IMG/VR virus record: IMGVR_UViG_3300020200_000004
DNA: 64,000 bases
Source of the DNA: a virus
Lineage: Duplodnaviria > Heunggongvirae > Uroviricota > Caudoviricetes
Direction: 5' to 3' (one strand)
Part shown: piece after piece, positions 1-64,000 of the stretch
Position numbering within the stretch: position 1 is the stretch's first letter
How the letters are laid out: the number at the start of each line of letters is the position of its first letter
Notes under the pieces: generated by a model
What the model was told of the DNA's origin: nothing
Databases searched by the model: none
What the model saw: only the letters and a program-made list of their open reading frames with translations
Program-made: the position numbers and the translations under genes

Positions 1-276
1 GGAATTGGCTGTATATGTCTCAAGCGGGGATTCAAATGATGGTTGAATTCTTGCCAAAGCTGCTAAATGGTAAATGGTGTCAAATTTAGGTAATTTCTTG
101 ATTTCTTTTAATGTAAGGTTTTCAACGTTTTCTTTTATCAATTTGGCTTCTGGATTTAGGTTTTCCATCTTTCCAGTTGATAAATTGTCTATAACAAAGA
201 CTTTTTCGCCTTGGGCAATTAACGAATCGACAAGGTGACTTCCAACAAAACCAGCACCGCCAGTTACAAGAATCAT
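1..276 (-). CDS. NAD-dependent epimerase/dehydratase (SDR family); N-terminal ~92 aa, the gene continues past the window start
   Basis: Reverse-complement translation from ATG at 276..274 reads MILVTGGAGFVGSHLVDSLIAQGEKVFVIDNL..., the Rossmann GxxGxxG motif of SDR epimerases; GGAG RBS upstream; no stop before the window edge. Confidence 0.6.
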   Translation of the reverse strand, partial: MILVTGGAGFVGSHLVDSLIAQGEKVFVIDNLSTGKMENLNPEAKLIKENVENLTLKEIKKLPKFDTIYHLAALARIQPSFESPLETYTANS

Positions 277-302
277 ATTTTACTCCTTTGTGCTATTATA
301 GT

Positions 303-332
303 AAAAAACCCTGACTTTCATCAGGGTTTTTG
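303..332. terminator. GC hairpin with U-runs on both strands (bidirectional intrinsic-terminator-like); possibly the subterminal hairpin of the TnpB element right end
   Basis: aaccctga-ctttca-tcagggtt stem-loop flanked by A-run and T-run; lies just 3' of the minus-strand tnpB. Confidence 0.5.
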
Positions 333-343
333 TCGATGCCCTT

Positions 344-459
344 GCTATCCTTTTTAGACCCACTTCTCAGTGGCCATTGTTTAAAGTCCCAAAGAATTAA
401 TACGACTGATAACCGAGCTATCCTTTTTAGACGCACTTCTCAGTGGCCATTATTTAGAG
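344..459. repeat. Two ~43-bp imperfect direct repeats (344-386 and 417-459) immediately 3' of minus-strand tnpB; candidate omegaRNA/right-end region
   Basis: gctatcctttttagacCcacttctcagtggccattGtttaAag versus gctatcctttttagacGcacttctcagtggccattAtttaGag. Confidence 0.5.
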
Positions 460-479
460 CCTCAAAGGATGAAATAAGG

Positions 480-1706
480 CTAACCATGCTTAAAAATATT
501 TTCATTATATAAATTTTTGAATTCTTTATTCAATTCTAGCAATCCTATTTCCCATATTCTTTTACCTCTTTCTTTTATATTGATTGCTGAATTTTTATCT
601 CTTCCTATAATAAAATTACATTTAGAACATTCAAAAGTTCTTGTGCCGCTTAATTTTTCATTTAAATGTTTGCAATTTGAGCAAAGCATTGTTGTATAAG
701 GTGTAGGCACTAATACAAATGGCAGTCCTTTATCTTCGCAAATTGTTATTAGCTTAGATATAATCTTGTCTTGACCAAAACTCCCATGCCTTTTACCTAC
801 TTTTAGATTATCAATGCATATGCAAAGTTGATTGTCTTCTATATGTTTAGTAATCTCCTTAACAATATTATCGTATAATCTTGTAAGTTTTTTGTGATAT
901 CTTTTTATTTTTTTCCATTTAGTAGTTTTATCTTTGTTAGCTGCTCTTAATTTGTTTTCTATGTTGCATATTCTTTTCATAATTGGATCATTTTTGGAAA
1001 TTATGTCTATTTTTCTTTCTTTAAAATTAATCATATCTGAAAAAACCATAAAAGTTTTTGGAGTTTTATTCAAATCGAATCCTAAAAAATCTTTGGGTTG
1101 ATATTTCCAAACCACAGGTTTTTTAGTTCTGGCGACAAAATAAAGCTTATTATCTATCGTTGTTAAATTGCCGCCTGCTTCTTCCTTAAGATATTCTTTA
1201 GACCTCATCATGGTGCCGAGCGGAATATCAAATGGAACCGATATATTCTTTTTATCCTTTGAAAAGAAAAATTTAAAATTAATTAACATTTTTTCTTTAT
1301 CAATAGAAACACATCCAGAATATATTTCTAATCCTTTATCATTTCTGTTTTTGAATTTAATATAAGAAGAAGATTTTTTGTTTCTTTTTATATAACTTTG
1401 ATATCTTTGCAGAACTTGCCTTAAAATTTGTCTTTTAATAGTTGTAATTGGTATGTTTTCTTTTTCTGCCAATAATTCTATTTCATTTTCATATAAATGG
1501 TCGGCTTGAGATTTTATGCTTTTAATTATTAGTTTTTTCGCTTTTAATTGTTTGAATACTTTTTTAGAAAAATGATCATACAAAGGAAATAAAAAATTCA
1601 GAAAATCTCTGTTGGTATTTAATAATTCTAGTTTTAAACATCTGTTCTTGGTTGTGCCAAATTTATAGTTGTTGTTTTGTATTTTGATTAATTCTTTTAT
1701 ATTCAT
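480..1706 (-). CDS. tnpB: TnpB-like RuvC nuclease (IS200/IS605 OrfB family), solo; no TnpA nearby
   Basis: 408 aa. RuvC-I-like FLGFDLN, RuvC-II-like ICIDNLKV (Asp where Glu is typical), zinc finger CSNC...CSKC, RuvC-III RDKNSAINI. Confidence 0.8.
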   Translation of the reverse strand: MNIKELIKIQNNNYKFGTTKNRCLKLELLNTNRDFLNFLFPLYDHFSKKVFKQLKAKKLIIKSIKSQADHLYENEIELLAEKENIPITTIKRQILRQVLQRYQSYIKRNKKSSSYIKFKNRNDKGLEIYSGCVSIDKEKMLINFKFFFSKDKKNISVPFDIPLGTMMRSKEYLKEEAGGNLTTIDNKLYFVARTKKPVVWKYQPKDFLGFDLNKTPKTFMVFSDMINFKERKIDIISKNDPIMKRICNIENKLRAANKDKTTKWKKIKRYHKKLTRLYDNIVKEITKHIEDNQLCICIDNLKVGKRHGSFGQDKIISKLITICEDKGLPFVLVPTPYTTMLCSNCKHLNEKLSGTRTFECSKCNFIIGRDKNSAINIKERGKRIWEIGLLELNKEFKNLYNENIFKHG

Positions 1707-1743
1707 GCAAATTAATATAAACTAAACAAACATATAATACAAT

Positions 1744-2664
1744 ATGAAAATTGATATACTTGGCTTCTACAACCAAAATGCTGGCGACTCTCAATATAAA
1801 GTCTCCTTCCCAATCCTTTTCCCTCATCATAAATTCAATTTTGTAAATGACATAAAACCAAACAAGGAAAGGGATTGCGTAATTTTAGGCGGTGGGGATG
1901 TATTAAATGACTATTTCTATAAAGAATTGCAAAAAGCAGATTGTAAGAAATATGCTATGTCTGTAGATAGATCGCCATTATCACCTAAATTTGAAGAGAT
2001 ATGCGAATCTATTATTTACAGAAATGAAGACTGTCCAGATTTTGCTTTCGCACTTAAGGCAAATAAAGAGAACGGAAAAAAACGTCTTAAAAGTTTAGCT
2101 CAAGGCATAAATTTATACGAAAATGTGATTGCTATTGTAGTTAATGCTTATTTGCAGAAACAAGGAACTGATCAATTAGCCAGAGAATATCTTAATTTTC
2201 AGAAAGTTGCGTTCGATTTGGCTCAGGTTATTGACGCCACAAATGCTAGCTTCATTTTTATCCCATTTTGCACATCTTTCCCAGCTAATGACTGTCTGAC
2301 GAATTCTGTGGTTTATTCTAAAGCAAAATTCTGGGATAAAAACTTGATGATTTTTGAACCATTGCCGTTTTATGACATTCTGGATATAATATCTGTTTGC
2401 CAAGCTTGTGTGACAACTAGACTTCATGCAGCCATTTTCTCCTGTATCGGCGGCACACCTTTTGTAGATTTAACTCATCATGATAAGAATAGAAGGTTTA
2501 TAGAATACATTGATAAGCCTTGGAGTTTAGATTATTGGCATTTTGATTCATCTAAATTAAAATTTTGGTTGGATGAATTCATTTTAAATCAAGAAAAATA
2601 TCGTGCGGAAGTAAGTAAAATAAAAGAAAAAATTGAATTTACAAATGTGAAAAATGCGATATAA
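1744..2664 (+). CDS. Polysaccharide pyruvyl transferase-like
   Basis: 306 aa; ILGGGDVLND and TRLHAAIFSCIGGTPFV resemble CsaB/WcaK-type pyruvyl transferase motifs. Confidence 0.4.
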   Translation: MKIDILGFYNQNAGDSQYKVSFPILFPHHKFNFVNDIKPNKERDCVILGGGDVLNDYFYKELQKADCKKYAMSVDRSPLSPKFEEICESIIYRNEDCPDFAFALKANKENGKKRLKSLAQGINLYENVIAIVVNAYLQKQGTDQLAREYLNFQKVAFDLAQVIDATNASFIFIPFCTSFPANDCLTNSVVYSKAKFWDKNLMIFEPLPFYDILDIISVCQACVTTRLHAAIFSCIGGTPFVDLTHHDKNRRFIEYIDKPWSLDYWHFDSSKLKFWLDEFILNQEKYRAEVSKIKEKIEFTNVKNAI

Positions 2665-2841
2665 TGTTGCATGGACAAATCATTGATGAGACGAGTTCTA
2701 ACTTACATGTTGGAAAATGATTTCACCAAGCCAATTGAGCAGGCAGTTGTTTTGGCCATGATGAATCGCCTAACTAAAGAAGAACAAGAAACTGTTGAAA
2801 GAATTTATAAAGAATTAATCGAAGAAGAAAAAGAGTGAAAA

Positions 2842-3669
2842 ATGGCTGAAAATACGAAGATTCAATGGACGCACCACACGCAAAATTTTTGGGTTGGCTG
2901 TACAAAAGTAGCGCATGGCTGTAAATTCTGTTACGCTGAAGAATTAATGGCTAATCGTTACAAAAGAGTTAAATGGGGGCCAGAAGGCGTTAGGTCTAAG
3001 ACAAAGACATGGCATGATCCTATTAGATGGAATAAGAAAGCAGGCGAATTAGGCGAAAAACAGAAAGTCTTTGCTTGTTCCTTGTGCGATGTATTTGAAG
3101 ATCGCCCAGAGTTAGTCCCTTGGAGAAAAGAAGCATTTGAATTAATAGATAAATGCCCAAATTTAGACTGGTTGATGTTAACTAAAAGACCTGGCAATAT
3201 AGTTGATATGTGGCCAGATACTTTCCCCACGTTAAGAGAGAATGTCTGGTTGGGCACAAGTATTTCATTACAGGACGAAGTGGATTCTGCTGTATCTGCT
3301 TTGTTGACTGCTAAGGAATTATGCCAGTATTTGTTTTTATCAGTTGAGCCTCAGATTGGCAAAATTGATTTATCAGACTATTTGTTTCCCGAACCGTTAG
3401 TGGATTGGGTTATTGTAGGTGGGGAAAGTAAACAAGGCAAGGAAGACCCAAGGCCATTTGATATTGAATGGGGTAGGTTTTTGTTGAATCAGTGTCAAGA
3501 AGCTAGTATCCCTTGTTTCATGAAGCAATTTGGTTCTATTGTTTACGATAATGGAGTCAGGGTGCATTTTAAGGATGGGCATGGTGGTGATTGGGATGAA
3601 TGGGCAGATGAATTACGTGTAAGGGAATGTCCAGAATCTGGCAAAGAACCACAATGGAGCAAAATATAA
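2842..3669 (+). CDS. Phage Gp37/Gp68-family protein (DUF5131-like)
   Basis: N-terminus IQWTHHTQNFWVGCTKVAHGCKFCYAE matches the Gp37/Gp68 IEWT..WNP..GC...GC..CYA pattern. Confidence 0.55.
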   Translation: MAENTKIQWTHHTQNFWVGCTKVAHGCKFCYAEELMANRYKRVKWGPEGVRSKTKTWHDPIRWNKKAGELGEKQKVFACSLCDVFEDRPELVPWRKEAFELIDKCPNLDWLMLTKRPGNIVDMWPDTFPTLRENVWLGTSISLQDEVDSAVSALLTAKELCQYLFLSVEPQIGKIDLSDYLFPEPLVDWVIVGGESKQGKEDPRPFDIEWGRFLLNQCQEASIPCFMKQFGSIVYDNGVRVHFKDGHGGDWDEWADELRVRECPESGKEPQWSKI

Positions 3670-3711
3670 AACTTTTCGACAAAGAAAAATGTTTGAAGCT
3701 GTTGGCCATTC

Positions 3712-3725
3712 TTAATTGTACCAAG
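3712..3725 (+). promoter_or_regulatory. Conserved motif TTAATTGTACCAAG, copy 1
   Basis: Exact 14-mer 8 nt upstream of ATG 3733. Confidence 0.5.
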
Positions 3726-3732
3726 TAGACCC

Positions 3733-4017
3733 ATGAAAACCATTTGGCAAAAAATTGGCAGTCGAAGCGGCCCAAGAAGTGATGAATTACCAAAACAAGT
3801 TCCAGAAAAAGGGACTTGGGATGATGACCGTGGACAAATTATTGCTTACCACATTGATCAAGATGGTAATGTAACTATCGGTGACGTTTTATGGCGTCGT
3901 GGTCGATGGGAAAAGCAATATGATAATGTAACTAAAAGGGATGAAATCAATTTTTGCCTTTATGGTCCAGGCTATTCTGACTATGAGTGCACATGTGTCA
4001 AGGTAGAAGAATTTTAA
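3733..4017 (+). CDS. Hypothetical protein (94 aa)
   Basis: ORF with ATG start directly after motif copy 1. Confidence 0.4.
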   Translation: MKTIWQKIGSRSGPRSDELPKQVPEKGTWDDDRGQIIAYHIDQDGNVTIGDVLWRRGRWEKQYDNVTKRDEINFCLYGPGYSDYECTCVKVEEF

Positions 4018-4094
4018 TTGTACATTGCAATTCGCACTTCATCCGTAAAGTGACCTGTATTTTAGCTATTCAGGTGTAGAATTGCAAGAGAATT

Positions 4095-4108
4095 TTAATT
4101 GTACCAAG
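4095..4108 (+). promoter_or_regulatory. Conserved motif TTAATTGTACCAAG, copy 2; a degenerate copy ttaattgtacattg lies at 4015-4028
   Basis: Exact 14-mer in the 240-bp intergenic region upstream of the sigma-factor gene. Confidence 0.45.
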
Positions 4109-4154
4109 AAGGGCATGAACCTTTTGGTTTTTCTGTGTCTCTTGTAAAAGGAGA

Positions 4155-4182
4155 TTGACAATTTCAGCATTTTCTGTACAAT
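4155..4182 (+). promoter_or_regulatory. Host-type sigma-70 promoter (TTGACA-16-TACAAT) upstream of the sigma-factor gene
   Basis: ttgaca at 4155-4160, 16-nt spacer, tacaat at 4177-4182, about 75 nt upstream of ATG 4258. Confidence 0.5.
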
Positions 4183-4257
4183 GATAGATTGCAGGGAATG
4201 CGGGCTTTCTGGGATGAAGGTCAAACAACCACACCACAGTACGAAAGGGTATCTTAA

Positions 4258-5220
4258 ATGGGGATTCCTAGCATTTCACTTTCCAAGGAAGAATTGGAAC
4301 AAAATTGCCGCATTATGCGTAAGGGTAACACAATCTTACGCAAGTTCAGCGAAATAACTGGACTCAGCTTAAAAGCATTCCGCATCCGTCTATTCAAGGT
4401 TGGTCCAGATGTAAAGGAGAACTGGCCTGAATTGACCTTGGCACAACTGGAAGAATTGCAATTTGGTTGGAAGGCAATTCAGCATATCAAGGCAATTGAA
4501 TGGGATATGATTCAGTGTTTTTCTCGCCTTGTGCATCAGCTTGCTTCTCGTTTTTGCAAAGGTTATCAGCTACGCACCAGTGGCTCAATTATTTCGATTG
4601 CCGATTGCGTTCAAGAAGCTACTTTAGCTTTAATTGATGCAATTTTCACTTATGATAATGAAAAAATTAAGTTTATTACCTATGCATTTACGTGTATCAG
4701 GAATAAGCTGACTCAGATGGTTGCCAAGAATGCTCCTCTTAGCCCATTGACAGGGGAAGTGCCTGATTTGATGCGTCGTTATGAGATTCAGAAGGCAAGT
4801 TATAATCGTCATGTGACTGATGATGAGGTTTTCGCTGATCTTAAGTTGGACGAGCGGGAAATTAAGATTTTGACCAAGGCTAAAGCTAAGGTTTGGACTT
4901 CTAGGGAATGGCGTGACACCGATGAATCTCGTAGTTTTTCAAATGACTATACTGAGGCTCGTCATGGCATTGAACATGAGAAGCCTTTCCCGGCTGACTT
5001 TGAAATTGAAGAAGTAATTGGCCGGGCTGGTTTGGATGAGATTGAGAAGAAGATCATTGCTACAGCTATACGTCCTTATGCTGGGTGGCAGACTGATCTT
5101 GCTGCAAACAATATCAATCCAAACACTGGCAAGCCTTATACCCGTCAGCGTATGGGTCAGATTGTGCATGCTGCCTATGATAAGGTTCGCAAGGCATTGG
5201 CGTTAACTGAGAGTAGGTAA
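4258..5220 (+). CDS. Sigma-70-family RNA polymerase sigma factor (phage-encoded)
   Basis: 320 aa; region-2-like ADCVQEATLALIDAIFTYDNEKIKFITYAFTCIRNKL (FxTYA..IR); C-terminal region-4-like TRQRMGQIVHAAYDKVRKAL. Confidence 0.55.
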   Translation: MGIPSISLSKEELEQNCRIMRKGNTILRKFSEITGLSLKAFRIRLFKVGPDVKENWPELTLAQLEELQFGWKAIQHIKAIEWDMIQCFSRLVHQLASRFCKGYQLRTSGSIISIADCVQEATLALIDAIFTYDNEKIKFITYAFTCIRNKLTQMVAKNAPLSPLTGEVPDLMRRYEIQKASYNRHVTDDEVFADLKLDEREIKILTKAKAKVWTSREWRDTDESRSFSNDYTEARHGIEHEKPFPADFEIEEVIGRAGLDEIEKKIIATAIRPYAGWQTDLAANNINPNTGKPYTRQRMGQIVHAAYDKVRKALALTESR

Positions 5221-5260
5221 GAGTGTGGTGTTTTAATTTTACTAAGCTCTCTTATCTCCT

Positions 5261-5296
5261 GCCTGTAGGGATAGCCTTAACCCCTACAGGCTTTTA
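5261..5296 (+). terminator. Rho-independent terminator after the sigma-factor gene
   Basis: cctgtaggg-atagccttaa-ccctacagg stem followed by cttttaatt. Confidence 0.6.
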
Positions 5297-5326
5297 ATTA
5301 TCTTTGTAAGGGACAATGAAAGCGGA

Positions 5327-5362
5327 GTGCCGTTCTATTCTTACGGGAATAGAAGGAAGCAC
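5327..5362 (+). promoter_or_regulatory. Conserved 36-nt hairpin element, copy 1 (UUACGGG loop; 3' arm overlaps the SD)
   Basis: gtgccgttctattcttacgggaatagaaggaagcac; 32 of 36 nt identical to 17143-17178; stem ttctattc/gaatagaa; AAGGAAG SD for GTG 5365 lies in the 3' arm. Confidence 0.5.
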
Positions 5363-5364
5363 CT

Positions 5365-6093
5365 GTGACAAACAATCTAATTAAATATCTGAATAAGCGT
5401 ATTATCCCTTGGCGAAACGATTTTGGGTTGCCAAGGGATATTGCCCATAAAACCCATAGCCCCGTTAATATTTTAATATTAAATGCGGCGACTGAGGTTA
5501 ATAGGTATAATTCACCTTTTTGGGCAACCAAGGAACAATGGAATTCAGTAGGTTGTAAAGTTAGATATTGGGAACAGCCAACTTTAAGTTATTACAACAA
5601 AGACCAAGTAGATGGAAGCTTTGCTTGTGCTGCTGACCCTGTTATGTCTTTTAATGAAGTTGATAAGTTAATTGTTGATACCAAGGTTAATATAAAGTTT
5701 TCGCATAAGCTTATTGCTGAATATCATTATCCACCCAATGATTACATTTTGTTTCCTTATAAAATTCATTTTGATATGGGAGAAGGTAAGGAAGCTGGGT
5801 ATTACAATGCAATTTTCCATGAATTAGCCCATTTTACAGAACCTAAATTGGGTTGGGAATCTGAAAAGTATGGTGTGCCGGTTACTGAGTTACGTGCTGA
5901 AATAGCTGCTGACTTCATCACTTCTTATCTGCGTCTCCCACGATTGGCTTTTAATTTAAGAAGTAACCATCACAAGTGGATGGCAGATTGGGTCATGGCT
6001 TTGTCCTATGCTCCAAATTTGCTTGTTGCGGCTGCTGCTTCGGCTTACAATGCATTTAGATTGATTGTGAAGAAATATGCTAACGTATATTGA
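5365..6093 (+). CDS. ArdC-like protein (N-terminal ssDNA-binding-like region plus HExxH metallopeptidase-like motif)
   Basis: 242 aa, GTG start; NRYNSPFWATKEQWNSVGCKVR resembles the ArdC-N (DUF1738) motif; HELAH motif downstream. Confidence 0.4.
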   Translation: MTNNLIKYLNKRIIPWRNDFGLPRDIAHKTHSPVNILILNAATEVNRYNSPFWATKEQWNSVGCKVRYWEQPTLSYYNKDQVDGSFACAADPVMSFNEVDKLIVDTKVNIKFSHKLIAEYHYPPNDYILFPYKIHFDMGEGKEAGYYNAIFHELAHFTEPKLGWESEKYGVPVTELRAEIAADFITSYLRLPRLAFNLRSNHHKWMADWVMALSYAPNLLVAAAASAYNAFRLIVKKYANVY

Positions 6094-6502
6094 AGGCGAT
6101 CTGTTTAATTCAAAATGCGAATATGTTATATGCACCGTGAACTGTATTGGTGTAATGGGAAAAGGAATTGCTTTAGAATTTAAGAAGCGATACCCAGAAA
6201 TGTACTTGGCTTATAGAGAGGCTTGTGATAAAGGGGAAGTTAAAATAGGAAAGATGTGGGTTTGGAATAATATTATAAATTTTCCCACTAAAGATGATTG
6301 GCGTAACCCTTCCAAGCTAGAGTATATTAAAGCTGGGTTGTTGGACTTGAAAGTGGTTGTAAGAGAAAGAGGAATAAAAAGTCTTGGGATGCCAAAATTA
6401 GGTTGCTCCAATGGAAAATTAACGTGGGAAGATGTTAAAAAGCTAATTGAGATATTTCATTCAGTGGTTCCAGAATTGGATTTGCAAGTTTATTTAAAAT
6501 GA
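6077..6502 (+). CDS. Macro-domain protein, OARD1/TARG1-like (terminal ADP-ribose glycohydrolase family)
   Basis: EGDLF...CTVNCIGVMGKGIALEFKKRYP and LGMPKLGCSNGKLTWEDV parallel human OARD1 EGDLF...[21 protein letters not shown] and LSMPRIGCGLDRLQWENV. Confidence 0.7.
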   Translation: MLTYIEGDLFNSKCEYVICTVNCIGVMGKGIALEFKKRYPEMYLAYREACDKGEVKIGKMWVWNNIINFPTKDDWRNPSKLEYIKAGLLDLKVVVRERGIKSLGMPKLGCSNGKLTWEDVKKLIEIFHSVVPELDLQVYLK

Positions 6503-7140
6503 TTAATCCTTTTCGCATTACTTTTTCTGGAGTAGATGATACAATTACTCCAGAAGCACTGGCCAGTTTCCAAGTAGACTATCCTGAAATCGACTTGGAA
6601 TGGGGGGTTTTGCTGTCCAAGAAAAGAGCGGGAACAGCAAGATATCCTAGCCTTGACTGGTTAGAGAAGGTAGCAAGATATACTATTTTTTTCAAAGATA
6701 AGTTTAAATTGAATTTAGCTGGTCATCTTCAGGGGCAATGGTTGCAAGAGGTAATAAATGGCGAATTCATGTTTCCTAGTTTGTGGAAAAAGTTATTCAG
6801 AAGGATGCAGTTAAATTTTCATGGGCAGACATTAAATGATAATTTTCCCAATAATTTGAAACTTCGTCCTTTAAATTGGGATATGGATTGCAATATATTC
6901 CAAGTTGTTAATGGCGATGATAGATTGGTGCATAAAGCAAGGAAATTAGGTATAAATGTTTATCCTCTTTATGACTCATCTTGTGGGAATGGCAAAGTAC
7001 CTGACTTTTGGATTAAAGGGTATTTTGATGTAAATGGTTTTGCAGGTGGGTTGGGACCGGATAATATAAAAGAAGAATGGTTTAAGATAGTCGATGCTGC
7101 TGATGGAAAAGACTTCTGGATTGATTGTGAAACACAATAA
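6499..7140 (+). CDS. Hypothetical protein (213 aa)
   Basis: ORF in operon-like + strand run; no motif recognised. Confidence 0.4.
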   Translation: MINPFRITFSGVDDTITPEALASFQVDYPEIDLEWGVLLSKKRAGTARYPSLDWLEKVARYTIFFKDKFKLNLAGHLQGQWLQEVINGEFMFPSLWKKLFRRMQLNFHGQTLNDNFPNNLKLRPLNWDMDCNIFQVVNGDDRLVHKARKLGINVYPLYDSSCGNGKVPDFWIKGYFDVNGFAGGLGPDNIKEEWFKIVDAADGKDFWIDCETQ

Positions 7141-7194
7141 GAACGGATGAAAAGTTTGATTTAGAGAAATGCAAGAAAGTTATAGAAAACATAT

Positions 7195-8241
7195 ATGAAA
7201 TTCACACATTTGCTAGAAATTAAATTAGGGACTTGGTTTGGCATCAAGGTTATTTTAGACTTATGTTTGGTTGTTTTATGGATAACCTTGGCGATAATAA
7301 ATTTCAGTTCTATTGCAATTATATTATCTGTTTATGCATTTGTGCTTTTGCATGAATTTGGGCATGCGTTAGTTGGTAGATATATGGGGTTAAATTGTTA
7401 TCAGATAAAGATATATCCATTTGGAGGGTGCGCCTCATTTAGTAGCGAAATGGATGTGGGATATAAAGAATTTTGGATGGTTGCTGCTGGTCCGTTTGTA
7501 AACATAGTATTGGCATATATCTTTTGTGGTTTGTATTTTGTTTGCCCAAGTTATTTTTTATCTCAATGCACCACTATTAATTTGGCATTAGCTATATTTA
7601 ATTTAGTCCCTCTTTTTCCTATGGATGGCGGGCGTCTTGCAAGAATAGTATTTAATAAAATATTCAACAATACAATAAAAGCTACTCGTTTAGTCAACAT
7701 TGTGGGAATACCCCTGGCTTTGGCCCTATTTGTATTAGCTGTATATTCTTCCAATTTCATTTTGGGCATTATTGCTTTAATAATGCCTTTGGCTGGTACT
7801 TATGAACTTTCTGAGTTAAAACATAAGAAAAAGGCAAAACTTTATTTAGAGGCAGCTTATGCAGCAAAGAATCATGATTATGAAACTCAAGAAAGAATAT
7901 CTAATGAATTACACAGTGACGGGACAAGTGATATAATTAAGAATTATTTTTATATCGAACCCGATTACAAACTGGATTATATCATAGAAGTTTTGGAAAG
8001 CGATTTGGAAGGATATAAAAAGACAGGAGAATTCTTGAAATTTGCTATAGATTTTCACAAGTCTGTAAATGAAAAATTAAAAACATTGCATAAAATGATA
8101 AATGAAGATTTCGCTGACGGAGTATATTACAGAACTAGATTGTGCATTGACAATTTACAGCATAGAGCTTACAGAAAAGAGTTGGAAGAAATTCTTGATA
8201 AGCGTGGTTATATGACAAGATATGCACCTTTTATTAATTAA
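7195..8241 (+). CDS. Site-2 protease family (M50) membrane zinc metalloprotease
   Basis: HEFGHAL (HExxH) in a hydrophobic segment plus NLVPLFPMDGG (LDG-type motif); multiple predicted TM helices. Confidence 0.7.
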   Translation: MKFTHLLEIKLGTWFGIKVILDLCLVVLWITLAIINFSSIAIILSVYAFVLLHEFGHALVGRYMGLNCYQIKIYPFGGCASFSSEMDVGYKEFWMVAAGPFVNIVLAYIFCGLYFVCPSYFLSQCTTINLALAIFNLVPLFPMDGGRLARIVFNKIFNNTIKATRLVNIVGIPLALALFVLAVYSSNFILGIIALIMPLAGTYELSELKHKKKAKLYLEAAYAAKNHDYETQERISNELHSDGTSDIIKNYFYIEPDYKLDYIIEVLESDLEGYKKTGEFLKFAIDFHKSVNEKLKTLHKMINEDFADGVYYRTRLCIDNLQHRAYRKELEEILDKRGYMTRYAPFIN

Positions 8242-8821
8242 CATGAATAAAATTAAGTTAAATAAGGTAGTTGACAGGCAATTTGTGCAAAAGCTATTGT
8301 CTGTAGGCAGAGCCTTTGATGTAGACCAAGGCGGATACTATGATGCCAGATCGGGAGTGGTAAATTTTTGGTGCGGGCCGGATAATAAGCCTTCTTGTTG
8401 GCCTAACGACATTAAAATTGGTGGTCTTAAGCATCCAAGGGATTATGTGGGCGGGTTATATTGGGAAGTAGAAGGGGACGAATTCCATCTTTATTTGGAA
8501 GCTGATCCGTTTAGTTTGCTTGAATTTAGGAGCGGCGACAGATATAATAAGGATTGTCTGTCCAAAGATGATTCGGATTCTGTTTTTGATTGGTTAAAAG
8601 AGCAAGCTGATGGTTTAATACGTTTGGCTGGTGTATCTGTGGAATCAAAGGGTACTAAATGCCCTTTTTGTGATTATGTTTCGCCGCCTACTGAACTTTT
8701 GAATGATTTAATGGATCATATGGAAGGGCATGATGGTGTAAAGGTTACAGGTATATTTATGGGTAAGTCAATTGTCATTGAAACCAACCGTGGCGACTTG
8801 ACATTAGAGGAAAGTTGGTAA
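8222..8821 (+). CDS. Hypothetical protein (about 193 aa; probable start ATG 8243)
   Basis: ORF; CPFCDY zinc-ribbon-like pair near the C-terminus. Confidence 0.4.
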   Translation: MHLLLINMNKIKLNKVVDRQFVQKLLSVGRAFDVDQGGYYDARSGVVNFWCGPDNKPSCWPNDIKIGGLKHPRDYVGGLYWEVEGDEFHLYLEADPFSLLEFRSGDRYNKDCLSKDDSDSVFDWLKEQADGLIRLAGVSVESKGTKCPFCDYVSPPTELLNDLMDHMEGHDGVKVTGIFMGKSIVIETNRGDLTLEESW

Positions 8822-8837
8822 AATAAGAGGGTTTGAA

Positions 8838-9173
8838 ATGGCAGCACCTAAGGGTAATGTTTATGCACAAAAGGAACAATATGCGTATCCATCTTATCAT
8901 GGTTCGCATAAGAGCATGGTCATGGAAGAGGAAACAAAGCAGTTGAAGGATAAAACTTTAACTGTATTGAAGGATGAATTTGGTCTTTATGTCACAAAGG
9001 CCAAATATCTTGACAATGGTTTGGCTGATCCTTATCGTAATGCTTGGCGTGGATATAGAAAGGAGCTTTACAGCAAGCTTATTGCACCTGTCAAGCCTGA
9101 TGAAAAAGAAAAGTCTTTGGTAGAGATTGAAGAAGAGTTGCAAGCTAACCTGGAACAAATCCTTAAAGATTAG
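8838..9173 (+). CDS. Hypothetical protein (111 aa)
   Basis: ORF with GGGTTTG-type RBS context; no motif recognised. Confidence 0.4.
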   Translation: MAAPKGNVYAQKEQYAYPSYHGSHKSMVMEEETKQLKDKTLTVLKDEFGLYVTKAKYLDNGLADPYRNAWRGYRKELYSKLIAPVKPDEKEKSLVEIEEELQANLEQILKD

Positions 9174-9181
9174 AGGCTAAA

Positions 9182-9577
9182 ATGAATGATATTGTAAGCA
9201 AAATTGAGAAATCGCTTAAAGAATGTTGGGCGACACCTGGAAGCGTATCTTTTAACAGTCGGTGTAGAGATGATATTTTTAATATTAGCATTTCACCGGC
9301 AGTTAGGGAAACAGTAGGTGGGGCTGAGGATGGTTCTCAGTCATATCCTCCCTTTGCTATGGAATTGAATAAGTTTATTGTCCAGGTATTTGATAAATGT
9401 CCCAAAATTACTTTAACTGGTCAAAATGGGGATGACGTTCCTTATCTTCATTTTAGGGGTAAAATTGGTGGGCAACTGTGTAATGTTATTGTGTTAACTA
9501 GGCCGCATAATACACAGCAAGTTGCAGAAATTTTCTATGCATATGGGCCTAAAGCTGGGACAGTTGAGAACAAGTGA
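9182..9577 (+). CDS. Hypothetical protein (131 aa)
   Basis: ORF; no motif recognised. Confidence 0.4.
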   Translation: MNDIVSKIEKSLKECWATPGSVSFNSRCRDDIFNISISPAVRETVGGAEDGSQSYPPFAMELNKFIVQVFDKCPKITLTGQNGDDVPYLHFRGKIGGQLCNVIVLTRPHNTQQVAEIFYAYGPKAGTVENK

Positions 9578-9586
9578 AGGAATATC

Positions 9587-9641
9587 CCCCAATCATATGT
9601 GAAAAAGGCAAAAATCTAACTGTTTTCACATATGATTGGGG
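9587..9641 (+). promoter_or_regulatory. Perfect 19-bp inverted repeat hairpin (17-nt loop) between genes; the 3' arm overlaps the SD of the RNA-ligase gene
   Basis: ccccaatcatatgtgaaaa ...17 nt... ttttcacatatgattgggg; SD ggggagaagg begins inside the 3' arm; ATG at 9651. Confidence 0.55.
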
Positions 9642-9650
9642 AGAAGGTTT

Positions 9651-10280
9651 ATGAAGGAATATCCAAAAATCTTGGGGGTGAGTGAAGCTAATGACAAGCC
9701 ATGTGTTGCTTTCTACAAATATGACGGGTCTAATCTAAGATTTGAATGGCGATTTAAGCGTGGGTGGTATAAATTTGGGACACGGCATAGATTATTTAAT
9801 GAAACAGACCCAGAATATGGTGAATCTGTATCTATATTTATGGCAAAATATGCTGATGGTATAGAAAAAATTTTAAAGGATAAATTCAAAAAAATAGAAT
9901 CTGCAATCGCATATTGTGAATTTTTCGGGCCGTATAGTTTTGCAGGAATCCATGAAGAAGCTTTTCTAGGCGTTAATTCTAACGCTCCTAAAGATTTAAT
10001 CCTTTTTGACGTAAATGTACATAAAAAAGGATTTATTCCACCGTGGCAGTTTCTTGATTTTTTTAATCATTTGCATATAGCCAAAGTTGTTTATGAAGGA
10101 CATTTTACCGAAGATTTTGTACAAGATATAAGAAATAGTGTCTATAATGTAGAGGAAGGTGTTATAGTAAAAGGAGGCCAATCTGTACATGAAATTTGGA
10201 TGAGAAAAATTAAAACTTACGCATATCTTAAAAAACTTAAAGAAAAATTTAAAATTAATTGGAAAAATTATTGGGAATAA
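9651..10280 (+). CDS. ATP-dependent RNA ligase (Rnl2-like nucleotidyltransferase domain)
   Basis: Motif I KYDGSNLR (KxDG lysine-adenylate), motif IV EEGVIVKGG, motif V IWMRKIK; about 210 aa. Confidence 0.6.
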   Translation: MKEYPKILGVSEANDKPCVAFYKYDGSNLRFEWRFKRGWYKFGTRHRLFNETDPEYGESVSIFMAKYADGIEKILKDKFKKIESAIAYCEFFGPYSFAGIHEEAFLGVNSNAPKDLILFDVNVHKKGFIPPWQFLDFFNHLHIAKVVYEGHFTEDFVQDIRNSVYNVEEGVIVKGGQSVHEIWMRKIKTYAYLKKLKEKFKINWKNYWE

Positions 10281-10345
10281 TGTATAATGTTAAATTGTGC
10301 CAAAATATAATATAGATGAATTGAGAAAATTGTATGAGAGCGTGC

Positions 10346-10392
10346 ACTATAATAATTTATTATGCCTGTCCAGAGGCTATAGTATCTGGAAG
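10346..10392 (+). repeat. 47-bp intergenic repeat element A, copy 1 (second copy at 17041-17087)
   Basis: actataataatttattatgcctgtccagaggctatagtatctggaag, identical at both loci. Confidence 0.6.
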
Positions 10393-10459
10393 GTGTAACG
10401 AATTACAAGAAAGATTTGGTTTAGAGTGGAAAAAATATGTGTGATTAATCTATTAAGAC

Positions 10460-11512
10460 ATGAGTTATGAATACGATTTAGAGATAATTATTCCGGTAGC
10501 TAATAAACAGCCATATCTTCAAAGAATTATTGATTTTAAAGAATTTAATTTGCTTAACATTAATAAGTATAAAATTATAATTAAACTTTTAGTCGGTCCA
10601 GAAGAGATGCCGGAAGATATTTTTGAAAAATGGCCCTGTGATGTAGAAAAAATTGCTTTTGCATCAAATATTCATGTATCTAAGATATACAATTATTACC
10701 TTTCATTAAAAGACGGAGATTTTAAAAAGACCAGATGGTTTGCTAAGTTTGATGATGATTCTATCAGTGATATAGATGGGATAATATCAAATCTAGATGC
10801 AGATTTTGATTGCGAAAGAGACTATTATTTAGCCACCAATATATTTTATGATGATCATGAAGTGGAAATTGAACTTTTGGAAGAATTGGGGTTTTCACGT
10901 TGGTTTAAACATCATAAAAAAGTTCATCATGAGTGTGAAGGATCAATTCTATCAAACACTGCATTAAGGCGTATATTAAATAATGAACAAGCTAGAAATT
11001 TTTTGGAAAGAAGAAAAGATATAGAAAAAGGGTTTTGCGATATCGCTTTGGGGTGTGCTGCTAGAATATGTAAAATACATCTAACAAAAGCAGAATTCAT
11101 GACGCATATGCATTTTTTACATAAATTCACTTTGTTTGGTGGCCATCTTGCTCATATTCATTTTTTGTCTCATGATCGTCGTGGAGAATTATATAATATT
11201 TTTAAGAAAGCCATTAATAATAAAATATGTCCTGATATAATTGCCGAGGAAATATGTGATAAAAGCTATTTGTTTTCTAGGGATGATGGGACAATAATTT
11301 CTACAGTAAAATTATCAAGAAATGGCAAGGTGACTGGTAAAAAATTAAATGATAATGAAACTTTTTGGGATGTGGAAGATAGTAAACTAAGATTTTTAAA
11401 TATAGAAGGGAAACCCAGCACTGTTTTTGATATGTATAATTTCAATAAAATGTCTGGACAATTCTTATTTGACAAAAAAATAACTCATATGTTGCAAAGA
11501 GTATATGAATAA
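10460..11512 (+). CDS. Putative glycosyltransferase (GT2-like)
   Basis: 350 aa; LEIIIPVANKQ N-terminus and FAKFDDDS (DxD-like) are weak GT-A fold hints. Confidence 0.3.
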   Translation: MSYEYDLEIIIPVANKQPYLQRIIDFKEFNLLNINKYKIIIKLLVGPEEMPEDIFEKWPCDVEKIAFASNIHVSKIYNYYLSLKDGDFKKTRWFAKFDDDSISDIDGIISNLDADFDCERDYYLATNIFYDDHEVEIELLEELGFSRWFKHHKKVHHECEGSILSNTALRRILNNEQARNFLERRKDIEKGFCDIALGCAARICKIHLTKAEFMTHMHFLHKFTLFGGHLAHIHFLSHDRRGELYNIFKKAINNKICPDIIAEEICDKSYLFSRDDGTIISTVKLSRNGKVTGKKLNDNETFWDVEDSKLRFLNIEGKPSTVFDMYNFNKMSGQFLFDKKITHMLQRVYE

Positions 11513-12278
11513 ACCATTGATGATGTTGTCCCTGCCGAATACTGGAACTGATTGGTTGGTTAAATGTTTATTAAAGACTAATAAGTATAATTATTCTAGG
11601 GAATTTTTCAACCCAATGGTGAACGAAAAGTATTGTGATATTTTATCGAAATGTTTTGGGTGTGAATATGCTTCTCTTGCGCATTTGATTGCTAAAGAGC
11701 CTATTTTGTCTTTGGCAACAAGTGTTTTAAATGATAGTTGGAATAAAGAAACATTTGATTTTACTAAAGAGACATTTTCTGCTTTTAAAATTGATTTCTT
11801 TTTTAAAAAATTTACTTGTTTTGTTTTATTCAGAAAAATAGAACAAAGTATGCCGTCGAATGTCTTTGAAAGGATATATCCATTAAGAAGCTGGTATGAT
11901 GCTATGTTTTTCTCTTTAATAGCCAATAAAGCATCTCTTGAGCCAGATATAAGAAAAATGGTTGAAGTTACTGAAAAATATGGTTTGATAGAGAGACAAA
12001 TAGCTGCTTTTGTGATATATTACAGCAAGTTACTTAAAGAAGCTAAAGATCGTCAACTTATTGTTTTGGAATATGATAAATTGCTTTCCTTTTCAGCGGT
12101 AAAATTAGTTGATTATTTGACGATTCCATTTATTTGCAATCCTACATTAACTGCATCTGAAGTTTTGGAAACTAGAAAACCACGAATGGATAATTTTTGC
12201 TCATTAGGGAAAAAAGCGGTTAAATTTAAAGAACTAATCACATCTTTTGCACCAGAAGAATACAAGGCTTTATGTTAA
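11505..12278 (+). CDS. Hypothetical protein, possibly sulfotransferase-like
   Basis: 257 aa; SLPNTGTDWL resembles the PAPS-binding PKSGTTW motif. Confidence 0.3.
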   Translation: MNKPLMMLSLPNTGTDWLVKCLLKTNKYNYSREFFNPMVNEKYCDILSKCFGCEYASLAHLIAKEPILSLATSVLNDSWNKETFDFTKETFSAFKIDFFFKKFTCFVLFRKIEQSMPSNVFERIYPLRSWYDAMFFSLIANKASLEPDIRKMVEVTEKYGLIERQIAAFVIYYSKLLKEAKDRQLIVLEYDKLLSFSAVKLVDYLTIPFICNPTLTASEVLETRKPRMDNFCSLGKKAVKFKELITSFAPEEYKALC

Positions 12279-12796
12279 AGGTTATGCCTAGATATCAAAC
12301 TGACAGACCTGATATAAGCGGGTGGTTCCTTGATTATGAAGGACGTTTTTATCATGATTTAGTCTCTAAAATTGAAAATGGTATTGTTGTCGAAATTGGT
12401 AATTGGCATGGGCTTTCATTATCATATGTTGTGGAAGTTTGTGCCCAGCAAAACAACAAAATTTATGCAGTAGACAAATTTCATTGCACTGAATTTCTTA
12501 AAAATTTTAAAAATTGGCCTCAAAATACAGTAGAATTAATTACAATGTCTTCGGCGGAAGCTTCACTTAAGTTTGATGACGCTTCTATAGACCTAGTTTT
12601 CATAGACGCAAATCACGAATATAATTCAGTGCATGCTGATATAAATGCTTGGATGCCTAAAATAAAAAAAGAAGGAATTATTTCAGGCCATGATTATTGT
12701 TTAGCTTGGCCTGGCGTTATAAAGGTTGTTGATTCTTTGCTTCCTAATAGAAAAATTCAAGATAGAATTTGGTATTGTAAGCTGGAGGGAATATGA
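12272..12796 (+). CDS. Class I SAM-dependent methyltransferase (Methyltransf_24 / macrocin-O-MT-like)
   Basis: VVEIGNWHG (motif I) and LVFIDANHEYNSV. Confidence 0.55.
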   Translation: MLKVMPRYQTDRPDISGWFLDYEGRFYHDLVSKIENGIVVEIGNWHGLSLSYVVEVCAQQNNKIYAVDKFHCTEFLKNFKNWPQNTVELITMSSAEASLKFDDASIDLVFIDANHEYNSVHADINAWMPKIKKEGIISGHDYCLAWPGVIKVVDSLLPNRKIQDRIWYCKLEGI

Positions 12797-12797
12797 A

Positions 12798-13994
12798 ATG
12801 GGCATGTATACAGAATTGGTTTTTGCTTCTGAACTTAAAAAAGACATCCCAGATGAAACTGTAAATCTTTTGGATTTAATGGTTCGTGGGGAAGGCAAAT
12901 TATTTGAAGAAACATTTTCAACTACGCTTCCAGATCATGAATTTGTTATCACTGGAAGCATCAAACAAAAGAGTGCTGAAGATGTTAAGGAATTGGTAGA
13001 TTTGACAGAAAAGTTCCTGCAAGAACAATCCATCTATAAAGGCAAAGCTGTTAAAGTTTCTTTTGAATGGCAAAGAATTAACAGACAGTTTGATCCTTCC
13101 CAAGACTGTCCGCAATTCATGAATTTGGAGAACGTTAAGGAAGATGACCTTATTTTTGGTGAAGATGTACAAAATGCCGTAAACATTGGTCTTTTTGCTC
13201 CACTTGAGAATGCTGATGCTTGCCGTCGTTATAAAGTACCGCTTAAGCGTGGTATTTTGCTGCATGGTCCATACGGCACAGGTAAAACTCTTTGTGCCAA
13301 TGTTACAGCTTTGAAAGCAAGAAAGCACGGTTTTACTTTCATTTATCTTGATAGTGTTGAAGACCTCAAGAAAGGTTTACAATTTGCGGCTCAACATGCT
13401 CCTGCTGTACTATTTGCAGAAGATATTGATCGTGTCACAAATGGGTCAAGAACTAAAGACCTTGACGCCATTCTTAACACTTTGGACGGCGTTGATACTA
13501 AGAATTGTGAAATCATTACAGTTTTTACCAGCAACCACATTGAAGATATTAATCCGGCTGCTTTGAGAATGGGCAGATTGGATACTTTAGTGGAAGTTAC
13601 TCCTCCTGATGCCGTTGCTGCTGTGCGTTTAGTTAAACTTTATGGGCGTGGCTTGCTTTCCCATAATATTAATTTTGATAAAGTGGGAGTAGCTTTGTCT
13701 GGTAATATTCCTGCATATATTAGGGAAACTGTAGAAAGGGCTAAGATTGCAGCTATTTCCAGGCTAAAAGGGCAAGACATTAATGGACATGTATTGGAGC
13801 AGGATTTGTTAAATGCTGCTTCTTCTATGAAGGTGCATGCTGAATTGCTTAAAGATAAGAAGAAGATTGTTAATCCCAACGCTGAGGTTTTGGTTAAGAT
13901 TCCTTCTCAGCACCAATTGGCTCAGACATTGCTTGGTGAACTTCACAAGAATGGGCAAGAGGTATTAGCAGCCTCCTCTGATGATTATGATTAG
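12798..13994 (+). CDS. AAA+ ATPase
   Basis: Walker A LLHGPYGTGKT, Walker B VLFAEDID, sensor region; start ATG 12798 with GGAGGGA RBS (the ORF track's upstream start at 12726 overlaps the previous gene). Confidence 0.7.
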   Translation: MGMYTELVFASELKKDIPDETVNLLDLMVRGEGKLFEETFSTTLPDHEFVITGSIKQKSAEDVKELVDLTEKFLQEQSIYKGKAVKVSFEWQRINRQFDPSQDCPQFMNLENVKEDDLIFGEDVQNAVNIGLFAPLENADACRRYKVPLKRGILLHGPYGTGKTLCANVTALKARKHGFTFIYLDSVEDLKKGLQFAAQHAPAVLFAEDIDRVTNGSRTKDLDAILNTLDGVDTKNCEIITVFTSNHIEDINPAALRMGRLDTLVEVTPPDAVAAVRLVKLYGRGLLSHNINFDKVGVALSGNIPAYIRETVERAKIAAISRLKGQDINGHVLEQDLLNAASSMKVHAELLKDKKKIVNPNAEVLVKIPSQHQLAQTLLGELHKNGQEVLAASSDDYD

Positions 13995-14059
13995 TGCCAA
14001 TTCCTTCATCAGAAGATGAATTGAAGCACATTAGTCTGTTCTGTCACCTTCCTTGGTGG

Positions 14060-14096
14060 GGCTGGATTATGGGAAACTGTAATCCAGCCTTTTTTC
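14060..14096 (+). terminator. Rho-independent terminator after the AAA+ gene
   Basis: ggctggatta-tgggaaactgt-aatccagcc followed by tttttt. Confidence 0.65.
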
Positions 14097-14131
14097 TTGA
14101 CAGCTAAAGGAAAAAGTGTTATAGAATTATT

Positions 14132-14416
14132 ATGTGGACTTCTGAAAAAAATGGTTGGGTAATTGCTTTTAAAGAACCATATCCAGAGACTTGTAATTAT
14201 GAAGAAATACAAGCAATTTTTAAGAAATTATTTTTAAAATTGCGACATATTTGCCCAAAAGGAGTAAAACTTAAGTCAGTGCAGTCATTAGTTGGCACTT
14301 TATTTGTCGCTGGTTCAAATGAAGCTTGCCTTGAACTACAAAAAAGGTTAAAATCCACTAATCTGGCTCATATGGAAGAAAACAGGAGTAAAGTGGAGAT
14401 TAGTTATGGAAAATGA
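14132..14416 (+). CDS. Hypothetical protein (94 aa)
   Basis: ORF after terminator. Confidence 0.35.
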   Translation: MWTSEKNGWVIAFKEPYPETCNYEEIQAIFKKLFLKLRHICPKGVKLKSVQSLVGTLFVAGSNEACLELQKRLKSTNLAHMEENRSKVEISYGK

Positions 14417-14544
14417 AAAATGCAAATTCATTGTGCCAACTTTCTGTGAATGGCAAATGTGTACTGATCCTTCTGCTTGTCCTTTCATAGATAAGCATGG
14501 GAATTGTAATAGACCCAAAGACGTAAAACAATGTCCAATAGAGG

Positions 14545-14802
14545 ATGAAAATGCCGTACATCAAGCAAAAAGATCGACCGAAGTTTGATAGTGCATTAAA
14601 AGATTTCCCCGTTCCTGATACAGAAGGCGAACTTAATTATATTTTAACTAAGTTATGCCATCAGTATATCCAAAAAAAGGGAAAAACATATTCTACTTAT
14701 AATCAAGTCGTTGGCGTATTAGACTGCGCCAAATTAGAGATTTATAGACGACACGTTGGAATTTATGAAGATCAGAAAATTATTGAAAATGGTGACGTGT
14801 GA
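14545..14802 (+). CDS. Hypothetical protein (85 aa)
   Basis: ORF. Confidence 0.3.
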   Translation: MKMPYIKQKDRPKFDSALKDFPVPDTEGELNYILTKLCHQYIQKKGKTYSTYNQVVGVLDCAKLEIYRRHVGIYEDQKIIENGDV

Positions 14803-15065
14803 ATGTAATTTATTCAAACGAACCTTTTAAAAATCACTCTCCTTCTATCTTCCTTGCGGGGCCAACAGTTAGGCGGCAGGATTTAAAATCGTGGCGTCCT
14901 AAAGCTATTGAGTTCCTTATTAAAGAATTAGAATTCAAGGGCGCTATTTATGTCCCTGAGTGGAATAAAAACTTACAGCCAGTTGATTATTTAACACAAG
15001 TTGAATGGGAACATTTAGGACTTGAAAACGCTACTTATATTAGTCGTACATTTTCAGGAGTGTAG
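14799..15065 (+). CDS. Nucleoside 2-deoxyribosyltransferase-like, apparently truncated (88 aa)
   Basis: SIFLAGPTVRR resembles the NDT-family YLAGP motif; the ORF ends where a minus-strand ORF begins. Confidence 0.3.
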   Translation: MNVIYSNEPFKNHSPSIFLAGPTVRRQDLKSWRPKAIEFLIKELEFKGAIYVPEWNKNLQPVDYLTQVEWEHLGLENATYISRTFSGV

Positions 15066-15340
15066 CTTAACCTTGAATTGATTCTATCTATTGAGGGACT
15101 GTAAGGATTTGCTTTGCCATTGTTTGTTTCTGTTGGAATGATTAAAGGCAGGCCAGTTATAGCACAAAGCCCATTTTGTTTATCCCATAAATTGCAAAGA
15201 AAATTAGTTGAAATGTTAAATTCTATATTTTTTCTTTTTGCTCTCCTTTTTGCGATTCGATTTAGTTCCACTAAACGACCTTTTATGCTTAAATAATAGT
15301 TGTGCCTGTATTCTTGAGAATAGCTTTTATTGGCTTTCAT
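15035..15340 (-). CDS. Hypothetical minus-strand protein with degenerate HNH/EndoVII-like motif (possible endonuclease remnant)
   Basis: 101 aa; NGLCAITGLP...SIDRI is loosely like the CxxC...DHDH nuclease pattern; one of few minus-strand ORFs. Confidence 0.3.
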   Translation of the reverse strand: MKANKSYSQEYRHNYYLSIKGRLVELNRIAKRRAKRKNIEFNISTNFLCNLWDKQNGLCAITGLPLIIPTETNNGKANPYSPSIDRINSRLSYTPENVRLI

Positions 15341-15501
15341 CCAATTTTGGTTAAGTATTTTAAGATGTTCTTTATGTTTTTGTCTATATTCTTTTAAATA
15401 TTTGCTCCTACAATCAATACACCAAGATTTATTTGTTGTGTTTTTGTGGCATCTAGAACATAATTTTATAACCTATAAAGAGTAACTTGATAGGATTTTT
15501 T

Positions 15502-16104
15502 ATGGCTAGATTCGTTGTGGCTGATTGGCATTTAGGGGAAAATAGATTTGAATTAATGAATCGACCATTTAGTTCTCAACAACAAATGGTTGATTATTTG
15601 ATTAAAAAACATAATCAAATAGTAGCCAAAGACGATGAAGTATTTATGCTGGGGGATGTTTGCTATAAAGAAACCCCAGAATATTTAAAATATGTTGCTG
15701 ACTTCAATGGAAAGAAAATTTTAGTCCGTGGTAATCATGACCGTGGTATTACAGATGAGGAATTCAAAAACTACTTTGAAGATATTATCCCTGAAGGAAA
15801 AGGGATAGAAATCAAGATCGAAGACATACCCTGTTATTTCACTCATTATCCTACACAGGGCAGGCAAGGATGTTTTAATGTAGTTGGCCACATTCATGCT
15901 GCTTGGAAATATCAATTGAATATGTTGAACTGCGGTGTGGATGTGCATCATTTCTCGCCAGTTAATCTATCCACTATTCCAATTCACTTCAAAGCAATCC
16001 ATGAGTATTATGATGAAGATATATGGGCAGCTTATTCCCCTCTCAATTCCTGCTATGTTGGCATAAGGGGGAAGAAGGGTACTTACTTTAAGAACCCAAG
16101 TTGA
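15502..16104 (+). CDS. Calcineurin-like metallophosphoesterase
   Basis: VVADWHLG, GDVCYKE, GNHDRG metallophosphatase motifs. Confidence 0.65.
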   Translation: MARFVVADWHLGENRFELMNRPFSSQQQMVDYLIKKHNQIVAKDDEVFMLGDVCYKETPEYLKYVADFNGKKILVRGNHDRGITDEEFKNYFEDIIPEGKGIEIKIEDIPCYFTHYPTQGRQGCFNVVGHIHAAWKYQLNMLNCGVDVHHFSPVNLSTIPIHFKAIHEYYDEDIWAAYSPLNSCYVGIRGKKGTYFKNPS

Positions 16105-16169
16105 TTTTTTGAAATTTTGAAATATAATACAGGAAGCACTCTTTCTAACAACTCAATGGAGTATCCTGT

Positions 16170-16589
16170 ATGCAAATGAAAGTCAAAAAGAAATTCGTCT
16201 TGACTGCGCATGTAAGGGAACGATATCTTGAAAGAATCAAAGAAATTCGCAAATATAAACCCCTCAGTGAATGCTTTGAAGAAGATTGCTATGAATGCAA
16301 AAAGCTAAAAAGAACGTTAGAATTAGAAGTTTATAACAATAAAAGGCAGCTTGACGAAGAGATTAAGGAAAGACTGAATCGAGCAACTTCTGAAAAGAGT
16401 TATTTGAACAATTCCTCTTTTATGTACAGTATTTATAAAAAGTATGGATACGATAGAAGGTTTGAATTGCTTTTAGACAAAGATGTGGTGTTTATAGTAA
16501 TTTTAGATGAAGCTAACGTAGTAGTTACTTGTATGAATTCTAGCACTACTATATTAGCTAATTATGCTTGTAAAAATAGGGTGATTTAA
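16170..16589 (+). CDS. Hypothetical protein (139 aa)
   Basis: ORF. Confidence 0.35.
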   Translation: MQMKVKKKFVLTAHVRERYLERIKEIRKYKPLSECFEEDCYECKKLKRTLELEVYNNKRQLDEEIKERLNRATSEKSYLNNSSFMYSIYKKYGYDRRFELLLDKDVVFIVILDEANVVVTCMNSSTTILANYACKNRVI

Positions 16590-16834
16590 TGAAGTGCCAA
16601 TGTCGATCTAAAGACTTTTTCCATGAATTGCAATGTCAAGGTGTTCAAAAGCATTCTGGGAAACATTGGGCTTATTGTCCGGCTGGTAATTTAATTTTGT
16701 GGCTCAATAAAAGGGAAGTTAAAAAGATAACTCCAATTACAATTATGCTTGAAGACATACCACCTGGCAGTAAAAGTTATATTTCTCCAGATAAGATGTT
16801 TGAAAAGAGATGGACAGTAATAAGGAGAAAGTAA
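16589..16834 (+). CDS. Hypothetical protein (81 aa)
   Basis: ORF. Confidence 0.3.
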   Translation: MKCQCRSKDFFHELQCQGVQKHSGKHWAYCPAGNLILWLNKREVKKITPITIMLEDIPPGSKSYISPDKMFEKRWTVIRRK

Positions 16835-17047
16835 ATGGGCGTAAGCTATAGTTCCAACCTTTGTGTTGGTGTTAAGATGAGTAAGGTATTTGAGATAAAG
16901 AATAAAACTGTACTTAAAACTAAATACAATCCTGACACTGGTGTTCCATATGAAAGCAAACTTATAGAAAAGGAGCTTTTGTTTTTTGGAAAAGTAATAG
17001 AAGAACCTGTTAAGTATTATCCTGGCGAATGGGCACTGCAACTATAA
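16835..17047 (+). CDS. Hypothetical protein (70 aa)
   Basis: ORF; its 3' end overlaps repeat element A copy 2. Confidence 0.3.
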   Translation: MGVSYSSNLCVGVKMSKVFEIKNKTVLKTKYNPDTGVPYESKLIEKELLFFGKVIEEPVKYYPGEWALQL

Positions 17048-17087
17048 TAATTTATTATGCCTGTCCAGAGGCTATAGTATCTGGAAG
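17041..17087 (+). repeat. 47-bp intergenic repeat element A, copy 2
   Basis: Identical to 10346-10392. Confidence 0.6.
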
Positions 17088-17142
17088 AAGTATGGAATGA
17101 ACCTAAATATAAGCAACAGAGATTAAATTAAGTGTAAACTTA

Positions 17143-17178
17143 GTGTCGTTTTATTCTTACGGGAATGGAAGGATGCAC
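17143..17178 (+). promoter_or_regulatory. Conserved 36-nt hairpin element, copy 2 (spans the start codon of the IDO-like gene)
   Basis: gtgtcgttttattcttacgggaatggaaggatgcac; 32 of 36 nt identical to 5327-5362. Confidence 0.5.
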
Positions 17179-18283
17179 AGCAACAGAGAGCAAACTAATG
17201 CGAAGTCACTTTTGGGATGTAGTGGTAAGGGGATTTTTACCCATTCGTGATCCTGTATTAAAGGGAGATTTATTTGAAAAAATACCCCTTACAGGATCAA
17301 GGAATGAAATATTTAATTATTTAAATCAAAATAAAGTTGATTTAACAGCATTTGTAAACAATGAAGAAGATTGTGAACGGCTCTTTAGAATGTATTCCTA
17401 TGCTGCTAGTGCCTTTATTCATTCCCAAAGTGAACCGCCTACAAACGTTCTACCAAAAGAAATAGCCGTACCTTTAGTTAAGTTCTCTCAGATACTAGAC
17501 AGAAAGCCAATTCTATCATATGGTAGCTATTGTTTAAATAATTGGCAAAGAATAGATGTTACCAAACCTGTAGAACTAGGTAATATTCGTTTATTGACGC
17601 ATTTTTGCCCTATTCCATATAATCGGGATGAAGCTTGGTTTATTCTGGTGCATGTGGATATAGAAAATTCAGCAGCTTTGGGTATTTTTGCTTGTCATTC
17701 GATGCTTTTGCAAGACCCCTTAACACCTGAATTTGCTTTCTTTGTGCTTAATCAGATAAAAACCAGTCTGATTAACATGAATAAAGCCTTGAATAGAATG
17801 CCAGAAGAATGTAGCCCAGAGCATTATTTTTTATTCGTTAGACCTTATATATTCAGCTTTGAAAATGTTGTTTATGAAGATTGTTTTCATGGTAAACCGC
17901 AAACTTTTAGGGGTGAAACAGGGGCACAAAGTTCTATAATACCTGCTTTTCTTGCAGCATTGGAGATAAAGCATAAAGATTCAATGTTGACTCATCATTT
18001 GCAGGAAATGCGGGATTATATGCCTAAAGACCATCGCATTTTCCTGAATAATTTAGAAAATAGTTCTGTGCATCTAAGGGAAGTGGCTAAGAAAGACAGC
18101 AAGTTAAAGCCTTTATATAATGAATGTTTAATGCAACTTATTGATTTTAGAGAAAAACATTTTGAATATGCTATTAACTATATTGCTAATAAAGTAGAGA
18201 ATCCTAAAGGTACAGGAGGAACACCTTATGTGCCTTGGCTTAAGCAGCTGAAAGAAGAGACTAAGCAGCAAATTTTGGAGTAA
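17165..18283 (+). CDS. Indoleamine 2,3-dioxygenase (IDO)-family heme dioxygenase-like protein
   Basis: GETGAQSS, LQEMRDYMPKDHRIFL and KGTGGTPYVPWLKQLK parallel human IDO1 GGSAGQSS, LQDMRRYMPPAHRNFL and KGTGGTDLMNFLKTVR; a His is present where IDO has its proximal His. Confidence 0.65.
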   Translation: MEGCTATESKLMRSHFWDVVVRGFLPIRDPVLKGDLFEKIPLTGSRNEIFNYLNQNKVDLTAFVNNEEDCERLFRMYSYAASAFIHSQSEPPTNVLPKEIAVPLVKFSQILDRKPILSYGSYCLNNWQRIDVTKPVELGNIRLLTHFCPIPYNRDEAWFILVHVDIENSAALGIFACHSMLLQDPLTPEFAFFVLNQIKTSLINMNKALNRMPEECSPEHYFLFVRPYIFSFENVVYEDCFHGKPQTFRGETGAQSSIIPAFLAALEIKHKDSMLTHHLQEMRDYMPKDHRIFLNNLENSSVHLREVAKKDSKLKPLYNECLMQLIDFREKHFEYAINYIANKVENPKGTGGTPYVPWLKQLKEETKQQILE

Positions 18284-18285
18284 AC

Positions 18286-18420
18286 ATGAAAGATTATTTA
18301 AGGACAATCAAGCTTGGCATCGGAGAAGGTGAACCCGGCAAGCAAGCATGTTGGATGAGTGCCCTTTCTGCGCATTTGGGCGGGGAATGGACAGATAGTT
18401 TGGAATGTGTTGATCCTTAA
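18286..18420 (+). pseudogene. Truncated member of a local paralog family (44 aa: MKDYLRTIKLGIGEGEPGKQACWMSALSAHLGGEWTDSLECVDP*)
   Basis: N-terminal homology to 47403.. and 48392..48943; stops where the paralogs continue. Confidence 0.45.
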
Positions 18421-19034
18421 ACTTTGAGGCAAATGGTCCTGGGTGGAGAGGAGACAATTATTATTTAACAGAAAAAGAAAATAATTGTTCGGTTTGTGGA
18501 GCTACAGAAGAATTAACTCGGCATCATGTTGTTCCATACAGTTATAGAAGATATTTCCCAGAAGAAGTAAAATCACATAATCATCATGATATTGTGCTTT
18601 TATGTGTTCCTTGCCATACCGAATATGAACGTGAGGCACGTAAATTTAAAAAGCAAATTATAATTAAGTATGGCATTTCGGTTAATGGTACTGGATATCA
18701 ATATGACCATGAAATAGCAATAGTTAAAAGGTTTTCTGGTACTTTATTGGAACATGCCGCTTTAATCCCACAAGCTAGAAAAGAGGAAATGTACCAAGTT
18801 ATAAAGGATTATTGCAAAAAAGATGTGACGACAGAAGATATGAAAAAGCTGGTTGAGACTTTAAACCCACATACATACTCAGAAGATCATTTAAAACATG
18901 CAGATGCAATTGCAAAACTGGTTGATATTCAGGAATTTGCTAGAGAATGGAGACAGCATTTTATTGATTCTATGCAGCCTAAATTCTTACCGCTTCATTG
19001 GGATGTGAATCGTTCTGTTTATAAGGAAAATTAG
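18414..19034 (+). CDS. HNH endonuclease domain ORF without a canonical start (frameshifted fusion to the upstream paralog fragment, or a remnant)
   Basis: Open frame reads ...DNYYLTEKENNCSVCGATEELTRHHVVPYSYRRYFPEEVKSHNHHDIVLLCVPCH (HNH motif). The N-terminal stretch DNYYLT resembles paralog NDLYYMDNK. No ATG, and no GTG/TTG before the internal GTG 18594 at which the ORF track opens this ORF. Confidence 0.45.
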   Translation, partial: SLNFEANGPGWRGDNYYLTEKENNCSVCGATEELTRHHVVPYSYRRYFPEEVKSHNHHDIVLLCVPCHTEYEREARKFKKQIIIKYGISVNGTGYQYDHEIAIVKRFSGTLLEHAALIPQARKEEMYQVIKDYCKKDVTTEDMKKLVETLNPHTYSEDHLKHADAIAKLVDIQEFAREWRQHFIDSMQPKFLPLHWDVNRSVYKEN

Positions 19035-19456
19035 TGTATTCATTTATATTTGCATGCATTTTAGATTTTGTAGTAATGAAGAAAGTAAGAAAGGTTCTTT
19101 TTCCACTCAAGACACCATCTGAAATCTTCCTAGCTAGAATGAAAAAATATGCTAGTTGTCTTATAAGGCATAGTTATTTTTATGTTAGTTCAGAGGAAAC
19201 GAGTAATTTTTTCAATATTTGTGCAGATTACCTTGATGCCATAAATACAGAAAAATGTCCTGATATGGCTAATTTTGTATTAAAAGAAAAATTAGAATTA
19301 ATAGACGCAAAATGGTATGCATTAACATATAGCTCATACAATGGTGAAAGTAATTATTTGACTTATACTGCTGAAGTATGGTATTATCGCATAACAGGAG
19401 ACGAAGACCCACTGGCTTCTAAAATGAGATATGTGGATATTTTAAAGAAGGTTTAA
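19034..19456 (+). CDS. Hypothetical protein (140 aa)
   Basis: ORF. Confidence 0.35.
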   Translation: MYSFIFACILDFVVMKKVRKVLFPLKTPSEIFLARMKKYASCLIRHSYFYVSSEETSNFFNICADYLDAINTEKCPDMANFVLKEKLELIDAKWYALTYSSYNGESNYLTYTAEVWYYRITGDEDPLASKMRYVDILKKV

Positions 19457-19457
19457 C

Positions 19458-21386
19458 ATGTTATTTTATGGTATTGTTGCTGGAATTTGCTTTGTAGCTT
19501 TTCTGATCTTTGTATGGCTTACTACAAGATACATACCTAATAACAAAATAGGTATTGTAGAGAAACTATGGTCCAGAAAAGGATCATTAGGCGAAGGTGA
19601 AATTGTTGCCTTGAAAGGTGAAATTGTTGCCTTGAAAGGTGAAGCTGGATTCCAACCAGAAGTCCTAAGAGGCGGCATTCACTTTGGTTATTGGAGATGG
19701 CAATATGCTGTCCACAAACGCAATTTGATTACTATCAGGCAAGGCAAGATTGGTTATGTATTCTCTAGAGCCGGACAGCCTTTATCTGCAACTCAAACAT
19801 TATGTAAATATGTTGAATGTAATAACTTCCAGAACGTAAAAGCTTTTCTTTCTAATGGCGGTCAGAAAGGTCGTCAAAGAGCAATTTTGCGTGAAGGTGT
19901 ATATGTTATCAACACAGCTATTTTATCTGTAATCACTGAACGGATTGTTTATTCAATGATTACGGATAAAGATGTTAACTTAAATGAATGGCAAAGTCAG
20001 CTAGCAGCAGTAAAAGGTTTTGATCCTATTATCATTGGTCATTCTTCCAATGAATCAGATGATATTGGCATTGTGACTACTCATGATGGTCCTGCTTTGG
20101 AAGATGGAGAAATCATTGCACCGGCAGTAGGCACATCTTCTTCTGATTCAAATTACCATAATAATTACCAAGATATTGAAGCGTTCTTAAGAGCGGGTGG
20201 CAGAAGAGGTTTGCAATATGCCACACTTTTAGATGGTACTTATTTCATTAATAGGTGGTTTGCTACTGTTGAACATATTAAAAAGGCAGTTGTTCCTATA
20301 GGTTCAGTAGGAGTTGTAGTAAGCTATTATGGGCGTCAAGGGGCTGATACTTCTGGAACTCAATTTAGGCATGGCGAAAGGGTACATCAAGGCGAAAAGG
20401 GTGTTTGGGAATCTACTCTTGGGCCTGGCAAGTATCCCTTTAACAATTATGCAGGCCAGATCATTTTAGTACCTACTACCAATTTCGTGCTGCATTGGGT
20501 GACAGGCAAGAGTGAATCGCACAAATATGATGAAAGTTTAAAGTCTATAGATTTAATTACTAAAGATGCTTATGAACCACTTTTGCCTTTAAGTGTGGTG
20601 GTGCATATTGATTACCAGAAAGCACCTAGCGTTATTCAAAGATTTGGTGATGTTAAGCAGCTTATTACGCAGACTTTAGACCCATTGTTAAGTGCTTATT
20701 TCAGGGACGTGGCACATAAAAAGACTATGCTTGAGTTAATCCATTCTAGAGACGAAATTCAAGCGCAAGCCAGGAAGGAATTGCAGGCTAAGTTTTCCCA
20801 ATTTGATATTGAATGTGTTGATGTTTTAATTGGTCGCCCCGAATCCTATTCAGATGATGGCAAAATTGAGAATTTACTTGAGCAATTGAGGTTAAGGCAA
20901 TTAAGTCTTGAACAAATTGAGACTTATAATAAGCAAAAGCAAGCAGCAACTACAGAACAGACTTTAAATGAAGCTTTGGCCCATGCTGCTATGCAAAAGG
21001 AATTAACGGGTTCTAAGATTCATATTGAGATTACTTCTAATAATGCCGAAGCTGATCTTGCTAAGGCCAAGAAAGAGGCAGAAAAGACGATTGTTATTGC
21101 AAAAGCAGATAGCGAAAAGGCTAAATTGCAAGGTGTTGGTGATAGTTCTAAAATTCAATTGGTAGGTAGTAGTGAAGCTGAGGTTTTGCAGAAGAAGATT
21201 GCTTCTTTTGGTGATTCTAAACTTTATGCTTTGTCCGTGATTGCTGAAATGCTTTCTAATAGCAAGCAACCTTTAGTGCCTTCTACTATGTTGGGTGGCA
21301 ATAATTCTAATACATTATTGACTGCTTTAATGTCCTTAATGGTTAATGAAAAATTAAGTGTTTCTCCACAAGAGCCTCAAATTTAA
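19458..21386 (+). CDS. SPFH/band-7 flotillin-like membrane protein
   Basis: N-terminal TM helix, SPFH-like core (IGIVEKLWS...QPEVLRGGIHF), C-terminal Ala/Lys/Glu-rich coiled coil like YqiK/flotillin; contains a 2x21-bp tandem repeat (GEIVALK x2). Confidence 0.6.
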   Translation: MLFYGIVAGICFVAFLIFVWLTTRYIPNNKIGIVEKLWSRKGSLGEGEIVALKGEIVALKGEAGFQPEVLRGGIHFGYWRWQYAVHKRNLITIRQGKIGYVFSRAGQPLSATQTLCKYVECNNFQNVKAFLSNGGQKGRQRAILREGVYVINTAILSVITERIVYSMITDKDVNLNEWQSQLAAVKGFDPIIIGHSSNESDDIGIVTTHDGPALEDGEIIAPAVGTSSSDSNYHNNYQDIEAFLRAGGRRGLQYATLLDGTYFINRWFATVEHIKKAVVPIGSVGVVVSYYGRQGADTSGTQFRHGERVHQGEKGVWESTLGPGKYPFNNYAGQIILVPTTNFVLHWVTGKSESHKYDESLKSIDLITKDAYEPLLPLSVVVHIDYQKAPSVIQRFGDVKQLITQTLDPLLSAYFRDVAHKKTMLELIHSRDEIQAQARKELQAKFSQFDIECVDVLIGRPESYSDDGKIENLLEQLRLRQLSLEQIETYNKQKQAATTEQTLNEALAHAAMQKELTGSKIHIEITSNNAEADLAKAKKEAEKTIVIAKADSEKAKLQGVGDSSKIQLVGSSEAEVLQKKIASFGDSKLYALSVIAEMLSNSKQPLVPSTMLGGNNSNTLLTALMSLMVNEKLSVSPQEPQI

Positions 21387-21972
21387 GGATAAAGAAATGA
21401 CTTATATTGAACTTGTTAAAGCGGTGGCGAACGATATCGAAATAGCTTTTATTAGCTATGGATTAACTCCTGTTTTCGGGAGTTTTGGGGATGGAATAAA
21501 CACTGGCTGTGCTGTTACAGCTTTATCAAAGAATAGTAGTCTTAAACGTGATCATGGCAACAAGCATTTTGATGTAATAGCTGCCAAGGCGCTTCAGGAA
21601 AAATATAGTTTGGGACATTTCAGCACAGAGGTAGTTCACGGTATTGTTTCAGGCTTTGACTGTTGGCCTGGCGATGAAATTTTTGATGCCTGTTCGGATA
21701 TTGTTGGGCGCAAGACCTTCACTCTTAAGTTTAGACATGCCAAAGAATTTATAGGTTTTCAACTTTTGTCTGATCCGAAAGCGTGGATAGACGACACTTT
21801 CAAATTAAGCAGGAAACTTAAAGAGACTGGAATATTAATTGGAATGCTTGTTCGACTCCGTTTGTCCAGAAAGATCAAGAAAAATGCTTACATGGATAAA
21901 AACAAAGAAAGAAAGCTTGAAGATAGTAATAGCAATCGGATTAAAGAAGACAGCGATTGTTGTTGCGTCTGA
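21358..21972 (+). CDS. Hypothetical protein, paralog family B member 1
   Basis: VKAVANDIEIAFISYGLTPVFGSFGDGINTGCAVTAL is paralogous to 22500..22988. Confidence 0.4.
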   Translation: MFLHKSLKFKDKEMTYIELVKAVANDIEIAFISYGLTPVFGSFGDGINTGCAVTALSKNSSLKRDHGNKHFDVIAAKALQEKYSLGHFSTEVVHGIVSGFDCWPGDEIFDACSDIVGRKTFTLKFRHAKEFIGFQLLSDPKAWIDDTFKLSRKLKETGILIGMLVRLRLSRKIKKNAYMDKNKERKLEDSNSNRIKEDSDCCCV

Positions 21973-22528
21973 TAATGATTCAATTTTAGACGAAGTATCT
22001 GATTATGGGCCTTTTGTAAATGAAATAGGCATATTAAAACACAAGGAATATGATAATGTGCCTGGACTTTATTTATGGCAAGGAACGTGGGCGGTGGTGC
22101 CTTCATCTGGATTTGCAGAAGAGGGTGCGGATTCATATGTTGAGTACGAAGGGGAAATGACTTGCCTGCTAAATGCTGAGAATTTTTTGGATAAAGAAAT
22201 TGGGGAATATGAATCTGAGAAAGAAATTGCAGAAATTACTGAACCAAGCTCCCACGCAAAAGTAGTTATAGCAATTGGTTTAAGCCAAAAAGCAATTGTA
22301 CTTTCTTCTGATAACGAGAGGGTATTGCAGGATATTGAAGATATAAGCTCTGATATAGATGACTTAGGCATTTTTAAACCTAAAGATTACAATAATCCCC
22401 CTGGACTTTATTTATGGGAAGGTGAAGTCCATTGTAAATTTGATTGGAATGACGAAGATGCTTATCTAGAATTTAAAGGTGAATTAACTAGCTTGGCAAA
22501 TGCAGGAAAAGCTTATGATGATTGTTGA
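21839..22528 (+). CDS. Hypothetical protein with internal tandem domain duplication
   Basis: Two ~90-aa repeats (VIAIGLKKTAIVVASDND...PGLYLWQGTW / VVIAIGLSQKAIVLSSDNE...PGLYLWEGEV); the start may lie downstream of 21839. Confidence 0.4.
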   Translation: MECLFDSVCPERSRKMLTWIKTKKESLKIVIAIGLKKTAIVVASDNDSILDEVSDYGPFVNEIGILKHKEYDNVPGLYLWQGTWAVVPSSGFAEEGADSYVEYEGEMTCLLNAENFLDKEIGEYESEKEIAEITEPSSHAKVVIAIGLSQKAIVLSSDNERVLQDIEDISSDIDDLGIFKPKDYNNPPGLYLWEGEVHCKFDWNDEDAYLEFKGELTSLANAGKAYDDC

Positions 22529-22988
22529 ATTTATCAAAAAGGTAGCTAATGACATTGAAATGGCCTTTATTAGCCAAGGCATAACACCTGTTTTCAAATC
22601 ATGGGGCAATAGCAAGACTACTGGCTGTGCTTTAACTGCATTGAATCTTGCTAATGGCGTAATATTAAGATTTACTTCGCCAGAGGCTTTTAGTGAAACA
22701 TTGAAAACACTTGAAAAATTATATGGTTTATCCTCAAAAGCTGCTTATTGCCTTAGAAGTGGTATTCTTATGGGATATGATAGCAACATTGGAACTAAAT
22801 TAATGCTTTTAACATTTGGAGGGAAAGCGGCTTTCATTAGGGATACTTCAAAGATGAGGATAGACATAGAATTAATCTCTCCTTATGATTATTATTTCGT
22901 AGGCAAACTGATAGGTCAATTAGTTCAGAAAAGAATTCTAAGAAAAGTTAAAGAAGAAACTGTACCTGCTTGTTTAATTGGAGCATAA
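22500..22988 (+). CDS. Hypothetical protein, paralog family B member 2
   Basis: IKKVANDIEMAFISQGITPVFKSWGNSKTTGCALTAL. Confidence 0.4.
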   Translation: MQEKLMMIVEFIKKVANDIEMAFISQGITPVFKSWGNSKTTGCALTALNLANGVILRFTSPEAFSETLKTLEKLYGLSSKAAYCLRSGILMGYDSNIGTKLMLLTFGGKAAFIRDTSKMRIDIELISPYDYYFVGKLIGQLVQKRILRKVKEETVPACLIGA

Positions 22989-23232
22989 AATGACAGTTAT
23001 TGAATTTATTAAAAAAGTGGCTAATGATGGCAAAAAGAAAATCTTAACGCTAATGCTCTTATTATTGAATTTGCAAAGAAATTTAAACATAATATAAAAG
23101 TATTAGGCGAAATGGGAGAATATAGCAAACCAGATTATTTCTTCGCTGGACAATTAATAGGCAAACTCATTCAGAAAAGAATTCTAAGAAAAGTTAAAAA
23201 AGAAACTGTGCCTGCTTTAGTTGGAGTGTAAA
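22989..23232 (+). pseudogene. Decayed third copy of paralog family B
   Basis: MTVIEFIKKVANDGKK... then stops and frame changes; the 3' piece FAGQLIGKLIQKRILRKVKKETVPALVGV matches the end of 22500..22988. Confidence 0.45.
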
Positions 23233-23425
23233 ATGAGTTAGAAAGAAAAAGGACTCCAAGATTAAAGAAGATGCTCGTAATAAAGCCCAAGCCATTTTAG
23301 ATTTCTATATTTCAGCAAAAGTAGATGGCCTAAATGAAATAAAACAAATTTTACATGAAATCCATGATGATATGGGCGGCGATTATGGGTTTTCTGGAGA
23401 TTGGTGGAAAAACACTAAATAGTTA

Positions 23426-24412
23426 ATGGAATTCAAGACCTTTATAGAAAATCAATATAAACTTTTTGGCAAAGATGCTCAAAGAATTACAACAAATGAG
23501 CTAAAACTAGTCTTTTATGAACTAAAGACTCTCATTGGTAACTCTTTCCCAGAAATGGAACTTACAAGGTGGCTTCCCGCTAAAGAAGATCACGGCGATA
23601 TTGATATCCTTGCTCATTCTCGGCAAACACCCGTCAAAGACATTCTTGCAGCTAATTTAGGCAACCAATTAGTCAAATTCAGCAAGAATGGCAACGTCAA
23701 TTCTTTTTTATTCAAAAGCAATCTAATCAACAAAGTCGTTCATGTCGATCTTATTACTTCTCCACCCGATTTGATGGATGCAAAACGTAATTATTATGCC
23801 TTTGGTGATGCCAGCTTTGTAATAGGTGTTATATCTAAAAAACTACATTTTAAATATGGGACAGAAGGGTTCTTTAAGAGATTTAAGGATCAAGGAACAA
23901 TCTGGCACGATATTCCAGTTACTAATAATATGAAAGAAGCCATGTTGATTCTTGGCTTTTCTAATCCTGACCAATTTAATCAAATTAAGACTAATGATGA
24001 TACTGTAGCTTTTATCGCTACCAATCCTTTTATTGATTCCAGTTGGTTTATGCATGAGAATTTAATTTCTAAAGATAAACAGAGCCAGAATCGCAGAAAA
24101 GGCGCTGATTATATTCTTGATAAACTTAAAAGCTTAAATTTAAAAGGTAAAATTACAGATGAAGACTATTTCTTTAAAACCCTTTATCCTGAAAAATATA
24201 AAGAAGTTGAAGAACAAAAGGTAGCATTAAATCAAAAAGCATATGTTAAAGCTTCCAATTATAATGGTTATTGGTTAATGAATAAATTTGGCATTAAGCC
24301 TGGACCGCAAATAGGAAATATATTAAGATTAATGACTCAGAAGTATGGCGATCAATTGGATAATGTGCCAGAACCAGAAGCGATAGAGTTTGTCAAGGGA
24401 ATTATGAAATGA
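23426..24412 (+). CDS. Hypothetical protein, possibly Pol-beta-superfamily nucleotidyltransferase
   Basis: 328 aa; GNSFPEME...HGDIDIL fits the [GS]x9-13 DhDh pattern. Confidence 0.3.
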   Translation: MEFKTFIENQYKLFGKDAQRITTNELKLVFYELKTLIGNSFPEMELTRWLPAKEDHGDIDILAHSRQTPVKDILAANLGNQLVKFSKNGNVNSFLFKSNLINKVVHVDLITSPPDLMDAKRNYYAFGDASFVIGVISKKLHFKYGTEGFFKRFKDQGTIWHDIPVTNNMKEAMLILGFSNPDQFNQIKTNDDTVAFIATNPFIDSSWFMHENLISKDKQSQNRRKGADYILDKLKSLNLKGKITDEDYFFKTLYPEKYKEVEEQKVALNQKAYVKASNYNGYWLMNKFGIKPGPQIGNILRLMTQKYGDQLDNVPEPEAIEFVKGIMK

Positions 24413-24828
24413 CCTTTGAGGAAATTAAGAAAGCATGGTTCAAAGCGAAGATAGGATTTGTTGATGAGTCCGATCTTAGGTTGATTAAATCTGAAGTGTT
24501 TGATGATCGAATATGTATGTTTTATAAGTGTCCATGCGGTAGTGATCATTATGCAATGCGTTTTATGGTACAAGAAGGTTATTCGCAATATCCATCATGT
24601 ATTCTCAATTGTTTTGTTAATAATCATCAATGGGGTATAAAGGTTGCTGATGTTGCCGCTATTATAAAAGAAGAGGAAGAAAAGTATCTTCGACTTATAG
24701 AACGGGCACCAAAGATTATCAAGAAAGTTATTGCCCAACGTGGAATGTCGGAGGAAACATTATTTTTCTTGGAAAATACACATGGCATTGATCGTGAAAT
24801 GGTTTCTATTATAGAATTAAATCTATAA
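24409..24828 (+). CDS. Hypothetical protein (139 aa)
   Basis: ORF. Confidence 0.35.
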   Translation: MTFEEIKKAWFKAKIGFVDESDLRLIKSEVFDDRICMFYKCPCGSDHYAMRFMVQEGYSQYPSCILNCFVNNHQWGIKVADVAAIIKEEEEKYLRLIERAPKIIKKVIAQRGMSEETLFFLENTHGIDREMVSIIELNL

Positions 24829-24869
24829 ATCCTATTGTAAAACAGAGATAAATATGTTATATTTAACTA

Positions 24870-26042
24870 ATGCTTGTAGCAGAACGACATTATATACAAG
24901 AAACACTTGAAATTGTCCGACTATGTACATTAAGCAAAGAACTTTACAATAAATGCAATTTCTTGATGAGGCAAGCATGGTTTATAAATGAAAAATTACC
25001 TAATATAAATTTGCTTGTTCGAGAGACAAAGCCATTAGACTGTTACAAAAACCTTCACAACACCAAAACAGCAGCACAAACAATACGTAAATGTCTTGTA
25101 GATTGGGCAAACTTCCTCAAAACCCTGAAAGCATACAAGAAAGACCCAACAAAATTCAAAACTAGACCTAAACCGCCTTATTATAAAAATAAACTCACAC
25201 AAATTATATTCTTTAATGAAACTATCAAGAAAAGACCATTGAAACAAGATGTAATTACCCCAACGAACAATCTATTTTCAATTAAAAGTGACATTAAAGA
25301 ATTTAAGCAAGTAATGATTACTCCTAAAACATTTGGTTTTATAGTAGACATTCAATATGAAAAAGAAGTCAAGAAAGTAAAAGTAAGCAAGAATAGGTTT
25401 GCCTGTATAGATGTTGGTGTAAATAATTTAGCTACGATAACTTCAAACCAACTGGAGCATCCCATATTGGTTAATGGTCGCATACTAAAAAGCATCAATA
25501 GATTCTATAATAAAAAACCTAATAAGAATAATAGTAGGAAACGTTATTTCCGTATTGAGAATTATTTCCATCATGCTTCTAAATTTATAATTGATTTATG
25601 TATTAAACATAAAATTGGCAAAATCATTATCGGTAAGAATGATGGTTGGAAGCAATTTTCTAAAATACGAAAAGTACAAAACCAAAATTTTCAATATATT
25701 CCTTTTTATAAATTTTTAGATAAGATTAAGTATAAAGCAACATTAGCGGGCATTGAAGTTATATTTACTGAAGAATCATATACAAGTAAAGCAAGTTTCC
25801 TTGACCATGATTCAATACCAACTTATAAAAAAGGCAATAAACCTCCTACTTTTTCTGGTAAAAGAGATAAAGGAATGTATAGAACATTTAGACCTATTCA
25901 TGCTGACGTGAATGGAAGTTTAAACATAGGATGTAAAGTATTCGGGGATAAAGTCTACAAGGCTTTCCCTGATAGGAGCATTGCCGCAATGCCAGTACGA
26001 ATTAATCCATTGAAGATTTTTGCATATAACAGCAAAAATTAG
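24870..26042 (+). CDS. tnpB: TnpB-like protein (OrfB_IS605 family), apparently nuclease-dead (TldR-like)
   Basis: 390 aa. RuvC-I FACIDVGVNNLA and RuvC-III HADVNGSLNIGCK are present. The RuvC-II position reads KIIIGKNDGW (Gly where the catalytic Glu is expected). The zinc-finger cysteines are absent (ESYTSKASFLDHDS...). Confidence 0.65.
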   Translation: MLVAERHYIQETLEIVRLCTLSKELYNKCNFLMRQAWFINEKLPNINLLVRETKPLDCYKNLHNTKTAAQTIRKCLVDWANFLKTLKAYKKDPTKFKTRPKPPYYKNKLTQIIFFNETIKKRPLKQDVITPTNNLFSIKSDIKEFKQVMITPKTFGFIVDIQYEKEVKKVKVSKNRFACIDVGVNNLATITSNQLEHPILVNGRILKSINRFYNKKPNKNNSRKRYFRIENYFHHASKFIIDLCIKHKIGKIIIGKNDGWKQFSKIRKVQNQNFQYIPFYKFLDKIKYKATLAGIEVIFTEESYTSKASFLDHDSIPTYKKGNKPPTFSGKRDKGMYRTFRPIHADVNGSLNIGCKVFGDKVYKAFPDRSIAAMPVRINPLKIFAYNSKN

Positions 26043-26049
26043 ATTAATT

Positions 26050-26240
26050 CTCAAACTTAGATTTATTTATTTCTAGGAACGGTGGACTATTCAATGTTCT
26101 GAGTGTAAAAGACATACTTGGCCCAATTTAGGTGTCAACTGCCCTGCTGGGTGCGATGTTGCTCTTAGTGCATGTTACGCTTGGTGGTATGGATATCAAA
26201 ATGAAAAGTCTTTTGATGCCGTAAAATTGATATACAGTAA
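26050..26240 (+). ncRNA. Candidate omegaRNA / guide-RNA region 3' of TnpB-like gene 2
   Basis: Locally GC-richer, structured segment (gtcaactgccctgctgggtgcgatgttgctcttagtgcatgttacgcttggtgg) immediately downstream of the tnpB-like stop; by analogy with IS200/IS605 right ends. Confidence 0.3.
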
Positions 26241-26268
26241 AGTTAATTGGTTAAAATCTATATAATGC

Positions 26269-27021
26269 ATGCTTTCTTTGCATGCTAGGAAAAAAAGTCC
26301 TCCAGTACCGCCAATTACATTAAGAGAATATTATTTTTCACAAGATAACCAGGCATTTCTATTAAGTGGGCAAGTTGATTTCAATAAGATGATGGCCGGT
26401 ATCAATCTTCCTATAAATTCTCACATCTTAGAAATAGGTTGTTGTACAGGTAGAGTGTTACGCAATTTTTGGCCTGTATTGAAAAAATATAGAGTTGATG
26501 GTTGTGATATAGAACCGGCATATGTTCAATGGTGTAGAGAACATATGAATCCAATGCGATTCTATTTTCCTGAAGAAATTCCTTTAAATACTTATGATTT
26601 TGTTTATTGCCAATCTGTATTTACTCATATTCCAAATCCAATTCCAGATTTATTTAAAATAAGGAAATTTCTCAAGAAAGATGGTTTATTTTATGTAACA
26701 ATTCATGATGAAGTTGATTTAGAAAGAATAAAGGGATTTCCAGAGAAAGAACAGTTACGTCGTTTTATCGAAGACTATGTTAATTTAAATGAATTTCATG
26801 TGTCCACAATCTATTCAATTGCTCTAGAACAAGGAAGAAATTGTAAAGTTTTCTATAACAGAGACTTTTTTGTAAAATTAGCTTCTTATGCTGGATTTAA
26901 ATTAATAAAAATAGTTGACAAAGCACATAGAAATGGCACTACGCAAACTGGACTGTTATTCCGTACATATCTTCAACAAAAATCAGAGGTTTGCATTATT
27001 TTCAAAAAAAGTGTCATTTGA
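26269..27021 (+). CDS. Class I SAM-dependent methyltransferase
   Basis: ILEIGCCTGRVL (motif I), DGCDIEP (motif II acidic), VYCQSVFTHI. Confidence 0.6.
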   Translation: MLSLHARKKSPPVPPITLREYYFSQDNQAFLLSGQVDFNKMMAGINLPINSHILEIGCCTGRVLRNFWPVLKKYRVDGCDIEPAYVQWCREHMNPMRFYFPEEIPLNTYDFVYCQSVFTHIPNPIPDLFKIRKFLKKDGLFYVTIHDEVDLERIKGFPEKEQLRRFIEDYVNLNEFHVSTIYSIALEQGRNCKVFYNRDFFVKLASYAGFKLIKIVDKAHRNGTTQTGLLFRTYLQQKSEVCIIFKKSVI

Positions 27022-27116
27022 TGTTTATTTTTGGAAAACATCTGCTATAATAAAAGTGTAAGGCAAAAGGGCCTTGCGATTTTGCAGTAAAAGACTGCGT
27101 AGAAAAGGAGAACGAA

Positions 27117-28154
27117 ATGTTAGAGCAAATGTTTGAGTCCGTGCGCACACTTCTTAATTCCCACAATCAAGTAATCGGTGAAGGAAATCCTGGGTATGTA
27201 AACCCTGATGAATTTCTTACTGCCATTAAAGTTGCTGGTGGGACAAGTGAAGAAAGATTGAAAAGAATGTCCCATGAGGATATTTTGCATTTTCTTCCAA
27301 AGACTAATTATCTACCTATTATGTTGGCCAAGGATATTGCAAAGGTATTCCGTGGCAATGATAGTGTGAACCATATCGAAACAGATACGGTCGAAGCACA
27401 AAGCCGTAAGCCTGTCACATCTAAAAAGGCTGATAGGATGAGTTTGCGTGAACTTATCCAAAATTATGATCCTGAAGAAAATAATGCTGTTTCCAAGCGG
27501 CTTAAAGAGGTTTCTAGAAATGAACCTTTTATTGTGTTTTCAACTGATAATGCTGTTAATGTTGAAGTTACTTTAAAGTTATTGCTAGAAGTTAAAGGTG
27601 GTTTTGACGGTAGAACCGATTATAAAGTTGGCAATGACATATTTCCAGTCTACAAAGTTGGTGAAAGAACCGATTATTATGTAGATGAGAATCCGCTTTA
27701 TGATAATCGCCCTTTGCGGCCTGATGGTACTTGTGATCAAACAGGAAGGTCATGGGAAGGTGTTGAACTTAAAATAAGGCAGCTAGTCAGGTTGGCTGTA
27801 GCAACTGGAGAACTTCATGTTAGCTTGGAAAATGCAAATAACATCTTGGATATGGTTTTATCTACAGATGCTTGGAGCAAGTTGACAACAAGGTATCGTA
27901 AGGCTACACTTAAGTTTAATGAACTTAGCAAGACTGGCGAATTACCTAAGTTAAAGATGGCATTGGGGGTTGCCCGCAAACGCCCTTTTGAGGATGGGAA
28001 GAAGGTTGTATTTATTAAAGAATCTTCTCCCAAAAACAAGCGTGGCCAACAGAACGCTGGAATTTGGCAGTATCCAATTGGCGGTGGGGTTGCTCATCCT
28101 GATTGCATATACAAAAATGATGGCGGTAAGTGGACGATGAATGTTGAAAAGTAA
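27117..28154 (+). CDS. Hypothetical protein (345 aa)
   Basis: ORF with AAGGAGAA RBS. Confidence 0.4.
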   Translation: MLEQMFESVRTLLNSHNQVIGEGNPGYVNPDEFLTAIKVAGGTSEERLKRMSHEDILHFLPKTNYLPIMLAKDIAKVFRGNDSVNHIETDTVEAQSRKPVTSKKADRMSLRELIQNYDPEENNAVSKRLKEVSRNEPFIVFSTDNAVNVEVTLKLLLEVKGGFDGRTDYKVGNDIFPVYKVGERTDYYVDENPLYDNRPLRPDGTCDQTGRSWEGVELKIRQLVRLAVATGELHVSLENANNILDMVLSTDAWSKLTTRYRKATLKFNELSKTGELPKLKMALGVARKRPFEDGKKVVFIKESSPKNKRGQQNAGIWQYPIGGGVAHPDCIYKNDGGKWTMNVEK

Positions 28155-28161
28155 AACTTTT

Positions 28162-28210
28162 AGCAAGTGCAGGTATTTTAATTGTACCAAGTACCTGCAC
28201 TTGCTTTTTC
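28162..28210 (+). terminator. Rho-independent terminator whose 16-nt loop is motif copy 3 (TTAATTGTACCAAG at 28178-28191)
   Basis: agcaagtgcaggta / tacctgcacttgct 14-bp stem, loop ttttaattgtaccaag, then tttttc. Confidence 0.6.
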
Positions 28211-28239
28211 TTAAAATTTAAATTACAAAGGAAATTAAT

Positions 28240-29004
28240 ATGAAAAAGCAAAAAAAAGACAAGCCTACTACGATTATTTCTGTAATTTTAGATAAAAGCG
28301 GAAGTATGGGCGGGCGTGAAAAAGAAATAGTAGCTGGATATAATGAACAAATCCAGCAAGCTAAATTAAGTTCTAAAGATCAAAATATATTGTTTAATTT
28401 GATTTCGTTTAATGGCGAGGTCAGCGAGCATCATTGGGGTCAAAAAGTAGAAGAATTACAAGAAGCTACAGTTGAAGACTATCAACCTGAAGGATCAACA
28501 GCACTTAGGGATGCTGTAGGTTATACGATAGATAAACTGTTAAAGACTACAGACCCAACTGATCCTAATGTTGCGTATTTAGTTATTATAATGTCTGATG
28601 GTGCCGAAAATGCATCTAGGCATTATTCTCCATATGAATTGCAAAGAGTTAAATCGCAGGCAGAAGAACATAAAAACTTTACTTTCACCTATATGGGATG
28701 TTCAGAGGCAATTGTAAAACAAGTAGCTGCTGAATATTCTATACCGTTGTCAAATTGTGCTGTTTGGAGTAATAACAGTGTAGGCAGTACAGAATTTGCA
28801 TATAAGGCTAGTAATAAGAGAATGAGTGAAAAGTATCTTAGTGCTAGAAGTGTTGGCAAGGGTGTATTAAATGACGTATATAGTGATACAGGTGGCATGG
28901 CTAATTTTGCTCCTGAAGAGGCAGCAGATTCAGTTGTACCAGATGTATCAGTAGTAACACCTGATAAGTTTAATATAACCAATACTGTAGATGTTCAGGG
29001 TTAA
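28240..29004 (+). CDS. von Willebrand factor type A (vWA) domain protein
   Basis: MIDAS-like ILDKSGSMGG near the N-terminus; a second metal-coordinating segment SDGAENAS. Confidence 0.55.
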   Translation: MKKQKKDKPTTIISVILDKSGSMGGREKEIVAGYNEQIQQAKLSSKDQNILFNLISFNGEVSEHHWGQKVEELQEATVEDYQPEGSTALRDAVGYTIDKLLKTTDPTDPNVAYLVIIMSDGAENASRHYSPYELQRVKSQAEEHKNFTFTYMGCSEAIVKQVAAEYSIPLSNCAVWSNNSVGSTEFAYKASNKRMSEKYLSARSVGKGVLNDVYSDTGGMANFAPEEAADSVVPDVSVVTPDKFNITNTVDVQG

Positions 29005-29038
29005 ATAAAAAAGGAACCCCTGTGCAATGGACAAATAA

Positions 29039-29803
29039 ATGAAAAGTGACTTTGCAAAAATCGTAACGGAGAGGCCAAGAGCAGGGGGCGGCTATAAAAA
29101 CCCAAAAGGTTGGAATGCCCGTTCTCAACATCGTACTGCCAATCAATGTGAACAGGAAAACTGGCCCAAAAGGGAAAAAATCCGACAAAAATGGCAGTCC
29201 AGTTTCGGTGAGAAACAATTCACCGATGTTCTTGGCCCTCTCTACGGTTATCTTTTAAAGCAAGTTGGGCGTCATTGGGATGATGTATTTTCCGAAATCT
29301 GCGAGAATCTACCAGCCAATAACACCAATACCAGCCATGTCAGGGACCACGTTTTCGATTTCGTTGAGGTTGACGTGGTTATGGTTGATGGCGTTCCTTG
29401 TTATCGCAGAAGCTTTGGAAAATATACTTGGTTAAAGAAACAAGAATGGACTCCCTTGAGCGTCTATGGAAGTCGCCAATTCCAATTGTATGTTAATCCC
29501 GAAAATGGTTTACTCTGCAAACTTGAGAAAAAGAAAGAAGTCAAGAAGGACAAAAAAGAAGGCAAAGGTGTCATTGTAGACGATACCCATCAATACCATA
29601 AGATTGATGGAGTTTGGTATCTGTTGGCACTTAAGATCGTTAACCGTCATCCTGAATATTACGAACTTTTCTATGATGTTGGTTACAAAAAGAACTTTCG
29701 TGACTCTGAAATGTTCCGCCATTATGGAAAACGTTGCTATTGCATTCACAAAACTCAATTAAACAAACGACAAATCAAAAAGGCTAAATTAAATGGAGAA
29801 TAG
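29039..29803 (+). CDS. Hypothetical protein (254 aa)
   Basis: ORF. Confidence 0.4.
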   Translation: MKSDFAKIVTERPRAGGGYKNPKGWNARSQHRTANQCEQENWPKREKIRQKWQSSFGEKQFTDVLGPLYGYLLKQVGRHWDDVFSEICENLPANNTNTSHVRDHVFDFVEVDVVMVDGVPCYRRSFGKYTWLKKQEWTPLSVYGSRQFQLYVNPENGLLCKLEKKKEVKKDKKEGKGVIVDDTHQYHKIDGVWYLLALKIVNRHPEYYELFYDVGYKKNFRDSEMFRHYGKRCYCIHKTQLNKRQIKKAKLNGE

Positions 29804-30218
29804 GCCATTAATAGGTGTCGCTACTTGTATTTTCAAAGACGGTCAAGTTTTATTAGGTTTGCGTAAAGGTAAGCATGCCAATAATACATGGGGATTTCCT
29901 GGCGGGCATCTTGAATTCGGAGAAAAAATAGAAGATTGTGCCAGAAGAGAAATAGCTGAAGAAGTTGATGTGGAAGTAAATTGTTTAAGTTTTATATCAG
30001 TTGTTGGCAATGTTTATGAAGAAGAAAATAAACATTATTTGACAATACTTTATACAGCCAATTATGTTTCTGGTGATTTAACAGTAAAAGAACCAGATAA
30101 ACACTTGGAATGGAAATGGTTTCCCATCTGTGATTTGCCAGAAAACTTAATGCCTCCTGCCAAGAAATTTTTGAAGGAACTTAGTAAAGATACTTTGTGT
30201 TCGGTTATAATTGAATGA
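29793..30218 (+). CDS. NUDIX hydrolase
   Basis: Nudix box GFPGGHLEFGEKIEDCARREIAEEVDV (Gx5Ex7REUxEExGU). Confidence 0.8.
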   Translation: MENRPLIGVATCIFKDGQVLLGLRKGKHANNTWGFPGGHLEFGEKIEDCARREIAEEVDVEVNCLSFISVVGNVYEEENKHYLTILYTANYVSGDLTVKEPDKHLEWKWFPICDLPENLMPPAKKFLKELSKDTLCSVIIE

Positions 30219-30392
30219 CACAACAACAAAATTTTTTAAATTCTTTGGTTGAAATGCTCAAGGCATTAAATGATGATGAGAGAACAGAAGTTTTAAATAA
30301 TTTCTGTCGATCTTGCGGTACGTATATACAGAGTAGTGATTGGGCCGACTTGAATTATTGTTATTCGTGTTCCCCTGACCCTAGAGAATAAC

Positions 30393-30797
30393 ATGAGCAT
30401 TTTTGCAGATAGATTGAAAACCCTTCTTACGGTGGACAATAGCTGTTTTGCCTATACATTAAAAGAATGGGCTTATATATTACACAGACCCGTTGAGCGA
30501 ATAGAAGATTGGTTTAATGATAAAGATATACCTAGTTTTTATACTTTAAACCTTATAACTATAGTTTTTGAGCATTCCAGCGATATGAATGTGGAAGCCT
30601 TAGCCCAATTTAAAGAATTGTTTGACATGAATCCTCTTGATATATCGCCGCATGGGGCTAGAATGTTGCCTTCCCTTGGGGAATACATCAAACGCACTAT
30701 TTTTTCCGACGAATCCAGTATATTAGCAAAACTAAATAAAGATGAGCAAGCTGAATACCTATTAAATAAATATGCAAGCCAGCAAACTACCAATTGA
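30393..30797 (+). CDS. Hypothetical protein (134 aa)
   Basis: ORF. Confidence 0.35.
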   Translation: MSIFADRLKTLLTVDNSCFAYTLKEWAYILHRPVERIEDWFNDKDIPSFYTLNLITIVFEHSSDMNVEALAQFKELFDMNPLDISPHGARMLPSLGEYIKRTIFSDESSILAKLNKDEQAEYLLNKYASQQTTN

Positions 30798-31278
30798 GTC
30801 TGCATTACTTATAACCCCAACTCGTCAGATAGATGAAAGAGGGTCGCTTTTAGAAGTCTTTAATGAAGATGTTTTCAGGAAAAATGGTATAAACAATAAA
30901 TGGGTAGGTATTGAAGCCCATGTTTCTAACAAAGATGTTATTCGTGGCATTTATATTACAGATTTTGCCAAGATAATAAGCTGTGTTAGTGGTAATGTTT
31001 TTTGTGCTATTGTAGACATGCGAATAGGTTCTAAGACTTATTTTCAACATATTGGTGTTGGTCTTAGTCCTGATATTGGAGTTCAATTATTTGTTCCTCC
31101 TGGTTGTGGGTATGGTTTCTTTTGCCATGTGGATAGTTCTGTATTGGTTTTACAAGAAGGCATACAAAAAGAACGTGTTTTGAAATATAATGATCAAAAA
31201 ATTAAAATAAATTGGCCTAAACCTTCTGGGGCTGATTATATTTTATCATTAAGGGATAGATTAGCCCAATGCAATTAA
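30772..31278 (+). CDS. Cupin-fold protein, dTDP-4-dehydrorhamnose 3,5-epimerase (RmlC)-like
   Basis: ALLITPTRQIDERGSLLEVFNEDVF...NKDVIRGIYI parallels RmlC ...p.vf.DeRG.f.E.f......S.kgvlRGLH. Confidence 0.45.
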   Translation: MQASKLPIESALLITPTRQIDERGSLLEVFNEDVFRKNGINNKWVGIEAHVSNKDVIRGIYITDFAKIISCVSGNVFCAIVDMRIGSKTYFQHIGVGLSPDIGVQLFVPPGCGYGFFCHVDSSVLVLQEGIQKERVLKYNDQKIKINWPKPSGADYILSLRDRLAQCN

Positions 31279-31456
31279 ATAAACTTTTTCCAGATAGAGT
31301 AGACGTTATAAGTCGTGAAACTATGATGAATGTAACTGATATTATAGCTTGGATTTATGATAAGAATCCAGATATAGTATTGGAAGTATTTAAAGCATTA
31401 GGCAAGAAGCATAAAGATTCATTGAACCAGTTAGAAAATTATTTGGACATATACCG

Positions 31457-31918
31457 ATGATGTACAGAACAAATCAAGAATGGTTTGATTTGATTGCAAA
31501 GGATTATCCTAATGAAGATTGGGATGCTGTTCCTGATGTGGAAACTTTACCAGATATTTATAAGGTTTGTGGTAAATTTAAAAGCAAATTCAATTGCAGT
31601 GATTCATTTGTTGTTATAACTGAATTTAAAACATTGGAAGAGGCGAAAGCACAAGTGGAAAGGTGTAAAACTACCTGGGGTGTTGAATTTGATTCCATTG
31701 AGATAAAATCACAAAAGCCTAAAGAAGCTCTTTGGAAGTCATGGGCTAAAGAATTACGTGAAAAGCTAATGGAAGAAACCGCTCCTGATGTTGTTCTTTC
31801 TCCAGAAGGTGCAGAACTTTGGGAAAAGATTGAAAATGATCCAAATTCTCCCGTAGGCCGTCCAGTCAATCATGTACGAAGAAGATTACCTGAAAAATCT
31901 GATAAAATTGATAAATAA
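31457..31918 (+). CDS. Hypothetical protein (153 aa)
   Basis: ORF. Confidence 0.35.
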   Translation: MMYRTNQEWFDLIAKDYPNEDWDAVPDVETLPDIYKVCGKFKSKFNCSDSFVVITEFKTLEEAKAQVERCKTTWGVEFDSIEIKSQKPKEALWKSWAKELREKLMEETAPDVVLSPEGAELWEKIENDPNSPVGRPVNHVRRRLPEKSDKIDK

Positions 31919-31921
31919 GGG

Positions 31922-32179
31922 ATGAAAACATTTAATCAATTTTTCGAAGCAGTTGATGAGCCGGTAGCTGGTTATGAAGATTTTATGGCAAATAGGCCAC
32001 CTAAAGAGTTAGACCCTTTTCAAACAGCAGCACAAGAGGCACAAGACCATCTTAAACAGGCAATGGCGTCTATAAGTAAAATGTTACAAAATCCAATGGG
32101 CTGGGAACAACATCTTAATGCTTTTATTGAACAATTGAATGTTATGAGCCAAAATTTGAACTATTTGCAACACAAGTAA
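31922..32179 (+). CDS. Hypothetical protein (85 aa)
   Basis: ORF. Confidence 0.3.
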   Translation: MKTFNQFFEAVDEPVAGYEDFMANRPPKELDPFQTAAQEAQDHLKQAMASISKMLQNPMGWEQHLNAFIEQLNVMSQNLNYLQHK

Positions 32180-32186
32180 GGCTTTT

Positions 32187-32200
32187 TTAATTGTACCAAG
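32187..32200 (+). promoter_or_regulatory. Conserved motif TTAATTGTACCAAG, copy 4
   Basis: Exact 14-mer, 8 nt upstream of ATG 32209. Confidence 0.5.
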
Positions 32201-32208
32201 AGGCAGCA

Positions 32209-32472
32209 ATGAAACTTTTATTTTTTTCTGCCCCTGGTTGCGGTCCTTGCACCCTATTTTTCCCCATTGTGGAGAAAATTTCAGCAGATTTAAATTTAGA
32301 ATTAGAGAAAATTGACGTTTCAGAGAACCTGGATTTAGCTGTGAAATATGGCATTGGCAGCATTCCACAGCTTTTAGTCTTGGAAAATGATAATGTTAAT
32401 GGTCGCCTTGTCGGTTTGTGTAATGAAAATGATGTATTTAAACTTCTTCAAGAATCAACAACAAAAATGTAA
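32209..32472 (+). CDS. trxA: Thioredoxin
   Basis: MKLLFFSAPGCGPCTLFFP with CGPC active site; about 87 aa. Confidence 0.75.
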   Translation: MKLLFFSAPGCGPCTLFFPIVEKISADLNLELEKIDVSENLDLAVKYGIGSIPQLLVLENDNVNGRLVGLCNENDVFKLLQESTTKM

Positions 32473-32482
32473 ATAATTAATA

Positions 32483-33412
32483 ATGTCTACGCCTTTACAG
32501 AAGAAATGGGCTGCAAAAAGTATTGATGCAGATGATGTTTATAACTATGATGATGACTCAATAACATTTGTCTATGCACCAAAAAATGACAAATTGTACA
32601 CAAGTAAATATCCCGATACACATATTGAAGTTGGTTATCAATTAAGTCCAGAAGAACAAGCTGCCCTTAAAGATATTAGCCGAAAAGCAATGCTTAATAA
32701 AGGTTATATTTTAGGCAGGATGGGGCATTTGCCTTGGAGCAAAGTAGAAGGCAGAGCATCAAATCAAGAAGATGCATTTGTTATTCCAGTTATAGCCTTC
32801 TGGAATCAAATTAACTTTACAGAAGCACAAATTAAGAGAACTTTACAGAAATTGATGGAAGCGTATCCAGGCTATTTCATTGTTCCTGCAAACGAAGTAG
32901 TTGTAACAGGCGAAAGAGGAAATGGTGTTAAAACTTCCTTTTTATCAGATTGGGGAATGGAAATATCAGGAGAACCCCAATCAAAAAAAAGAGATGCCCC
33001 TGATTGCAAAGCACTTGAAAAAATAGACATTTTAGGCAAACCTTATGGACTGCAAGGCATTCTGGGGGCTATTCATTCTACCAAAGGCGAAGAACTAGGC
33101 TACCTAAGAGGCTCTTTCTGTAGTGCTTATCCTATAAAAAGACAACAAGCACAGGAAAAAGACTGCCCATTGCAAGCTAAAATGCTAGATGCCCTTTCAA
33201 GCAAATTTAAATGTGGTGAAAATGACTGGAATAAATACGTAAATGCTGGTAAATTTGCCAGAAGGCAGCAACTTAAAAATATTTTCTCTAAACCAGAAGA
33301 AATTGATAAAAATTTTAGAACACAAAAAGAAATCGATGCCGCTTGGGATGAACTAATGAACAAAAAGGAATGTGTTTTAAATTTCAAATCCTGGCTAACT
33401 TCCAAAAATTGA
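32483..33412 (+). CDS. Hypothetical protein (309 aa)
   Basis: ORF. Confidence 0.4.
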   Translation: MSTPLQKKWAAKSIDADDVYNYDDDSITFVYAPKNDKLYTSKYPDTHIEVGYQLSPEEQAALKDISRKAMLNKGYILGRMGHLPWSKVEGRASNQEDAFVIPVIAFWNQINFTEAQIKRTLQKLMEAYPGYFIVPANEVVVTGERGNGVKTSFLSDWGMEISGEPQSKKRDAPDCKALEKIDILGKPYGLQGILGAIHSTKGEELGYLRGSFCSAYPIKRQQAQEKDCPLQAKMLDALSSKFKCGENDWNKYVNAGKFARRQQLKNIFSKPEEIDKNFRTQKEIDAAWDELMNKKECVLNFKSWLTSKN

Positions 33413-33617
33413 AATTTACTTTTCAAAAAAAAGCTATACAATGAAGTATGGTGCGAGCTTATTGGTCCCAAAATAAACTAATTGTTGAACAAGTTTCACC
33501 CGAAAAAGAGGCAGAATTGGCCGATTTTGTACAGGAAACCCTAGATTTGGTTGGCATAGCTGTATTTGAAGGTATGGCCTATTCAACCGAAGCAACTGCC
33601 AGAGAAAAGTTGGAATT

Positions 33618-33631
33618 TTAATTGTACCAAG
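33618..33631 (+). promoter_or_regulatory. Conserved motif TTAATTGTACCAAG, copy 5
   Basis: Exact 14-mer about 41 nt upstream of ATG 33673 (AAGGAG RBS lies between). Confidence 0.5.
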
Positions 33632-33672
33632 AACCGGAATCAGAGTTAAAAATAACAAAAAAGGAGCTAATC

Positions 33673-34587
33673 ATGCGTCAAATTAGTTTTATTGTCACAA
33701 ATGATGGGTCTATCTGTGCCTTTGCTAATAACAAGGCTTTCCCTCCCATCGCCAAAGATCATCCCAAGTATAACCAAGTAAAACAAGCCATCAAAGATGA
33801 CAATGTTGATGAACTTAGTAAGCTTGTGGATATTGTGCAGCAGATTATCAATTTCTCTGATGGCAAGGTTGAAATCAAGGATGGGGTAGTTTATTACAAC
33901 GGTCAGGCAATGCATAACGTGTTGACTAATAGGATTATTGGTCTTATGCGTGAAGATTTCCCATTTGCCCCTGTAGTTAAGTTTTTTGATAACTTGATGC
34001 AGAACCCATCTAGTTCCTCTGTAAATGAGCTATACACGTTCCTAGAGCATCGTGCGCTACCTATTACGGAAGATGGTCATTTCCTTGCCTATAAGCACGT
34101 TAGGGACGATTGGACTGATATTTGGACTGGCAAGATTGATAATAGTGTTGGCAAGGTTGTTGAAATTATCAGGAACCAAGTTGACGATGACCGCAACAAG
34201 GGCTGTTCTTATGGTTTGCATTGTGGAACCATTGAATATGTTAAAAACTATTCTGGTTCTGGTTGCAATGATGGTGGTCATTACATCATTGTTAAGGTTA
34301 ATCCCAAGGATGTAGTTTCTGTGCCGTTGGAATCAAATTGCACTAAGCTACGTACTTGCCGCTATGAAGTCCTTGGCATTTATAGTGGTGATTTGGTTGC
34401 TCCGCTTTATAATAATATGGGTGGGCCTCCTACTACCTTTGATGACCCAGAGGATGAAGAGGAAGAGTACGAAGATTTTGATTTGGATAACGAAGAAGAG
34501 GAAGAGGAAGAGGAAGACGTTTTGGAAGCTGAGTTAGTAGACCCAACGGATTCCGATCATAGGTCTTTTAACCCAAATAACAATTAA
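33673..34587 (+). CDS. Hypothetical protein with poly-acidic C-terminal tail
   Basis: 304 aa from ATG 33673 (RBS AAGGAG); C-terminus DDPEDEEEEYEDFDLDNEEEEEEEEDVLE. Confidence 0.45.
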   Translation: MRQISFIVTNDGSICAFANNKAFPPIAKDHPKYNQVKQAIKDDNVDELSKLVDIVQQIINFSDGKVEIKDGVVYYNGQAMHNVLTNRIIGLMREDFPFAPVVKFFDNLMQNPSSSSVNELYTFLEHRALPITEDGHFLAYKHVRDDWTDIWTGKIDNSVGKVVEIIRNQVDDDRNKGCSYGLHCGTIEYVKNYSGSGCNDGGHYIIVKVNPKDVVSVPLESNCTKLRTCRYEVLGIYSGDLVAPLYNNMGGPPTTFDDPEDEEEEYEDFDLDNEEEEEEEEDVLEAELVDPTDSDHRSFNPNNN

Positions 34588-34807
34588 TGTCTAATAAACT
34601 TAATTTGACATTTGAACAATTGTGGGATACTTTTGTTTTGGCCAATCCTATAATTGGTGAAGGTCAGGAAATAACTATACCCACATTATTGATAAAGCAA
34701 TTATGTGAAGTATCTTACGAAATAGGCCAAACCTACGAAGAAATTGAAGATTTCCAGGCAGCAATTGATGAAATAGAACGTTTAAAAAAGAAATTAGAGG
34801 AATAGTT

Positions 34808-35023
34808 GTGCGTTGGATATTTATTTTAGTTTGTTTTTTAATTTGTTCTTGCAGTAATAATAGCGACAAGGATTCAGGCCGTTGCCGTTGCGAGAAACCG
34901 ACACCGGGCCATCATTGCACTTGTTATGCAGATTGTACATGTAAAGAAAACGATAAGTGCAAGAATTGGTATTGCACATGTAGTAAAAGCCCAACAGAAG
35001 GTAAACCTTGGCCTAAAAGGTAG
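34808..35023 (+). CDS. Small Cys-rich putative lipoprotein (71 aa)
   Basis: Signal peptide with lipobox-like FLICSCS; 14 Cys in the mature part. Confidence 0.35.
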   Translation: MRWIFILVCFLICSCSNNSDKDSGRCRCEKPTPGHHCTCYADCTCKENDKCKNWYCTCSKSPTEGKPWPKR

Positions 35024-35231
35024 TTAAAATAATGTAAAAATGTTTCGCCCACATTTTTTACACCATCTTTTACCTTTATAGGAACTTTTAAATAAAGGAA
35101 ACCAAGTGCCACACCAAGGGCAACGAAGGGCAATTAAACCACCTAGAAAACTAAGTATAGCCATCAAAACTGTGAATCCCATAATTTATATATGAGCCGT
35201 TATAAAGTAAGTTAAAATAAGAGGAAACACA

Positions 35232-35924
35232 ATGTTGAATGAAAACAAGATGGACCTTAATTTATTTTGCAATAATCCAATATCAGCGATAAGGGCTATT
35301 TTAGCATGGCATTGGGGCAATCCTTTAATTGGCGAAGGTAATCTTTCTAAAGACTTAGTAAGGGGATTACGTCTTACTAATAAATTTTGCAATGGTGATA
35401 CCGATAATTTTACTCAATGGGATTTTTGGATTTTTCTTGATGAAAATGGAAAGAAAAGATGTAGCAAATGTCAAATAACAAAAGATACAGAAGATTTTAA
35501 AACTTCCAATAATTCCAAAGATGGTTACAAATCTGCTTGTATGAGATGTGAAAAAAATAGTGATTTGCTGAGCCAATATGGTATAACTTTGAAGCAATAT
35601 GAGGCAATAGAAAAGAATCAAAATCATTGTTGTGCTATATGTGAATCAAAAGACTCAAAAATTCCTAGAAAACATAGAAAAACTAAAATAGATGTATTTT
35701 GTGTAGACCATGACCACGATACAGGCGAAATAAGAGGTTTACTTTGTTTTAATTGTAATACTGGATTAGGGCAGTTTAAAGATTCTGCCGATGTTCTGGG
35801 AAACGCTTTGTGTTATTTGAGGAAGTTTAATTGTACCAAGAACGAGAAAAGTTCAACGAACAATCAAATAGGAAATACAAATGATTTTGGTACAGAACCC
35901 ATTGAATTTGGAAAAGTCTGCTGA
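35232..35924 (+). CDS. Recombination endonuclease VII-family protein (C-terminal EndoVII domain)
   Basis: HCCAICES...VDHDHDTGEIRGLLCFNCNTGLG matches the EndoVII CxxC...DHDH..G..RGLLC..CN..LG signature. Confidence 0.7.
   Translation: MLNENKMDLNLFCNNPISAIRAILAWHWGNPLIGEGNLSKDLVRGLRLTNKFCNGDTDNFTQWDFWIFLDENGKKRCSKCQITKDTEDFKTSNNSKDGYKSACMRCEKNSDLLSQYGITLKQYEAIEKNQNHCCAICESKDSKIPRKHRKTKIDVFCVDHDHDTGEIRGLLCFNCNTGLGQFKDSADVLGNALCYLRKFNCTKNEKSSTNNQIGNTNDFGTEPIEFGKVC
35827..35840 (+). promoter_or_regulatory. Conserved motif TTAATTGTACCAAG, copy 6 (inside the 3' end of the EndoVII ORF)
   Basis: Exact 14-mer 40 nt upstream of ATG 35881. Confidence 0.45.
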
Positions 35925-37920
35925 TGTTAAGCCATCTACTTTTAGGATTAAAGCGTCTCAAAAAGCTTTTGCGATCTTGTCGTCTGGTTTATATTCAGAT
36001 AAGGTGTCATCGACCATCCGTGAATTGTCTACCAATGCCGCTGATGCCCATATCGCTGCTGGCAACAAGGAATCTTTTACCGTTCATCTGCCCAATACCC
36101 TTGAACCATTTTTCTCCGTAAAGGACAATGGCACTGGACTTTCCGAACATCACCTTAATACCCTTTATACAACCTATTTTGAATCAGATAAAACTCATTC
36201 AAATGACTTTACTGGTTGCTTGGGATTGGGCAGTAAGAGTCCATTTAGCTATACCGATCAATTCACCGTTGAAAGCCGATTCAATGGCAACAAGTATACC
36301 TATAGTTGCTTCATTGATCAGGATGGATTGCCTTCTATCGCCAAGATGGGTGAAGAAGTTACTGAAGAATCCAACGGTCTAGAAGTTAAGTTTGCTGTTA
36401 AAAGTTCTGATTTCTGGGAATTTCAGAATAAGGCATCAAATATTCTATCTTGGTTTAATCCTCAGCCTAATGTTGTTGGCGTTGCTGGGTTTGAACTTAC
36501 GCAACGAGAATACATTAGGAAAACTGATAAGTATGCTCTCCGCAAGGAAAAGCATTATGGTGATGCGAGCCGATTGATCATGGGTAATGTTGCTTATAAG
36601 CTGTCTACCTACAGTCTTGGCAACAAGGTTAGTTTGGATGAACTTGACCGGCAGATTCTAGATTGGGGCTGTGAAATCTTTGTCCCAATTGGCACTGTTG
36701 AAGTAACTGCAAACCGTGAAGATATTACTTATACTGAAAATAGTGCTAAGGTCATTAAGGAATGTCTTGCTGAAGCTGTCAAGGATGTTAGGGGAGAAAT
36801 TGATAACATGATAGCTTCCGCTCCTACAATTTGGGAAGCTAGGCGTGTTCTCCATGATTCTCACCATTCCATCATTGGCAAGATTAAGAATTTAACTTCT
36901 GCTACTTGGAATGGTCAGGAAATTCATAGTTATGTAAGTTCTGCCAAGTGGAATGAAAAGAACCCTGACAAGGAAATTAATATTCAGTTTTTGCGACGTA
37001 AGAAGGAACGTTTCGCAAAGAGCAATGGGCATAGCCACATTCACGCTGATAACAAGCCCATTTATGTGAATGACTTGGGGCATGGTGGTTACACAAGGGT
37101 TTTGCATGATTTAAATAAGAAACGCACAGATGAAGCTTACTTGCTGCAAAACAATAACGTAAGTTTCTTGGAAGAAGCTGGACTAAAAGAAATTGTAATT
37201 CGTGCTAGTTCTTTACCTAAGCCTGAAAGCAAGCGTTCTTATGTTCCACGTCGCAAGGGAGTAAGGGCACAGCTTAATCGTTGGGTTGAATCTCATTCCT
37301 ATAAAAAAGAAGCTTGTTCATATTGGCAACCAGCTGACGTTGATTTGGAACAAGGTGGCATTTATGTAGAAATGTCTTACTATAAATATACGTTGTTTGG
37401 TAATGAAGGTAATAGCCCAGACGGTTTGGAGTCTACCATCAGCGCTTTGTCGGCTTTCCATGAATCTGAGGATGGAAAATTGGAAGTTTTTGGAATTCGT
37501 TCGGCTGATAAGAAGATTCTGGAAAAGATGGATAACTGGATTAGCCTTGACGATTATATCAAGGAAGTTGTTGAAGCTAATGAATATCTTGATGCCACTA
37601 TCAAGATGAATAATGAATGGACTCATTATCGTGACAATCTTGCCGAAGCTTTCTTTAATGATGATTTGAGTGAAAAAACCTTATTTGGCCGTTATGTGGA
37701 ATATTGCAAAAAGGCTTACAAGGCTCATTCCAGTGAAAGTCGGGCATATATTAGACTGTGCGGTTTGGTTAATAAGAACATTGGAACTGGAACTAAGTTA
37801 AAGGAAATGCGGGATGAATTGCAGGCCAAGTATCCTTTGATTAGTTTTCTTAGTTCTTACGATACTCCTTACAACAGTAAAACTTTTAAGGCAGCACTTT
37901 TGAAATATGTGAAGGAGTAA
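35881..37920 (+). CDS. GHKL-family ATPase (Hsp90-like N-terminal ATP-binding domain)
   Basis: 679 aa; N-box IRELSTNAADAH, G1 box VKDNGTGLS, G2-like GCLGLGSKSPFSY (compare Hsp90 ELISNASDA / DTGIGMT / GQFGVGFYSAF). Confidence 0.5.
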   Translation: MILVQNPLNLEKSADVKPSTFRIKASQKAFAILSSGLYSDKVSSTIRELSTNAADAHIAAGNKESFTVHLPNTLEPFFSVKDNGTGLSEHHLNTLYTTYFESDKTHSNDFTGCLGLGSKSPFSYTDQFTVESRFNGNKYTYSCFIDQDGLPSIAKMGEEVTEESNGLEVKFAVKSSDFWEFQNKASNILSWFNPQPNVVGVAGFELTQREYIRKTDKYALRKEKHYGDASRLIMGNVAYKLSTYSLGNKVSLDELDRQILDWGCEIFVPIGTVEVTANREDITYTENSAKVIKECLAEAVKDVRGEIDNMIASAPTIWEARRVLHDSHHSIIGKIKNLTSATWNGQEIHSYVSSAKWNEKNPDKEINIQFLRRKKERFAKSNGHSHIHADNKPIYVNDLGHGGYTRVLHDLNKKRTDEAYLLQNNNVSFLEEAGLKEIVIRASSLPKPESKRSYVPRRKGVRAQLNRWVESHSYKKEACSYWQPADVDLEQGGIYVEMSYYKYTLFGNEGNSPDGLESTISALSAFHESEDGKLEVFGIRSADKKILEKMDNWISLDDYIKEVVEANEYLDATIKMNNEWTHYRDNLAEAFFNDDLSEKTLFGRYVEYCKKAYKAHSSESRAYIRLCGLVNKNIGTGTKLKEMRDELQAKYPLISFLSSYDTPYNSKTFKAALLKYVKE

Positions 37921-37922
37921 AC

Positions 37923-38162
37923 ATGGAGTTATATTTACTTTGGATTAGCTGGGGTGATTATGATGATAAGGAAGATCATTTATTGGGAGTGTATAGTTCC
38001 CTAGATGAACGTCAAGCTGCTATTAAGCGATATGAAAGTAATGGTAATTGTTGGATATTCAAGGATGGAAAGCCTTTTGCCTCTGATGCACAATATACTT
38101 TTCAGAAAACAGAAATAAACAAGGACATTTATCTTGAAAAACCTCTTGAAAAACCTAATTAA
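37923..38162 (+). CDS. Hypothetical protein (79 aa)
   Basis: ORF. Confidence 0.3.
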   Translation: MELYLLWISWGDYDDKEDHLLGVYSSLDERQAAIKRYESNGNCWIFKDGKPFASDAQYTFQKTEINKDIYLEKPLEKPN

Positions 38163-38448
38163 AGCTATAAAATGTTTGAAGAAGTATCGTGACCAACTTG
38201 GCAAAAAGGATTTAACTTATGCTGATCAAGTGATGAAAGAACTTCAAAATCACATCGTCAGTTTGTCCAGGCATTTAACCTTCATGTTGGAGTTTGATCA
38301 ACATGCTACAGACCTTAATCTTTATGAAAAGTCTGAGGTTGCAGCTAAGAATATTGTAAAGGCTACCAAGCTTTACCGTGAAAGGACTGGTGTTGGACTT
38401 ACCGAGGCACATAAAGCTGTTCAACAATATGTAAAAGATCGAGACTAA
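38134..38448 (+). CDS. Hypothetical protein (104 aa)
   Basis: ORF. Confidence 0.3.
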   Translation: MKNLLKNLIKAIKCLKKYRDQLGKKDLTYADQVMKELQNHIVSLSRHLTFMLEFDQHATDLNLYEKSEVAAKNIVKATKLYRERTGVGLTEAHKAVQQYVKDRD

Positions 38449-38690
38449 TGATGAAACCACAATGGTTATACTCTGAGTGTTCTCTATTTATCAGGAAAAT
38501 ACTTAAAGCTAAAACTGATGTTGAACGAACGGCAACGGCTCGAAAATGGGCTGATTGGCTTGAAGCAAGAGGAGATAGAGAATATGTTGAGTGGCTTCGT
38601 CATCCAAAACTTTCCTGGGAGACAAAAAACGGCTATGTAGTATGGCAAGTGCATCCTTGATCTAACAGTGGTCATGGGTGCAGTAGTAGG

Positions 38691-38972
38691 GTGGATAATG
38701 ACTGGTGGACGATTTATTATCCAACTGAAGAATGGACCAATAGTTCCCACGCTGAAAGTTTATTGAAAGCTTGGATTAAAAATGGTGTTGGTTTAGAGAA
38801 ATATCCTTGGACTAAGATTGTTTCAGAAAGAATTGGTTTAATTAATAAGTGGAATCAATTAGTTGAAGAGTGCAAAGACGAAAAGAACTTGCAGCATATA
38901 ATGAAGAACAAGATATTAAAGAATTTGAAAGGCTTAAAAAAAAGTTTGGTGATGGTGGCGTTTGGATTTTAG
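38691..38972 (+). CDS. Hypothetical protein (93 aa)
   Basis: ORF. Confidence 0.3.
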   Translation: MDNDWWTIYYPTEEWTNSSHAESLLKAWIKNGVGLEKYPWTKIVSERIGLINKWNQLVEECKDEKNLQHIMKNKILKNLKGLKKSLVMVAFGF

Positions 38973-38991
38973 TTAAGCCAAAGGGGTAATA

Positions 38992-39300
38992 ATGAAATTC
39001 TATACTGCCGAAAAGATTATGGAATTGTTTTGTTCTCCCACAAGAGAATTTGTTATTACTACAATCTCCGACAATGGGGCAATTAGAGTTTGGAATGGTA
39101 TTGATTTTGAGTTTCCTAATGATGATCCTTGGGGATACAAGAATTTAAAAGCTGCTCAAAGGGTTGCCAATAAGATTGAAAAAGACAAAGGTATAAAGAC
39201 TAAAGTTTGTTTTTGGGTTCATTCTGAAGATGATTATAAGCCAATTGAAAAATACGCTAAAATGACCGGTAAACGCTGGGAAGGGTGTCCGACGCAATAG
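38992..39300 (+). CDS. Small hypothetical protein translationally coupled to the cas12-like gene (candidate accessory)
   Basis: 102 aa; its stop TAG at 39298-39300 overlaps taGcATG with the start of the 1020-aa effector gene. Confidence 0.4.
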   Translation: MKFYTAEKIMELFCSPTREFVITTISDNGAIRVWNGIDFEFPNDDPWGYKNLKAAQRVANKIEKDKGIKTKVCFWVHSEDDYKPIEKYAKMTGKRWEGCPTQ

Positions 39301-39301
39301 C

Positions 39302-42300
39302 ATGTCGCAATTTAAGACAGTTGAGAATTTTAAGGATATTTTAATGTTAAAAGAAAAAACTACTTTGCGATCCTATCAGCTGCTTCTATTAGATAATCAT
39401 GATTTAGTAGAAAAGACGATAGATGTTTATACAAAAGGAGCTTCTGCTTGGTTGGACTTTTGGCTTACTGTTTTGGGCGGTATAGAATTTGAGATGATTC
39501 CATTATCTCCTCTTAGCAGTTATTGTATTACTAAAAAATTAAAGAGGAAATCCCAAGAAGATAAAGAAATATTTATTCCTATTAGCGAAGAAGCTTTATT
39601 GTTTGGCTGTTGGTTTTCTTTAGAAACGAATAGCAATTCGCCATTCATTATTTCTGTTCAAGATGTTTGGAACAAGTTCAAATCTTATCTGCCGAATAAT
39701 GTGAAAATAAGCTACAATTGGGAAAGAACTATCAAAGCACAAATTAATTCCTTTGTGTCTGAGAATACTTGTTGGGTAGATAGAAGAAAAGCATTTCAAG
39801 ACCTATCATTTAAAATTAATGTTGCTGATCTTGTTTGTAAAAAAGATTTTTGGCTTAATAAAGATGTGGATAGCAAATTGTATATGAGAAGTGCCTTGGG
39901 GCAATGGTGGAATGATGGAACAAAATCAGATTGGGTTAATCTTAAAATTAAATGTGAACAGTCTATAAAATTTATCGAACAAGAATCAGATATCAGAAAT
40001 GCAAAAACAAAAATTCTACAATCTCTTGGATTGCCAGATATAGCAGAAGCTAAAGAAATTGGCAAAGCTTATGGCAAAAAAGGAAAGCCTTCCAGAGTGT
40101 TTATTAAATTGGAAAAATTAACAGAAGATACTACCAAAGACCAATTGGTTAAGGAATTTCAAGAAGAAATTGTAAACGCAGAAGAACATGTTGCTTTTAA
40201 GCGTTGTCCCTGGCATGCGAAAATTAGAGAAAACATTGAAAAAGCAATAGGTGTAAGTTATTTTAATGAAAAAGGTAATAGTAGTCAAAATAATTTTGGA
40301 GAAATGGGCAATCTTGCTCTTGAAAAAATTAAAAGTTGGAAATCTAATTTTTTTAATGTCTTAGGAGAAAGATATCATAACTGTAAATCTGATTTCCATG
40401 ATTCAGAGGTAAAAGAATGGTTTGAAGAATACAAAAAAACAAACAAACAACTTAGAAATAGCAGCCTTTCAGGACTTGAAAAAGTATTTGATTTACTAGA
40501 TAACAAGTCTTTTGAAGATGCTATTAAAGAAGCCCAAAAATCCTACAACATTCTTGGAAGAAGATTTGGAGACGCTAACTTTTTCAACTTTTTAGGCAAT
40601 AAAATTCAGTCCAGAAAGGACAAAGATTGGTTGAAATTAATACGAGAATATGATAATTGGGATAATGTAAATTACAAATTTATAAATCATAAAAGTCCAA
40701 GACTTAAGCATTTTGGGGATGATCACTTAGCCACTCCTAGATTTGGGGAGTCAAGACCAACAGGCAATATCAAAAGCACAACTGGAAATAGTCACTCAAT
40801 TACATTGAATGTTTTCGATGGCAAATCATTCAAACTGACTAAAATTAATTCTGCTTGCAAAAGATTGTCTAATGAAATTAAAGATAATCAATCAATTAGA
40901 CAGACTAAGTTATCTGGAAAAATCTTTGAAAACTATCGAATTCTTCCTAAGAGTTTAGTTAAAAAGGGTGGACTTAAACTTTGTAAACAAAATGATAAAT
41001 GGTATGCCCATCTAACAGTCAATTTGCCAGTATTTGAAAAAGCTTCATGGCAAAAATTGATGAAAACCGGCACCATAATAATGAGTATAGACCCTGGTAT
41101 TAGAAGTTCTATATCATATACTATATTTGAAATATTTGAATGTGATCGAGATACAGATTATTTTATTGAAAATGGCATTACTCATGTGAAAATACATTCA
41201 TGGGAAGATCATAGTGGTACTAAGTTTAAAGTGCCTCATAATAATTTGTGGGTTAAATTGTTGGAATGGGGACATATTCGTGATCTACAACCTATTGGCG
41301 AAAATGGTTATCGTCAGTGCAGATTAGATGGTGGAACAAACACCAATTTAGACTCAGAAGAAATAGAATTTTGGAAATATCTTTTAATAACTGGTGTTGA
41401 GCAAAAAGACATGCCTGATCCTTTGCCAAAAAGGTCTGAATATTCTAGAATTATTGCAAATTTAATTAACAAGTGGTATACAAACAAATCAAAAGAAATT
41501 ACAGATAAGGTTAAACAACTAAATATTAATGATCCTGTAGAGTTTTCAAAAACTTTACAACATGTAAGAAAAGAAAGCGATTTATCATCAGAATTATTGA
41601 TAAAGGCGTCCCAAATATTATTTGTAAATAATTCAGATAAAATTGGGAGAGGCGGGTTATCCTATGCTAGAATTAAGATGCTCCAAACACTTTCTTCTGC
41701 TTGTAATAAATTCTTAAAAGTTAAAGAAAATAATGCAGAAATTATTGAATTTCAGAATTTTCTTAGAAAGAAAATTAATGCCATAAGAACGGAACGAGTA
41801 AGAATTACTGTAAACAAAGTTTTGCATGAAGCTGTCAATAACAAAGTAAATCTAATTCTATATGAAAATACCCAACTAAAATCTTCTTCCAGTTCCCCCA
41901 GAGGTCTTAATAGAAGTATAACATCCTGGTGCCCGTCAAAAGTAATCGAAGAATTGAAAAAACAAATAGATTTGTTGCCAATTTCTATAATGGGAGTAAA
42001 CTCTGCTTATACGTCTCATAACTGTTTTGTAACTTGCAAGAAAAAATGTCGTTATGATAAAGTTCATTTAGATGATCTTAATATTGAGCCTTGGAAAGAA
42101 AGAATAACCGATATTTTTACAAAAAAACAATTAAGCTTAACTGATTGTTTGTTGAAAAAAGGTTGGGAAAATTTCCTGAAAGAAAATGACTTGATGAGCT
42201 ACAAACAAATACCTGAATTTGTTAAAAACAAAAAAGCTTTTTGTTTAGTTCCCTCCAGGACAGGAAAATTGTTTGTTACAGAAATTGGAGAATTGAATGC

Positions 42301-42364
42301 TGATATCGCCGCTGCTGCTACAATAGGAATGAAAGGTCTTGCAATAATCCTATCCAAAGCTTAA
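39302..42364 (+). CDS. cas12: Cas12-family (type V) CRISPR effector-like protein, RuvC-only single effector; subtype not assignable by eye
   Basis: 1020 aa. C-terminal RuvC split in TnpB/Cas12 order: RuvC-I IIMSIDPGIRSS (D597), RuvC-II NLILYENTQLKS (E855), Cys/His cluster HNCFVTCKKKC (906-916), RuvC-III GELNADIAAAATIGMKGL (D1001). About 590-aa N-terminal helical region. The gene lies immediately upstream of a co-oriented CRISPR array. Confidence 0.75.
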   Translation: MSQFKTVENFKDILMLKEKTTLRSYQLLLLDNHDLVEKTIDVYTKGASAWLDFWLTVLGGIEFEMIPLSPLSSYCITKKLKRKSQEDKEIFIPISEEALLFGCWFSLETNSNSPFIISVQDVWNKFKSYLPNNVKISYNWERTIKAQINSFVSENTCWVDRRKAFQDLSFKINVADLVCKKDFWLNKDVDSKLYMRSALGQWWNDGTKSDWVNLKIKCEQSIKFIEQESDIRNAKTKILQSLGLPDIAEAKEIGKAYGKKGKPSRVFIKLEKLTEDTTKDQLVKEFQEEIVNAEEHVAFKRCPWHAKIRENIEKAIGVSYFNEKGNSSQNNFGEMGNLALEKIKSWKSNFFNVLGERYHNCKSDFHDSEVKEWFEEYKKTNKQLRNSSLSGLEKVFDLLDNKSFEDAIKEAQKSYNILGRRFGDANFFNFLGNKIQSRKDKDWLKLIREYDNWDNVNYKFINHKSPRLKHFGDDHLATPRFGESRPTGNIKSTTGNSHSITLNVFDGKSFKLTKINSACKRLSNEIKDNQSIRQTKLSGKIFENYRILPKSLVKKGGLKLCKQNDKWYAHLTVNLPVFEKASWQKLMKTGTIIMSIDPGIRSSISYTIFEIFECDRDTDYFIENGITHVKIHSWEDHSGTKFKVPHNNLWVKLLEWGHIRDLQPIGENGYRQCRLDGGTNTNLDSEEIEFWKYLLITGVEQKDMPDPLPKRSEYSRIIANLINKWYTNKSKEITDKVKQLNINDPVEFSKTLQHVRKESDLSSELLIKASQILFVNNSDKIGRGGLSYARIKMLQTLSSACNKFLKVKENNAEIIEFQNFLRKKINAIRTERVRITVNKVLHEAVNNKVNLILYENTQLKSSSSSPRGLNRSITSWCPSKVIEELKKQIDLLPISIMGVNSAYTSHNCFVTCKKKCRYDKVHLDDLNIEPWKERITDIFTKKQLSLTDCLLKKGWENFLKENDLMSYKQIPEFVKNKKAFCLVPSRTGKLFVTEIGELNADIAAAATIGMKGLAIILSKA

Positions 42365-42451
42365 AATGGCTCTGTTCGTTGATCTTTGACATCTTATTTT
42401 TAAGTTTATTTTAAACAGAAAGCAAACTGTTATCAGTTTTTCTTTCTGTTC

Positions 42452-42489
42452 AGTCTCTCGCCCTTATTTAAAAATAAGGGCGAGAGACT
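42452..42489 (+). other. Perfect 15-bp-stem hairpin between the cas12-like gene and the CRISPR array (terminator-like but without a U tract)
   Basis: agtctctcgccctta-tttaaaaa-taagggcgagagact. Confidence 0.45.
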
Positions 42490-42713
42490 ATGTGGTGAAA
42501 AACGTTGGAAAAGAAAATTTTTCTTAAGTCCTGATGAATTAAGCTTTTGCGATAAAGTTATCCTGTGCTGCCTATCGCTCGTTTTAAGTCTTTATTTGAA
42601 AAAGGTTTATGGCATCAAACCAATAAAATTCGGATATGCAGTTGTTCTAAAGTAATTGCCTCTCGCATACTTGTTTGTAAGTTGTTTTATTAAAAGGCTT
42701 TATGCAAATGAGC
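42490..42713 (+). promoter_or_regulatory. AT-rich CRISPR leader (putative)
   Basis: About 220 nt AT-rich sequence directly upstream of the first, non-degenerate repeat; the degenerate repeat is at the far end of the array. Confidence 0.4.
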
Positions 42714-44534
42714 GTTGCAATAGATTAAAACAATGTGCTGTTATTGGCACTTCGGCGTCATCGTCGGCATGGCCGCCCTGGTCCTGGTTGCAATAGATTA
42801 AAACAATGTGCTGTTATTGGCACACCAATGGCCAGTTTCAGAAAAGCACTTTTTCAATGTTGCAATAGATTAAAACAATGTGCTGTTATTGGCACAAATA
42901 AAACCAGCCAGTAACCGCTATATCCGCAAAAGTTGCAATAGATTAAAACAATGTGCTGTTATTGGCACTATTTGATTGTACATTGCATTACAATCGCCGT
43001 TTTTGTTGCAATAGATTAAAACAATGTGCTGTTATTGGCACCCAAAGGCCAGTCTCCGCCTTTGGCGCTCAAGAGCGTTGCAATAGATTAAAACAATGTG
43101 CTGTTATTGGCACCGATACAATGAAAGTAATCACGTGCACGATGGCAAGGTTGCAATAGATTAAAACAATGTGCTGTTATTGGCACGTCAAATATGGAGT
43201 AGGATGAAGGGCGAATTTTGGAGTTGCAATAGATTAAAACAATGTGCTGTTATTGGCACTGGAGGCTAAGGACTAACAAGAAGAAACTAGGAATGGTTGC
43301 AATAGATTAAAACAATGTGCTGTTATTGGCACGGAGTCCAGATACCATAGTTAATTCGTTGCAATAGATTAAAACAATGTGCTGTTATTGGCACACTAAT
43401 CAGCCAATCTTCTTAGGTGTTGATCTTTCGTTGCAATAGATTAAAACAATGTGCTGTTATTGGCACCGAACCGCCCTTGCCGCCGCCGTACACCTTAATG
43501 GTGTTGCAATAGATTAAAACAATGTGCTGTTATTGGCACTATCCGCAAAAAAAGAATGTGTCAATGCAAGGGTATTGTTGCAATAGATTAAAACAATGTG
43601 CTGTTATTGGCACCCAGCTTGGCAATCTGTCCTTCAATGTGCGTTCTTTGTTGCAATAGATTAAAACAATGTGCTGTTATTGGCACTATAGTGTATGCAC
43701 CGACTAATATATAATAGTAGCGTTGCAATAGATTAAAACAATGTGCTGTTATTGGCACTTTTTGGTCCTCGTCGTGGCCGTACACGTGATCGAGGTTGCA
43801 ATAGATTAAAACAATGTGCTGTTATTGGCACTCCAGTTATTGCTTGTTACTGAGAGAAGGGCTGGGCAGCGTTGCAATAGATTAAAACAATGTGCTGTTA
43901 TTGGCACTATAGCAATCGATTATCTCCGCATCGTCCAGTAGATGTTGCAATAGATTAAAACAATGTGCTGTTATTGGCACCTGCGCAGCGTAGAAGGTTG
44001 TTTCGTCGATGACCTGGTTGCAATAGATTAAAACAATGTGCTGTTATTGGCACAAACGTGACAAAGAGGTTGCAATAGATTAAAACAATGTGCTGTTATT
44101 GGCACATGAATTCGCCAGTGGCGACATGTCGGTCCGTGTCTGGTTGCAATAGATTAAAACAATGTGCTGTTATTGGCACTTGATGCTCTGCCCCAGACTT
44201 TCGTGGAAATCCGTGTTGCAATAGATTAAAACAATGTGCTGTTATTGGCACGGCATTTGCTTAGCCACCTCCGCACTCTTACACTTCTGTTGCAATAGAT
44301 TAAAACAATGTGCTGTTATTGGCACAATGTTCCAGACTTGCTACTACCTAATATGTTTCCGTTGCAATAGATTAAAACAATGTGCTGTTATTGGCACGTG
44401 CGAAGGTTGCCGGACTGCTTATGTTGCAATAGATTAAAACAATGTGCTGTTATTGGCACTGGAACGCACTTTTTCTTTTTTGCGATGCAGCAAGGAAGTT
44501 GCAATAGATTAAAACAATGTGCTGTTATTAGCAC
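42714..44534 (+). CRISPR. CRISPR array: 26 direct repeats of 37 bp (GTTGCAATAGATTAAAACAATGTGCTGTTATTGGCAC), 25 spacers
   Basis: Most spacers 35-37 nt; outliers 39, 38, 25, 25 and 15 nt. Repeat 4 carries a 1-nt deletion. The last repeat (44498-44534) is degenerate (..TTAGCAC). A 3' stem GTGC-N8-GCAC sits in each repeat next to the spacer. Same orientation as the cas12-like gene. Confidence 0.95.
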
Positions 44535-44670
44535 TCCAAGCAGCAACATTCCTGATCGTTTAGCTGAAATTTATAGTAAAGATGATCCTGTGCCGCCTCA
44601 AGTATGGGAAGCAGTTAAAGAAGTCCGAAAAGGAATGGGCATGATGTGGCATTACGCAGGAGATTAATTT

Positions 44671-45186
44671 ATGTCATTGATTTTAGCTAAGTCTGCTCCT
44701 AAACTGGAGGTTAAAACTTTTGGTATTGTGCCAATTCCTTCATTAGAAGATGAATTGAAGCACCCCAACATATGGATTCGTACCAGAGATTCTAAAGAAG
44801 TAGATTTTGAAATAGATTTTATTGATTTTAATCAAATATTGGATTGTTATTTTGGATTTAAACCATCGGCAGACATATTTTCCATTGACGAAGAGGAGAT
44901 GGAATTTTGGTTCGGTAGTAATAATTGGGCAGAAAATTGCATTCTATTCAAATTCAAAACCAATGACGCTAATGTATTTGCCATTGATGAAACAGATTTC
45001 AAAGTAATGGCACAATATGTTTATACCAATACAGATTTAATAGCAAATGACGTAAGATTAAATTATTTGGGAAGGCATAAAAAGAAGTCAGAAAAACTAA
45101 AAAGAGGGCAAGATTTATTTGATTGGTTGCTTTCTTTGAAATTGGTCGATGGTTTTAATACAAAAAACAAAAGGCTTGCAAAATAA
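44671..45186 (+). CDS. Hypothetical protein (171 aa)
   Basis: First ORF after the array. Confidence 0.4.
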   Translation: MSLILAKSAPKLEVKTFGIVPIPSLEDELKHPNIWIRTRDSKEVDFEIDFIDFNQILDCYFGFKPSADIFSIDEEEMEFWFGSNNWAENCILFKFKTNDANVFAIDETDFKVMAQYVYTNTDLIANDVRLNYLGRHKKKSEKLKRGQDLFDWLLSLKLVDGFNTKNKRLAK

Positions 45187-45187
45187 C

Positions 45188-45904
45188 ATGACATTTTGGC
45201 AAGAAGCAAAGGGGTTGGCCAAGTCTTTATGGTTCGACCCTTTTTGGTATTTGATGTTATTTTTGATAACATTTGGGCCGGTTCTTAGTCATGGAGAATT
45301 TCCTTGGTGGACTTGGCTATGGATTCCAGGGTCTATTCTGGTTATGTTCTTTATTATATTGTGCAAGCAAAGATATGGCTACCGTTGGAATAAGGAAGAG
45401 GAAGATGCCAAAGACCCTATGCGGTATAGCGTGAAAAAAGTAAAGTTTAGCATGGAAAAAGGTGGAAATTCTGTGAATACTGAAATTATTGTTAGATATG
45501 CCAGAAAAGAAGACGCACATACTTTATATCAACTTTATAATGGCGATTGGTCTAACTTTATAATGTTGGGGCATAGTTTTTATGAATATGAAGAAATGAT
45601 ATTGGCTTCTCATGTTAAAGTAATTGGGGCTTTTAGAGAAGATGCGTTTCTTGAAATTAAAACTTCGACAGCAGTTGGAATTTTAATTGCAGTTGATGTA
45701 GTTTGCTGGGGGTATTTGGATATAATTTATGTTGATGAAGAATATAGAAAATTAGGTGTTGGCAAGAGAATGATAGATTTACTTATAGCATCTAATCCCA
45801 AATGGAAAAAACTGGAAGCTGGGGATATAAATGAGAATGAGAAGATAAAAGAAATGGGTTTTCAGTACGTTGAACCTTTAAATTGGTGCGTGAAAAGCTT
45901 ATGA
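45188..45904 (+). CDS. Membrane-anchored GNAT-family N-acetyltransferase
   Basis: Two N-terminal TM helices (LWFDPFWYLMLFLITFGPVL / LWIPGSILVMFFIILC) then GNAT motif A IIYVDEEYRKLGVGKRMIDLL. Confidence 0.55.
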   Translation: MTFWQEAKGLAKSLWFDPFWYLMLFLITFGPVLSHGEFPWWTWLWIPGSILVMFFIILCKQRYGYRWNKEEEDAKDPMRYSVKKVKFSMEKGGNSVNTEIIVRYARKEDAHTLYQLYNGDWSNFIMLGHSFYEYEEMILASHVKVIGAFREDAFLEIKTSTAVGILIAVDVVCWGYLDIIYVDEEYRKLGVGKRMIDLLIASNPKWKKLEAGDINENEKIKEMGFQYVEPLNWCVKSL

Positions 45905-46077
45905 TAACAAGTGATGATCCTCTTACTGCAAAATTGATAAAGCTTTTGAACCGGGCACATGATATAATATGGCTCAATGCTTTAGAACCTATTTATAAAG
46001 AAGAGGTTTTGTCACAAGCAGAAATTGAAGCTTTTCTGATGGAAGTTGAGGAAGTAATATATAAGCCAAACCCAAAA

Positions 46078-46151
46078 GCCCCTGTAGTTTAATTGTGCAA
46101 AACGTGCTACTTTAGATAGCTAAGATGTGGGTTCGAATCCTGCCAGGGGCG
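46078..46151 (+). tRNA. tRNA with predicted anticodon UUA (ochre/UAA-suppressor-type)
   Basis: Cloverleaf by hand: acceptor gcccctg/caggggc, D-stem gttt/aaac, anticodon stem gcta/tagc with loop cTTTAga (U33, anticodon TTA, R37), variable loop aagat, T-arm gtggg-ttcgaat-cctgc. One t-t mismatch at the top of the anticodon stem. Confidence 0.5.
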
Positions 46152-46180
46152 TTAGTTTCATTGCATATTTACTATGATAT

Positions 46181-46651
46181 GTGATGAAGAAAACAAAACC
46201 AACACAACTTAATGAACAAATATTACAAAAAATAATTCCAAATTGTATTTCTTACAGCGAAGTGTTTAGGCAATTAGGTATGGTTCCTGCTGGTGCCAAT
46301 TATAGAACCTTGCATAAGTATGTTAAATTATGGAATATTGATGTATCTCACATTGAGGCACGTACTTGGCATAAACATATAAGTAATGGGAGGGGCAGAC
46401 CTTTAGAAGAAATTTTGGTTAAAGGCAGATTCGAGACGGGACACATTCTAAAAAAAAGACTTATAGCAGCAGGAATCAAAAAACATGCTTGCGAAGGATG
46501 TGGTTTAACTGAATGGCGTGGCAAGTCAATTCCTTTAGAAGTTCACCATAAAGACGGGGATAGGAATAACAACTTGCTTGTAAGTCTTGTGATGAAAAAA
46601 ACCGAAAAACAAAAATTTCTTGGCCATCCTGTGAAGAACTTCAATCAATGA
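46181..46651 (+). CDS. HNH homing endonuclease; the reading frame appears broken near 46578, and the C-terminal part continues in another frame to about 46750
   Basis: CEGCG...LEVHHKDGDRNNNL (HNH core). After NNLL the +1 frame reads CKSCDEKNRKT...AVGRQLGVSDRAVHKRLKNH, the usual ..NLQLLCKSC.. plus HTH tail of these enzymes. Confidence 0.6.
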   Translation: MMKKTKPTQLNEQILQKIIPNCISYSEVFRQLGMVPAGANYRTLHKYVKLWNIDVSHIEARTWHKHISNGRGRPLEEILVKGRFETGHILKKRLIAAGIKKHACEGCGLTEWRGKSIPLEVHHKDGDRNNNLLVSLVMKKTEKQKFLGHPVKNFNQ

Positions 46652-46732
46652 TAAAATCTTCTTCATTTTTAGCTGTTGGAAGGCAATTAGGAGTTTCAGA
46701 TAGGGCAGTTCATAAGCGGTTAAAGAATCATT

Positions 46733-47401
46733 GTGGAATCAAAAATGAGTAAAATTAAAGTTTTAACTATAGAAGAAGCTATGTGGAATATAGGCCAATA
46801 TAAACCTAGCAAAGTCAGACTTCCAAAGAAACTAGTTGAAATTGGAAAACTGAAAATCCATGCAGACACACAATATTACGATGCCTTTGCTAATTATTAT
46901 AGCAGGCTAAAAACTCAATTGCCACATGATAAGTTCTGGCAAATAATTGAATTTCTAAGAAAGCTAATCGCAAATCGTGGTTTCACCTATGACAAATTAA
47001 AAACTTCCATAGATGAATTGTTCCGGCTAACTGCAACTGGAGAAAGCGAACACCCTGAAGGTGGTTTTGATGGTCCACATGTTGCATATAATTTCAAGGA
47101 CTTATTGCAGTTCTGCTTTACATATGAAGGAATTTCCGATAAAATAGACCAGAAGCTTGATGACTTTTCTCTTGGCAGTGATGATTCTAGAGGCGATTTG
47201 ATGGATTCACTGCCCTTGGCTGGTGTAAAAGTGTACGAAAATATACTAAATGGCACAGTCAAGAATGAGCAAGATTTAGAAAAAGAATTGAAGTCATTGG
47301 CTAAAAAATGGTATGAGTTTATCCGAAATGGCGAAAACTATGTGTGGATGACATTAAAGGAAGAAGCGGCAAGTAGAGCCTTAAATCTAATGATGGAGTA
47401 A
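46733..47401 (+). CDS. Hypothetical protein (222 aa)
   Basis: ORF. Confidence 0.4.
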   Translation: MESKMSKIKVLTIEEAMWNIGQYKPSKVRLPKKLVEIGKLKIHADTQYYDAFANYYSRLKTQLPHDKFWQIIEFLRKLIANRGFTYDKLKTSIDELFRLTATGESEHPEGGFDGPHVAYNFKDLLQFCFTYEGISDKIDQKLDDFSLGSDDSRGDLMDSLPLAGVKVYENILNGTVKNEQDLEKELKSLAKKWYEFIRNGENYVWMTLKEEAASRALNLMME

Positions 47402-47402
47402 C

Positions 47403-48095
47403 ATGAAAGATTATCTAAGAACAATTAACTTGGGGTAGGGAGTCGGTGAATCTGGCAAGCAAGCATGTTGGATGAGCGCTCTTTCTGCTCATTTGGGTGG
47501 GGAATGGACCGATACATTAGATTGCGTTGATCCTATCATTAATAGCCTTTGCATAATTATTAATGATCTTTATTATATGGACAATAAGGGCAGAACCAAT
47601 GACATTATGAAATTTGGTTTGTTTGCTCCATTGGGAACTAAAGGCACTTGGAAAGATACTGAGAAAAGACTATTTAAACTTGCGGATATTGCTATAAGAA
47701 AATGGGCAGCAACCGTGAGTTTTCATACAGGATTTATACAAGATGAAAAATTCCTAAGAAATTTGGATGAAATTGTAGATTTGCCTAGTCTTCGTAAAGC
47801 TAGAAATGATATTGAAATTGCAGCTTGTTATTTAATGAGTGAATTGGACATAATAATTTATCATATAAAAGGCATTTTGATAATCCACGAAACTTGCAAG
47901 AGAGAAATGATAGCTAATTTATATAAGTTTACTGGAATTTTGATAGATCATATGGGTAGAAACGTTCTCGTAAAAGATCATTTATATTCTGCACTAAGAG
48001 AACTAATTGAAATGGGTCCACATGCACCAGAAGAACCTGAATATCCTGCTTGTGGTATTCCAAAGTTTCAAGAACTAGTAGGTATTAAAACATAA
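47403..48095 (+). CDS. Paralog family A member with an in-frame TAG at codon 12 (pseudogene, internal restart at 47472, or stop-codon readthrough)
   Basis: MKDYLRTINLG-TAG-GVGESGKQACWMSALSAHLGGEWTDTLDCVDPIINS... The paralogs have Ile/Phe at the TAG position. C-terminus LIEMGPHAPEEPEYPACGIPKFQELVGI is shared with 48392..48943. Confidence 0.45.
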
Positions 48096-48110
48096 ACTAA
48101 AAGAATTAGT

Positions 48111-48136
48111 GGATTAAAACAATGTGCTGCTGGCAC
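48111..48136 (+). repeat. Orphan degenerate CRISPR repeat (solitary repeat unit) about 3.6 kb downstream of the array
   Basis: ggattaaaacaatgtgctg-ctggcac versus array repeat agattaaaacaatgtgctgttattggcac (18 nt exact, then a 3-4 nt deletion); intergenic between two paralog genes. Confidence 0.55.
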
Positions 48137-48147
48137 ATAGGTATTAA

Positions 48148-48390
48148 ATGTCAAAGTTAACTGTTAGGACTATCTTTAATGGTGCAATGAATGCCAAGTA
48201 TGAAGTTAGTATTCCTCTTAACAAGAAAGAAACAGAGGAACTTAAAAGTGCTTTGGAAGTGGTAAGAAAGTATGAGAAACAAGCTTTAGACGCCACAAAG
48301 GTATCTAGAAAGACAGAAGCAGTTGTAATTGATTATCTGGTTAAATCAAATAGTGTGCTTATCTCTGTTGAAGCTGGAGGTTTTGGTTAA
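48148..48390 (+). CDS. Hypothetical protein (80 aa)
   Basis: ORF starting 12 nt after the orphan repeat. Confidence 0.35.
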   Translation: MSKLTVRTIFNGAMNAKYEVSIPLNKKETEELKSALEVVRKYEKQALDATKVSRKTEAVVIDYLVKSNSVLISVEAGGFG

Positions 48391-48391
48391 A

Positions 48392-48943
48392 ATGAATGAT
48401 TATCTTAAAACAATCAAGCTAGGATTTGGCAAAGGCAAAAGGGGAGAACAAGGATGTTGGATGAGGGTGTTCCACATTGCAGATACTGTTATTAGAGAGT
48501 GGACGCCAACTGTGTTAAGAAATTATTGGCACGGTTTACGGATCGGTTGTCCAATGCACCTTTTATATCAAAAAATTGCTGATAAATTAGAAGAAATGCC
48601 TAAAATTTCAAAAGAAACATCTAAACTTTATCGTGTTTTAGATACTTTAAATGAAATGGAAATTAAAGAATTAAAATCTGCAAAAACTATTATTATGGCT
48701 GCATGTTTTCTTTCCATTAAACATAGTCGTATAATGTGTGATGGCATTGCCGATTCCGTTGTTGGCACATTTCCTTGGCCTTGGTTAGAATTGAATGCCG
48801 ACCGTGATCATAGAAAATACCTAAAGACCAAAGTTTACCCATTGTTAAGAGAACTAATCGAAATGGGACCACATGCACCAAAAGAATCAGAATATCCTGC
48901 TTGTGGTGTACAAAAGTTCAAGGAAGCGGTGGGAATAGTTTAA
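48392..48943 (+). CDS. Paralog family A member, intact (183 aa)
   Basis: MNDYLKTIKLGFGKGKRGEQGCWM... ...LIEMGPHAPKESEYPACGVQKFKEAVGIV; GGAGG RBS. Confidence 0.5.
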   Translation: MNDYLKTIKLGFGKGKRGEQGCWMRVFHIADTVIREWTPTVLRNYWHGLRIGCPMHLLYQKIADKLEEMPKISKETSKLYRVLDTLNEMEIKELKSAKTIIMAACFLSIKHSRIMCDGIADSVVGTFPWPWLELNADRDHRKYLKTKVYPLLRELIEMGPHAPKESEYPACGVQKFKEAVGIV

Positions 48944-48953
48944 TTGTACCAAG
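48940..48953 (+). promoter_or_regulatory. Conserved motif TTAATTGTACCAAG, copy 7
   Basis: Exact 14-mer 8 nt upstream of ATG 48962. Confidence 0.5.
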
Positions 48954-48961
48954 CAAATGCC

Positions 48962-50032
48962 ATGCAACCATATTTTCAATTTTTCAGGGAAGGGGAAAAT
49001 CCACCCTCTCCTAACTGTCGTAATTGGTATCTTGACCCATCTAACCCAGAGTCCCCATATTACGGGTTCGTGGGTAATGAGAATGCTATTAAGAGGCTTG
49101 TCCGTATTGACTTTAATGCTTTGGGTAAGTTCAATCATGCCACAGAGGGATTAAATGTGGCGGTTATTGGTCCTGCTGGTACTGGCAAGACTAGCCTCGT
49201 AAAGCGTCACAATAGGGCTAGAATGCTTCCGTTTGTGGAAATTAGCCCAAAGTCCGTCAAGAACACTCAGGATTTATTTAAAGAAATCTCAGGTGTTGCA
49301 TTTAGGTCTGGCGTGACCCTTGAGAAGCAGAATAATGGGTTTTACCTTCCGCCAATGGACATTTTCATTGACGAAGTTCATGCCCTTCATAACAACATGG
49401 TCCAAGGATTGCTTAAAGCTACTGAACCCAGCGATAGCATCCTTGTTACCTCTGAGGGCATGACGGTTAATTGTAAAAATATCCACTGGATTATTGCTAC
49501 AACTGACCGTGGTAAGCTGTTTGATGCCTTTGATACCCGTTTCATAAAGATTCAACTGCATCTTTATGACAAGGAAACGATGGCTCAGATTGTAAATGCC
49601 CATTATCCTAACTGGTCTATGGACGTTTGTAGGCTGGTTGCCCATTATAGCTCCAGGGTTCCTAGAGAAGCTATTGCATTCGCTAAGGAAATGACTTTGG
49701 AATATAACATGAATCCTGGCAATTGGGAATCAGTAGCAAAGCAAATAGCCTGTGATAATGAAATTGACCCTTGGGGAATGACTTATCAGCGGCTTAAAAT
49801 CCTTAAAGCATTAGGCCAACACCCGGTTTCTGCTGCTAGACTTCCTGGCGTGGCTGAATGTAAAATCGAAGAATTGGATAAGTTTGTTCTGCCCTGGTTG
49901 CTTGAATCGACTCCAGATCAGGCGGCAATGGTTTCTGTTAGCAGCAAAGGTTATTGTATAACTGAGGCTGGAGTTGAGCAATTGGAAGTCAGGGGTATTG
50001 AGTATAACAAAGACGTACTTGAGGCTGCATAA
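48962..50032 (+). CDS. ruvB: RuvB-like AAA+ ATPase (Holliday-junction branch-migration helicase homolog)
   Basis: Walker A VIGPAGTGKTSL, IFIDEVHAL (RuvB LIDEIHRL), IIATTDRGKLFDAFDTRF (RuvB LIGATTRAG...LRDRFG), C-terminal winged-helix-like region. Confidence 0.6.
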   Translation: MQPYFQFFREGENPPSPNCRNWYLDPSNPESPYYGFVGNENAIKRLVRIDFNALGKFNHATEGLNVAVIGPAGTGKTSLVKRHNRARMLPFVEISPKSVKNTQDLFKEISGVAFRSGVTLEKQNNGFYLPPMDIFIDEVHALHNNMVQGLLKATEPSDSILVTSEGMTVNCKNIHWIIATTDRGKLFDAFDTRFIKIQLHLYDKETMAQIVNAHYPNWSMDVCRLVAHYSSRVPREAIAFAKEMTLEYNMNPGNWESVAKQIACDNEIDPWGMTYQRLKILKALGQHPVSAARLPGVAECKIEELDKFVLPWLLESTPDQAAMVSVSSKGYCITEAGVEQLEVRGIEYNKDVLEAA

Positions 50033-50290
50033 AATGGGAGCTAAGTCAACGGTAGACATTACTAGGGCTGAAGCTCTCTGTTTTATTTTTGGCCATCTGG
50101 AGAATGCAGATAATAAAACGATAGCAGCTGTATTGGATAAATGATGCACTGTATGAAAATGAGAAAGAAAGTTTAGGACTCCATAACTTTTGGGTGTATG
50201 ATGAGTAAGCAATACAATAATTTTGATACATTTTGTAAAACAAGATTGGTACGAAAATAATGTGCCAAGTGATTTGTGGAAGCTTAAACA

Positions 50291-50563
50291 ATGAATAATT
50301 ATCAGCCAGAAATAGGGCAGATGTGTTTTGGGCAACAGTGGAAGAAATATGAAGGCAGCAATCTTCTTATTGCCGCATTACAGGCTATTGATAGTGAGCT
50401 TAGGCGTATAATGTGGAATGCCAATCAAGAGGAATACAATTCACCATTTGATAATACCGGCAACAGATATAAAAATGATGTATTTGAAGTCCAGGCTTAT
50501 TCTTGGGATGATTCCTATGAACAACCTTTTAACTTTAAATGGGACAATGTAGAGGTTAGCTGA
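50291..50563 (+). CDS. Hypothetical protein (90 aa)
   Basis: ORF. Confidence 0.3.
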   Translation: MNNYQPEIGQMCFGQQWKKYEGSNLLIAALQAIDSELRRIMWNANQEEYNSPFDNTGNRYKNDVFEVQAYSWDDSYEQPFNFKWDNVEVS

Positions 50564-50646
50564 TATAAGTATTTAGGGCGTGGAGTTTCCGTTAATCAAG
50601 AACTATGCCCAGATAGAATCAATAAGATGTTGGATGCTTGTCTTGA

Positions 50647-51063
50647 ATGTTTAGAGAAGTTGGAACAATTAAGGGATTAATTTTGATAGCTGAATACTAC
50701 CTTCAAAGCAGTCATTATCTTCATCGGGCATATGCTGCTGGAGTACGTGCTGCACAAAGCGATAATGATTATTGTCGCATTCATGTTATGTATCAGAAAT
50801 TTAATCCTGGTTATAAATTAGTGCTGCATAAGGATGGGGATTATTGTTATAAAAGAGTAGTTATATTAAATTTATCTGGATATGCCAATTTGCTGTTCTC
50901 TAAATATGAATATATTCCTCTTGATGGCGTACCTGTCTATCATTATGTACATGCTGGTGATATCGTTTATATGGAAGGTGACTCATTGGATAGATACTAT
51001 CATGGTATTCCTCACATGCCGGTAGAAAGATTGTTATCAGGTATTACAAATAATGGCCGTTGA
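50647..51063 (+). CDS. Hypothetical protein (138 aa)
   Basis: ORF. Confidence 0.35.
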   Translation: MFREVGTIKGLILIAEYYLQSSHYLHRAYAAGVRAAQSDNDYCRIHVMYQKFNPGYKLVLHKDGDYCYKRVVILNLSGYANLLFSKYEYIPLDGVPVYHYVHAGDIVYMEGDSLDRYYHGIPHMPVERLLSGITNNGR

Positions 51064-51259
51064 ATGGTGTCAATATGAGCATATATGTCTTGGAATCATA
51101 AGCCAATTTGAAAGAGTTAGGCAAAGATGTGGCTATGGAAAAGTCAAAGTTCCTCCAAGAGTACGTTGTAAGAAATGCAAGAAAAGATTTAAGCCTTATT
51201 TTAAAACAGATCATGATGGTGATTTAAGGTGGTATTTGCCCAAGCATAAATGAGACAAC

Positions 51260-51622
51260 ATGGAACATCCTATGATTAATGATGGAATTTTAAAACTCGC
51301 ATACGGGCAAGAAGCTTATACTCCAGATGCAGGCAAAATTCCCGTTGGCACAATAGTTTTATGTGGTTTGTGCGGAGATAAATGTAATGAAACCAGAAAT
51401 GAATATGGGCCTAGAAGTTATGCGATGTCAATGTTGGGGTCAAAATCACATTATGATTGTTGGCTTTGCTCCAATAGAGAGGCAAGATGGCATATTCAAG
51501 CACAAAGACTTAGAAGAGAGGCCAGAAATTCTCCAAGTGCTACGATAGAAAGAATATTGTTGGAAGAAATGGAACAGGTTATAAAGACCAGAAAACAAAC
51601 AAAAGAAAATGTATATCCATGA
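51260..51622 (+). CDS. Hypothetical protein (120 aa)
   Basis: ORF; several Cys pairs. Confidence 0.3.
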   Translation: MEHPMINDGILKLAYGQEAYTPDAGKIPVGTIVLCGLCGDKCNETRNEYGPRSYAMSMLGSKSHYDCWLCSNREARWHIQAQRLRREARNSPSATIERILLEEMEQVIKTRKQTKENVYP

Positions 51623-51987
51623 ACGAACCACTTTCATATCAACGATTACTTGAAATAACTGATGGGCATCCTGAACAAGAATATATCTTTAAATTCATTT
51701 TAAATAATGAAAGAAAGACTATTAGTAGGCTTTCTGAATTGAGAAAATCTGAAAATGAGTTAAACAAGCTGAAACGGAAAGCTGAGGATAAGTTTAAAAA
51801 GCTAGAAGAACGGACTAAAAAATTAGACAAAAGAATTAAAAAGGCTGGAAATATTAAAACTTACAAAGGTCTAAAAGAATTAAATGTGCATTTGGAATAT
51901 ATTATCAAACAACCAGAGAAATATAAAGAATTGGAAAGCAAAATAAGTGAACTAGCCAAGTTAATAACTGACTATATTAGTGCATGA
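51619..51987 (+). CDS. Hypothetical Lys/Glu-rich coiled-coil protein (122 aa)
   Basis: ORF. Confidence 0.3.
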   Translation: MNEPLSYQRLLEITDGHPEQEYIFKFILNNERKTISRLSELRKSENELNKLKRKAEDKFKKLEERTKKLDKRIKKAGNIKTYKGLKELNVHLEYIIKQPEKYKELESKISELAKLITDYISA

Positions 51988-52271
51988 AAAAATTAAGTGT
52001 TGTTTTCTTTGGAAGTCTATTGGGGTTAACCATTCTCGGCAGCGGTTCCCTTTTACTAATTAAATTCCGTAACTTTTTTATTGGTAATCCTTACGTTTAT
52101 CAAAAAGATACGAAAACGGAAGGAATCGTAGCTTGCCTTTTAACTGGCTTGGCTATGATTTTTATGTTTACAGGCTTGTATTTTACGATAGAATTAACTT
52201 GGTTCCTTTTAGCTTTAGTGGGCTATTTGGGTGTTTCCTTTATAATGTGGCAAAAGATGTTTTTAAACTAA
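51984..52271 (+). CDS. Hypothetical small membrane protein (95 aa)
   Basis: Three hydrophobic segments. Confidence 0.3.
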   Translation: MKKLSVVFFGSLLGLTILGSGSLLLIKFRNFFIGNPYVYQKDTKTEGIVACLLTGLAMIFMFTGLYFTIELTWFLLALVGYLGVSFIMWQKMFLN

Positions 52272-52309
52272 TCCTTGTCATCTGGTAGCGGAACATAAAG
52301 GAAAAATAA

Positions 52310-53233
52310 ATGAATGATAAGGTAAAAGGAGCATTGTGGGGAGGAGTTGTGGGAGATTCAGCTGGGATGTGCGCCGAATTCCTTCCGAGAGGGAGTTTTC
52401 CACCAATTACTGGATATAGAAGCGGTGGGCCATTCAATTTAGAAAAAGGGGCATTCACCGATGACACTTCTATGGCCTTGTGTTTGGCTGATAGCATTGC
52501 CACTGTTGGTTGGGACTTGAAAGATCAATTGAAACGGTATGTAGATTGGTATGAAAATGGAAAATATTCAGTAAATGGTAAATGTTTTGATATTGGCTGT
52601 ACAACTAGGCATGCTTTAAATGAATTTATTCGTACTGGAGAAGTTAATGCAGACCTAGACGAAAATGCTTCTGGCAATGGTTGCATAATGAGACTTTCTG
52701 CCGTTCCAGCCTATTATAGATATCTTTTCCCTCACTATTTGCCTGAATTAATGGTAAAGGCCGAAGAGTCTAGTGCAACAACTCACGGAAGCGAACAATG
52801 CAAATCTAGTTGTCGTTATATGACTGCAATTATTTGTGCTTTTATTCATGGAGATTATACAAAAGATGAAGTTTTATCAACAAATTGGAGAATACTAAAA
52901 GAAATTGAAAACTTAAAGCCTTTGCATCCTTTAGTTAAAACTATTGCAAATGGCAGTTTTAAAACAAAAACTTTAGAAGAAATTGATTCATCAGGATGGG
53001 TGATTGCTACGCTTGAAGCGGCAATTTATTCATTTTATCATTCGAATAGTTTTGAAGAAGCAGTATTTCGTTCTTGCAACATGGGATTAGATGCAGATAC
53101 GGTAGGTTGCGTTACAGGCCAAATTGCTGGTGCGTATTATGGTTTTGATGCTATCCCCAAGGAACTAATTGAAGGTTTGAGTAGAAAAGACATGCTGGAA
53201 GAATATTTCGGCAAGTTATATAAAGGAAACTAA
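52310..53233 (+). CDS. ADP-ribosylglycohydrolase (ARH/DraG family)
   Basis: GALWGGVVGDSAGM and GAFTDDTSMALCLADS N-terminal signatures; C-terminal GLDADTVGCVTGQIAGAYYG. Confidence 0.8.
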   Translation: MNDKVKGALWGGVVGDSAGMCAEFLPRGSFPPITGYRSGGPFNLEKGAFTDDTSMALCLADSIATVGWDLKDQLKRYVDWYENGKYSVNGKCFDIGCTTRHALNEFIRTGEVNADLDENASGNGCIMRLSAVPAYYRYLFPHYLPELMVKAEESSATTHGSEQCKSSCRYMTAIICAFIHGDYTKDEVLSTNWRILKEIENLKPLHPLVKTIANGSFKTKTLEEIDSSGWVIATLEAAIYSFYHSNSFEEAVFRSCNMGLDADTVGCVTGQIAGAYYGFDAIPKELIEGLSRKDMLEEYFGKLYKGN

Positions 53234-53283
53234 AATGTTAATTGGTGCTATAGGATACGATTCTAAGGCTATTATTGTAAGTT

Positions 53284-53754
53284 ATGAAAACCGTCACTCT
53301 CACAAGCAAATTGATCTGTCCTTATTGTAAAACAAGGCAAGAATACAAGGCTATAGATTATTTTGTTTATAACCGTGCTGGTCCTAAACATGCTAAAAAC
53401 ACCTTGGCCAGAAAAACTATGACCGGATTACTAATTACTGAAGAATTGCTGGAATCCCTTGGGGCAACAAAAATAGGCAATGCTTGGGAACTAAATTCTA
53501 GGGGATATTTGTTTTCTTTCGAGAAACCTAAACCTCGGAAGGGAGTAACTTATCCTCCTAATCAGTGGGAGCTTAGTTGCCCTGGATCAGCATATAGCCA
53601 TTCCGTAGATAATTTAAGTGAATGCTTTGGCTTTATAGCAAATGCATCCTTTGCTTCTGGTAAGGAATATAAATTGCATGAAATTAGGGATGCTCTTGGT
53701 ATTGGCGGTGCAATTGGTAGCTCAGCTAATATTATAACCCCACAAATGGATTAA
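53284..53754 (+). CDS. Hypothetical protein (156 aa)
   Basis: ORF; CPYC motif at N-terminus. Confidence 0.35.
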   Translation: MKTVTLTSKLICPYCKTRQEYKAIDYFVYNRAGPKHAKNTLARKTMTGLLITEELLESLGATKIGNAWELNSRGYLFSFEKPKPRKGVTYPPNQWELSCPGSAYSHSVDNLSECFGFIANASFASGKEYKLHEIRDALGIGGAIGSSANIITPQMD

Positions 53755-53934
53755 ATATGAAATTCTCTCTTGACCCTCAAAAAGAAGTTGAAAAATTAAG
53801 TAAAGCTACTTGGTGTGATAAATTTGTGGCTGATTTCATTCGAGAACGTGGAATTGATGCCCTTAGCCGTTTATCAGCCAGGGGAGCTATTGGTGAATTT
53901 TATCATTGGTTAGACGAACAAGGCAAAATTAAAC

Positions 53935-54624
53935 ATGATTAATGAACTAGGTCCGACTGGAGATTTTCGCTGTCCAAAATGCAAAAACAGCCTCCAAAAT
54001 AGCGTTGTTGGGGACAAATATCGTTGCGCAAATTGTAAGCACGATTGGAAACCTACCATTGTCGATTGGGCATTAAAGATTGCAACCGAAGCGCATATTT
54101 ATCAAAAGAGGAAATGGGCTACTGGAACGGCAGAAGTTCCTTATATTGTCCATCCAATCCGTGTTGCTAAAAAGATTGCTACGTTAAAAGGCACTACTGA
54201 AGTTGACGTTGCAGCAGCTTTAGTCCATGATTTAGCGGAAGATGTTGCTATTCCCCAAAAGAAAGTTGCAGAATATAATCAGCTTGTTGAAGAAAAGTGT
54301 GGTAAGTTAGTTCTTGAATTGATGTGGGAACTTACTAATCCAACGGAAGGACCGGAATGGGCAGATGTTCCAAGGACTGAGAAGAGAAAGCATGATTGGC
54401 AGCATTTAGCTCAAGTTTCTGATCGTGCCAAACGTATTAAAATGGTTGATCGCTGGGATAATGTCAGTGACTTTGGCAATGCTCCGTCCAGGCTTGTTTT
54501 CAAATACATCCCAGAAAGTTATCATCTTTTAAGTATGACTCGTTATGTTGATGAAGAAATGGGTCAAGAATTAGAAGATGCAATTAAGGCATTAGAAAAA
54601 CGTTATAAACACAAAAATGGCTAA
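53935..54624 (+). CDS. HD-domain (p)ppGpp hydrolase (small alarmone hydrolase, RelA/SpoT-HD-like) with N-terminal zinc ribbon
   Basis: EAHIYQKRKWATGTAEVPYIVHPIRVA...AAALVHDLAEDV...IKMVDRWDNV parallels the SpoT HD GEPYI.HPL.VA..AALLHDVVEDT...IKLADRLHNM; CPKC/CANC pairs at the N-terminus. Confidence 0.7.
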   Translation: MINELGPTGDFRCPKCKNSLQNSVVGDKYRCANCKHDWKPTIVDWALKIATEAHIYQKRKWATGTAEVPYIVHPIRVAKKIATLKGTTEVDVAAALVHDLAEDVAIPQKKVAEYNQLVEEKCGKLVLELMWELTNPTEGPEWADVPRTEKRKHDWQHLAQVSDRAKRIKMVDRWDNVSDFGNAPSRLVFKYIPESYHLLSMTRYVDEEMGQELEDAIKALEKRYKHKNG

Positions 54625-54896
54625 CCAAATTAAAGTGACTGGTCCGACACAATTTGCACAGAAATGTTTGAAAGACATTGAAGTTGGAGAATGTTTTTCT
54701 ACGGAACATGAAGAAGTATACATAAAAAGTAATGTTTTAGATAATATTGATGAAAATGAAATTGGTTGTTATTGCCTTTTGTTAAATGAAACAACAATTG
54801 AGAATCCTGGCTATATTCATACTTTAAAACAAACCATGTTAGTGTACCCGTTAACTTGTACGATCCAAATAGAAAGAATTTCAAAGGAGAATTAAA

Positions 54897-55352
54897 ATGA
54901 TTTCGATTGCTGGATTGAGTAAAGGTGCTGTTTTAGCTGCATTGTATAACCGTAGCCGACCACAAGGCATGGGTTTCCTTCATTATGATCCCACGCCTAT
55001 GACCGAAGAAATTGCCAATGAACTTCTAGCCCAAACTCAATATTTTGATTATGTTAAAGGTCGGGTAATGAAAGTTGACCTGAAGAAAAATGAATTTGAT
55101 GAACGTCTTTATGACAGGGATAATGGACATGGAGCGGCCCAAAGTGCTATCAATGAAGTCTTGAAAGGTCAAGTTAATTCAGAAAAGCTACAGGAAGATC
55201 ATAATGCTTCCAAGTCTGCTGCTGCTTTGGAAGCGTATGTTGGAATGCAAACGCCTACCAAATATGAAAAGGATTGCGTTACAATGGGTCTGGATGACGT
55301 TGCTGATATTTTAGGACCGGCTGTGAAAAAAGCTTTAAACCCGGAGAGTTAA
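54897..55352 (+). CDS. Hypothetical protein (151 aa)
   Basis: ORF. Confidence 0.35.
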   Translation: MISIAGLSKGAVLAALYNRSRPQGMGFLHYDPTPMTEEIANELLAQTQYFDYVKGRVMKVDLKKNEFDERLYDRDNGHGAAQSAINEVLKGQVNSEKLQEDHNASKSAAALEAYVGMQTPTKYEKDCVTMGLDDVADILGPAVKKALNPES

Positions 55353-56192
55353 ATGCCAATTTTAGCCAAAACAGCTAAAAAGCTTGGAAAATCTGCAACA
55401 CCACGTTCTGATCGTAAAGAACTAGTAATGCTACGTGTTTCTATAGCTAAACTTGCTAGAAAATTAAAAGTAGATTATGGAGATTTATGTTTTACTGATG
55501 CAATATTTATGTTTTACTGATGCAATTTATGAAGAAATTTGCGCAAAAGCTAGAAGAAAAGAGCGGGGCTGGAACAGACTTGTAAGTGAATGTTATAAGA
55601 AAATTACAAAGATTCATAGGCAAATTTGTCAAATGCTGGCTATAACAAAGGAGCTTAAAATTGAAGGTTATGAAGTACAAGAATTATGATGTTTATTTGC
55701 AATACAAAAAGTATTATAATGGCAGAGTGTGCATTCAACTGACGCATGCACATGACCATGATCCAGTTGCAATTGCTACAGTAAATTTACCTGATGATGA
55801 ATTGGGCGAAGGGGAAGTTTTCATCAAGAACTATTCAGAGAATGAAGGAATGCTTGAATGGCTTGAGAAAAATGGCATTGTGGAACGAACCGGGAGGGTA
55901 GTACCAAGTGGATATGTAACAATTCCAGTTTGCAGGTTGCTTAAGTAATGGCTTTAATATCTTATATTACATGCTCTGTTTGTCAGCAAGAGAAAACAGT
56001 TAGCCACAGTGCATCTGATTGGCCTCCTGAAGTTTGTGATGAATGTGTAGAGAAGAAAAAAGAACAGGATAAAGAAGTGTATCTGGCGTGGTGCGCTAGT
56101 TTGCCGATTGAGGAAAGATTGGTAAAGATTGAGACGGCTTTATATGATTTGGAAAGAAAACCGCCGCCTTTTGATAGTAATACGCTTATAGG

Positions 56193-56672
56193 ATGAAATA
56201 TATGTATACGTTTGAGGAACATTTAGACAACTTAATTAGACATATAGAATTAGTAAGAGAAGCCTGTATTTTAATGGGCAAGAGGCTTATAGCACAAGGT
56301 AGAAAAGATCATGGACGATTATTGATAATGCGGGGGCATATGCATGATGTAAGCAAATTCACTGGCATAGAATTTGACTACCTTCACGTTGGTCCAGATG
56401 TAAATCAAGTAGAATTAGAGGATATGCAAGAATTAGTTGGAGGCTATATTGAACCTCTTACTTTTGAAGGTTTTACAGGCTATGTCAACGAAGAAGGCAA
56501 AATGATGGGGTTGATTTATAATGAATTAGCTACAACTTTTTGCTTCAAAAATAACCTTGGCTTGAGAGATGATGATTATATAGTTGGCAATTTGCTTTTA
56601 CTAGGCCCAATTGATGAAAACGGCGATGATACAGATGTGCCTCATTTTGTTCAAAAGAATCTAGGTTTTTAG
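56193..56672 (+). CDS. Hypothetical protein (159 aa)
   Basis: ORF. Confidence 0.35.
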   Translation: MKYMYTFEEHLDNLIRHIELVREACILMGKRLIAQGRKDHGRLLIMRGHMHDVSKFTGIEFDYLHVGPDVNQVELEDMQELVGGYIEPLTFEGFTGYVNEEGKMMGLIYNELATTFCFKNNLGLRDDDYIVGNLLLLGPIDENGDDTDVPHFVQKNLGF

Positions 56673-56897
56673 ACTATATTAAATTATGGCAGCAAGAGAA
56701 CTAGACGCAAAAAGAGAACTTAAAAGACTGCAAATAGTCAGCAGAAGCCAAACTGCGCAATTTAACAATATGGTCAGATTGGCAAATGCTGTAGCCCAAG
56801 AAAACGCTAATTTAAAAAAAGCTATTGGAGAATTGATTAAAGTCAAATCAGATCATCCAAATTACGAAAAAGTAGTAGCTGCTGCAAAAGCACTACT

Positions 56898-56911
56898 TTA
56901 ATTGTACCAAG
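56898..56911 (+). promoter_or_regulatory. Conserved motif TTAATTGTACCAAG, copy 8
   Basis: Exact 14-mer 6 nt upstream of ATG 56918. Confidence 0.5.
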
Positions 56912-56917
56912 ACAGTC

Positions 56918-57199
56918 ATGCGAAAACTCATTCTAAGTCTGATTATTGTTTTAGCAATTCTTAATCCTGCTTATGCCAGGAATCTACGTAATTTCAGGCC
57001 AATTACACCTGGATTGCCGATTCAAACTCAATGGCAAATGCGTCAAGCACAATGGATGCAGCAACAATATATCATGCAGCAACGGTATATTCAAAATTAC
57101 CAGCTATTAATGCAACAGAGAATGCAATGGTGGCTTATTACTAGGCAGCAACAAATCAACATGTGGCTTTATTGGCGAGCTATGATGTATGGATATTAG
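56918..57199 (+). CDS. Secreted Gln/Met/Trp-rich small protein (93 aa)
   Basis: Signal peptide MRKLILSLIIVLAILNPAYA then QWQMRQAQWMQQQYIMQQRYIQNYQLLMQQRMQWW. Confidence 0.4.
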   Translation: MRKLILSLIIVLAILNPAYARNLRNFRPITPGLPIQTQWQMRQAQWMQQQYIMQQRYIQNYQLLMQQRMQWWLITRQQQINMWLYWRAMMYGY

Positions 57200-58023
57200 T
57201 TTAGAAGAATATCAAAAAGCATGCTCATGACTGACGAACAAGAATTTGAATCTGAATCTTCCTTTAAGTATTACAAACGATATGCCAATGGGCAACTTGT
57301 AATTGTTACCCAAAGACCATTTAATACCCAATTGACGATTGGAAGAGACTGGTCAAGTTGGGACAAGGGTTATTGATACAAAGATACAGCTTCGGCGGTC
57401 GCTGCGGCACAAACCTTTGATCCAGAACGAGATATTGAACCTGATGGCTGGTTTCGCTGTCCTGTAGATGGCAGACGAAGGCCAGATGGGGATAAAACTA
57501 AGGAATATTATAATATGTAAAGGAGGATGCAAGTGATCTGTAACTATGGCGACAGCGTTCAGTTCAACAATGATGGTCAAGGAGATTGGAGAACTGGAAC
57601 AATAATAGGGCGAAGCATGGAAAATGGAGTAGGGCCTTTTGTTTGGATAGAAATGTTTGACGGAATGCGAGTGATGGTGCTTGAATCTAACGTGATTACT
57701 TGGAGCGTTCCCTTTCCTAAATACTCACAATTTCCTAACTAAACTAAGGGTCATTATGAATACTTTACGTGAAGGTCTTGAAACCTTAGCTGGACAATTT
57801 GATAGATTTCATAAAGAACTTGCTTCTCTTAAACAAAGTGCCATTATTTCACAGCAAGAAAAAAGCAATTAAGTTTTTGGATGAACCTGGCTTGTACGAT
57901 TTAGGTGATAAAGATGATAAATATGATGATTATCAGGTTGTGTTTTTTAATAGAGACGAAAGCATTTGGCAACTTCTAAAATGAGGTTGATTTATCTTGA
58001 AATTTAGTATATAATTATTTCAT

Positions 58024-58094
58024 GGCCCCATAGCTTAAGAGGAAAGCAGGGTGCTTATAACGCCAAGACGGTAGTGCGACTCTACCTGGGGCTA
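58024..58094 (+). tRNA. tRNA, predicted anticodon UAU (Ile, AUA-reading); short
   Basis: Acceptor ggcccca/tggggct, D-arm gctt-aagagga-aagc (GG in loop), anticodon loop cTTATAa, T-arm ggtag-tgcgact-ctacc; the anticodon stem has one mismatch and one G-U pair. Confidence 0.45.
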
Positions 58095-58267
58095 CTTTAA
58101 AGGCTAACAAATGAATTTTGAAGCTGATAGACCTGTTTTTGAAAATATGACCAAAGAAGAACTAATTGCTATATTAGACAGTTTTCGCAGTTCTTTGGTT
58201 AACTGTGAAGATGCTGGTGGATTCTGTTTATATGTTGGCAAACGTTTAAAGGTTAGTTGCGAATCAG

Positions 58268-58624
58268 GTGCTTATGATGATGAGTAAAACTTTTGAAGTT
58301 AAACCAGAACATATTAAGTTATTGCAAAGAGCATACATCGATTGGCAAGATTGTGAAACTGGCGCTCCTGCAATTGACCCTAAAAGGCCATATGGCAATA
58401 GCTATGTTGTAGGTGATATTTTTGAAATTTTGGAATGGAAACATCCAGAAGAAGATGATGATTTAGATGAGGAATTTGAAGATTTAGAAGATAAGGCAAT
58501 GACTTTACATCAAGAAACTCAAACTGTCTTGCAAATTCTAGTTAGTAATATAAGTGTTGGTATCAGTCCTGGGAAGTATAGACAAGTTGAAGAATATAGC
58601 AATGAATGGGTTAGAGTGAAATGA
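58268..58624 (+). CDS. Hypothetical acidic protein (118 aa)
   Basis: ORF. Confidence 0.35.
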   Translation: MLMMMSKTFEVKPEHIKLLQRAYIDWQDCETGAPAIDPKRPYGNSYVVGDIFEILEWKHPEEDDDLDEEFEDLEDKAMTLHQETQTVLQILVSNISVGISPGKYRQVEEYSNEWVRVK

Positions 58625-58668
58625 AAGTTAAATGGGCAAAGGAAGTTGAGAAGGAATGCAAAAAGTTT

Positions 58669-58682
58669 TTAATTGTACCAAG
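58669..58682 (+). promoter_or_regulatory. Conserved motif TTAATTGTACCAAG, copy 9 (no + strand ORF immediately downstream)
   Basis: Exact 14-mer; followed by the minus-strand HNH gene and then a tRNA-like gene. Confidence 0.35.
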
Positions 58683-58686
58683 GTAG

Positions 58687-59397
58687 TTAGGCAACAATTG
58701 AAATTAAAGCAGTGGAATTTATTTCCCATAAGTTGTGGTCTAACTCCCAATGACAATTTCTACATAAAGATATAAGATTGCTGAGTTGATTTATGTCATT
58801 AACAATTGTTTCCTTGGGAAAACTCCGTATTGGCTTAATGTGGCAGACTTCGTAGTGTTTATCATAACCACATTTGACGCAATATTTTGGTAGACTTGAT
58901 TCTCTGTATTTTGTCCTAGCGTGTTCTCTTATTCTCGCATAGATTTGGTATTTGTATTTATAATGAAATTCTTTTATAGCTATTTTACCAAGACTCTCTA
59001 ATGAAATTTTATTTGTTTCTGGTTTATTCGTTATGCATTTTTCGCAATATTTTTTCCTCGAAGCAATAGGGTCATTACAGACACGGCAATAACCTTTAGG
59101 CTTTCGTTTTGGGCAATGAACATTAGTATGTATTGCGCAGCATCTAGAGGAACAGAATTTGGGGTTTAAAGTTGGTTTTTCACAAAGATGGCATGGATGA
59201 AGTTTTCTATAATGTCTTGAAACATCAGTATTGAATATTTCTTTTATTGCATTAGCCCATGAACCGAATCTATTTTTAATTGTTGTTCTGGCATATTGGC
59301 CTAATTTGTCATAATGTTTTGAAGTAGGTATTTTATTTATTTGTTCAAAAACTAATTTTATATCTTCGGCTATTTGTTCTTTGGTTAATCTATACAT
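58687..59397 (-). CDS. HNH homing endonuclease with multiple zinc-finger Cys clusters
   Basis: 236 aa on the minus strand; C-terminal EVCHIKPI...NLISLCRNCHWELDHN (HNH); CHLC..., CRVC..., CEKC..., CVKC pairs. Confidence 0.6.
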   Translation of the reverse strand: MYRLTKEQIAEDIKLVFEQINKIPTSKHYDKLGQYARTTIKNRFGSWANAIKEIFNTDVSRHYRKLHPCHLCEKPTLNPKFCSSRCCAIHTNVHCPKRKPKGYCRVCNDPIASRKKYCEKCITNKPETNKISLESLGKIAIKEFHYKYKYQIYARIREHARTKYRESSLPKYCVKCGYDKHYEVCHIKPIRSFPKETIVNDINQLSNLISLCRNCHWELDHNLWEINSTALISIVA

Positions 59398-59492
59398 ATT
59401 ATATTAGAGTGCCATTTCGATTTTTATAAGGAGTATTTTATAAAAATTTTGTTTGAAAAAAGTAAAGTATGTGATATAATATATTATTAAAT

Positions 59493-59569
59493 GCCCCTGT
59501 ACCGGCTCCGGTTTCTACCCGGATGTACCGTAATTGGAATAGATGCAGGTTCGAGTCCTGCCAGGGGTG
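59493..59569 (+). tRNA. tRNA-like gene (canonical acceptor and T-arm; candidate anticodon arm with UCU/Arg; the D region does not fold canonically)
   Basis: Acceptor gcccctg/caggggt, T-arm gcagg-ttcgagt-cctgc, hairpin tccgg-tttCTac-ccgga; the 5' and 3' ends are near-identical to the tRNA at 46078. Confidence 0.35.
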
Positions 59570-59854
59570 CTTTTATCACTTTTAATAGCTTAAAAAGTCA
59601 GGCTGGCATAACAATGACATTCAACTTCATCTAATTGCATATGTATCGTGCTGAAATGTCTAAACAAAAGCAAAGAGTAATTGAAGCAAAACGTCTTGCT
59701 AATATATGGCATTTAACTCTTGCTTGCAGAGCAAAAATAACTCGTCCCGTTATTCCTTACTATCCTTATTATGGATCAGGGATTTATGGTGTTCCAGTTG
59801 CCGTAAAAATTCAATATGTTTGGTGTGAATGTTACAAGTGCAAAGGTTTAAATA

Positions 59855-60181
59855 ATGAAAATTAAATTCTGCATTGCCCTATTGCTTTTAGTAGGATGTA
59901 AGCAACAAAGTGAGAAAAAGGATTTGGATTGGCACATAGCGGATCGATCCAGGTTTATGAGTGAAAATCGGCAGGCTGTTCGCATTCTAAGCATTGATGA
60001 CGAAGGAGCATTCCGTAAAGTCGAAGTAGAAGGCATTGTAACAAAAGAAAGAACGTGGGCATATTTTCGGAAAAGTACAAAACCAAAAGTAGGCGAAATC
60101 TGGCGTGTTAATCCTGTGGCTGACGGGAAAATAGCTTGGTTTGAACTTTCTTGGACACCTGCTTCTCTGGAGGATAAATAA
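59855..60181 (+). CDS. Putative lipoprotein (108 aa)
   Basis: MKIKFCIALLLLVGCKQQ: signal peptide with LVGC lipobox. Confidence 0.4.
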   Translation: MKIKFCIALLLLVGCKQQSEKKDLDWHIADRSRFMSENRQAVRILSIDDEGAFRKVEVEGIVTKERTWAYFRKSTKPKVGEIWRVNPVADGKIAWFELSWTPASLEDK

Positions 60182-60965
60182 TGTCATCAGAATTTCTAGA
60201 AGGATACAGAGCGGTTCTTCAGGCGGAAATAAAAAAATATAATACCGCAACAAGAATCAAATTACGTTTAATAGATGATGATGACAAAATTGCTTATGGC
60301 GAATTTGAGGTTGAAGAGTTAACAAAATTTTTAGAAGAAGTGAAAAATGGCTGTGACAAAAGGTGAAATCAGAACATGGTTGCTTGAAGCTAAAAAAGAA
60401 GGTGCAACACACGTTATTGTAGTTTGCGACACATTTGACTACGATGATTATCCAGTTAAAGTAATGCCTGGAGAAGATGCGAAAAAAAGGGCATTTCAGA
60501 TTAATGGAAACGACATATGATAAAAAATGTGCGTGACCAACATCATGTTTTCTTGGAAGGATTGAAAAGCACCACACCTAAATTACTTAACCCCAAAGAA
60601 GGCGTAACTTACCATGAATTTATAATGGGAAGCTAAATGAGAAATATCAAAACCTATACTGTTGTTCTTAATCGTCCACACACTAATTCATTTCTTATGT
60701 TGGAAATCGAAGCTAAGGACTTTGATAATGCATGCTGTCAGGCTTTACACAACATGGATGAATGGGTGATTGCTGATATGCCTATTGATGAGGGATATGA
60801 ACAGAAGCGTGATAATGGTGAATCATGAATAAAGTAATTGTGGATGATAAGTTTAACTTAATCCCAGCATATAGTTTGATTAAAGGTCAACTTGGTATAA
60901 TACATGCTCCAGAAGGCGAAGAAACTAAGTATGATGGTTGGGTTTTACTATAAATGGAATAAACC

Positions 60966-61358
60966 ATGAACGAACGAATTAACTTATCTGATACTCCTAT
61001 TAGTGCCATTACCAAGCTATGTGAAGGTAATCCAGGGGCATTAACTGTACTTGCCAATATCTTAAAAGAGGGTGGCAAGATTGATCCTGATGCTGGATTC
61101 GGTGAACCATTCTTTATAATCCTTAATTTCGATAGTTATAATATCTATGGGCCTAGAATTTGGATGTTGTATAAGGATGTATGCGAACAGAAGCTTGATA
61201 AAACGATTGCGATGGTAAGAGCTACCCAAATGGGGTTTATTAGTGCAAGTAAATTAAATTTTGCAATCGACAATGGTGGGGCTGGATTAGACGTTGAGGC
61301 TGTTTGTAAGCAAGTAAAAGAACGTTTGCCTAATTTTCAATTCAAAGAAGAAGTTTAA
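60966..61358 (+). CDS. Hypothetical protein (130 aa)
   Basis: ORF. Confidence 0.35.
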   Translation: MNERINLSDTPISAITKLCEGNPGALTVLANILKEGGKIDPDAGFGEPFFIILNFDSYNIYGPRIWMLYKDVCEQKLDKTIAMVRATQMGFISASKLNFAIDNGGAGLDVEAVCKQVKERLPNFQFKEEV

Positions 61359-61368
61359 TTGTACCAAG
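61355..61368 (+). promoter_or_regulatory. Conserved motif TTAATTGTACCAAG, copy 10
   Basis: Exact 14-mer about 118 nt upstream of ATG 61487. Confidence 0.4.
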
Positions 61369-61486
61369 AAGGTTAAAACCCCTCCTAATGCGTCCAGATT
61401 AGCTTATAATAAGTTTTGTAAGTTAAAATGAGATTCGGATCGTTAAATGGGTCTGGATGCGTTATAATTGAATTTAAAGGGATAAA

Positions 61487-61978
61487 ATGGGATATGAGAC
61501 TAAGATGTATGTGGTTAAGCCTTATGGGTTTGCAGATGATGTACCACATGGTCAGGTTATTTGCAGTATTGATCTTTGCAAATGTGATGAGGATGGGGCT
61601 GTAGGAAGGTTGGTAAGTGATTCACACAGTTTTAAAGATAAAAATCCTACATTTGCTTTGTATAATGATTTTCATCCAGATGGGCAACTTGGCGCAATTG
61701 AAAAATTACAAAAATTGCATGATGAATTAAAGGATAATGGGCATAAAGAACTAATACAGGAAGTTATTGATTATGTAGAAGACCCAGGACATTGCACCAA
61801 AGATAATTATGATGACTTTTTTGGTGTTATTTCGATTGATGATATGATTGAGGCATTGGAGAAGGATATTGCCAGCGAAAAAGTGCCGTATCGCAGGTTT
61901 GTAATTGCTTTGGATATGCTGCAATCTGTTAAAAAGAACTTCCAAGAGAAAGTGAAGATTCTTACATACGGGCACTAA
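61487..61978 (+). CDS. Hypothetical protein (163 aa)
   Basis: ORF. Confidence 0.4.
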   Translation: MGYETKMYVVKPYGFADDVPHGQVICSIDLCKCDEDGAVGRLVSDSHSFKDKNPTFALYNDFHPDGQLGAIEKLQKLHDELKDNGHKELIQEVIDYVEDPGHCTKDNYDDFFGVISIDDMIEALEKDIASEKVPYRRFVIALDMLQSVKKNFQEKVKILTYGH

Positions 61979-61985
61979 ATTATGT

Positions 61986-62504
61986 ATGTTGAGTTTTATG
62001 GACTGGCTTGAGAGTGTTTATCGTATAGACCAAAACCCAATTAGTGATTTTTCATCGGATTTAAAAACTTATTACAGAAGTCCAGATTGGAGCAGTAGCG
62101 GTTCATTCTCTAATCAAGAAAATATACCTAAAGATTGGCTAAAGGAAGTAGGTTTGTTTGGCGGAAAACTAAAAAATATAATTCCTTATGCCACACCTAG
62201 AAATGTAAGATGGATTGTCACAAAGGATTTAAGCCGCCCTACAGTCATATTTGCTGAAAAAGATAAACAGGCGATTACTTCTTATCGGCCTTATTTATCT
62301 AAATTTTCTCAATCGTCATTTACTCAGCAATCAAATGGAGAATTTTTCAGTCATGACCCTAAACAAGCGATGAAACAGGAAATGATTAGGAATCCGTTGC
62401 GTTTTATGCAAAAATGGTATAATGTTAAATTTGTGCCTAATTTAGATGATTATGCCAAGCAGTTGAAGTCACAAGATATCAATTTTGACTCAGAAGGGTT
62501 ATAA
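61986..62504 (+). CDS. Hypothetical protein (172 aa)
   Basis: ORF. Confidence 0.4.
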   Translation: MLSFMDWLESVYRIDQNPISDFSSDLKTYYRSPDWSSSGSFSNQENIPKDWLKEVGLFGGKLKNIIPYATPRNVRWIVTKDLSRPTVIFAEKDKQAITSYRPYLSKFSQSSFTQQSNGEFFSHDPKQAMKQEMIRNPLRFMQKWYNVKFVPNLDDYAKQLKSQDINFDSEGL

Positions 62505-62509
62505 GATTT

Positions 62510-62523
62510 TTAATTGTACCAAG
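62510..62523 (+). promoter_or_regulatory. Conserved motif TTAATTGTACCAAG, copy 11
   Basis: Exact 14-mer 7 nt upstream of ATG 62531. Confidence 0.5.
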
Positions 62524-62530
62524 AGAAAAC

Positions 62531-62833
62531 ATGAAAGTGAAATTAGAATTATACAAGTATGGTGGAATTAGTTGTTTGGATGAAGGTTGCATATTTAAGC
62601 GTGAATGTGCAAATCATATGACTGCTGGAGACTTTAGATCAGAAGATGGATTTACTCCTCAGTTGGAAGAAAAAAATGGCGAATATTTCTGTGCTACTAA
62701 AGATGCAGAAATTGATGAGTGGTATAGCTGTGAATATGGCACAACTTATCCCGAAGGAAGGGAAAAATTGGGCGATGGAGCTATGACACAGAAGGATTTA
62801 AAGTTGGTATCCGTTATCAACTATGTAATCTAG
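62531..62833 (+). CDS. Hypothetical protein (100 aa)
   Basis: ORF. Confidence 0.4.
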   Translation: MKVKLELYKYGGISCLDEGCIFKRECANHMTAGDFRSEDGFTPQLEEKNGEYFCATKDAEIDEWYSCEYGTTYPEGREKLGDGAMTQKDLKLVSVINYVI

Positions 62834-63019
62834 GTTTGGCGTCCATCTGAATCTAGCACAAGTGCAGTTTTTTTTGCAGCAGCTTCCGGCACAATTGATT
62901 CTGTAAATTTTTCCATCCCTTCTAAGCACCAGACTTCCATGATCTTTTTTGCTGCACCCGCATTTGCAAATTTCTACTTTTTTTGCTTTTTTTGTTGCCA
63001 GCATGACTTCTTCCCCCAA
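62798..63019 (-). CDS. Hypothetical Cys-rich small protein on the minus strand (73 aa)
   Basis: ORF with 11 Cys (CKCGC, CAGSCC, CTC); uncertain. Confidence 0.25.
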   Translation of the reverse strand: MGEEVMLATKKAKKVEICKCGCSKKDHGSLVLRRDGKIYRINCAGSCCKKNCTCARFRWTPNLDYIVDNGYQL

Positions 63020-63432
63020 TCTTGAACATTGTTGTTAAAACCTAGATGCCAATACAAAAATATTGAAAACGTTGAAATTTGCAGGAAAAACGATAGAATG
63101 CTGTGTGTAGATGGGCATTCACTGTGCGATTTCGGGCAATTGATTTCCTATGACTGAGCAAAATTTTACATTACCTGATTGTAGACTTCCTGATGCGAAT
63201 GGCAAGAGAAATCTCCAGATGATTTCGATTTGTTAACTGCTTCCAAAAAGGCGCTAAAGGATTGCCCATTTTGTGGCCGAAGTCCTATTACTATTTGCAC
63301 AGTGAACGATAAAACGGGAATATACGGATGTCAAGTAACTTGCGATGTATTTTGTGGTATTAGTTTATTTTTTAGTGCTTATGATAGAGAAACAGCAAGA
63401 AAAGGTGCAATTGAAAGGTGGACTAAGAGAAT

Positions 63433-64000
63433 ATGAACGTTGATGATTTAGGTTCACGCATGAAACTTTTTGAAGGACAGACTGAAGGAAATTTAATTCC
63501 TATGCTTCCTGCAATGTGCCGAATTGATGGAAGATCGTTTTCTAGTTTCACAATGGGACTTCGCAGACCATATGATGAACGTCTTTCTAAGTTAATGGTT
63601 GATACTACTAAATTTTTGGTCAAAGAGACTTGTGCAACTTGTGGTTATACTCAGTCGGATGAAATTACTTTATCGTGGTATCACCCTACAATGCAAACCC
63701 AGATGTTTTTTGATGGTAGAATCCAAAAAATCAATTCTGTGGTCGCCAGCATGACCTCTGTTTACTTTATTTCGCAGATTTTAACTAATGATGCATTGCC
63801 AATTGAATATGCTGCTAAATTGCCTCATTTTGATTGTAGGGTTTGGAATGTACCCAAATTAGAAGAAGCAGTTAATTGTTTCATGTGGAGAGAGTGGGAT
63901 TGTACCAAAAACTCAGTTTCAATGGCTGCGCAAAATTACTACAAGCACAAAGAATTAATGGGCAAGCACAGCGGAGAACTCCAAGAATTGCTTTTTCAAA
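63433..64000 (+). CDS. tRNA-His guanylyltransferase (Thg1)-like protein; partial, continues past the window end
   Basis: CRIDGRSFSSF (Thg1 RLDGRNFHRF), GYTQSDEITL (Thg1 AYGQSDEYSF), CRVWNVPKLEEAVNCFMWREWDC; no stop before position 64000. Confidence 0.65.
   Translation, partial: MNVDDLGSRMKLFEGQTEGNLIPMLPAMCRIDGRSFSSFTMGLRRPYDERLSKLMVDTTKFLVKETCATCGYTQSDEITLSWYHPTMQTQMFFDGRIQKINSVVASMTSVYFISQILTNDALPIEYAAKLPHFDCRVWNVPKLEEAVNCFMWREWDCTKNSVSMAAQNYYKHKELMGKHSGELQELLFQ

Follow-up and report, generated by a model that had tools for sequence, protein, structure and literature searches.

Introduction

Human IDO1 and IDO2 (PF01231; PDB 2D0T, 6E46, and 9UYY) are indoleamine 2,3-dioxygenases (IDOs) with a two-domain, all-helical fold. 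A distal serine, Ser167, is a signature of mammalian IDO1, and catalysis is possible without it. Tryptophan 2,3-dioxygenase (TDO, KynA), a tetramer from a different family that does without the small domain, carries out the same reaction as IDO, with a distal His in contact with the indole N-H. The auxiliary metabolic genes known from phages belong to photosynthesis and to nucleotide, sulfur, carbon, and NAD+ salvage metabolism. Bacterial IDOs were described by Yuasa, Ushigoe and Ball (2011), as cited in PMC4191572.

Here we analyzed an IDO-family gene carried on a 64,000-nucleotide stretch of viral DNA, referred to below as the window. Its product belongs to the same family as human IDO1 and IDO2, is predicted to share their two-domain fold, and keeps the equivalents of the proximal His, R231, F163, R343, and the GTGG(T) JK-loop. 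It differs from both in having a shorter N-terminus and a phage carrier, and from IDO1 in having His for S167, Tyr for C129 and F226, and Glu for G262. The window IDO adds a member to a known enzyme family, from a carrier in which IDO was not expected, and belongs to a recurrent, so far undescribed group of huge-phage IDOs. The claim is modest in scope. IDO is a well-known enzyme family, and what the gene does during infection is a proposal.

Results and Discussion

Identification of an IDO-Family Gene

The features discussed below are collected in Table 1. The product of the open reading frame (ORF) matched a single Pfam family, IDO (PF01231; E = 5e-58, 197.3 bits versus a cut-off of 26), over profile positions 59–361 of 412, and no NCBIfam model matched it. 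When all PDB sequences were searched with the single sequence, human IDO1 and IDO2 were the only matches (E 4e-25 to 6e-23), and the identity to these proteins was 22–25%. Searching the PDB with a profile of 37 homologues also placed IDO1/IDO2 on top, with E values of ~1e-47 (~5e-47 for IDO1) and scores of 164–169 bits; profile positions 35–385 aligned with IDO1 40–400, nearly end to end. The first-pass annotation had named top matches to an unrelated family as the outcome that would overturn its assignment, and IDO came first in both the Pfam and the PDB searches. An identity as PrnB was rejected, since the PrnB entry 9dfg scored only 12.8 bits (E = 0.48). The TDO family gave no Pfam match at E ≤ 1, and no TDO chain appeared in the PDB searches at E ≤ 10.

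An alignment-based AlphaFold2 model of the ORF product had a pLDDT of 86.4 and a pTM of 0.88, with values of pLDDT below 50 confined to residues 1–14. The two-domain, all-helical IDO fold was found in this model by Foldseek. The best 50 matches in the PDB were all IDO1 or IDO2 (probability 1.00, TM 0.65–0.79), the best of them reaching TM values of 0.74–0.79. Together, the sequence matches and the predicted fold confirmed the assignment of the ORF product as a full-length IDO-family protein and excluded a chance resemblance. In addition, the protein kept 79 of the 79 columns that were invariant in the 37-sequence alignment. The exact protein had no record in the contig index, and the best database identity was 54–59%, indicating that no close relative of this phage's IDO was available.

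Table 1: Features of the window and correspondence of active-site residues with human IDO1.
Feature	Position	Strand	Description
IDO-family ORF	17165–18283	+	372 aa counted from first ATG; TAA stop; uninterrupted
Probable true IDO coding sequence	17198–18283	+	361 aa; start M12
Leader hairpin	17143–17178	+	5 + 9 bp stem, UACG loop; overlaps ATG 17165, ends ~20 nt before ATG 17198
Second hairpin copy	5327–5362	+	32/36 identical; 2 nt upstream of GTG start of ArdC-like gene (5365–6093)
H163 codon, distal-pocket His	17651–17653	+	human IDO1 S167; 203/203 homologues
GETGAQSS, active-site loop	17912–17935	+	residues 250–257; human 261–268 GGSAGQSS
LQEMRDYMPKDHRIFL segment	17999–18046	+	residues 279–294; human counterpart LQDMRRYMPPAHRNFL
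H332 codon, proximal heme ligand	18158–18160	+	aligns with human IDO1 H346; 203/203 homologues
KGTGGTPYVPWLKQLK segment	from 18206	+	residues 348–363; human counterpart KGTGGTDLMNFLKTVR
KGTGGT, JK-loop motif	18206–18223	+	human T379 contacts substrate amino group
Y119			human Y126
Y122			human C129
F159 / I160			human F163 / F164
Y221 / F222			human F226 / F227
R226			human R231 (carboxylate binding)
E251			human G262
T252			human S263
R329			human R343
T350			human T379 in GTGG loop
Macro gene	6077–6502
Nucleoside 2-deoxyribosyltransferase-like fragment	14799–15065
HNH endonuclease gene	15035–15340
NUDIX gene	29793–30218
RIIA	35881–37920		phrog_612, E = 3e-117
ADP-ribosylglycohydrolase gene	52310–53233		E = 6e-62

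Active-Site Residues

Residues were mapped by HMMER alignment to IDO1, in which the numbering of chain 6cxu plus 10 gives the native numbering; this was checked against 5ek2. Three segments resembling IDO1 signature regions and a His at the heme-ligand position had been noticed in the first-pass annotation. All three segments (GETGAQSS, LQEMRDYMPKDHRIFL, and KGTGGTPYVPWLKQLK) are present in the ORF, and the His is H332. A loss of the heme-ligand residues on alignment would have spoken against the assignment; the ligand His and the substrate-binding residues were kept. The pair formed by the proximal His and the preceding Arg (H346/R343 in human) is retained as H332/R329. The positions that bind L-Trp are likewise kept (R226, F159, Y221/F222, T252, and T350), with the conservative replacements F226Y and S263T.

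H332, H163, R226, R329, Y119, F159, Y221, E251, T252, and the GTGGT motif were invariant among 203 aligned prokaryotic and viral homologues, one gapped sequence excepted, indicating that the window protein is in every respect typical of the prokaryotic IDO subfamily. The distal Ser167 of mammalian IDO1 is absent, and the His163 found in its place is invariant across the prokaryotic and viral subfamily. On alignment, this exchange is a difference between subfamilies, and the membership in the IDO family stands. The best PDB profile match, the IDO1 entry 6cxu, itself carries His at position 167 in its sequence. His163 also occupies the equivalent of the TDO distal His. Because the distal pocket differs from that of human IDO1 (S167H, C129Y, F226Y, and G262E), the substrate preference could differ as well. 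A compact, prokaryotic-type IDO of 361–372 aa with a TDO-like distal His would be useful for comparing the mechanisms of IDO and TDO.

Start Codon and Leader Hairpin

The IDO start codon had been placed inside a conserved hairpin in the first-pass annotation. The hairpin proved to be real and to have a second copy in the window, whereas the start codon probably lies downstream of it. The 17143–17176 sequence folded with an MFE of −13.9 kcal/mol (z = −5.1; 0 of 200 shuffles were as good). In a 121-nt context the whole region was unexceptional (z = −1.3), yet the same hairpin was kept. Two changes in the 9-bp stem between the two copies preserve the pairing (C-G/U-G and U-A/U-G). A search of the window that allowed up to 12 mismatches gave no third copy, and the hairpin had no match in IMG/VR and no Rfam family.

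The N-termini of 36 homologues lie 2–4 residues ahead of a conserved Trp (W17 in the window IDO), which fits ATG 17198; the second hairpin copy reads ATA where ATG 17165 stands in the first, and residues 1–14 are the part modeled with pLDDT below 50. Translation therefore probably starts at ATG 17198 rather than at ATG 17165, which makes a start codon inside the hairpin doubtful; more likely, the hairpin ends about 20 nt upstream of the IDO start. The two copies suggest a 5′-leader element common to two accessory genes and adjoining the translation-initiation region of each; such an element could act as a translational operator or as an mRNA-stabilizing stem-loop. The IDO leader contained no sigma-70-like promoter above shuffles and no intrinsic terminator.

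Phage Context of the Window

Nearly all ORFs of the window lie on one strand, and its GC content is ~35%. The phage-like context reported at first was corroborated by an RIIA gene, by 12 genes roughly collinear with those of a 595-kb phage, and by a Cas12i-like gene together with a 26-repeat CRISPR array. The window also encodes a clamp-loader subunit, a sigma factor, a DUF5131/Gp37-Gp68-type protein, an ArdC-like metallopeptidase, EndoVII/HNH nucleases, the phosphoesterase phrog_547, and two TnpB-like proteins. The best RIIA relative (37% identity) was found in LR756511.1, a 595,163-bp assembly of an uncultured phage. Homologues of 12 window proteins (30–57% amino acid identity) lie within 42 kb around the RIIA gene of this assembly, and the collinearity extends to both sides of the window IDO. 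The window is thus a piece of a huge phage, probably of more than 500 kb, and its IDO is a metabolic gene within a bona fide phage genome, with phage genes on both sides. Megablast of 10–30 kb of the window against GenBank phage records gave no match, and no closer relatives of the window phage were found in IMG/VR through its AAA ATPase.

LR756511.1 contains no IDO as judged by tblastn. The distance from the AAA ATPase gene to the sugar-epimerase gene is 16.8 kb in the window, where it includes the IDO gene, versus 2.4 kb in LR756511.1; the IDO gene therefore sits in a lineage-specific accessory stretch. Its GC content (0.349) and GC3 (0.263) match those of the window genes (0.358 ± 0.037 and 0.289 ± 0.057, respectively), implying a fully ameliorated, long-resident accessory gene rather than a chimera. 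A bacterial or chimeric contig was rejected on the basis of the phage collinearity, the composition, and the shared leader hairpin. The immediate neighbors of the IDO gene are a phosphoesterase, small ORFs of unknown function, the HNH nuclease, and an SPFH protein. No functional link between IDO and its neighbors was found with Pfam, PADLOC, or PHROGs, and the latter two, run on IDO and its neighbors, tied IDO to neither defense nor anti-defense.

Distribution in Phages, Viruses, and Cells

The first-pass annotation did not regard IDO as an expected phage gene, and the public collections agreed. Tblastn of the window IDO against 50,697 GenBank phage records gave no match, and PHROGs contains no IDO family. 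In BFVD, the IDO fold was found only in giant eukaryotic viruses and in no phage protein. Full-text searches of the accessible literature uncovered neither work on IDO encoded by phages nor work on kynurenine genes of jumbo or huge phages, and no report of a phage-borne tryptophan-ring-opening heme dioxygenase. The giant-virus proteins, an IDO of Catovirus CTV1 and a TrpRS-IDO fusion of Harvfovirus, resemble the window protein in being virus-encoded and of the IDO fold; they differ in that they belong to viruses of eukaryotes, show only ~18–22% identity, and in one case are fused to tryptophanyl-tRNA synthetase.

A scan of IMG/VR with the single window sequence returned nothing, whereas an alignment-based scan identified 12 contigs with IDO, 8 of which were 58–511 kb long and carried IDOs of 44–51% identity. 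The closest database proteins were 51–59% identical to the window IDO, and the close relatives that were looked up (P0001, P0002, P0005, P0008, and P0013) were all on phage-like contigs. The closest relatives belong to a huge-phage lineage (IMG/VR UViG_3300020172_001601, 340 kb; UViG_3300017388_000001, 436 kb; UViG_3300046517_002304, 511 kb; and others; 51–58% identity), which shares with the window a phage-borne IDO under purifying selection. The IDO of the window phage is thus not unique to it: a whole huge-phage lineage with IDO is represented in IMG/VR and in metagenomes.

All-against-all comparison revealed a conserved IDO block in at least nine contigs (L001, L002, L004/L096, L005, L007, L010, L011, L099, and L101). 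The order of this block is PhageMetallopep, DHH, two ~380-aa proteins, S21, peptide deformylase (PDF), a membrane protein, IDO, dCMP deaminase, a TPP enzyme, IF3, an Fe-S protein, and aldehyde dehydrogenase. IDO thus occupies a fixed slot in this lineage, whereas the window lacks the S21, PDF, dCMP deaminase, TPP enzyme, and IF3 neighbors, and its backbone resembles that of LR756511.1 and not that of the S21/PDF lineage. Other viral contigs carried IDO in different surroundings (L006/L097, L009, and L012–15). The window showed no synteny with any IDO-bearing locus; besides IDO, the only neighbor matches were a pyruvyl transferase (L006), an EndoVII-like protein (L011), and an M50 peptidase (Acidobacteriota).

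IDO had also been called rare in bacteria, which was true only in relative terms. At least 590 stretches with IDO were found among the 185,579 species representatives of GTDB, across many phyla and in groups that include Planctomycetota, Acidobacteriota, SAR86, Bacteroidia, CPR, Chloroflexota, and archaea. Across 1.84 billion representatives, the family as a whole formed ~2,080 clusters at the 50% identity level. Among cellular genomes, IDO is therefore uncommon yet widespread. The bacterial neighborhoods were heterogeneous, with malate synthase, DUF1330, and an FAD monooxygenase in SAR86, and aldehyde dehydrogenase and M50 peptidase in Acidobacteriota; when neighbors of bacterial IDOs were clustered, neither a kynurenine operon nor a consistent pathway was detected. 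Chromosomal IDOs of Gemmataceae (P0071 and P0103) are 47–49% identical to the window IDO and share its length and its invariant residues. They differ in location: they lie in ~60% GC DNA among genes for an RND pump, PSCyt2/PSD1/DUF1501, ThrRS, and S18, whereas the window copy lies in phage DNA of 35% GC.

Phylogeny and Selection

A phylogeny had been proposed as a check on the assignment. We constructed an NJ tree from the corrected p-distances of 92 context-labeled sequences (347 columns, 300 bootstraps). The window IDO grouped with five IDOs of the S21/PDF huge-phage lineage with 98% bootstrap support. The large-phage IDOs next formed one clade (80%) with four IDOs of Gemmataceae/Planctomycetota, to the exclusion of 72 other bacterial and archaeal IDOs. 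The chromosomal context of one of the Gemmataceae IDOs, P0071, is unmistakably planctomycete. An earlier NJ tree of 203 sequences did not settle where inside its clade the window IDO belongs; the smaller, labeled tree did. The window IDO is not a recent pick-up, and its clade is common to several huge-phage lineages and to Gemmataceae chromosomes. The small IMG/VR contigs L012–15 grouped with SAR86 IDOs (89%), implying a separate acquisition.

The dN/dS ratio was 0.047 for the IDO pair of L006 and L097, and ~0.15–0.22 in five other comparisons in which dS was unsaturated, four of them with the window gene; dS was saturated in the remaining phage pairs. These values showed that the phage copies of IDO are under purifying selection.

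Proposed Function and Alternative Explanations

The window gene probably serves a huge phage as an auxiliary metabolic gene, and its product is probably a functional, stand-alone heme b dioxygenase that belongs to the prokaryotic IDO subfamily. The heme binding, substrate, product, and physiological role of this protein were inferred from the family as follows. As in the rest of the family, heme supplied by the host would be ligated by H332. R226 would hold the carboxylate of the bound L-Trp or close indoleamine and the T350 loop its amino group, and the distal H163 would contact the indole N1 in a TDO-like manner. O2 would then be inserted across C2-C3, yielding N-formylkynurenine. No kynurenine formamidase, kynureninase, KMO, HAAO, or NadC was detected when the ORFs of 75 aa or more in the 64 kb were scanned with Pfam, suggesting that the product would be passed to host enzymes or would accumulate. 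The net effect during infection would be to drain the host Trp/indole pool into the kynurenine branch, and we prefer one of two roles, feeding the de novo NAD+ route or removing Trp/indole. The first-pass annotation had proposed host signaling or NAD precursor metabolism as possible roles.

A specific version of this explanation, with the same enzymology, holds that the phage IDO pushes Trp into the host kynurenine-to-quinolinate route and thereby sustains NAD+ during NAD+-depleting immunity or phage ADP-ribose chemistry. Some bacteria possess a Trp-to-quinolinate pathway, and phages are known to have NAD+-reconstitution pathways. The Macro, NUDIX, and ADP-ribosylglycohydrolase genes and the nucleoside 2-deoxyribosyltransferase-like fragment of the window are consistent with such a role, but these ADP-ribose genes are scattered, none of them adjoins IDO, and genes of this kind are common in large phages. 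Moreover, the Pfam scans of the window showed no other gene of de novo NAD+ synthesis. The lack of a PADLOC match for IDO also counts against an anti-defense role, but weighs little because PADLOC models defense systems rather than anti-defense genes. On balance, we consider this specific version quite unlikely.

The protein may instead use the heme-dependent aromatic oxygenase fold for other chemistry, such as the oxidation of free indole or an indole derivative, a PrnB-like rearrangement that yields a secondary metabolite, or non-catalytic binding of O2 or heme like that of the molluscan IDO-like myoglobin. The pocket substitutions relative to IDO1 (H163, Y122, Y221, and E251), which are invariant across the prokaryotic subfamily, would suit such a divergence, as would the proposal that ancestral IDOs were broad indole oxidizers and the description of an IDO-like myoglobin (review, PMC4191572). 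However, PrnB was matched far more weakly than IDO1/IDO2 (E = 0.48 versus ~1e-47), and the residues for the amino-acid moiety of Trp (R226 and T350 in GTGGT) never vary among the 203 homologues, which favors an amino acid as the substrate; for the latter reason, we ranked divergent chemistry below NAD+ feeding and Trp/indole depletion. In addition, the distal His is the residue used by TDO, a true Trp dioxygenase. Other chemistry is thus unlikely.

A neutral passenger, a hitch-hiker in decay, or a bacterial gene that entered a phage contig by mis-assembly is very improbable and largely refuted: the gene does lie in a variable accessory stretch beside an HNH endonuclease and small unknown ORFs and has no neighbor common to the window and the other IDO-bearing phages, but its ORF is intact with all 79 invariant columns kept, dN/dS is well below 1 in the phage copies, its composition matches that of the surrounding genes, its leader hairpin is common to another gene of the same phage, and it groups with other huge-phage IDOs and not with any bacterium.

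The reading of the window IDO as a functional dioxygenase can be extended to a broader proposal, which we put forward tentatively and with low confidence. Huge phages from environmental, apparently freshwater, sources would have long retained IDO as a previously unrecognized auxiliary metabolic gene, which would pass between phage lineages and between phages and Planctomycetota. IDO would control the host Trp/indole pool, for example by feeding de novo NAD+ synthesis against NAD+-depleting immunity, or by depriving the host or competitors of Trp. The recurrence of IDO in uncultured huge phages makes it a candidate means by which phages rewire host tryptophan metabolism. The intact catalytic residues, the purifying selection, and the recurrence both in a fixed slot and in other contexts argue that control of Trp/kynurenine pays for very large phages. 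The huge-phage IDOs also suggest that the patchy occurrence of IDO among bacteria is linked to phages. Deprivation of Trp would parallel the IDO-mediated Trp depletion of animal immunity, and the TrpRS-IDO fusion of a giant virus offers a second parallel.

IDO genes in other viruses

IDO (indoleamine 2,3-dioxygenase-family) genes were found in several viral settings. A conserved IDO block marked a lineage of huge phages represented by the loci L001, L002, L004/L096, L005, L007, L010, L011, L099, and L101, with contigs of up to 511 kb and a GC content of 37-51%. Members of this block were ribosomal protein S21, peptide deformylase, IDO, dCMP deaminase, a 544-aa TPP-dependent enzyme, IF3, an Fe-S assembly protein, and aldehyde dehydrogenase. 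The proximity of a TPP decarboxylase and an aldehyde dehydrogenase to IDO may point to additional metabolism of aromatic compounds or indole.

A second, unrelated viral set came from four IMG/VR contigs of 8-17 kb (L012-L015), whose IDOs were 34% identical to the window IDO. These IDOs clustered with those of SAR86 (bootstrap 89%), and their GC content (~0.36) was SAR86-like, suggesting independent acquisition by marine phages. In addition, searching BFVD with the AlphaFold2 model of the window IDO identified a 768-aa Harvfovirus sp. protein (A0A3G5A0E3) annotated as tryptophan-tRNA ligase, one domain of which has the IDO fold (TM 0.74 against the model). This protein is a natural TrpRS-IDO fusion, tying Trp charging to Trp degradation in a giant virus.

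Genes and motifs of the window

The positions of the window features are listed in the table below. The M50-type peptidase of the window, 9 kb from IDO, was homologous (E~1e-17 to 1e-18) to an IDO neighbour in four Acidobacteriota genomes, where the M50-type gene lies 28 nt downstream of IDO (L029, L031, L038, and L062; at ~7147-8050). The occurrence of this peptidase in both the window and the Acidobacteriota IDO loci may be a coincidence. The 44-aa ORF directly after IDO resembled the N-terminal parts of paralogous proteins encoded at 47472-48095 and 48329-48943, and appears to be a gene fragment within the 310-nt spacer. Further downstream, the tandem duplication in the SPFH/band-7 gene yields the repeat GEIVALKGEIVALKGE.

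Features of the window
Feature	Position	Strand	Remark
15-nt motif TTTAATTGTACCAAG	3716, 4099, 28182, 32191, 33622, 35831, 48944, 56902, 58673, 61359, 62514	+
TnpB/Cas12f-like transposon nuclease gene	480-1706	-
Macro domain gene	6077-6502	+
M50-type peptidase gene	7195-8241	+
Truncated nucleoside 2-deoxyribosyltransferase-like ORF	14799-15065	+
44-aa ORF	18287-18421	+	directly after IDO
Tandem duplication in SPFH/band-7 gene	19594-19643	+	perfect 21-nt unit, 2.4 copies
TnpB/Cas12f-like transposon nuclease gene	24870-26042	+
NUDIX gene	29793-30218	+
Type V CRISPR-Cas locus, phage-encoded	39302-42364 and 42714-44535	+	directly 3' of RIIA
tRNAs	46078-46151 and 58024-58094	+	ARAGORN / Rfam
ADP-ribosylglycohydrolase gene	52310-53233	+	E=6e-62

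The 15-nt motif was usually located 10-60 nt upstream of ATG starts, and its core, TTGTACCA, showed a strong strand bias (13 occurrences on the + strand and one on the - strand). Given its location ahead of ATG starts, the motif appears to be a phage promoter or transcription-start motif. No copy of the 15-nt motif was present between 4.1 and 28.2 kb of the window; thus, none precedes IDO.

CRISPR-Cas locus and TnpB-like nucleases

The CRISPR-Cas locus, adjacent to the phage gene RIIA, encodes a 1020-aa protein (39302-42364, +) that matched a Cas12i model in PADLOC (E=4e-24). Cas12b models also matched, the similarity to Cas12i and Cas12b spanning the C-terminal RuvC region; sequence searches of Pfam, PHROG, and PDB gave no match. 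Downstream of the gene lies an array in which a 37-nt repeat, GTTGCAATAGATTAAAACAATGTGCTGTTATTGGCAC, occurs 26 times, with spacers of ~36 nt. This window of the phage genome also carries two transposon nuclease genes, assigned as TnpB/Cas12f-like on the basis of phrog_506 and a Cas12f1-like TNB domain.

NAD-related genes and tRNAs

Four genes related to ADP-ribose or NAD (Macro domain, nucleoside 2-deoxyribosyltransferase-like, NUDIX, and ADP-ribosylglycohydrolase) were dispersed over the window. ARAGORN predicted a suppressor tRNA with the anticodon TTA, which reads UAA, and the second tRNA was detected by Rfam only. In contrast to this predicted UAA-reading suppressor, TAA was the most frequent stop codon among the called window genes (39 of 66), and it also terminates IDO.

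Follow-up and report, generated by a model that had tools for sequence, protein, structure and literature searches.

A predicted type V-I (Cas12i) CRISPR locus of a large lake phage carries GC-rich spacers, one of which matches a co-occurring planctomycete

Known phage CRISPR systems and the locus described here

The Vibrio phage ICP1 reportedly carries a type I-F CRISPR-Cas system, described by Seed and colleagues in 2013 as a complete class 1 system with Cas1 and Cas2-3, which targets a chromosomal anti-phage island (PLE). The PAM of Cas12i is said, after work by Yan and colleagues from 2019, to be TTN. Among the closest described systems are those of huge phages, which encode type V-I without Cas1, Cas2 or Cas4, with spacers that match competing phages as well as bacteria of the same sample, the latter deemed to be hosts (Al-Shayeb 2020, PMC7162821). 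The phage arrays in that study have a median of 6 repeats.

We analysed a stretch of 64,000 nucleotides (in the following, "the window" means this whole stretch, which is contig Ga0194131_10000472). It comes from a large lytic phage of Lake Tanganyika and contains a CRISPR locus, which is situated in the rIIA/rIIB early region. Nearly all genes of the window are on one strand, and among them we find the phage-type PHROG families rIIA, rIIB, endonuclease VII, NUDIX and HNH. For eleven of the proteins, the 595-kb uncultured phage LR756511.1 has homologues in synteny. Given this synteny, we reject the label "classical T4-like phage" and regard the phage as a large one that encodes rIIA and rIIB and is related to a 595-kb huge phage.

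Judged by its sequence, the locus is a type V-I (Cas12i) CRISPR locus that consists of an effector and an array, with no adaptation module in the window. The effector gene (39302..42364, + strand, 31% GC) encodes 1020 amino acids in its longest open reading frame; public gene calls start it 14 codons downstream, which gives 1006 amino acids. The protein matches the PADLOC models of Cas12i with E = 4e-24 and 3e-23, and that of Cas12b with E = 9e-17. A single-sequence search with the effector did not reach Cas12i2, while a profile built from 25 of its relatives aligned with Cas12i2 (PDB 6LTP) over its full length (E = 1.7e-62; profile positions 5-982 with residues 4-1029 of the chain). The RuvC triad is intact (D597 in DLGxR, E855 in EDL and D1001 in SDxxAA, assigned to RuvC I, II and III by motif) and is invariant or nearly so in the alignment of 25 sequences. 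We found 39 relatives of the effector among 1.84 billion representatives, the nearest with 40% identity, and no homologue in 50,697 deposited phage genomes. Neither the 82 open reading frames of the window nor the loci of five effector relatives include Cas1, Cas2 or Cas4, and about 2 kb of additional phage sequence beyond the window added only an epimerase. A search for an anti-repeat (tracrRNA) in positions 36000-48000 outside the array, within about 6 kb, found no stretch of at least 10 nt complementary to the repeat.

The CRISPR array (42714..44534, + strand) consists, by exact calculation, of 26 repeats, all of them 37 nt long, and 25 spacers, most of which are 35-39 nt long. Its repeat, GTTGCAATAGATTAAAACAATGTGCTGTTATTGGCAC, has a GC content of 35.1% and is predicted to fold as a 3'-terminal hairpin (GUGCUG/UUAU/UGGCAC), which is common to the arrays adjoining two Cas12i relatives (P0003 and P0012); the repeat sequence is absent from IMG/VR. 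All 25 non-terminal repeats are identical to each other. The terminal repeat (44498..44534, + strand) is degenerate (GGCAC to AGCAC) and marks the old, leader-distal end of the array. On the opposite side, the putative leader, by position and composition, is the AT-rich region (42365..42713, + strand, 33% GC) that separates the first repeat from the effector gene, and a tentative promoter-like site is found at 42339-42367. Three of the spacers are truncated (spacers 9 and 24 to 25 nt, spacer 19 to 15 nt), which together with the degenerate terminal repeat hints at some decay. Continuing spacer acquisition is not supported, as the window lacks acquisition genes and the assemblies that reach the array all show it in identical form.

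With Cas12i (Cas12i2, PDB 6LTP/6LTU) the locus shares a single effector of about 1000-1100 amino acids that can be aligned end to end at the profile level, the C-terminal RuvC triad, a repeat of 36-37 nt with a 3' hairpin ending in GGCAC beside the spacer, and the lack of a detected tracrRNA or of adjacent Cas1, Cas2 and Cas4; moreover, the two natural TTC PAMs described below fit TTN. It differs in that the effector is very divergent and in that its gene, with 31% GC, belongs to a phage; its activity, PAM and crRNA processing are predicted. As in ICP1, a lytic phage would turn its own CRISPR-Cas on DNA resident in the host cell; in contrast to ICP1, it would do so with a lone class 2 effector, and the one target identified on a chromosome is an ordinary core gene.

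The similarity to the CRISPR systems of huge phages (including phage type V-I and CasPhi; PMC7162821) includes the large phage, the missing acquisition genes, the preserved catalytic residues, a match to a bacterium from the same sample and, presumably, competing elements among the targets. On the other hand, the array has 26 repeats and not a median of 6, the target is a sensor kinase whereas transcription and translation genes were highlighted there, and the putative host is about 30 GC points away from the phage. Type V-I systems that are carried by phages and have spacers against the host are already known (Al-Shayeb 2020), and the advance made here is incremental and not conceptual. What stands out is the planctomycete as an unexpected putative host, together with the GC gap of about 30 points.

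Composition of the spacers

The exact GC content of the window is 35.5%, in agreement with the value of about 35% given in a preliminary description of this DNA. The seven spacers named there as 56-69% GC also hold on exact calculation (spacer 1, 0.694; spacer 5, 0.629; spacer 11, 0.639; spacer 15, 0.556; spacer 18, 0.556; spacer 20, 0.568; spacer 24, 0.560). However, the claim that about half of the spacers are GC-rich was too high, since these are 7 of the 25 (28%), and even a limit of at least 50% GC gives 10 of 25. The other spacers, for which 31-40% had been claimed, in fact span 31-51%: spacer 6 has a GC content of 0.44, spacer 13 of 0.47, and spacers 16, 21 and 22 of 0.51.

The difference in composition itself persists when calculated exactly. 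In the rest of the window, 0.96% of all 36-mers have a GC content of at least 55.5%, and the binomial probability of finding at least 7 of 25 spacers this GC-rich is 3e-9. Spacers 1, 5 and 11 lie above 99.98% of the phage 36-mers. With a mean of 39.1%, even the 15 spacers below 50% GC are slightly more GC-rich than the phage, which has a mean of 35.4% (t-test, p = 0.006). According to a runs test, the GC-rich spacers are scattered along the array without clustering. They show a codon-like GC3 periodicity, which points to the coding DNA of a high-GC genome as their origin; for example, frame +0 of spacer 1 reads FGVIVGMAALVL with a GC3 of 1.00. Allowing up to 7 mismatches, we found no match of any spacer to the window itself, and spacers 1 and 5 match foreign contigs, so that an array directed only against its own genome does not agree with the data.

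Targets of the spacers

Spacer 1 (42751..42786, + strand, 69% GC) is the leader-proximal one, and its target is a sensor histidine-kinase gene of a planctomycete. It matches contig VGYC01000006.1 / Ga0194131_10000260 at 36 of 36 positions, and the 5' flank of the protospacer ends in CTGTTC, that is with a PAM TTC. The contig comes from the same sample as the window and belongs to the Planctomycetota MAG K_Offshore_120m_mx_222, which has a GC content of 65%. The spacer is identical to the sense strand of the gene, where it encodes FGVIVGMAALVL. A pattern of spacer 1 with masked wobble positions has a single match across 185,579 species genomes, namely this planctomycete gene.

The kinase has the domain architecture HAMP-HisKA-HATPase, and its gene neighbourhood (leuS-kinase-DUF1501-rpsA), which recurs in several samples, is that of a core chromosome. 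Its orthologue family is labelled Gemmataceae/Planctomycetes by the source records, with orthologues across Gemmataceae MAGs. Ten independently assembled contigs from JGI samples (four of them from Lake Tanganyika) and from SRA runs carry the identical protospacer with the identical PAM. In the nearest orthologue (85% identity), 2 of the 12 residues within the site differ, so spacer 1 appears to be population-specific. No escape variants of the protospacer were found in the 10 contigs, all of which had been chosen for an identical protein; this could mean that the targeting exerts no selective pressure.

Spacer 5 (43042..43076, + strand, 63% GC) matches an unclassified contig of 51% GC from the same sample (Ga0194131_10177693, positions 930-964) at 35 of 35 positions. 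Here the 5' flank is CATTTC, which again gives the PAM TTC, and the flanks of the protospacer are not CRISPR repeats. The contig is a small orphan with short open reading frames that have no assigned function, compatible with a mobile element; a search for relatives of its 72-aa open reading frame found only the frame itself. TTC is found at 1.35% and 1.57% of the positions in the targets of spacers 1 and 5, respectively, and two TTC PAMs would be expected by chance with a probability of about 2e-4. Both natural protospacers thus argue for a 5' T-rich PAM, with n = 2 not defining the full PAM. The suggestion of the preliminary description that two or more kinds of foreign DNA had been sampled, one of them GC-rich, gains support from the two targets, as the MAG matched by spacer 1 has 65% GC and the contig matched by spacer 5 has 51%.

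These are the 2 of 25 spacers with identified targets, and the planctomycete chromosome is one of the two. Spacer 11 (43467..43502, + strand, 64% GC) and spacer 15 (43759..43794, + strand, 56% GC) could not be matched exactly in IMG/VR or in the JGI metagenome contigs, which include the phage's own sample. In that collection, the contig of the window itself is missing, so that the lack of a self-match there is uninformative. No target was found for spacer 18 (43981..44016, + strand, 56% GC) and spacer 20 (44106..44142, + strand, 57% GC) in IMG/VR and in the reference phage and plasmid collections, or for the truncated spacer 24 (44398..44422, + strand, 25 nt, 56% GC) in reference phages or plasmids. 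More generally, all spacers of at least 20 nt, concatenated and compared with 50,697 reference phage genomes and 72,556 plasmids (blastn, word size 11, E up to 1), gave nothing. Exact protospacers of spacers 1, 5, 6, 10, 11, 15, 16, 18, 20, 21, 22, 23 and 25 were absent from IMG/VR; these scans used IUPAC union patterns of two spacers each, as a union of four was expected to give more than 100 chance matches. None of the low-GC spacers matched a phage among the reference phages or, for those scanned, in IMG/VR. Homologous sites proposed for spacers 11 and 15 as guides (19 of 36 positions identical, with GCCGTACAC in common) were rejected, being at chance level given about 3300 comparisons.

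Possible origin and function of the GC-rich spacers

We favour, with moderate confidence, the explanation that this is a phage-encoded Cas12i locus with spacers from at least two compositional pools, a low-GC pool (31-47%) and a GC-rich pool (56-69%, possibly including the three spacers of 51%), and that the chromosome of the co-occurring planctomycete contributed to the latter. The low-GC pool probably stems from mobile elements or competing phages whose composition resembles that of this phage. It had been suggested earlier that a phage-borne array aimed at a host chromosome or at competing mobile elements would produce such a pattern, and the match of spacer 1 to a core chromosomal gene of the putative host in the same metagenome speaks for this.

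The simplest reading is that a Gemmataceae-like planctomycete (65% GC) is the current or a recent host of the phage; the evidence for a possible infection is their co-occurrence in sample 3300020193. In the mechanism that we propose, host DNA would be captured as spacers during infection, with acquisition proteins that either act in trans or come from another part of the phage genome. The array would be transcribed on the + strand. As expected from known Cas12i proteins, the effector would process its own crRNAs (3' repeat hairpin, then spacer), and its RuvC site would nick or cut double-stranded DNA that bears a 5'-TTC/TTN PAM. The phage would direct Cas12i at the host chromosome and at least one other resident element (the target of spacer 5); its newest spacer, spacer 1, is a perfect PAM-flanked copy of the HAMP sensor-kinase gene of the planctomycete. 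Such targeting of the host may be selected for, or it may be a tolerated by-product.

A compositional oddity thus leads to a concrete and testable phage-host link for an uncultured large lake phage. If the link is true, GC similarity is a poor predictor of the host for this phage lineage, and there is a further well-documented case of a phage class 2 nuclease aimed at a host chromosome. The planctomycetes are, to our knowledge, a phylum with almost no known phages. Furthermore, the native PAM (TTC) and the crRNA repeat of the effector can be read from nature, which may interest those who mine for compact, tracrRNA-free nucleases. A stronger version, which we put forward tentatively and rather doubt, is that the AT-rich phage, a relative of the huge phages, infects the 65%-GC planctomycete and uses a divergent stand-alone Cas12i as a programmable nuclease for host takeover, with the GC-rich third of the spacers retained as a selected arsenal against the host chromosome, not as an accident, and with its newest guide aimed at a membrane sensor kinase. 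In that case, this would be one of the earliest instances in which sequence data link a planctomycete phage to its host, with an extreme compositional mismatch between the two.

The gap of about 30 points between phage (35% GC) and putative host (65% GC) counts against the explanation that we favour, as such a gap is unusual. It also speaks for the alternative that the planctomycete is not the host and that the GC-rich spacers were acquired indirectly, either with a cellular type V-I array that was captured or recombined, or through DNA uptake in a low-GC host (by transformation, transduction or conjugation). The window lacks acquisition genes, GC-rich contigs (L009, with 59% GC) contain Cas12i relatives whose repeats are similar and which are potential cellular donors, and the 51% GC of the spacer 5 target implies that not all GC-rich spacers are derived from the planctomycete. 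Nevertheless, we consider this unlikely. The GC-rich spacers are not found in one block but throughout the array, including the newest position, and the 25 identical repeats are AT-rich like the phage. Spacer 1 agrees perfectly, and with the correct PAM, with a contemporary local population, and a core chromosomal kinase gene is an improbable passenger on transferred DNA.

Quite improbable, in our opinion, is that the array is a decaying relic whose spacers are fossils with no present function, the host-derived ones being neutral by-products of degraded host DNA. Such a relic would have an intact effector reading frame with a conserved RuvC triad, 25 of 26 identical repeats (in an array far longer than the median of 6 in PMC7162821), and two guides that, given perfect protospacers with TTC PAMs, would be fully competent. 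What speaks for a relic are the three truncated spacers (15-25 nt) and the degenerate last repeat, as well as the missing Cas1, Cas2 and Cas4 in the window, the identity of the array in independent assemblies and the absence of escape mutations in the 10 contigs; truncated spacers are also seen in a related array (L012).

Since phage arrays commonly aim at competitors (PMC7162821), and since the spacer 5 contig is a small orphan with short open reading frames, one could imagine that the GC-rich spacers are all directed against mobile elements of high GC content (plasmids, prophages or competing phages) and that the kinase lies on an integrated element. This is very unlikely: the neighbours of the kinase gene encode leucyl-tRNA synthetase, ribosomal protein S1 and the planctomycete-typical DUF1501, in a synteny seen in several samples, its orthologues are spread across Gemmataceae MAGs, and there is no spacer match in IMG/VR (13 spacers scanned) or in reference phages or plasmids. 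Finally, that the GC excess is due to chance, a PAM-linked bias or an assembly chimera, with spacers from phage-like DNA, can be practically dismissed. The GC content of 36-mers is indeed noisy (SD of about 8 points), and the three spacers of 51% and the four of about 56% are individually ambiguous, but the excess as a whole and the three most GC-rich spacers lie far outside the phage distribution, the sources of two spacers are real contigs that are not from the phage and have no repeats beside the protospacers, and an independent ENA assembly reproduces the first 13 spacers in the same order.

The phage-borne type V-I locus

The region 42714-44534 is a typical CRISPR array of 26 copies of a 37-nt repeat (GTTGCAATAGATTAAAACAATGTGCTGTTATTGGCAC) and 25 spacers, sp1 to sp25. 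The final repeat copy carries one substitution (…ATTAGCAC), and an AT-rich leader of 349 bp lies between the array and the effector gene directly upstream (39302-42364, + strand, 1020 aa). The degenerate far-end repeat, the leader beside the effector gene and the side on which the PAMs lie indicate that the array is read from the + strand and that sp1 is the newest spacer.

Matches of the effector to Cas12i and Cas12b models are confined to its C-terminal half. Among 5.8 billion proteins, a word-indexed search retrieved the effector itself alone; when 1.84 billion representatives were searched exhaustively with HMMER, 39 relatives came up, all about 1000-1100 aa long, the top ones at 40% and 30% identity. 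A profile made from 25 of the relatives could be aligned end to end with Cas12i2 (PDB 6LTP, E = 1.7e-62). In the effector alignment, D597, E855 and D1001 are conserved in RuvC-like motifs, and the phage carries a Cas12i-family gene whose catalytic motifs are intact.

Three of the relatives, on the contigs L009, L011 and L012, adjoin arrays of their own (repeat GTCGTCACACCGAAACAACTAGTGCCGGACTTGGCAC in L009 and GTTGCAATGCCTAATCAAATTGTGTCGATATGGACAC in L012, and a 3-repeat mini-array in L011), and the repeats of all three arrays share the 3'-terminal hairpin of the window repeat. We found no anti-repeat within about 6 kb of the array, and none of the 82 window ORFs matches Cas1, Cas2 or Cas4. Since a Cas12i-type effector and hairpin repeats are combined with a + strand array beside the effector, without anti-repeat or Cas1, Cas2 and Cas4, the locus is a stand-alone type V-I (Cas12i) locus; every defining feature of this type that can be tested is present.

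The usual spacer length is 35-39 nt, and truncated spacers are seen at 43333-43357 (25 nt), 44054-44068 (15 nt) and 44398-44422 (25 nt). The 25-nt sp9 recurs in an independent ENA assembly, so its length is no assembly error; such truncation may come from recombination or deletion inside arrays that lack acquisition machinery. The L012 array also contains several truncated spacers (10-28 nt), and its spacers (29-54% GC) are GC-richer than their carrier contig (36.5%), so both traits may be general to this small effector family. A 95-aa ORF (44380-44667, +) begins within the final spacers and repeat of the window array and extends past it; public gene calls show just a 25-aa remnant there. The array may have been inserted into a gene start at this place, or may abut it.

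Spacer composition and traced targets

By exact count the window has 35.5% GC and the repeat 35.1%. The preliminary description held that about half of the spacers are far GC-richer than the genome. The excess is real, as 36-mers of at least 55.5% GC make up 0.96% of the rest of the window (P = 3e-9 for 7 or more of 25 spacers), but the fraction was overstated: 7 of 25 spacers have at least 55% GC and 10 of 25 at least 50%. The seven spacers it named are indeed GC-rich, at 0.556-0.694 or 56-69% (sp1 0.694, sp5 0.629, sp11 0.639, sp15 0.556, sp18 0.556, sp20 0.568, sp24 0.560), while the others, described as 31-40%, span 31-51%. The guides of the array fall into at least two compositional pools. 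A runs test gave no clustering of the GC-rich spacers (positions 1, 5, 11, 15, 18, 20 and 24). Several of them are strongly GC-rich at third codon positions (for sp1, GC3 = 1.00 in the frame FGVIVGMAALVL), a pattern that marks coding DNA of a high-GC organism. With up to 7 mismatches allowed, no spacer has a match in the window itself.

We scanned one genome per species (185,579 species) with a wobble-masked pattern of sp1 and obtained one single match, VGYC01000006.1 ([quoted passage not shown]); in the metagenome that yielded the phage, this contig is Ga0194131_10000260. The match is perfect (36/36), with TTC as the three bases 5' on the spacer-sense strand, and the surrounding DNA has 62-68% GC. 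It lies in a HAMP-HisKA-HATPase_c sensor kinase gene (455/472 aa) flanked by genes for leucyl-tRNA synthetase, a DUF1501 protein and ribosomal protein S1; the region is core chromosome and no mobile element. Among contigs from JGI samples and SRA runs, 10 that were assembled independently carry the same allele, protospacer and PAM, with the same synteny wherever they are long enough to show it. Kinase orthologues number in the hundreds (58-70% identity, named Gemmataceae or Planctomycetes by the source databases). In the nearest one (85% identity), 2 of the 12 residues encoded at the site are already changed, and the sp1 guide is therefore specific to this planctomycete population. Since sp1 is the sense strand of the gene, its predicted crRNA could not pair with the mRNA, and the target must then be DNA. 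The closest effector relative, P0002 (40% identity, contig L008), comes from run SRR16108669, which also holds the exact kinase allele; L008 may represent another phage with Cas12i, from a community that includes the same planctomycete.

A union pattern of sp1 and sp5, run over JGI metagenome contigs, recovered the planctomycete contig again, which serves as a positive control for sample coverage. It also retrieved Ga0194131_10177693 from the same sample (1022 bp, 51% GC), where sp5 matches 35/35 with TTC directly 5' and flanks without repeats. No relatives were found for the sole complete ORF of this contig. TTC takes up 1.35% and 1.57% of positions in the target sequences, and the chance of two TTC PAMs is about 2e-4. 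The water sample of the phage thus contains, in non-phage DNA, two perfect protospacers flanked by a PAM, and one of these is part of a core gene of a planctomycete. The earlier reading of at least two kinds of foreign DNA, one GC-rich, is supported by these direct sequence matches.

Among the reference phages and plasmids no spacer has a match, IMG/VR gave none for the 13 spacers tested, and neither sp11 nor sp15 matches JGI metagenome contigs exactly. In summary, 2 of 25 spacers were traced, the same-sample metagenome being scanned with four spacers and the species genomes with sp1 only. We also saw that sp11 (43467-43502) and sp15 (43759-43794) are identical at 19 of 36 positions in register, including GCCGTACAC, with reverse frames TIKVYGGG… and LDHVYGHD…. 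They could be a pair of guides directed at homologous sites in related genes; on the other hand, given the number of comparisons made, this likeness falls within chance.

Origin and use of the guides

Cas12i of type V-I systems acts both on the array transcript, which it processes, and on the target DNA, which it cuts or nicks. The window effector would likewise process its array transcript and cut or nick TTC-flanked DNA. The planctomycete is probably a present or recent host, its DNA being open to spacer capture during infection, with acquisition proteins supplied by the host or by another part of the phage genome. The low-GC pool may derive from competing phages or elements (0 supporting matches). 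Host-directed guides may be selected for (e.g. host shut-off, with the sensor kinase disabled) or be tolerated by-products.

It is rather unlikely that the planctomycete is not a host and that its sequence arrived indirectly, by array recombination or acquisition in another host. Such a route would fit the GC gap between phage and planctomycete, the missing acquisition genes and the fact that the system has GC-rich relatives, but the GC-rich spacers are interspersed, the repeats are uniform and AT-rich, and the newest spacer is a perfect match. Somewhat less probable still is an array in decay as a relic: its intact effector and perfect guides speak against this, even if truncated spacers, the degenerate final repeat and identical arrays across assemblies could be taken as signs of it. 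That every GC-rich spacer targets mobile elements is very improbable, as the leuS-kinase-DUF1501-rpsA synteny contradicts it, and chance or artefact as the source of the GC excess is, for practical purposes, excluded.

Type V-I and other class 2 systems are known from huge phages; nearly all of these systems lack Cas1, Cas2 and Cas4, their arrays are compact (median six repeats), and their spacers are directed at competing phages and at bacterial chromosomes of the same sample, the bacteria being presumed hosts (Al-Shayeb et al. 2020, PMC7162821). The window locus shows every testable defining feature of this phenomenon, whereas its array, with 26 repeats, is unusually long. This length, the very divergent effector and the natural PAM read-out are distinctive, as is the putative planctomycete host, 30 GC points from the phage. 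While conceptually not new, the case adds a new lineage of Cas12i and gives a concrete, somewhat surprising lead on a phage-host pair.

The carrier phage

JGI contig Ga0194131_10000472 (68 kb) matches the window at 100% identity; it comes from sample 3300020193, part of a Lake Tanganyika depth-profile study (PMC8245535). The effector is also found in one ENA assembly, another JGI sample and one SRA run, on contigs of at most 112 kb. Almost all window genes lie on one strand, and PHROG/Pfam matches include rIIA (35881-37920), rIIB, endonuclease VII, NUDIX, HNH, a DarG-like macrodomain protein, a sigma-70-like factor and two TnpB genes. Among deposited phages, the top rIIA match (37% identity, full length) is in LR756511.1, a 595-kb uncultured phage genome, and a 32-kb part of it (119783-151864) encodes homologues of 11 window proteins, at 30-57% identity and in rough synteny. 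From these shared genes, the carrier is a large lytic phage, kin to a published huge-phage lineage. An effector homologue is absent from all deposited phages, LR756511.1 included; hence the CRISPR locus, which lies just downstream of rIIA, is an insertion peculiar to the lineage of the window.

The single tRNA of the window, predicted by ARAGORN at 46078-46151 (+), about 1.5 kb downstream of the array, is a suppressor (anticodon UUA, reading the UAA stop); the window genes appear intact under the standard code. TnpB is an ancestral relative of Cas12, and the two TnpB/IS605-OrfB-like genes, with a Cas12f-like TNB domain (480-1706, -; 24870-26042, +), share their phage region with the Cas12i locus; L011 has a TnpB gene nearby too. 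The accessory region encodes a sigma-70 region-2 protein (4258-5220, +), an M50 site-2-protease-like peptidase (7195-8241, +) and a 642-aa SPFH/Band-7 protein (19458-21386, +). The DarG-like protein has a PADLOC match with E = 2e-57, and an ADP-ribosylglycohydrolase gene is located at 52310-53233. An indoleamine 2,3-dioxygenase homologue (17165-18283, +; Pfam IDO, E = 5e-58) is an unusual auxiliary gene in a phage.

Follow-up and report, generated by a model that had tools for sequence, protein, structure and literature searches.

How does a CRISPR array carried by a phage, in a locus that has no genes of its own for inserting spacers, come to hold two spacers that appear to sample one site twice? 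The question is posed by spacers 3 and 12 of the array described here. The original prediction took them to be overlapping pieces of a single contiguous target, acquired on two occasions, and held this to be notable because no Cas1 or Cas2 was visible at the locus. We analysed the proposal in the window, by which we mean the whole 64-kb stretch of phage DNA under study. The features discussed are collected in Table 1.

Table 1. Features of the CRISPR-Cas locus, with their positions in the window
Feature	Position	Strand	Description
cas12i-like effector gene	39302..42364	+	1020 aa from the first ATG; databases start the protein at 39344 (1006 aa)
Perfect hairpin	42452..42489	+	agtctctcgcccttatt ... 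aataagggcgagagact; 3′ of cas12i; found by direct reading
Leader	42490..42713	+	AT-rich; between cas12i and the first repeat; assigned by position
CRISPR array	42714..44534	+	26 repeats of 37 nt, 25 spacers
Repeat consensus			37 nt; GTTGCAATAGATTAAAACAATGTGCTGTTATTGGCAC
Spacer 1	42751..42786	+	Leader-proximal; matches a sensor histidine-kinase gene of Planctomycetota at every position; PAM 5′-TTC
Spacer 2	42824..42858	+	14/19 identity between its 3′ 19 nt and the first 19 nt of spacer 25
Spacer 3	42896..42931	+	AAATAAAACCAGCCAGTAACCGCTATATCCGCAAAA; 36 nt, GC 0.39
Spacer 12	43540..43576	+	TATCCGCAAAAAAAGAATGTGTCAATGCAAGGGTATT; 37 nt, GC 0.35
Spacer 25	44460..44497	+	Leader-distal, presumably oldest; partner of spacer 2 in an imperfect overlap
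Terminal degenerate repeat	44498..44534	+	G to A in ...TTATTAGCAC; marks the leader-distal end

A Cas12i-like effector gene in a T4-like phage

The large open reading frame upstream of the array gave no Pfam match, and in single-sequence searches its product yielded only sub-threshold C-terminal matches to Cas12b and TnpB models. Its sole cluster at 90% identity among 5.8 billion was the protein itself. An exhaustive HMMER search recovered 39 relatives, the best of which are 39–40% identical and most about 20–26%. When a profile of 33 relatives was compared with known structures, it matched Cas12i2 (6LTP) over the full length (E=5e-87; profile positions 5-992, chain positions 4-1029) and Cas12i1 at about 3e-64. 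The best PADLOC model for the effector was likewise Cas12i (E=4e-24). The RuvC motifs are intact, as IDPG (D597), LYEN (E855) and NADI (D1001). The RuvC residues of Cas12i2 are D599, E833 and D1019 (PMC7567891); D597 and E855 align to the first two, and D1001, in a near-invariant column of the family, is the putative counterpart of D1019.

The neighbouring genes are those of a phage. They include PHROGs matches to rIIA (2.9e-117), rIIB (3.1e-71) and endonuclease VII, a Pfam match to Phage_T4_rIIB, and homing endonucleases, tRNAs, NUDIX and thioredoxin genes; no structural genes were found within the window. The effector gene and the repeat both have a low GC content, like the phage. Judged from these sequence comparisons, the locus is a divergent type V-I (Cas12i) CRISPR-Cas system in a T4-like phage. 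The perfect hairpin that follows the effector gene is probably the cas12i terminator, and was not called in a consensus scan.

No Cas1, Cas2 or Cas4 was found among the 92 open reading frames of the window, either in the 25 of 45 Pfam families listed or in all 25 PADLOC hits, nor in the called genes 10 kb to either side. Beyond the two ends of the window, scarcely any new phage sequence could be brought into the search for cas1 and cas2. Adaptation genes were also missing from the loci of three relatives (L006, L024 and L025). The absence reported in the original prediction is thus borne out, and is less notable than was proposed, since such absence is the norm for CRISPR loci carried by phages. 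Type V-I loci in general are not known to carry adaptation genes. Phage-encoded Cas12i has been described before, and as phage CRISPR loci generally do without adaptation genes (PMC7162821), the lack of Cas1 and Cas2 here is expected.

Layout of the array

Most spacers are 35–37 nt long, with 25 nt for spacers 9 and 24 and 15 nt for spacer 19, and their GC content ranges from 0.31 to 0.69 across the array. The order of spacers 1 to 13 is identical in the JGI contig and in an independent ENA MEGAHIT contig, which reaches spacer 14 and ends there. Mis-assembly of the array is therefore unlikely, as two independent assemblies agree on the order. No spacer targets the window itself, the longest match being 13 nt.

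Folding of the repeat gives a 6-bp hairpin at the 3′ end, adjoining the spacer, and the same arrangement, with the hairpin beside the spacer, is found in the crRNA of Cas12i2 (PMC7567891). No reverse-complement copy of the repeat, or anti-repeat, was detected within the window when up to 6 mismatches were allowed. The relative that is 30% identical to the effector (L006) has an array downstream of its gene, with a repeat that ends in the same 3′ hairpin and TTGGCAC, and another relative (L025) lies in a phage-like context beside three repeats, without cas1 or cas2. In several respects the system agrees with Cas12i1 and Cas12i2 (Yan et al. 2019; 6W5C, 6LTU): in the full-length profile match and RuvC triad, in a 36–37-nt repeat that ends with the hairpin and ...TTGGCAC directly before the spacer, in the lack of an anti-repeat in the window, and in the 5′-TTC PAM of the one mapped spacer. 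It differs from them in that single-sequence searches detect only the C-terminal RuvC part.

The leader end was assigned from the degenerate repeat at the opposite end of the array, and from the position at the leader end of spacer 1, the newest-looking spacer, which has a perfect contemporary target. A consensus scan of the leader found no promoter.

Spacer 1 matches a Planctomycetota chromosome

A 22-nt piece of spacer 1 matched 13 genomes, 12 of them over a seed of 22–23 nt only and one over all 36 of 36 nucleotides. The complete match lies in a Planctomycetota MAG contig, Ga0194131_10000260 (L013), whose name places it in one JGI sample with the phage contig, Ga0194131_10000472. We take the samples of both to be from Lake Tanganyika. 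The site is intact (36/36) in eight further contigs from several samples, and the 5′ flank reads ...GCTGTTC in 9/9 contigs. A HAMP sensor histidine-kinase gene adjoining leuS contains the protospacer in frame, and the housekeeping genes around it mark the site as chromosomal; the GC content of this chromosome is 65%. The phage is therefore equipped with a guide to a bacterial gene, a feature known from other CRISPR-bearing phages (PMC7162821).

A perfect target with a TTC flank fixes the orientation of the array and its PAM. By this one mapped spacer, the + strand is the one on which the array is read and the PAM is 5′-TTC, in keeping with the canonical 5′-TTN of Cas12i (PMC8190297). Reversed orientation of the array, in which the flank of spacer 3 would be TTT, was rejected on account of the PAM of spacer 1, the position of the hairpin, the degenerate last repeat and the arrays of relatives.

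There were no further protospacers within 10 kb on either side of the spacer 1 site. A 19/20 match of spacer 11 near this site has no TTN flank and extends to 25/36 overall, and was set aside as a chance likeness of GC-rich sequence.

Spacers 3 and 12 join end to start

Direct comparison of the two spacers confirmed that the last 11 nt of spacer 3 and the first 11 nt of spacer 12 are the same, TATCCGCAAAA. The coordinates first proposed hold for spacer 12, whereas the end given for spacer 3, 42932, is one position too far and falls on the G that opens the following repeat. The two sequences merge without conflict into 62 nt, in the same orientation and with starts 25 nt apart, as had been predicted; the junction reads CGCTATATCCGCAAAAAAAGAATG. 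Read directly, three of the six frames are open through the joined sequence, and frame 2 looks like the end of a gene (TAA) followed by a possible start.

The common 11-mer is A-rich, and of two spacers from unrelated targets one might by coincidence finish, and the other begin, with such a sequence. Exact joins of this kind through 11 or more nucleotides, in any pair of spacers and any orientation, arose in 9 of 10,000 composition-preserving shuffles within spacers, and in 14 of 6,339 sets of random pieces drawn from the same AT-rich window. When all ungapped offsets of all pairs were scored, spacers 3 and 12 reached a log10 p of -6.25, better than 200/200 shuffles. These counts tell against coincidence. 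In its favour, an 11-mer common to any two spacers at any position is not rare, being found in 6.8% of shuffled sets, and the local-alignment score of spacers 3 and 12 is by itself unremarkable, being equalled in 13% of shuffles. The signal is in the register, 3′ end into 5′ start, as overlapping protospacers predict: the 11/11 identity fills the whole of the overlapping segment, which is the sole configuration open to overlapping protospacers. The register statistic was picked after the data had been seen, a further point for coincidence, and its p of about 1e-3 is therefore taken as approximate.

Searches for the target

Exact scans of viral contigs gave no match to nucleotides 1-23 of spacer 12, to nucleotides 10-31 of spacer 3 or to nucleotides 15-37 of spacer 12, the last query being chosen to exclude the A-run. 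A scan of JGI metagenome contigs with nucleotides 4-24 of spacer 12 (this spacer only) and one of GTDB genomes with nucleotides 10-31 of spacer 3 (this spacer only) were also empty. The joined 62-mer, by which the original prediction expected the protospacer to be found, gave only chance matches of 18–22 nt in a BLAST search against GenBank phages. Peptides from the three open joined frames were compared with 5.8 billion protein clusters, and none of these had three 5-residue words in common with them; an intergenic or non-coding target would escape a search of this kind. Beyond these two spacers, no spacer of the array had a BLAST match in phages or plasmids at E<=1, and viral-contig scans with spacers 5, 2, 1 and 13 were empty.

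That none of these viral, metagenome, GTDB, GenBank phage and protein-cluster searches returned a contiguous target is a point for coincidence. The null results of the viral and metagenome scans are weak, because those collections omit the source contig: the scans missed it even with the repeat or spacer 12 as query, though the JGI contig carries both.

Two candidate relationships were set aside. One frame of spacer 3 resembles the product of the open reading frame at 23426-24412 of the window over 7 residues, and the resemblance does not extend further. Spacers 12 and 25 could be placed in one region on opposite strands (12/13 with a gap); a T/A run drives this likeness, and several gaps are needed.

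The implied PAM and a second pair of spacers

If the joined sequence is contiguous in the target, it supplies the 5′ flank of the spacer 12 protospacer, and the original prediction proposed that the flanks be inspected for a shared PAM. Spacer 12 is preceded in the joined sequence by ...CCGCTA. Its flank would therefore be CTA and not TTN, with no TT within 10 nt upstream, as against the TTC that precedes the spacer 1 protospacer. Unrelated sequences would give a flank other than TTN about 90% of the time, so that the mismatch is what coincidence would lead one to expect. The CTA flank is real evidence against the simplest reading, yet it is not decisive. The PAM is known here from one spacer, and the protein matches characterised Cas12i through the family profile only; acquisition in trans need not follow the PAM of the effector; and CTA is one transition from TTA, so that spacer 3 could stem from a PAM-escape variant. 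A common origin for the two spacers nevertheless needs an extra assumption to reconcile CTA, whether a relaxed PAM in so divergent an ortholog, PAM-independent acquisition in trans or a PAM-escape variant.

A second pair of spacers is staggered in a similar way. Among the ungapped overlaps in the array, that of spacers 2 and 25 ranks second (log10 p -4.5), and a runner-up this good occurs in only 1% of shuffles. The 5′ flank that this overlap implies for spacer 25 is TTC, which is canonical. If the pair is real, the two spacers represent two alleles of one site. The presence of a second staggered pair makes a repeated process likelier than two coincidences.

Further observations were counted in favour of a common origin: the GC contents of spacers 3 and 12 are alike and low within the range of the array, half of the frames of the joined sequence are open, the order of the array recurs in two assemblies, and the array takes up contemporary DNA, as seen from spacer 1 with its 36/36 match and TTC PAM in a chromosome from the same sample. 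In weighing the evidence, we took the overlap to favour a shared locus about a thousandfold and the PAM mismatch to cost a factor of 3–10, against a prior of about a percent that an array as large as this one contains overlapping spacers. On this weighing, spacers 3 and 12 probably derive from one stretch of about 62 bp on the same strand of one target, and their coming from unrelated targets is unlikely. We infer the contiguity of that stretch from the two spacers alone. The claim that one target was sampled twice is thus partly supported, by the rare register, while the target itself was not found in the searches and the implied flank of spacer 12 does not fit. The putative target would be AT-rich (35–39% GC), unlike the 65%-GC chromosome matched by spacer 1, and is most likely another phage or a mobile element.

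The two pairs share a geometry. In each, the newer spacer is on the same strand as the older one but displaced towards the PAM, and its end falls inside the older protospacer, 11 nt in for spacer 3 and 19 nt in for spacer 2; these two newer spacers adjoin one another in the array. The cuts made by Cas12i1 fall 13–15 nt past the PAM in the non-target strand and 24 nt past it in the target strand (PMC8190297). The ends of spacers 3 and 2 are both upstream of the 24-nt target-strand position; the end of spacer 3 is just upstream of the non-target-strand cuts, and that of spacer 2 is beyond them. This arrangement fits the capture of a PAM-side cleavage product, and is suggestive only, being drawn from two pairs of which one is imperfect.

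Discussion

By the working that we propose, the array would be transcribed from the leader on the + strand, and the adjacent Cas12i-type nuclease should process the transcript into crRNAs in which the repeat hairpin forms a 5′ handle and is followed by the spacer. These crRNAs would guide the nuclease to DNA with a 5′-TTN PAM. Guides 3 and 12 would then cover one site twice, the shared 11 nt forming both the PAM-distal tail of guide 3 and the PAM-proximal seed of guide 12. Spacer 12 is the farther of the two from the leader and would have been acquired first, with spacer 3 following at least nine insertions later. As the phage is without Cas1 and Cas2, adaptation proteins acting in trans, presumably from a host, would have carried out the insertions.

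The place of these insertions can be viewed in another way, which leaves aside whether spacers 3 and 12 have one target. The overlap may have arisen in a bacterial locus with its own Cas1-Cas2, from which the phage later captured the effector and array, with no acquisition since. Related Cas12i genes do occur on GC-richer, possibly bacterial contigs, with arrays that have similar repeat ends (L006), and the 26 repeats found here are far above the phage-array median of six (PMC7162821), the size of the array being its less usual feature. Such an origin is quite unlikely. Spacer 1 perfectly matches a Planctomycetota chromosome from the same sample, so that a bacterial owner of that lineage would target itself; the GC content of effector and repeat is low, like that of the phage; and relatives in a phage context also have arrays without cas1 and cas2 (L025). 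In other respects the locus resembles the type V-I loci of huge phages (Al-Shayeb et al. 2020, PMC7162821), which likewise have a Cas12i-family effector beside an array in a phage genome, are without Cas1, Cas2 and Cas4, and have at least one spacer against a bacterial chromosome from the same sample. The effector here is divergent by comparison, and matches Cas12i1 and Cas12i2 through the family profile only.

The least certain step is why the site was hit twice. Two independent samplings of the same locus would suffice, if the stretch belongs to a hot spot of acquisition, such as the vicinity of a free end of the target DNA, or if selection kept guides to a conserved site. This explanation accepts a single target and disputes only the cause of its repeated sampling. 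Eight spacers separate spacer 3 from spacer 12, which places the two events well apart in time, and there are no adaptation genes at the locus with which interference could be coupled. If the flank of the spacer 12 site is CTA, Cas12i guided by spacer 12 would cut poorly and hardly make substrates for acquisition. Against independent sampling, two hits 25 nt apart form a tight cluster among 25 spacers that otherwise come from very different sources, to judge from their range of GC content, and the pair formed by spacers 2 and 25 has the same geometry. We give this explanation a substantial share of the weight, if somewhat short of an even chance.

The original prediction called the repeated acquisition primed-like. 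Priming is not known to be an established feature of type V systems. That acquisition was coupled to targeting through the older spacer is nevertheless a cause that we put forward tentatively, the remaining weight going to separate sampling events at a site that was favoured or selected. In such coupling, Cas12i cleavage guided by spacer 12 or spacer 25 would produce a PAM-side DNA end, and host adaptation proteins would capture that end as spacer 3 or spacer 2, finishing 11–19 nt inside the old protospacer. The mechanism conflicts with the poor PAM of spacer 12, and we regard it as improbable that interference-coupled updating operates in the host on a phage-borne type V-I array without its own Cas1 and Cas2. 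The pattern is like that of type I primed acquisition and of type II-A acquisition primed at Cas9 cut sites, in that a newer spacer lies beside the site of an older one on the same strand, with spacers 2 and 25 as a possible second example in the same array. It differs in that the locus is without Cas1-Cas2 and Cas3, that each putative cluster consists of two spacers, and that the implied PAM of the older protospacer is non-canonical.

Overlapping spacers are a familiar pattern in CRISPR arrays, and spacers 3 and 12, without a target, add little alone. The system itself is a new, divergent phage-borne type V-I system, and the analysis has two more solid by-products. One is a divergent Cas12i ortholog for which a natural PAM, TTC, is now at hand; the other is the match of spacer 1, the newest spacer, which links a T4-like lake phage directly to a chromosomal gene of a Planctomycetota (Gemmataceae-like) bacterium. 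If interference-coupled updating were true, it would be a case of type V priming that acts on a viral array in trans, and would explain how the array grew to 25 spacers. If spacers 3 and 12 do come from one site, the array records the repeated sampling of a single target by a locus that is unable to insert spacers itself, which bears on how phage arrays without adaptation genes gain and renew their spacers.

Similarity between spacers of the array

Besides the 11-nt end-to-start overlap of spacers 3 and 12, spacers 2 and 25 form a second, imperfect staggered pair: the 3′ 19 nt of spacer 2 and the 5′ 19 nt of spacer 25 are identical at 14 of 19 positions, including GCACTTTTTC. Among ungapped overlaps between the array spacers, the rank-2 shuffle p for this pair was ~0.01. 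The canonical PAM, TTC, lies in spacer 2 directly 5′ of the overlap. Spacer 2 also resembles spacer 5, with 13 of 15 nt in common at their 5′ ends at a one-base offset (CCAATGGCCAGTTTC and CCAAAGGCCAGTCTC, respectively), and spacer 5 contains an inverted repeat of its own, with arms CCAAAGGC and GCCTTTGG. Similarity among spacers exceeded that of shuffles at ranks 3–5 as well (p 0.003–0.013). Spacers 9, 19 and 24 are abnormally short, all others being 35–39 nt long; deletion and aberrant insertion are candidate causes.

Coordinates of features in the window and in related loci
Feature	Sequence	Coordinates	Strand	Remarks
Spacer 1	window	42751-42786		leader-proximal
Spacer 2	window	42824-42858		
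Spacer 5	window	43042-43076		
Spacer 9	window	43333-43357		25 nt
Spacer 19	window	44054-44068		15 nt
Spacer 24	window	44398-44422		25 nt
Spacer 25	window	44460-44497		
Spacer 1 protospacer	L013	4674-4709	-	
Spacer 1 protospacer	L026	10484-10519		
Effector relative, array	L006	204-3347, 3525-4164		
Effector relative, mini-array	L025	4840-8124, 8279-8416		3 repeats
TnpB-like ORF	window	480-1706	-	IS605 OrfB / Cas12f1-like TNB
TnpB-like ORF	window	24870-26042	+	IS605 OrfB / Cas12f1-like TNB
Sigma-70-like factor	window	4258-5220		
ArdC-like anti-restriction	window	5365-6093		
Macro-domain	window	6077-6502		
ADP-ribosylglycohydrolase	window	52310-53233		
IDO ORF	window	17165-18283	+	Pfam indoleamine 2,3-dioxygenase, 5e-58 (strong)
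tRNA, anticodon UUA	window	46078-46151	+	ARAGORN
Second tRNA	window	58024-58094	+	Rfam only

A bacterial target of spacer 1

Spacer 1 matches perfectly a HAMP sensor histidine-kinase gene adjoining leuS, with a 5′-TTC PAM. The matched chromosome is that of a Planctomycetota bacterium (Gemmataceae-like) from the same sample as the phage, and its GC content is 65%, against 35.5% for the phage. Site and PAM are preserved in 9 contigs from several samples.

Exact scans of viral and metagenome contig collections for the array's own repeat or a spacer did not recover the source contig, although the JGI contig does carry both. Empty exact scans of these collections are therefore weak evidence on same-sample targets.

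Relatives of the effector

The effector relatives at two other loci, L006 and L025, are 30% identical to the Cas12i-like protein of the window, and cas1/cas2 were not found beside them at either locus. The L006 array has at least seven repeats, which end in TTGGCAC as in the window array. L025 is phage-like, encoding UvrD helicase, RNA ligase and TnpB; its TnpB-like ORF lies close to its Cas12i. The window phage has two TnpB-like ORFs besides its Cas12i gene.

Other genes of the phage

One window ORF matched PADLOC DarG at 2e-57. Judged from its anticodon, the UUA tRNA would decode the UAA stop codon; despite its presence, the window ORFs appear normal under the standard code. The anticodon loop of the second tRNA, read by eye, suggests UAU. 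The phage ORF matching IDO is an auxiliary gene of uncommon type.

Follow-up and report, generated by a model that had tools for sequence, protein, structure and literature searches.

The window analysed here, a stretch of 64 kb, derives from a large freshwater phage found in Lake Tanganyika-type metagenomes, which carries a CRISPR array and a Cas12i-like effector. On its + strand, at 46078..46151, lies a tRNA gene with the anticodon UUA, which is followed by the remains of a homing endonuclease gene, by a gene for a 218-aa protein and by a member of a three-copy paralog family that is interrupted by an in-frame TAG.

The UUA tRNA gene and its surroundings

The gene was called by ARAGORN as tRNA-Stop, anticodon tta, on the + strand at 46078-46151, and the same interval matches Rfam RF00005 with 57.4 bits (E=9e-10; gathering score 29), a score close to the median for the tRNAs of the related 595-kb phage LR756511.1 (n=53; range 29.6-73.4). 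The anticodon, at 46112-46114, sits in the loop C-U-[U-U-A]-G-A, with G at position 37; the discriminator base is G73 and CCA is not encoded. U8, A14, G18, U33, G53-U54-U55-C56 and A58 are all in place, so that the universal set is complete except for G19, which is missing from the D-loop (AAUUGUGCA), and pair 27-43 is a U-U mismatch. The minimum-free-energy fold is not a cloverleaf (z=-1.6), a result that is uninformative for an AU-rich tRNA and that we did not hold against the gene. Together with the alignment to phage tRNA-Arg genes and the population variants described below, these data establish 46078-46151 as a genuine tRNA gene of typical quality. The reference allele, with its paired stems and median covariance score, does not resemble an old pseudogene. 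A sequence-only reading of this DNA had claimed a tRNA with a UUA anticodon at this position, naming ARAGORN as a check, and both ARAGORN and Rfam agree with it. Its further claim that such an anticodon can also decode UAG is sound, since E. coli ochre suppressors with a UUA anticodon read UAG through U-G wobble, as is textbook behaviour. Promoter-like matches for the tRNA were no more frequent than in shuffled sequence, and a search for a theta/HDV-like or other ribozyme beside it found none, even at E<=10.

An HNH homing-endonuclease gene begins 30 nt 3' of the tRNA (46181..46752, + strand), identified from PHROG 10822, a comparison with LR756511.1 and population SNPs. It matches the PHROG 10822 HNH endonuclease with 7e-25 over profile positions 6-134 of 245 only, and its frame shifts inside the HNH motif itself, which starts as HHKDGDRNNN and continues in another frame as LACKSCD...; the intact LR756511.1 homologue reads ...HHIDGDRKNNELDNLKLLCPNCH. 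With its catalytic motif not in one frame, this HNH gene is a pseudogene. Its LR756511.1 homologue sits inside a tRNA array, between tRNA-Glu and tRNA-Gln. On the other side of the UUA tRNA, the ORF list contains a small, doubtful gene of 63 aa (45901..46092, + strand), the last 15 nt of which overlap the tRNA 5' end; some assemblies annotate it as a gene and others do not, and no family match was found for it. The 218-aa gene that separates the pseudogene from the interrupted paralog (46745..47401, + strand, from the ORF list) encodes a product with distant homologues only (<=34% identity). A synteny test for insertion of a tRNA-HNH cassette yielded no ortholog of the flanking genes above 34% identity, the distant ones lying in unrelated contexts.

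The only other tRNA of the window, with the anticodon UAU (Ile), is found at 58024..58094 on the + strand (Rfam, 53.6 bits); it has a non-canonical T-loop, UGCGACU, and ARAGORN finds it only at a relaxed threshold. About 600 nt away from it lies another HNH homing-endonuclease ORF (58687..59397, - strand; Pfam HNH_repeat and HNH_2).

Descent and natural variants of the tRNA

The acceptor stem (GCCCCUG/CAGGGGC), G73 and the T arm of the UUA tRNA are identical to those of IMG/VR tRNA-Arg(UCU/UCG) genes. Over its full length, every one of its best matches is an Arg(UCU) tRNA, with 55-57 of 74 positions identical, and Arg(UCU) is also its closest counterpart among the tRNAs of LR756511.1 (52/74). 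The differences lie in two loops: the D-loop has G-U-G-C in place of the G-G-A-U of the Arg tRNAs, and CUUUAGA replaces CUUCUAA as the anticodon loop, the loops of the nearest Arg(UCU) tRNAs differing from it at three positions, which implies at least three loop changes. Under E. coli rules, the identity elements recognised by ArgRS are A20 and C35; both are replaced in the UUA tRNA, where position 35 is U. The sequence comparison thus points to descent from tRNA-Arg(UCU), with a body that is still Arg-like and Arg identity bases A20/C35 that have been lost. By analogy with E. coli suppressors carrying U35, the tRNA, if charged, would likely be a substrate of LysRS or GlnRS and not of ArgRS.

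Neither the phage nor its UUA tRNA has a close relative in the collections searched. Exact-pattern scans of IMG/VR and JGI metagenomes with the anticodon arm and with a generic CUUUAGA-plus-T-arm pattern returned only chance matches that were not tRNAs, and blastn against 50,697 phage genomes matched the 3' half at most. Several candidate relatives were rejected: the Gordonia phage 'tRNA-OTHER' matches are undetermined tRNAs and not suppressors, and the UUA tRNA is orthologous neither to the CUA tRNA of LR756511.1 (45/74 identical) nor to the tRNA-Glu and tRNA-Gln that flank the HNH gene there (46/74 and 42/74).

Comparison with contigs of the same phage population recovered from other samples gave about 68.6 kb of aligned sequence with five differences, of which four fell within 46095-46325, the tRNA-HNH segment, and two of these within the 74-nt tRNA (Fisher p=1e-4 for the clustering in the tRNA plus HNH segment, 4e-4 for the tRNA alone), making it the most polymorphic such stretch in the sampled population. 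One of the tRNA variants, G46127T, converts G49 of the T-stem to U and has an Rfam score of 51.6 bits, against 57.4 bits for the reference allele; the other, a 9-bp deletion in the D arm (46095-46103), leaves a score of 37 bits. These alleles are known from short contigs, without frequencies, and may be rare deleterious variants. The two differences in the HNH gene, C46290A and A46325C, are both non-synonymous. We saw no sign of purifying selection on the UUA tRNA in the sampled population.

An in-frame TAG in a redundant paralog, and the code of the window

The gene at 47403..48095 (+ strand) was recognised from its translation, family alignment and Shine-Dalgarno context. Translation of 47403-48098 gives MKDYLRTINLG-stop-GVGESGKQACWM..., the stop being the TAG at 47436-47438, codon 12. 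As the sequence-only reading had reported, with correct coordinates, the paralogs have Ile or Phe here and the frame beyond is intact: family alignment places Phe at this position in the second, intact copy (183 aa; 48392..48943, + strand), and Ile in the third copy, an N-terminal 44-codon fragment identified by tblastn and ORF analysis (18286..18420, + strand) that shows 86% aa identity over 44 residues. This fragment is followed by an HNH endonuclease ORF (18441..19034, + strand; ORFs, PHROG HNH families). Eight database homologues have F/L/L/Y/L/H/F/Y at the codon-12 position and a ninth has Y. An intact member of the family is present in a Phycisphaerales MAG, and a search of IMG/VR for further members with in-frame stops found none.

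Could the UUA tRNA be a working gene-specific suppressor, which restores the full-length paralog through U34-G wobble and sets the level of the protein by its own abundance? Much about the gene would fit. Residues invariant in the family lie on both sides of the stop (Y4, L5, T7, I8, L10 and G11 before it; G13, G15, Q20, C22, W23 and M24 after it), and the 207 codons beyond it are intact, as are the GGAG Shine-Dalgarno sequence and the ATG at 47403. Relative to the fragment at 18286, the gene has 12 synonymous and 6 non-synonymous codon differences, and the 11 codons upstream of the TAG show 5 synonymous changes against 1 non-synonymous one. The TAG also differs from the ATC of one paralog in all three bases and from the TTC of the other in two, so that it is not a single step from either; it is unchanged in all eight contigs that cover codon 12, from at least six samples; and the tRNA, structurally typical, is encoded 1.3 kb away on the same strand.

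Other observations speak against it. Homologues carry Tyr or Leu at codon 12, and TAG is one step from TAC/TAT or from TTG. The family is redundant and is decaying elsewhere in the window, where the fragment at 18286 gives way to an HNH gene, and the next in-frame ATG, codon 24 at 47472, encodes a Met that all family members share and at which translation could restart. The tRNA is the most variable 74 nt of the sampled population, and the contig with the D-arm deletion retains the TAG and is otherwise identical.

The window as a whole uses the standard genetic code. Its 75 gene terminators comprise 44 TAA, 21 TGA and 10 TAG, consistent with the earlier statement that most genes end at TAA. 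Global or strand-specific recoding was rejected, as reading TAG, TGA or TAA as sense produced no ORF gain specific to the coding strand: for each stop, the non-coding strand gained at least as much, and the coding-strand gains of +13% (TAG as sense) and +35% (TAA as sense) both fell below it. The TAG of the paralog is the one conserved in-frame stop in ~75 genes (64 kb). No other was found in the window genes that can be aligned to LR756511.1, and a coding-potential scan of same-frame junctions across the window gave no further candidate. In nearly all same-frame ORF pairs an ATG lies no more than 1-2 codons from the stop, and these were set aside as adjacent genes. Two individual candidates were likewise discarded: at 33619 (TAA), alignment with the LR756511.1 homologue does not start before residue 11 of the downstream ORF, and nothing matches the 58-aa piece upstream; the open frame beyond the TAG at 62831 runs antisense to a Cys-rich ORF (62798-63019, - strand). 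Nor do the terminators appear adapted to a suppressor: the median distance to the next in-frame stop is 8 codons after TAA and 10 codons after TGA, with no enrichment of backup stops after TAA. This bears on gene-specific suppression too, since a tRNA cognate to UAA would hit 59% of the phage's terminators without compensating backup stops.

The earlier suggestion of local or regulated recoding is not borne out by these results. Its sole support in the window is a single TAG; tRNA alleles are broken in the population while that TAG is fixed, and the neighbouring HNH gene is a pseudogene. In addition, a conserved gene of LR756511.1 is interrupted by an in-frame TAA although that phage has no UUA tRNA, from which we conclude that isolated nonsense codons arise in these phages without a matching suppressor. 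The sole conserved in-frame stop in 64 kb does share its strand with the tRNA and is separated from it by just 1.3 kb, and the chance of a random stop falling that close is about 4%, a post hoc estimate.

Interpretation and comparison with known systems

The reading we favour, with modest confidence, is that of an orphan tRNA with a suppressor anticodon that travelled together with a now-dead HNH gene and has no connection to the nonsense mutation of the redundant paralog nearby. A descendant of tRNA-Arg(UCU) would have been altered in two loops that contact ArgRS, gaining the ochre anticodon UUA, and would have come to adjoin an HNH gene of the mobile type that accompanies tRNAs in this phage group, all of this without a change of code. 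If transcribed and charged, it would be expected to cause low-level readthrough of UAA, and of UAG by wobble. Since structure-broken alleles exist in the population and no gene in the window needs readthrough, the tRNA would be dispensable, and either neutral or mildly harmful. The codon-12 TAG would be an independent nonsense mutation, fixed in a three-copy family that is being eroded by HNH insertion; any product of the gene would come from ribosomes that terminate and then re-initiate at Met24, 33 nt downstream, or from occasional suppression. Weak wobble readthrough of the codon-12 TAG is possible.

A working, gene-specific suppressor is, given the evidence set out above, unlikely. We give slightly less credence to a developmental variant of that idea, in which a standard-code, CRISPR-bearing huge phage has re-tooled an Arg-type tRNA for gene-specific readthrough, with the interrupted paralog as its first client. 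The tRNA would then be an ochre/amber suppressor with rewritten identity loops and paired stems, caught at the earliest stage of a code change while still polymorphic in the wild. Compared with Arg tRNAs, the UUA tRNA is changed only in its two identity/decoding loops, and a selected switch of identity would look alike. Were this reading true, the locus would offer a rare view, in nature, of how a code change begins, with a suppressor and a single client codon that are both segregating.

It is improbable that the tRNA acts on the host instead, by causing harmful UAA/UAG readthrough in the proteins of the host or of its defences, or by serving against tRNA-targeting defence nucleases as a decoy or a replacement. 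Phage suppressors have been suggested to sabotage the host through readthrough (PMC7886860, PMC8386662), this phage is armed for conflict with its CRISPR array and Cas12i-like effector, and the identity loops are unlike those of ordinary Arg tRNAs. The phage's own genes, most of which end in TAA, would however be hit equally, purifying selection has left no sign in the population, and the failure to find a homologous UUA tRNA in IMG/VR, JGI metagenomes or 50,697 phage genomes indicates that this is not a conserved weapon. Less probable still is a true reassignment of TAA and/or TAG confined to late structural or lysis genes outside the window, as in Lak or crAss-like phages: our code analysis covered ~64 kb of non-structural genes, with no recognisable virion or lysis gene among them, known phage recoding concentrates in late genes (PMC7886860) and the relative LR756511.1 carries a suppressor-type tRNA with the anticodon CUA, but here more genes end in TAA than in any other stop and some end in TAG, phage surveys report no reassignment of TAA and CUA tRNAs, not UUA, in TAG recoders (PMC13037316, PMC11210395), the UUA tRNA has disruptive polymorphisms, and no code-specific ORF gain is seen in LR756511.1.

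A suppressor tRNA in a phage is usually read as a sign of an alternative code. If the orphan reading is right, the population variants at this locus reveal a well-formed, stop-reading tRNA carried as dispensable cargo by a huge phage that uses the standard code, and gene callers and code predictors would not be warranted in switching codes on the strength of a tRNA alone.

Ochre suppressors are familiar from the laboratory. In E. coli supB, supG and supC and in the psu tRNA mutants of phage T4, UUA reads UAA and, more weakly, UAG; these suppressors arose from Gln, Lys, Tyr or Ser tRNAs by one-step anticodon mutation, were selected for nonsense rescue and are tolerated because suppression is inefficient. 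The window tRNA, by comparison, is a natural allele, with G37 in place of A37 and an Arg-like body that lacks A20 and C35. Its position directly beside an endonuclease gene is reminiscent of T4 SegB, a homing endonuclease in the phage tRNA cluster that drives inheritance of the tRNA region; unlike SegB, the HNH gene of the window is frameshifted in its catalytic motif.

With Lak, crAss-like and other gut phages that recode stops (code 15, TAG to Gln; TGA recoding), the window phage shares a stop-matching phage tRNA and an in-frame stop. Those recoders have CUA or UCA tRNAs and in-frame stops that number from tens to hundreds, their genes avoid ending on the recoded codon, and the alternative code raises their coding density by ~20 points (PMC11210395, PMC13037316); the window phage has none of these hallmarks of tRNA type, stop number, terminator avoidance or density gain. 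Its tRNA matches TAA, a codon that keeps its stop meaning here and for which a survey of 10,754 jumbo-phage genomes found no case of recoding (PMC13037316), and its lone in-frame TAG could be reached by wobble only.

The nearest parallels are two orphan UUA tRNAs in phages without reassignment. The crAss-like alpha-group phage OKSC01000115 (Yutin et al. 2021, PMC7886860), described as having a pre-emergent TAA suppressor, likewise has a UUA tRNA in a clade without stop reassignment. There, the tRNA arose by one point mutation (tRNA-Gln UUG to UUA), lies within a tRNA block and can be compared with near-identical sister genomes, whereas the window tRNA stands alone beside a dead HNH gene, has Arg(UCU) tRNAs as its nearest bodies, is damaged by population variants and belongs to a phage with no sister genome in the databases searched. 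The Klebsiella jumbo phage phiKp24 (vB_KpM_FBKp24, MW394391; PMC8386662) likewise combines a standard code with a solitary UUA tRNA, tRNA-Sup-TTA, which is set apart from the main tRNA cluster by a few kb and for which its authors report arginine identity. We rejected homology between the two tRNAs (46 identical positions in a gapped alignment); in the ARAGORN drawing, the Kp24 tRNA has a mismatched acceptor stem and odd arms, and the window tRNA forms a far better cloverleaf. Orphan UUA tRNAs in standard-code phages have thus already been described.

Structure and origin of the UUA tRNA

Run on the locus, ARAGORN called a single gene (tRNA-Stop, anticodon tta, 46078-46151), and the Rfam tRNA model matched it in the same register with 57.4 bits (E=9e-10), in agreement with the sequence-only reading, which had placed a tRNA with a UUA anticodon here. 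This score lies near the median among 53 tRNAs (range 29.6 to 73.4 bits) of LR756511.1, a related 595-kb uncultured phage that served as the comparison genome. The anticodon stem, UGCUA/UAGCU, opens with a U-U pair and closes on the loop C-U-U-U-A-G-A, with the anticodon at 46112-46114.

No tRNA with the same anticodon arm was found in IMG/VR, the JGI metagenome contigs or 50,697 phage genomes. When the two halves of the gene were used as separate queries, the last 20 nt recurred at five IMG/VR loci, of which three were called as tRNA-Arg (UCU at two, UCG at one) and a fourth as an unusual tRNA whose anticodon has four bases, while many of the tRNAs sharing the first 16 nt were Arg(ACG/UCU). 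The tRNA-Arg(UCU) of database locus L037 has the identical acceptor stem (GCCCCUG/CAGGGGC) and G73, and the closest of the ~64 LR756511.1 tRNAs is likewise Arg(UCU). Aligned with the Arg(UCU) pattern, the window tRNA differs mainly in two loops: in the D-loop (...UUG-UGC-A... against ...U(U)G-GAU-A...) G19 and A20 are lost, and in the anticodon loop (CUU-UAG-A against CUU-CUA-A) C35, U36 and A37 are lost. The main identity elements of E. coli ArgRS are A20 and C35; since both are missing, the tRNA is unlikely to accept arginine, and by analogy with E. coli suppressors carrying U35, lysine or glutamine would be a likelier charge.

Two further kinds of unusual tRNA were noted. Forty-four viral contigs in IMG/VR (within L041-L105, e.g. 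L056, L062, L071) encode a ~92-nt tRNA called Ile(tat), which has the first 16 nt and a similar T arm in common with the window tRNA, an encoded CCA and a ~20-nt insert after the anticodon arm, either an intron or a long extra arm. In LR756511.1, ARAGORN assigns a four-base anticodon (gaaa) to a tRNA at 290614-290689 (-) (L014 19415-19490; Rfam 47.7 bits), possibly because its anticodon loop has eight members, as in frameshift suppressors, or else through a miscall.

The TAG-interrupted paralog and tests for recoding

The gene at 47403-48095 translates as MKDYLRTINLG*GVGESGKQACWM..., with the TAG at 47436-47438. The family alignment (two window paralogs and eight database homologs) places I, F, F, L, L, Y, L, H, F and Y in this column, flanked on each side by six invariant residues, and one additional homolog has Y; the earlier observation of a TAG at codon 12 where the paralogs have Ile or Phe thus stands. 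A single base change separates the TAG from TAC/TAT (Tyr) or TTG (Leu), residues that both occur in homologs, and because the column is variable the inserted residue cannot be read from this codon. Around its start codon (ATG at 47403) the interrupted gene is arranged as GGAG-TAA-(A)C-ATG, as is the truncated copy at 18286-18420, a 44-codon N-terminal fragment ending in a stop, with 82% nucleotide identity to 47403-47534; the paralog at 48392 has GGAGG ~15 nt upstream of its ATG. Against the truncated copy, five of the six changes in codons 1-11 are synonymous, and over all 44 codons 12 are synonymous and 6 non-synonymous; the N-terminal segment was therefore translated through most of its history, and the nonsense codon is either recent or tolerated. 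The first ATG after the TAG is the family-invariant Met24, 33 nt downstream and without an obvious Shine-Dalgarno sequence, where re-initiation is plausible.

Beyond this one codon, we found no support for recoding. Among 75 coding-strand genes, picked by codon-usage score, 44 end in TAA, as the sequence-only reading had noted for most genes, 21 in TGA and 10 in TAG, and when TAG, TGA or TAA was read as sense, the gain in open frame on the non-coding strand was at least that on the coding strand. A same-frame scan, in which every pair of open segments split by a single stop was tested for coding potential across that stop, returned almost entirely neighbouring genes with an ATG 1-2 codons past the stop. 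Two candidates for same-frame readthrough were rejected: in one the open frame was the antisense of a minus-strand ORF, and in the other the upstream piece had no homology, the LR756511.1 gene aligning to the downstream ORF only. A tblastn search of all LR756511.1 ORFs against the window gave 49 matches; 12 contained stops, all of them antisense shadows or extensions upstream of start codons, and none interrupted a window gene. TAA-ended genes showed no unusual nearness of backup stops. The suggestion of local or regulated recoding therefore retains one conserved in-frame TAG, but the search for further conserved in-frame stops in the window yielded none.

Isolated nonsense codons also occur without a matching suppressor, since in LR756511.1 the HD_4-domain ortholog (104099-103584, minus strand) of the window gene 53935-54624 has an in-frame TAA at 103829 in place of the GAA (Glu) of the window gene, the sequence on either side being strongly conserved, and that genome has no UUA tRNA. 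It does have an amber-type tRNA at 179588-179661 (-) (L012 8189-8262; anticodon CUA, loop CUCUAAA, G73), apparently another orphan suppressor in this phage group; simple ORF statistics for LR756511.1 gave no TAG-specific gain.

Population variation and the HNH neighbourhood

Of the new points, the most useful is the population evidence that the suppressor tRNA is eroding. Exact-protein look-ups retrieved short contigs that belong to this phage but come from other samples. The left end of the window showed no differences in ~30 kb of alignment (six contigs) and the right end one in 1.15 kb, while seven contigs across 43855-47837 held four distinct differences, all within 46095-46325. Two of them alter the tRNA. 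With G46127T, the first pair of the T stem becomes U-C instead of G49-C65 and the Rfam score drops from 57.4 to 51.6 bits; in the other, 9 bp (GTGCAAAAC) lying between GTGC direct repeats are deleted, so that the D arm loses its 3' half and the score drops to 37 bits. The remaining two, C46290A (Ala to Asp) and A46325C (Lys to Gln), fall in the adjoining HNH ORF. Of the five differences, four thus lie in the tRNA+HNH segment, whose 663 bp account for ~7% of the aligned bases (Fisher p=1e-4, or 4e-4 for the tRNA alone; for the short contigs alone, the chance of all four falling there is ~0.004). The variants, which may be rare, come from short contigs, and assembly tends to yield such contigs where strains differ. 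Every tRNA copy keeps the UUA anticodon, and the TAG is present in all eight covering contigs, including the one with the D-arm-deleted tRNA. This is as expected if purifying selection on the tRNA and HNH remnant were slight or absent and the TAG were independent of the tRNA.

The HNH ORF begins 30 nt downstream of the tRNA and matches only the first half of its profile (PHROG 10822, 7e-25). Where the intact LR756511.1 homolog reads ...LELHHIDGDRKNNELDNLKLLCPNCHAKT..., the window reads ...LEVHHKDGDRNNN and then, in another frame, LACKSCDEKNRKTKISWPSCEEL...GIKNE*. The catalytic motif is thus broken by a frameshift and a small deletion, and the gene is dead. A second homolog lies within the main tRNA array of LR756511.1, between tRNA-Glu(UUC) and tRNA-Gln(UUG). 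The only other tRNA in the window, Ile-UAU at 58024-58094 (reads AUA; Rfam 53.6 bits; missed by default ARAGORN; non-canonical T-loop UGCGACU), is 600 nt from an HNH homing-endonuclease ORF (58687-59397, -), and the truncated paralog is followed by an HNH endonuclease ORF (18441-19034), so that 18286-19034 looks like a copy truncated by homing-endonuclease insertion or by gene conversion. Since HNH genes stand near both window tRNAs, in the LR756511.1 array and beside the truncated paralog, the tRNA genes, HNH genes and paralog family share mobile, decaying neighbourhoods.

We therefore lean, with somewhat better than even confidence, towards a dispensable UUA tRNA that would descend from a tRNA-Arg and travel with a dead HNH gene; the codon-12 TAG would have arisen independently, as a nonsense mutation in a paralog that is redundant, and readthrough, if it occurs, would be weak and no more than incidental. 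Rescue of the interrupted paralog by the tRNA, for which the conserved frame around the TAG could speak and to which the TAG beside a D-arm-deleted tRNA runs counter, is improbable, and a host-directed role rather more so.

The phage and known systems

About 30 window genes match LR756511.1 (26-62% amino-acid identity, gene order partly kept), and 37472-58095 matches a 68-kb contig from JGI metagenome 3300020193 at 100% identity; the window is thus part of a huge freshwater phage. Its G+C content is 35.5%, and nearly all genes lie on the + strand. They include several HNH endonucleases, a sigma factor, Macro, an M50 peptidase, sugar-modifying enzymes and two TnpB/Cas12f-like ORFs (480-1706, -; 24870-26042, +; Pfam Cas12f1-like_TNB and OrfB_IS605), as well as an indoleamine 2,3-dioxygenase-like gene (17165-18283; Pfam IDO, 5e-58), unusual as an auxiliary gene for a phage genome. 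At 39302-44546, a 1020-aa Cas12i/Cas12b-like ORF (39302-42364) precedes a CRISPR array (42713-44529) with 26 copies of the 37-nt repeat GTTGCAATAGATTAAAACAATGTGCTGTTATTGGCAC. PADLOC Cas12i (4e-24) and Cas12b models match only the C-terminal ~400 residues of the ORF, which has no Pfam hit or significant PDB sequence match; since its N-terminal ~600 residues have no assignment, it may be a divergent type V effector. Assemblies disagree on the short gene at 2665-2841, which lies between 1744-2664 and 2842-3669: some give it 50 aa and another 55 aa, although their nucleotide alignment to the window (L021, L023) is identical. The ambiguity is one of gene calling, in a 57-codon open stretch that is in frame with both neighbouring genes and lies between a TAA and a TGA. 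Genome collections yielded a single member of the DYLRTIKLGxGxGxPGKQACWM paralog family (L111 6001-6456), on CAVYBP010000003.1, an 875-kb Phycisphaerales (Planctomycetota) MAG contig of 53% G+C, which may be a host clue, or mis-binned or integrated phage.

The 64-kb window has no recognisable virion or lysis genes, and recoding of late genes outside it is very improbable. In published surveys, phages that recode TAG or TGA carry CUA and UCA tRNAs, and TAA recoding was not found among 10,754 genomes of jumbo phages (PMC13037316; PMC11210395); the window locus lacks the features that define such systems. The favoured reading, a dispensable tRNA beside an unrelated nonsense mutation, has closer counterparts in the crAss-like phage tRNA-Gln whose anticodon changed from UUG to UUA with no trace of reassignment, named suppressor pre-emergence by Yutin et al. 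(PMC7886860), and in the solitary tRNA-Sup-TTA of jumbo phage phiKp24, reported to have Arg identity (PMC8386662), which by sequence comparison is not homologous to the window tRNA and is less well formed. The window locus fits the class of orphan suppressor tRNAs in standard-code phages. Both original observations, the UUA tRNA and the in-frame TAG, hold, and the recoding interpretation is supported in part.
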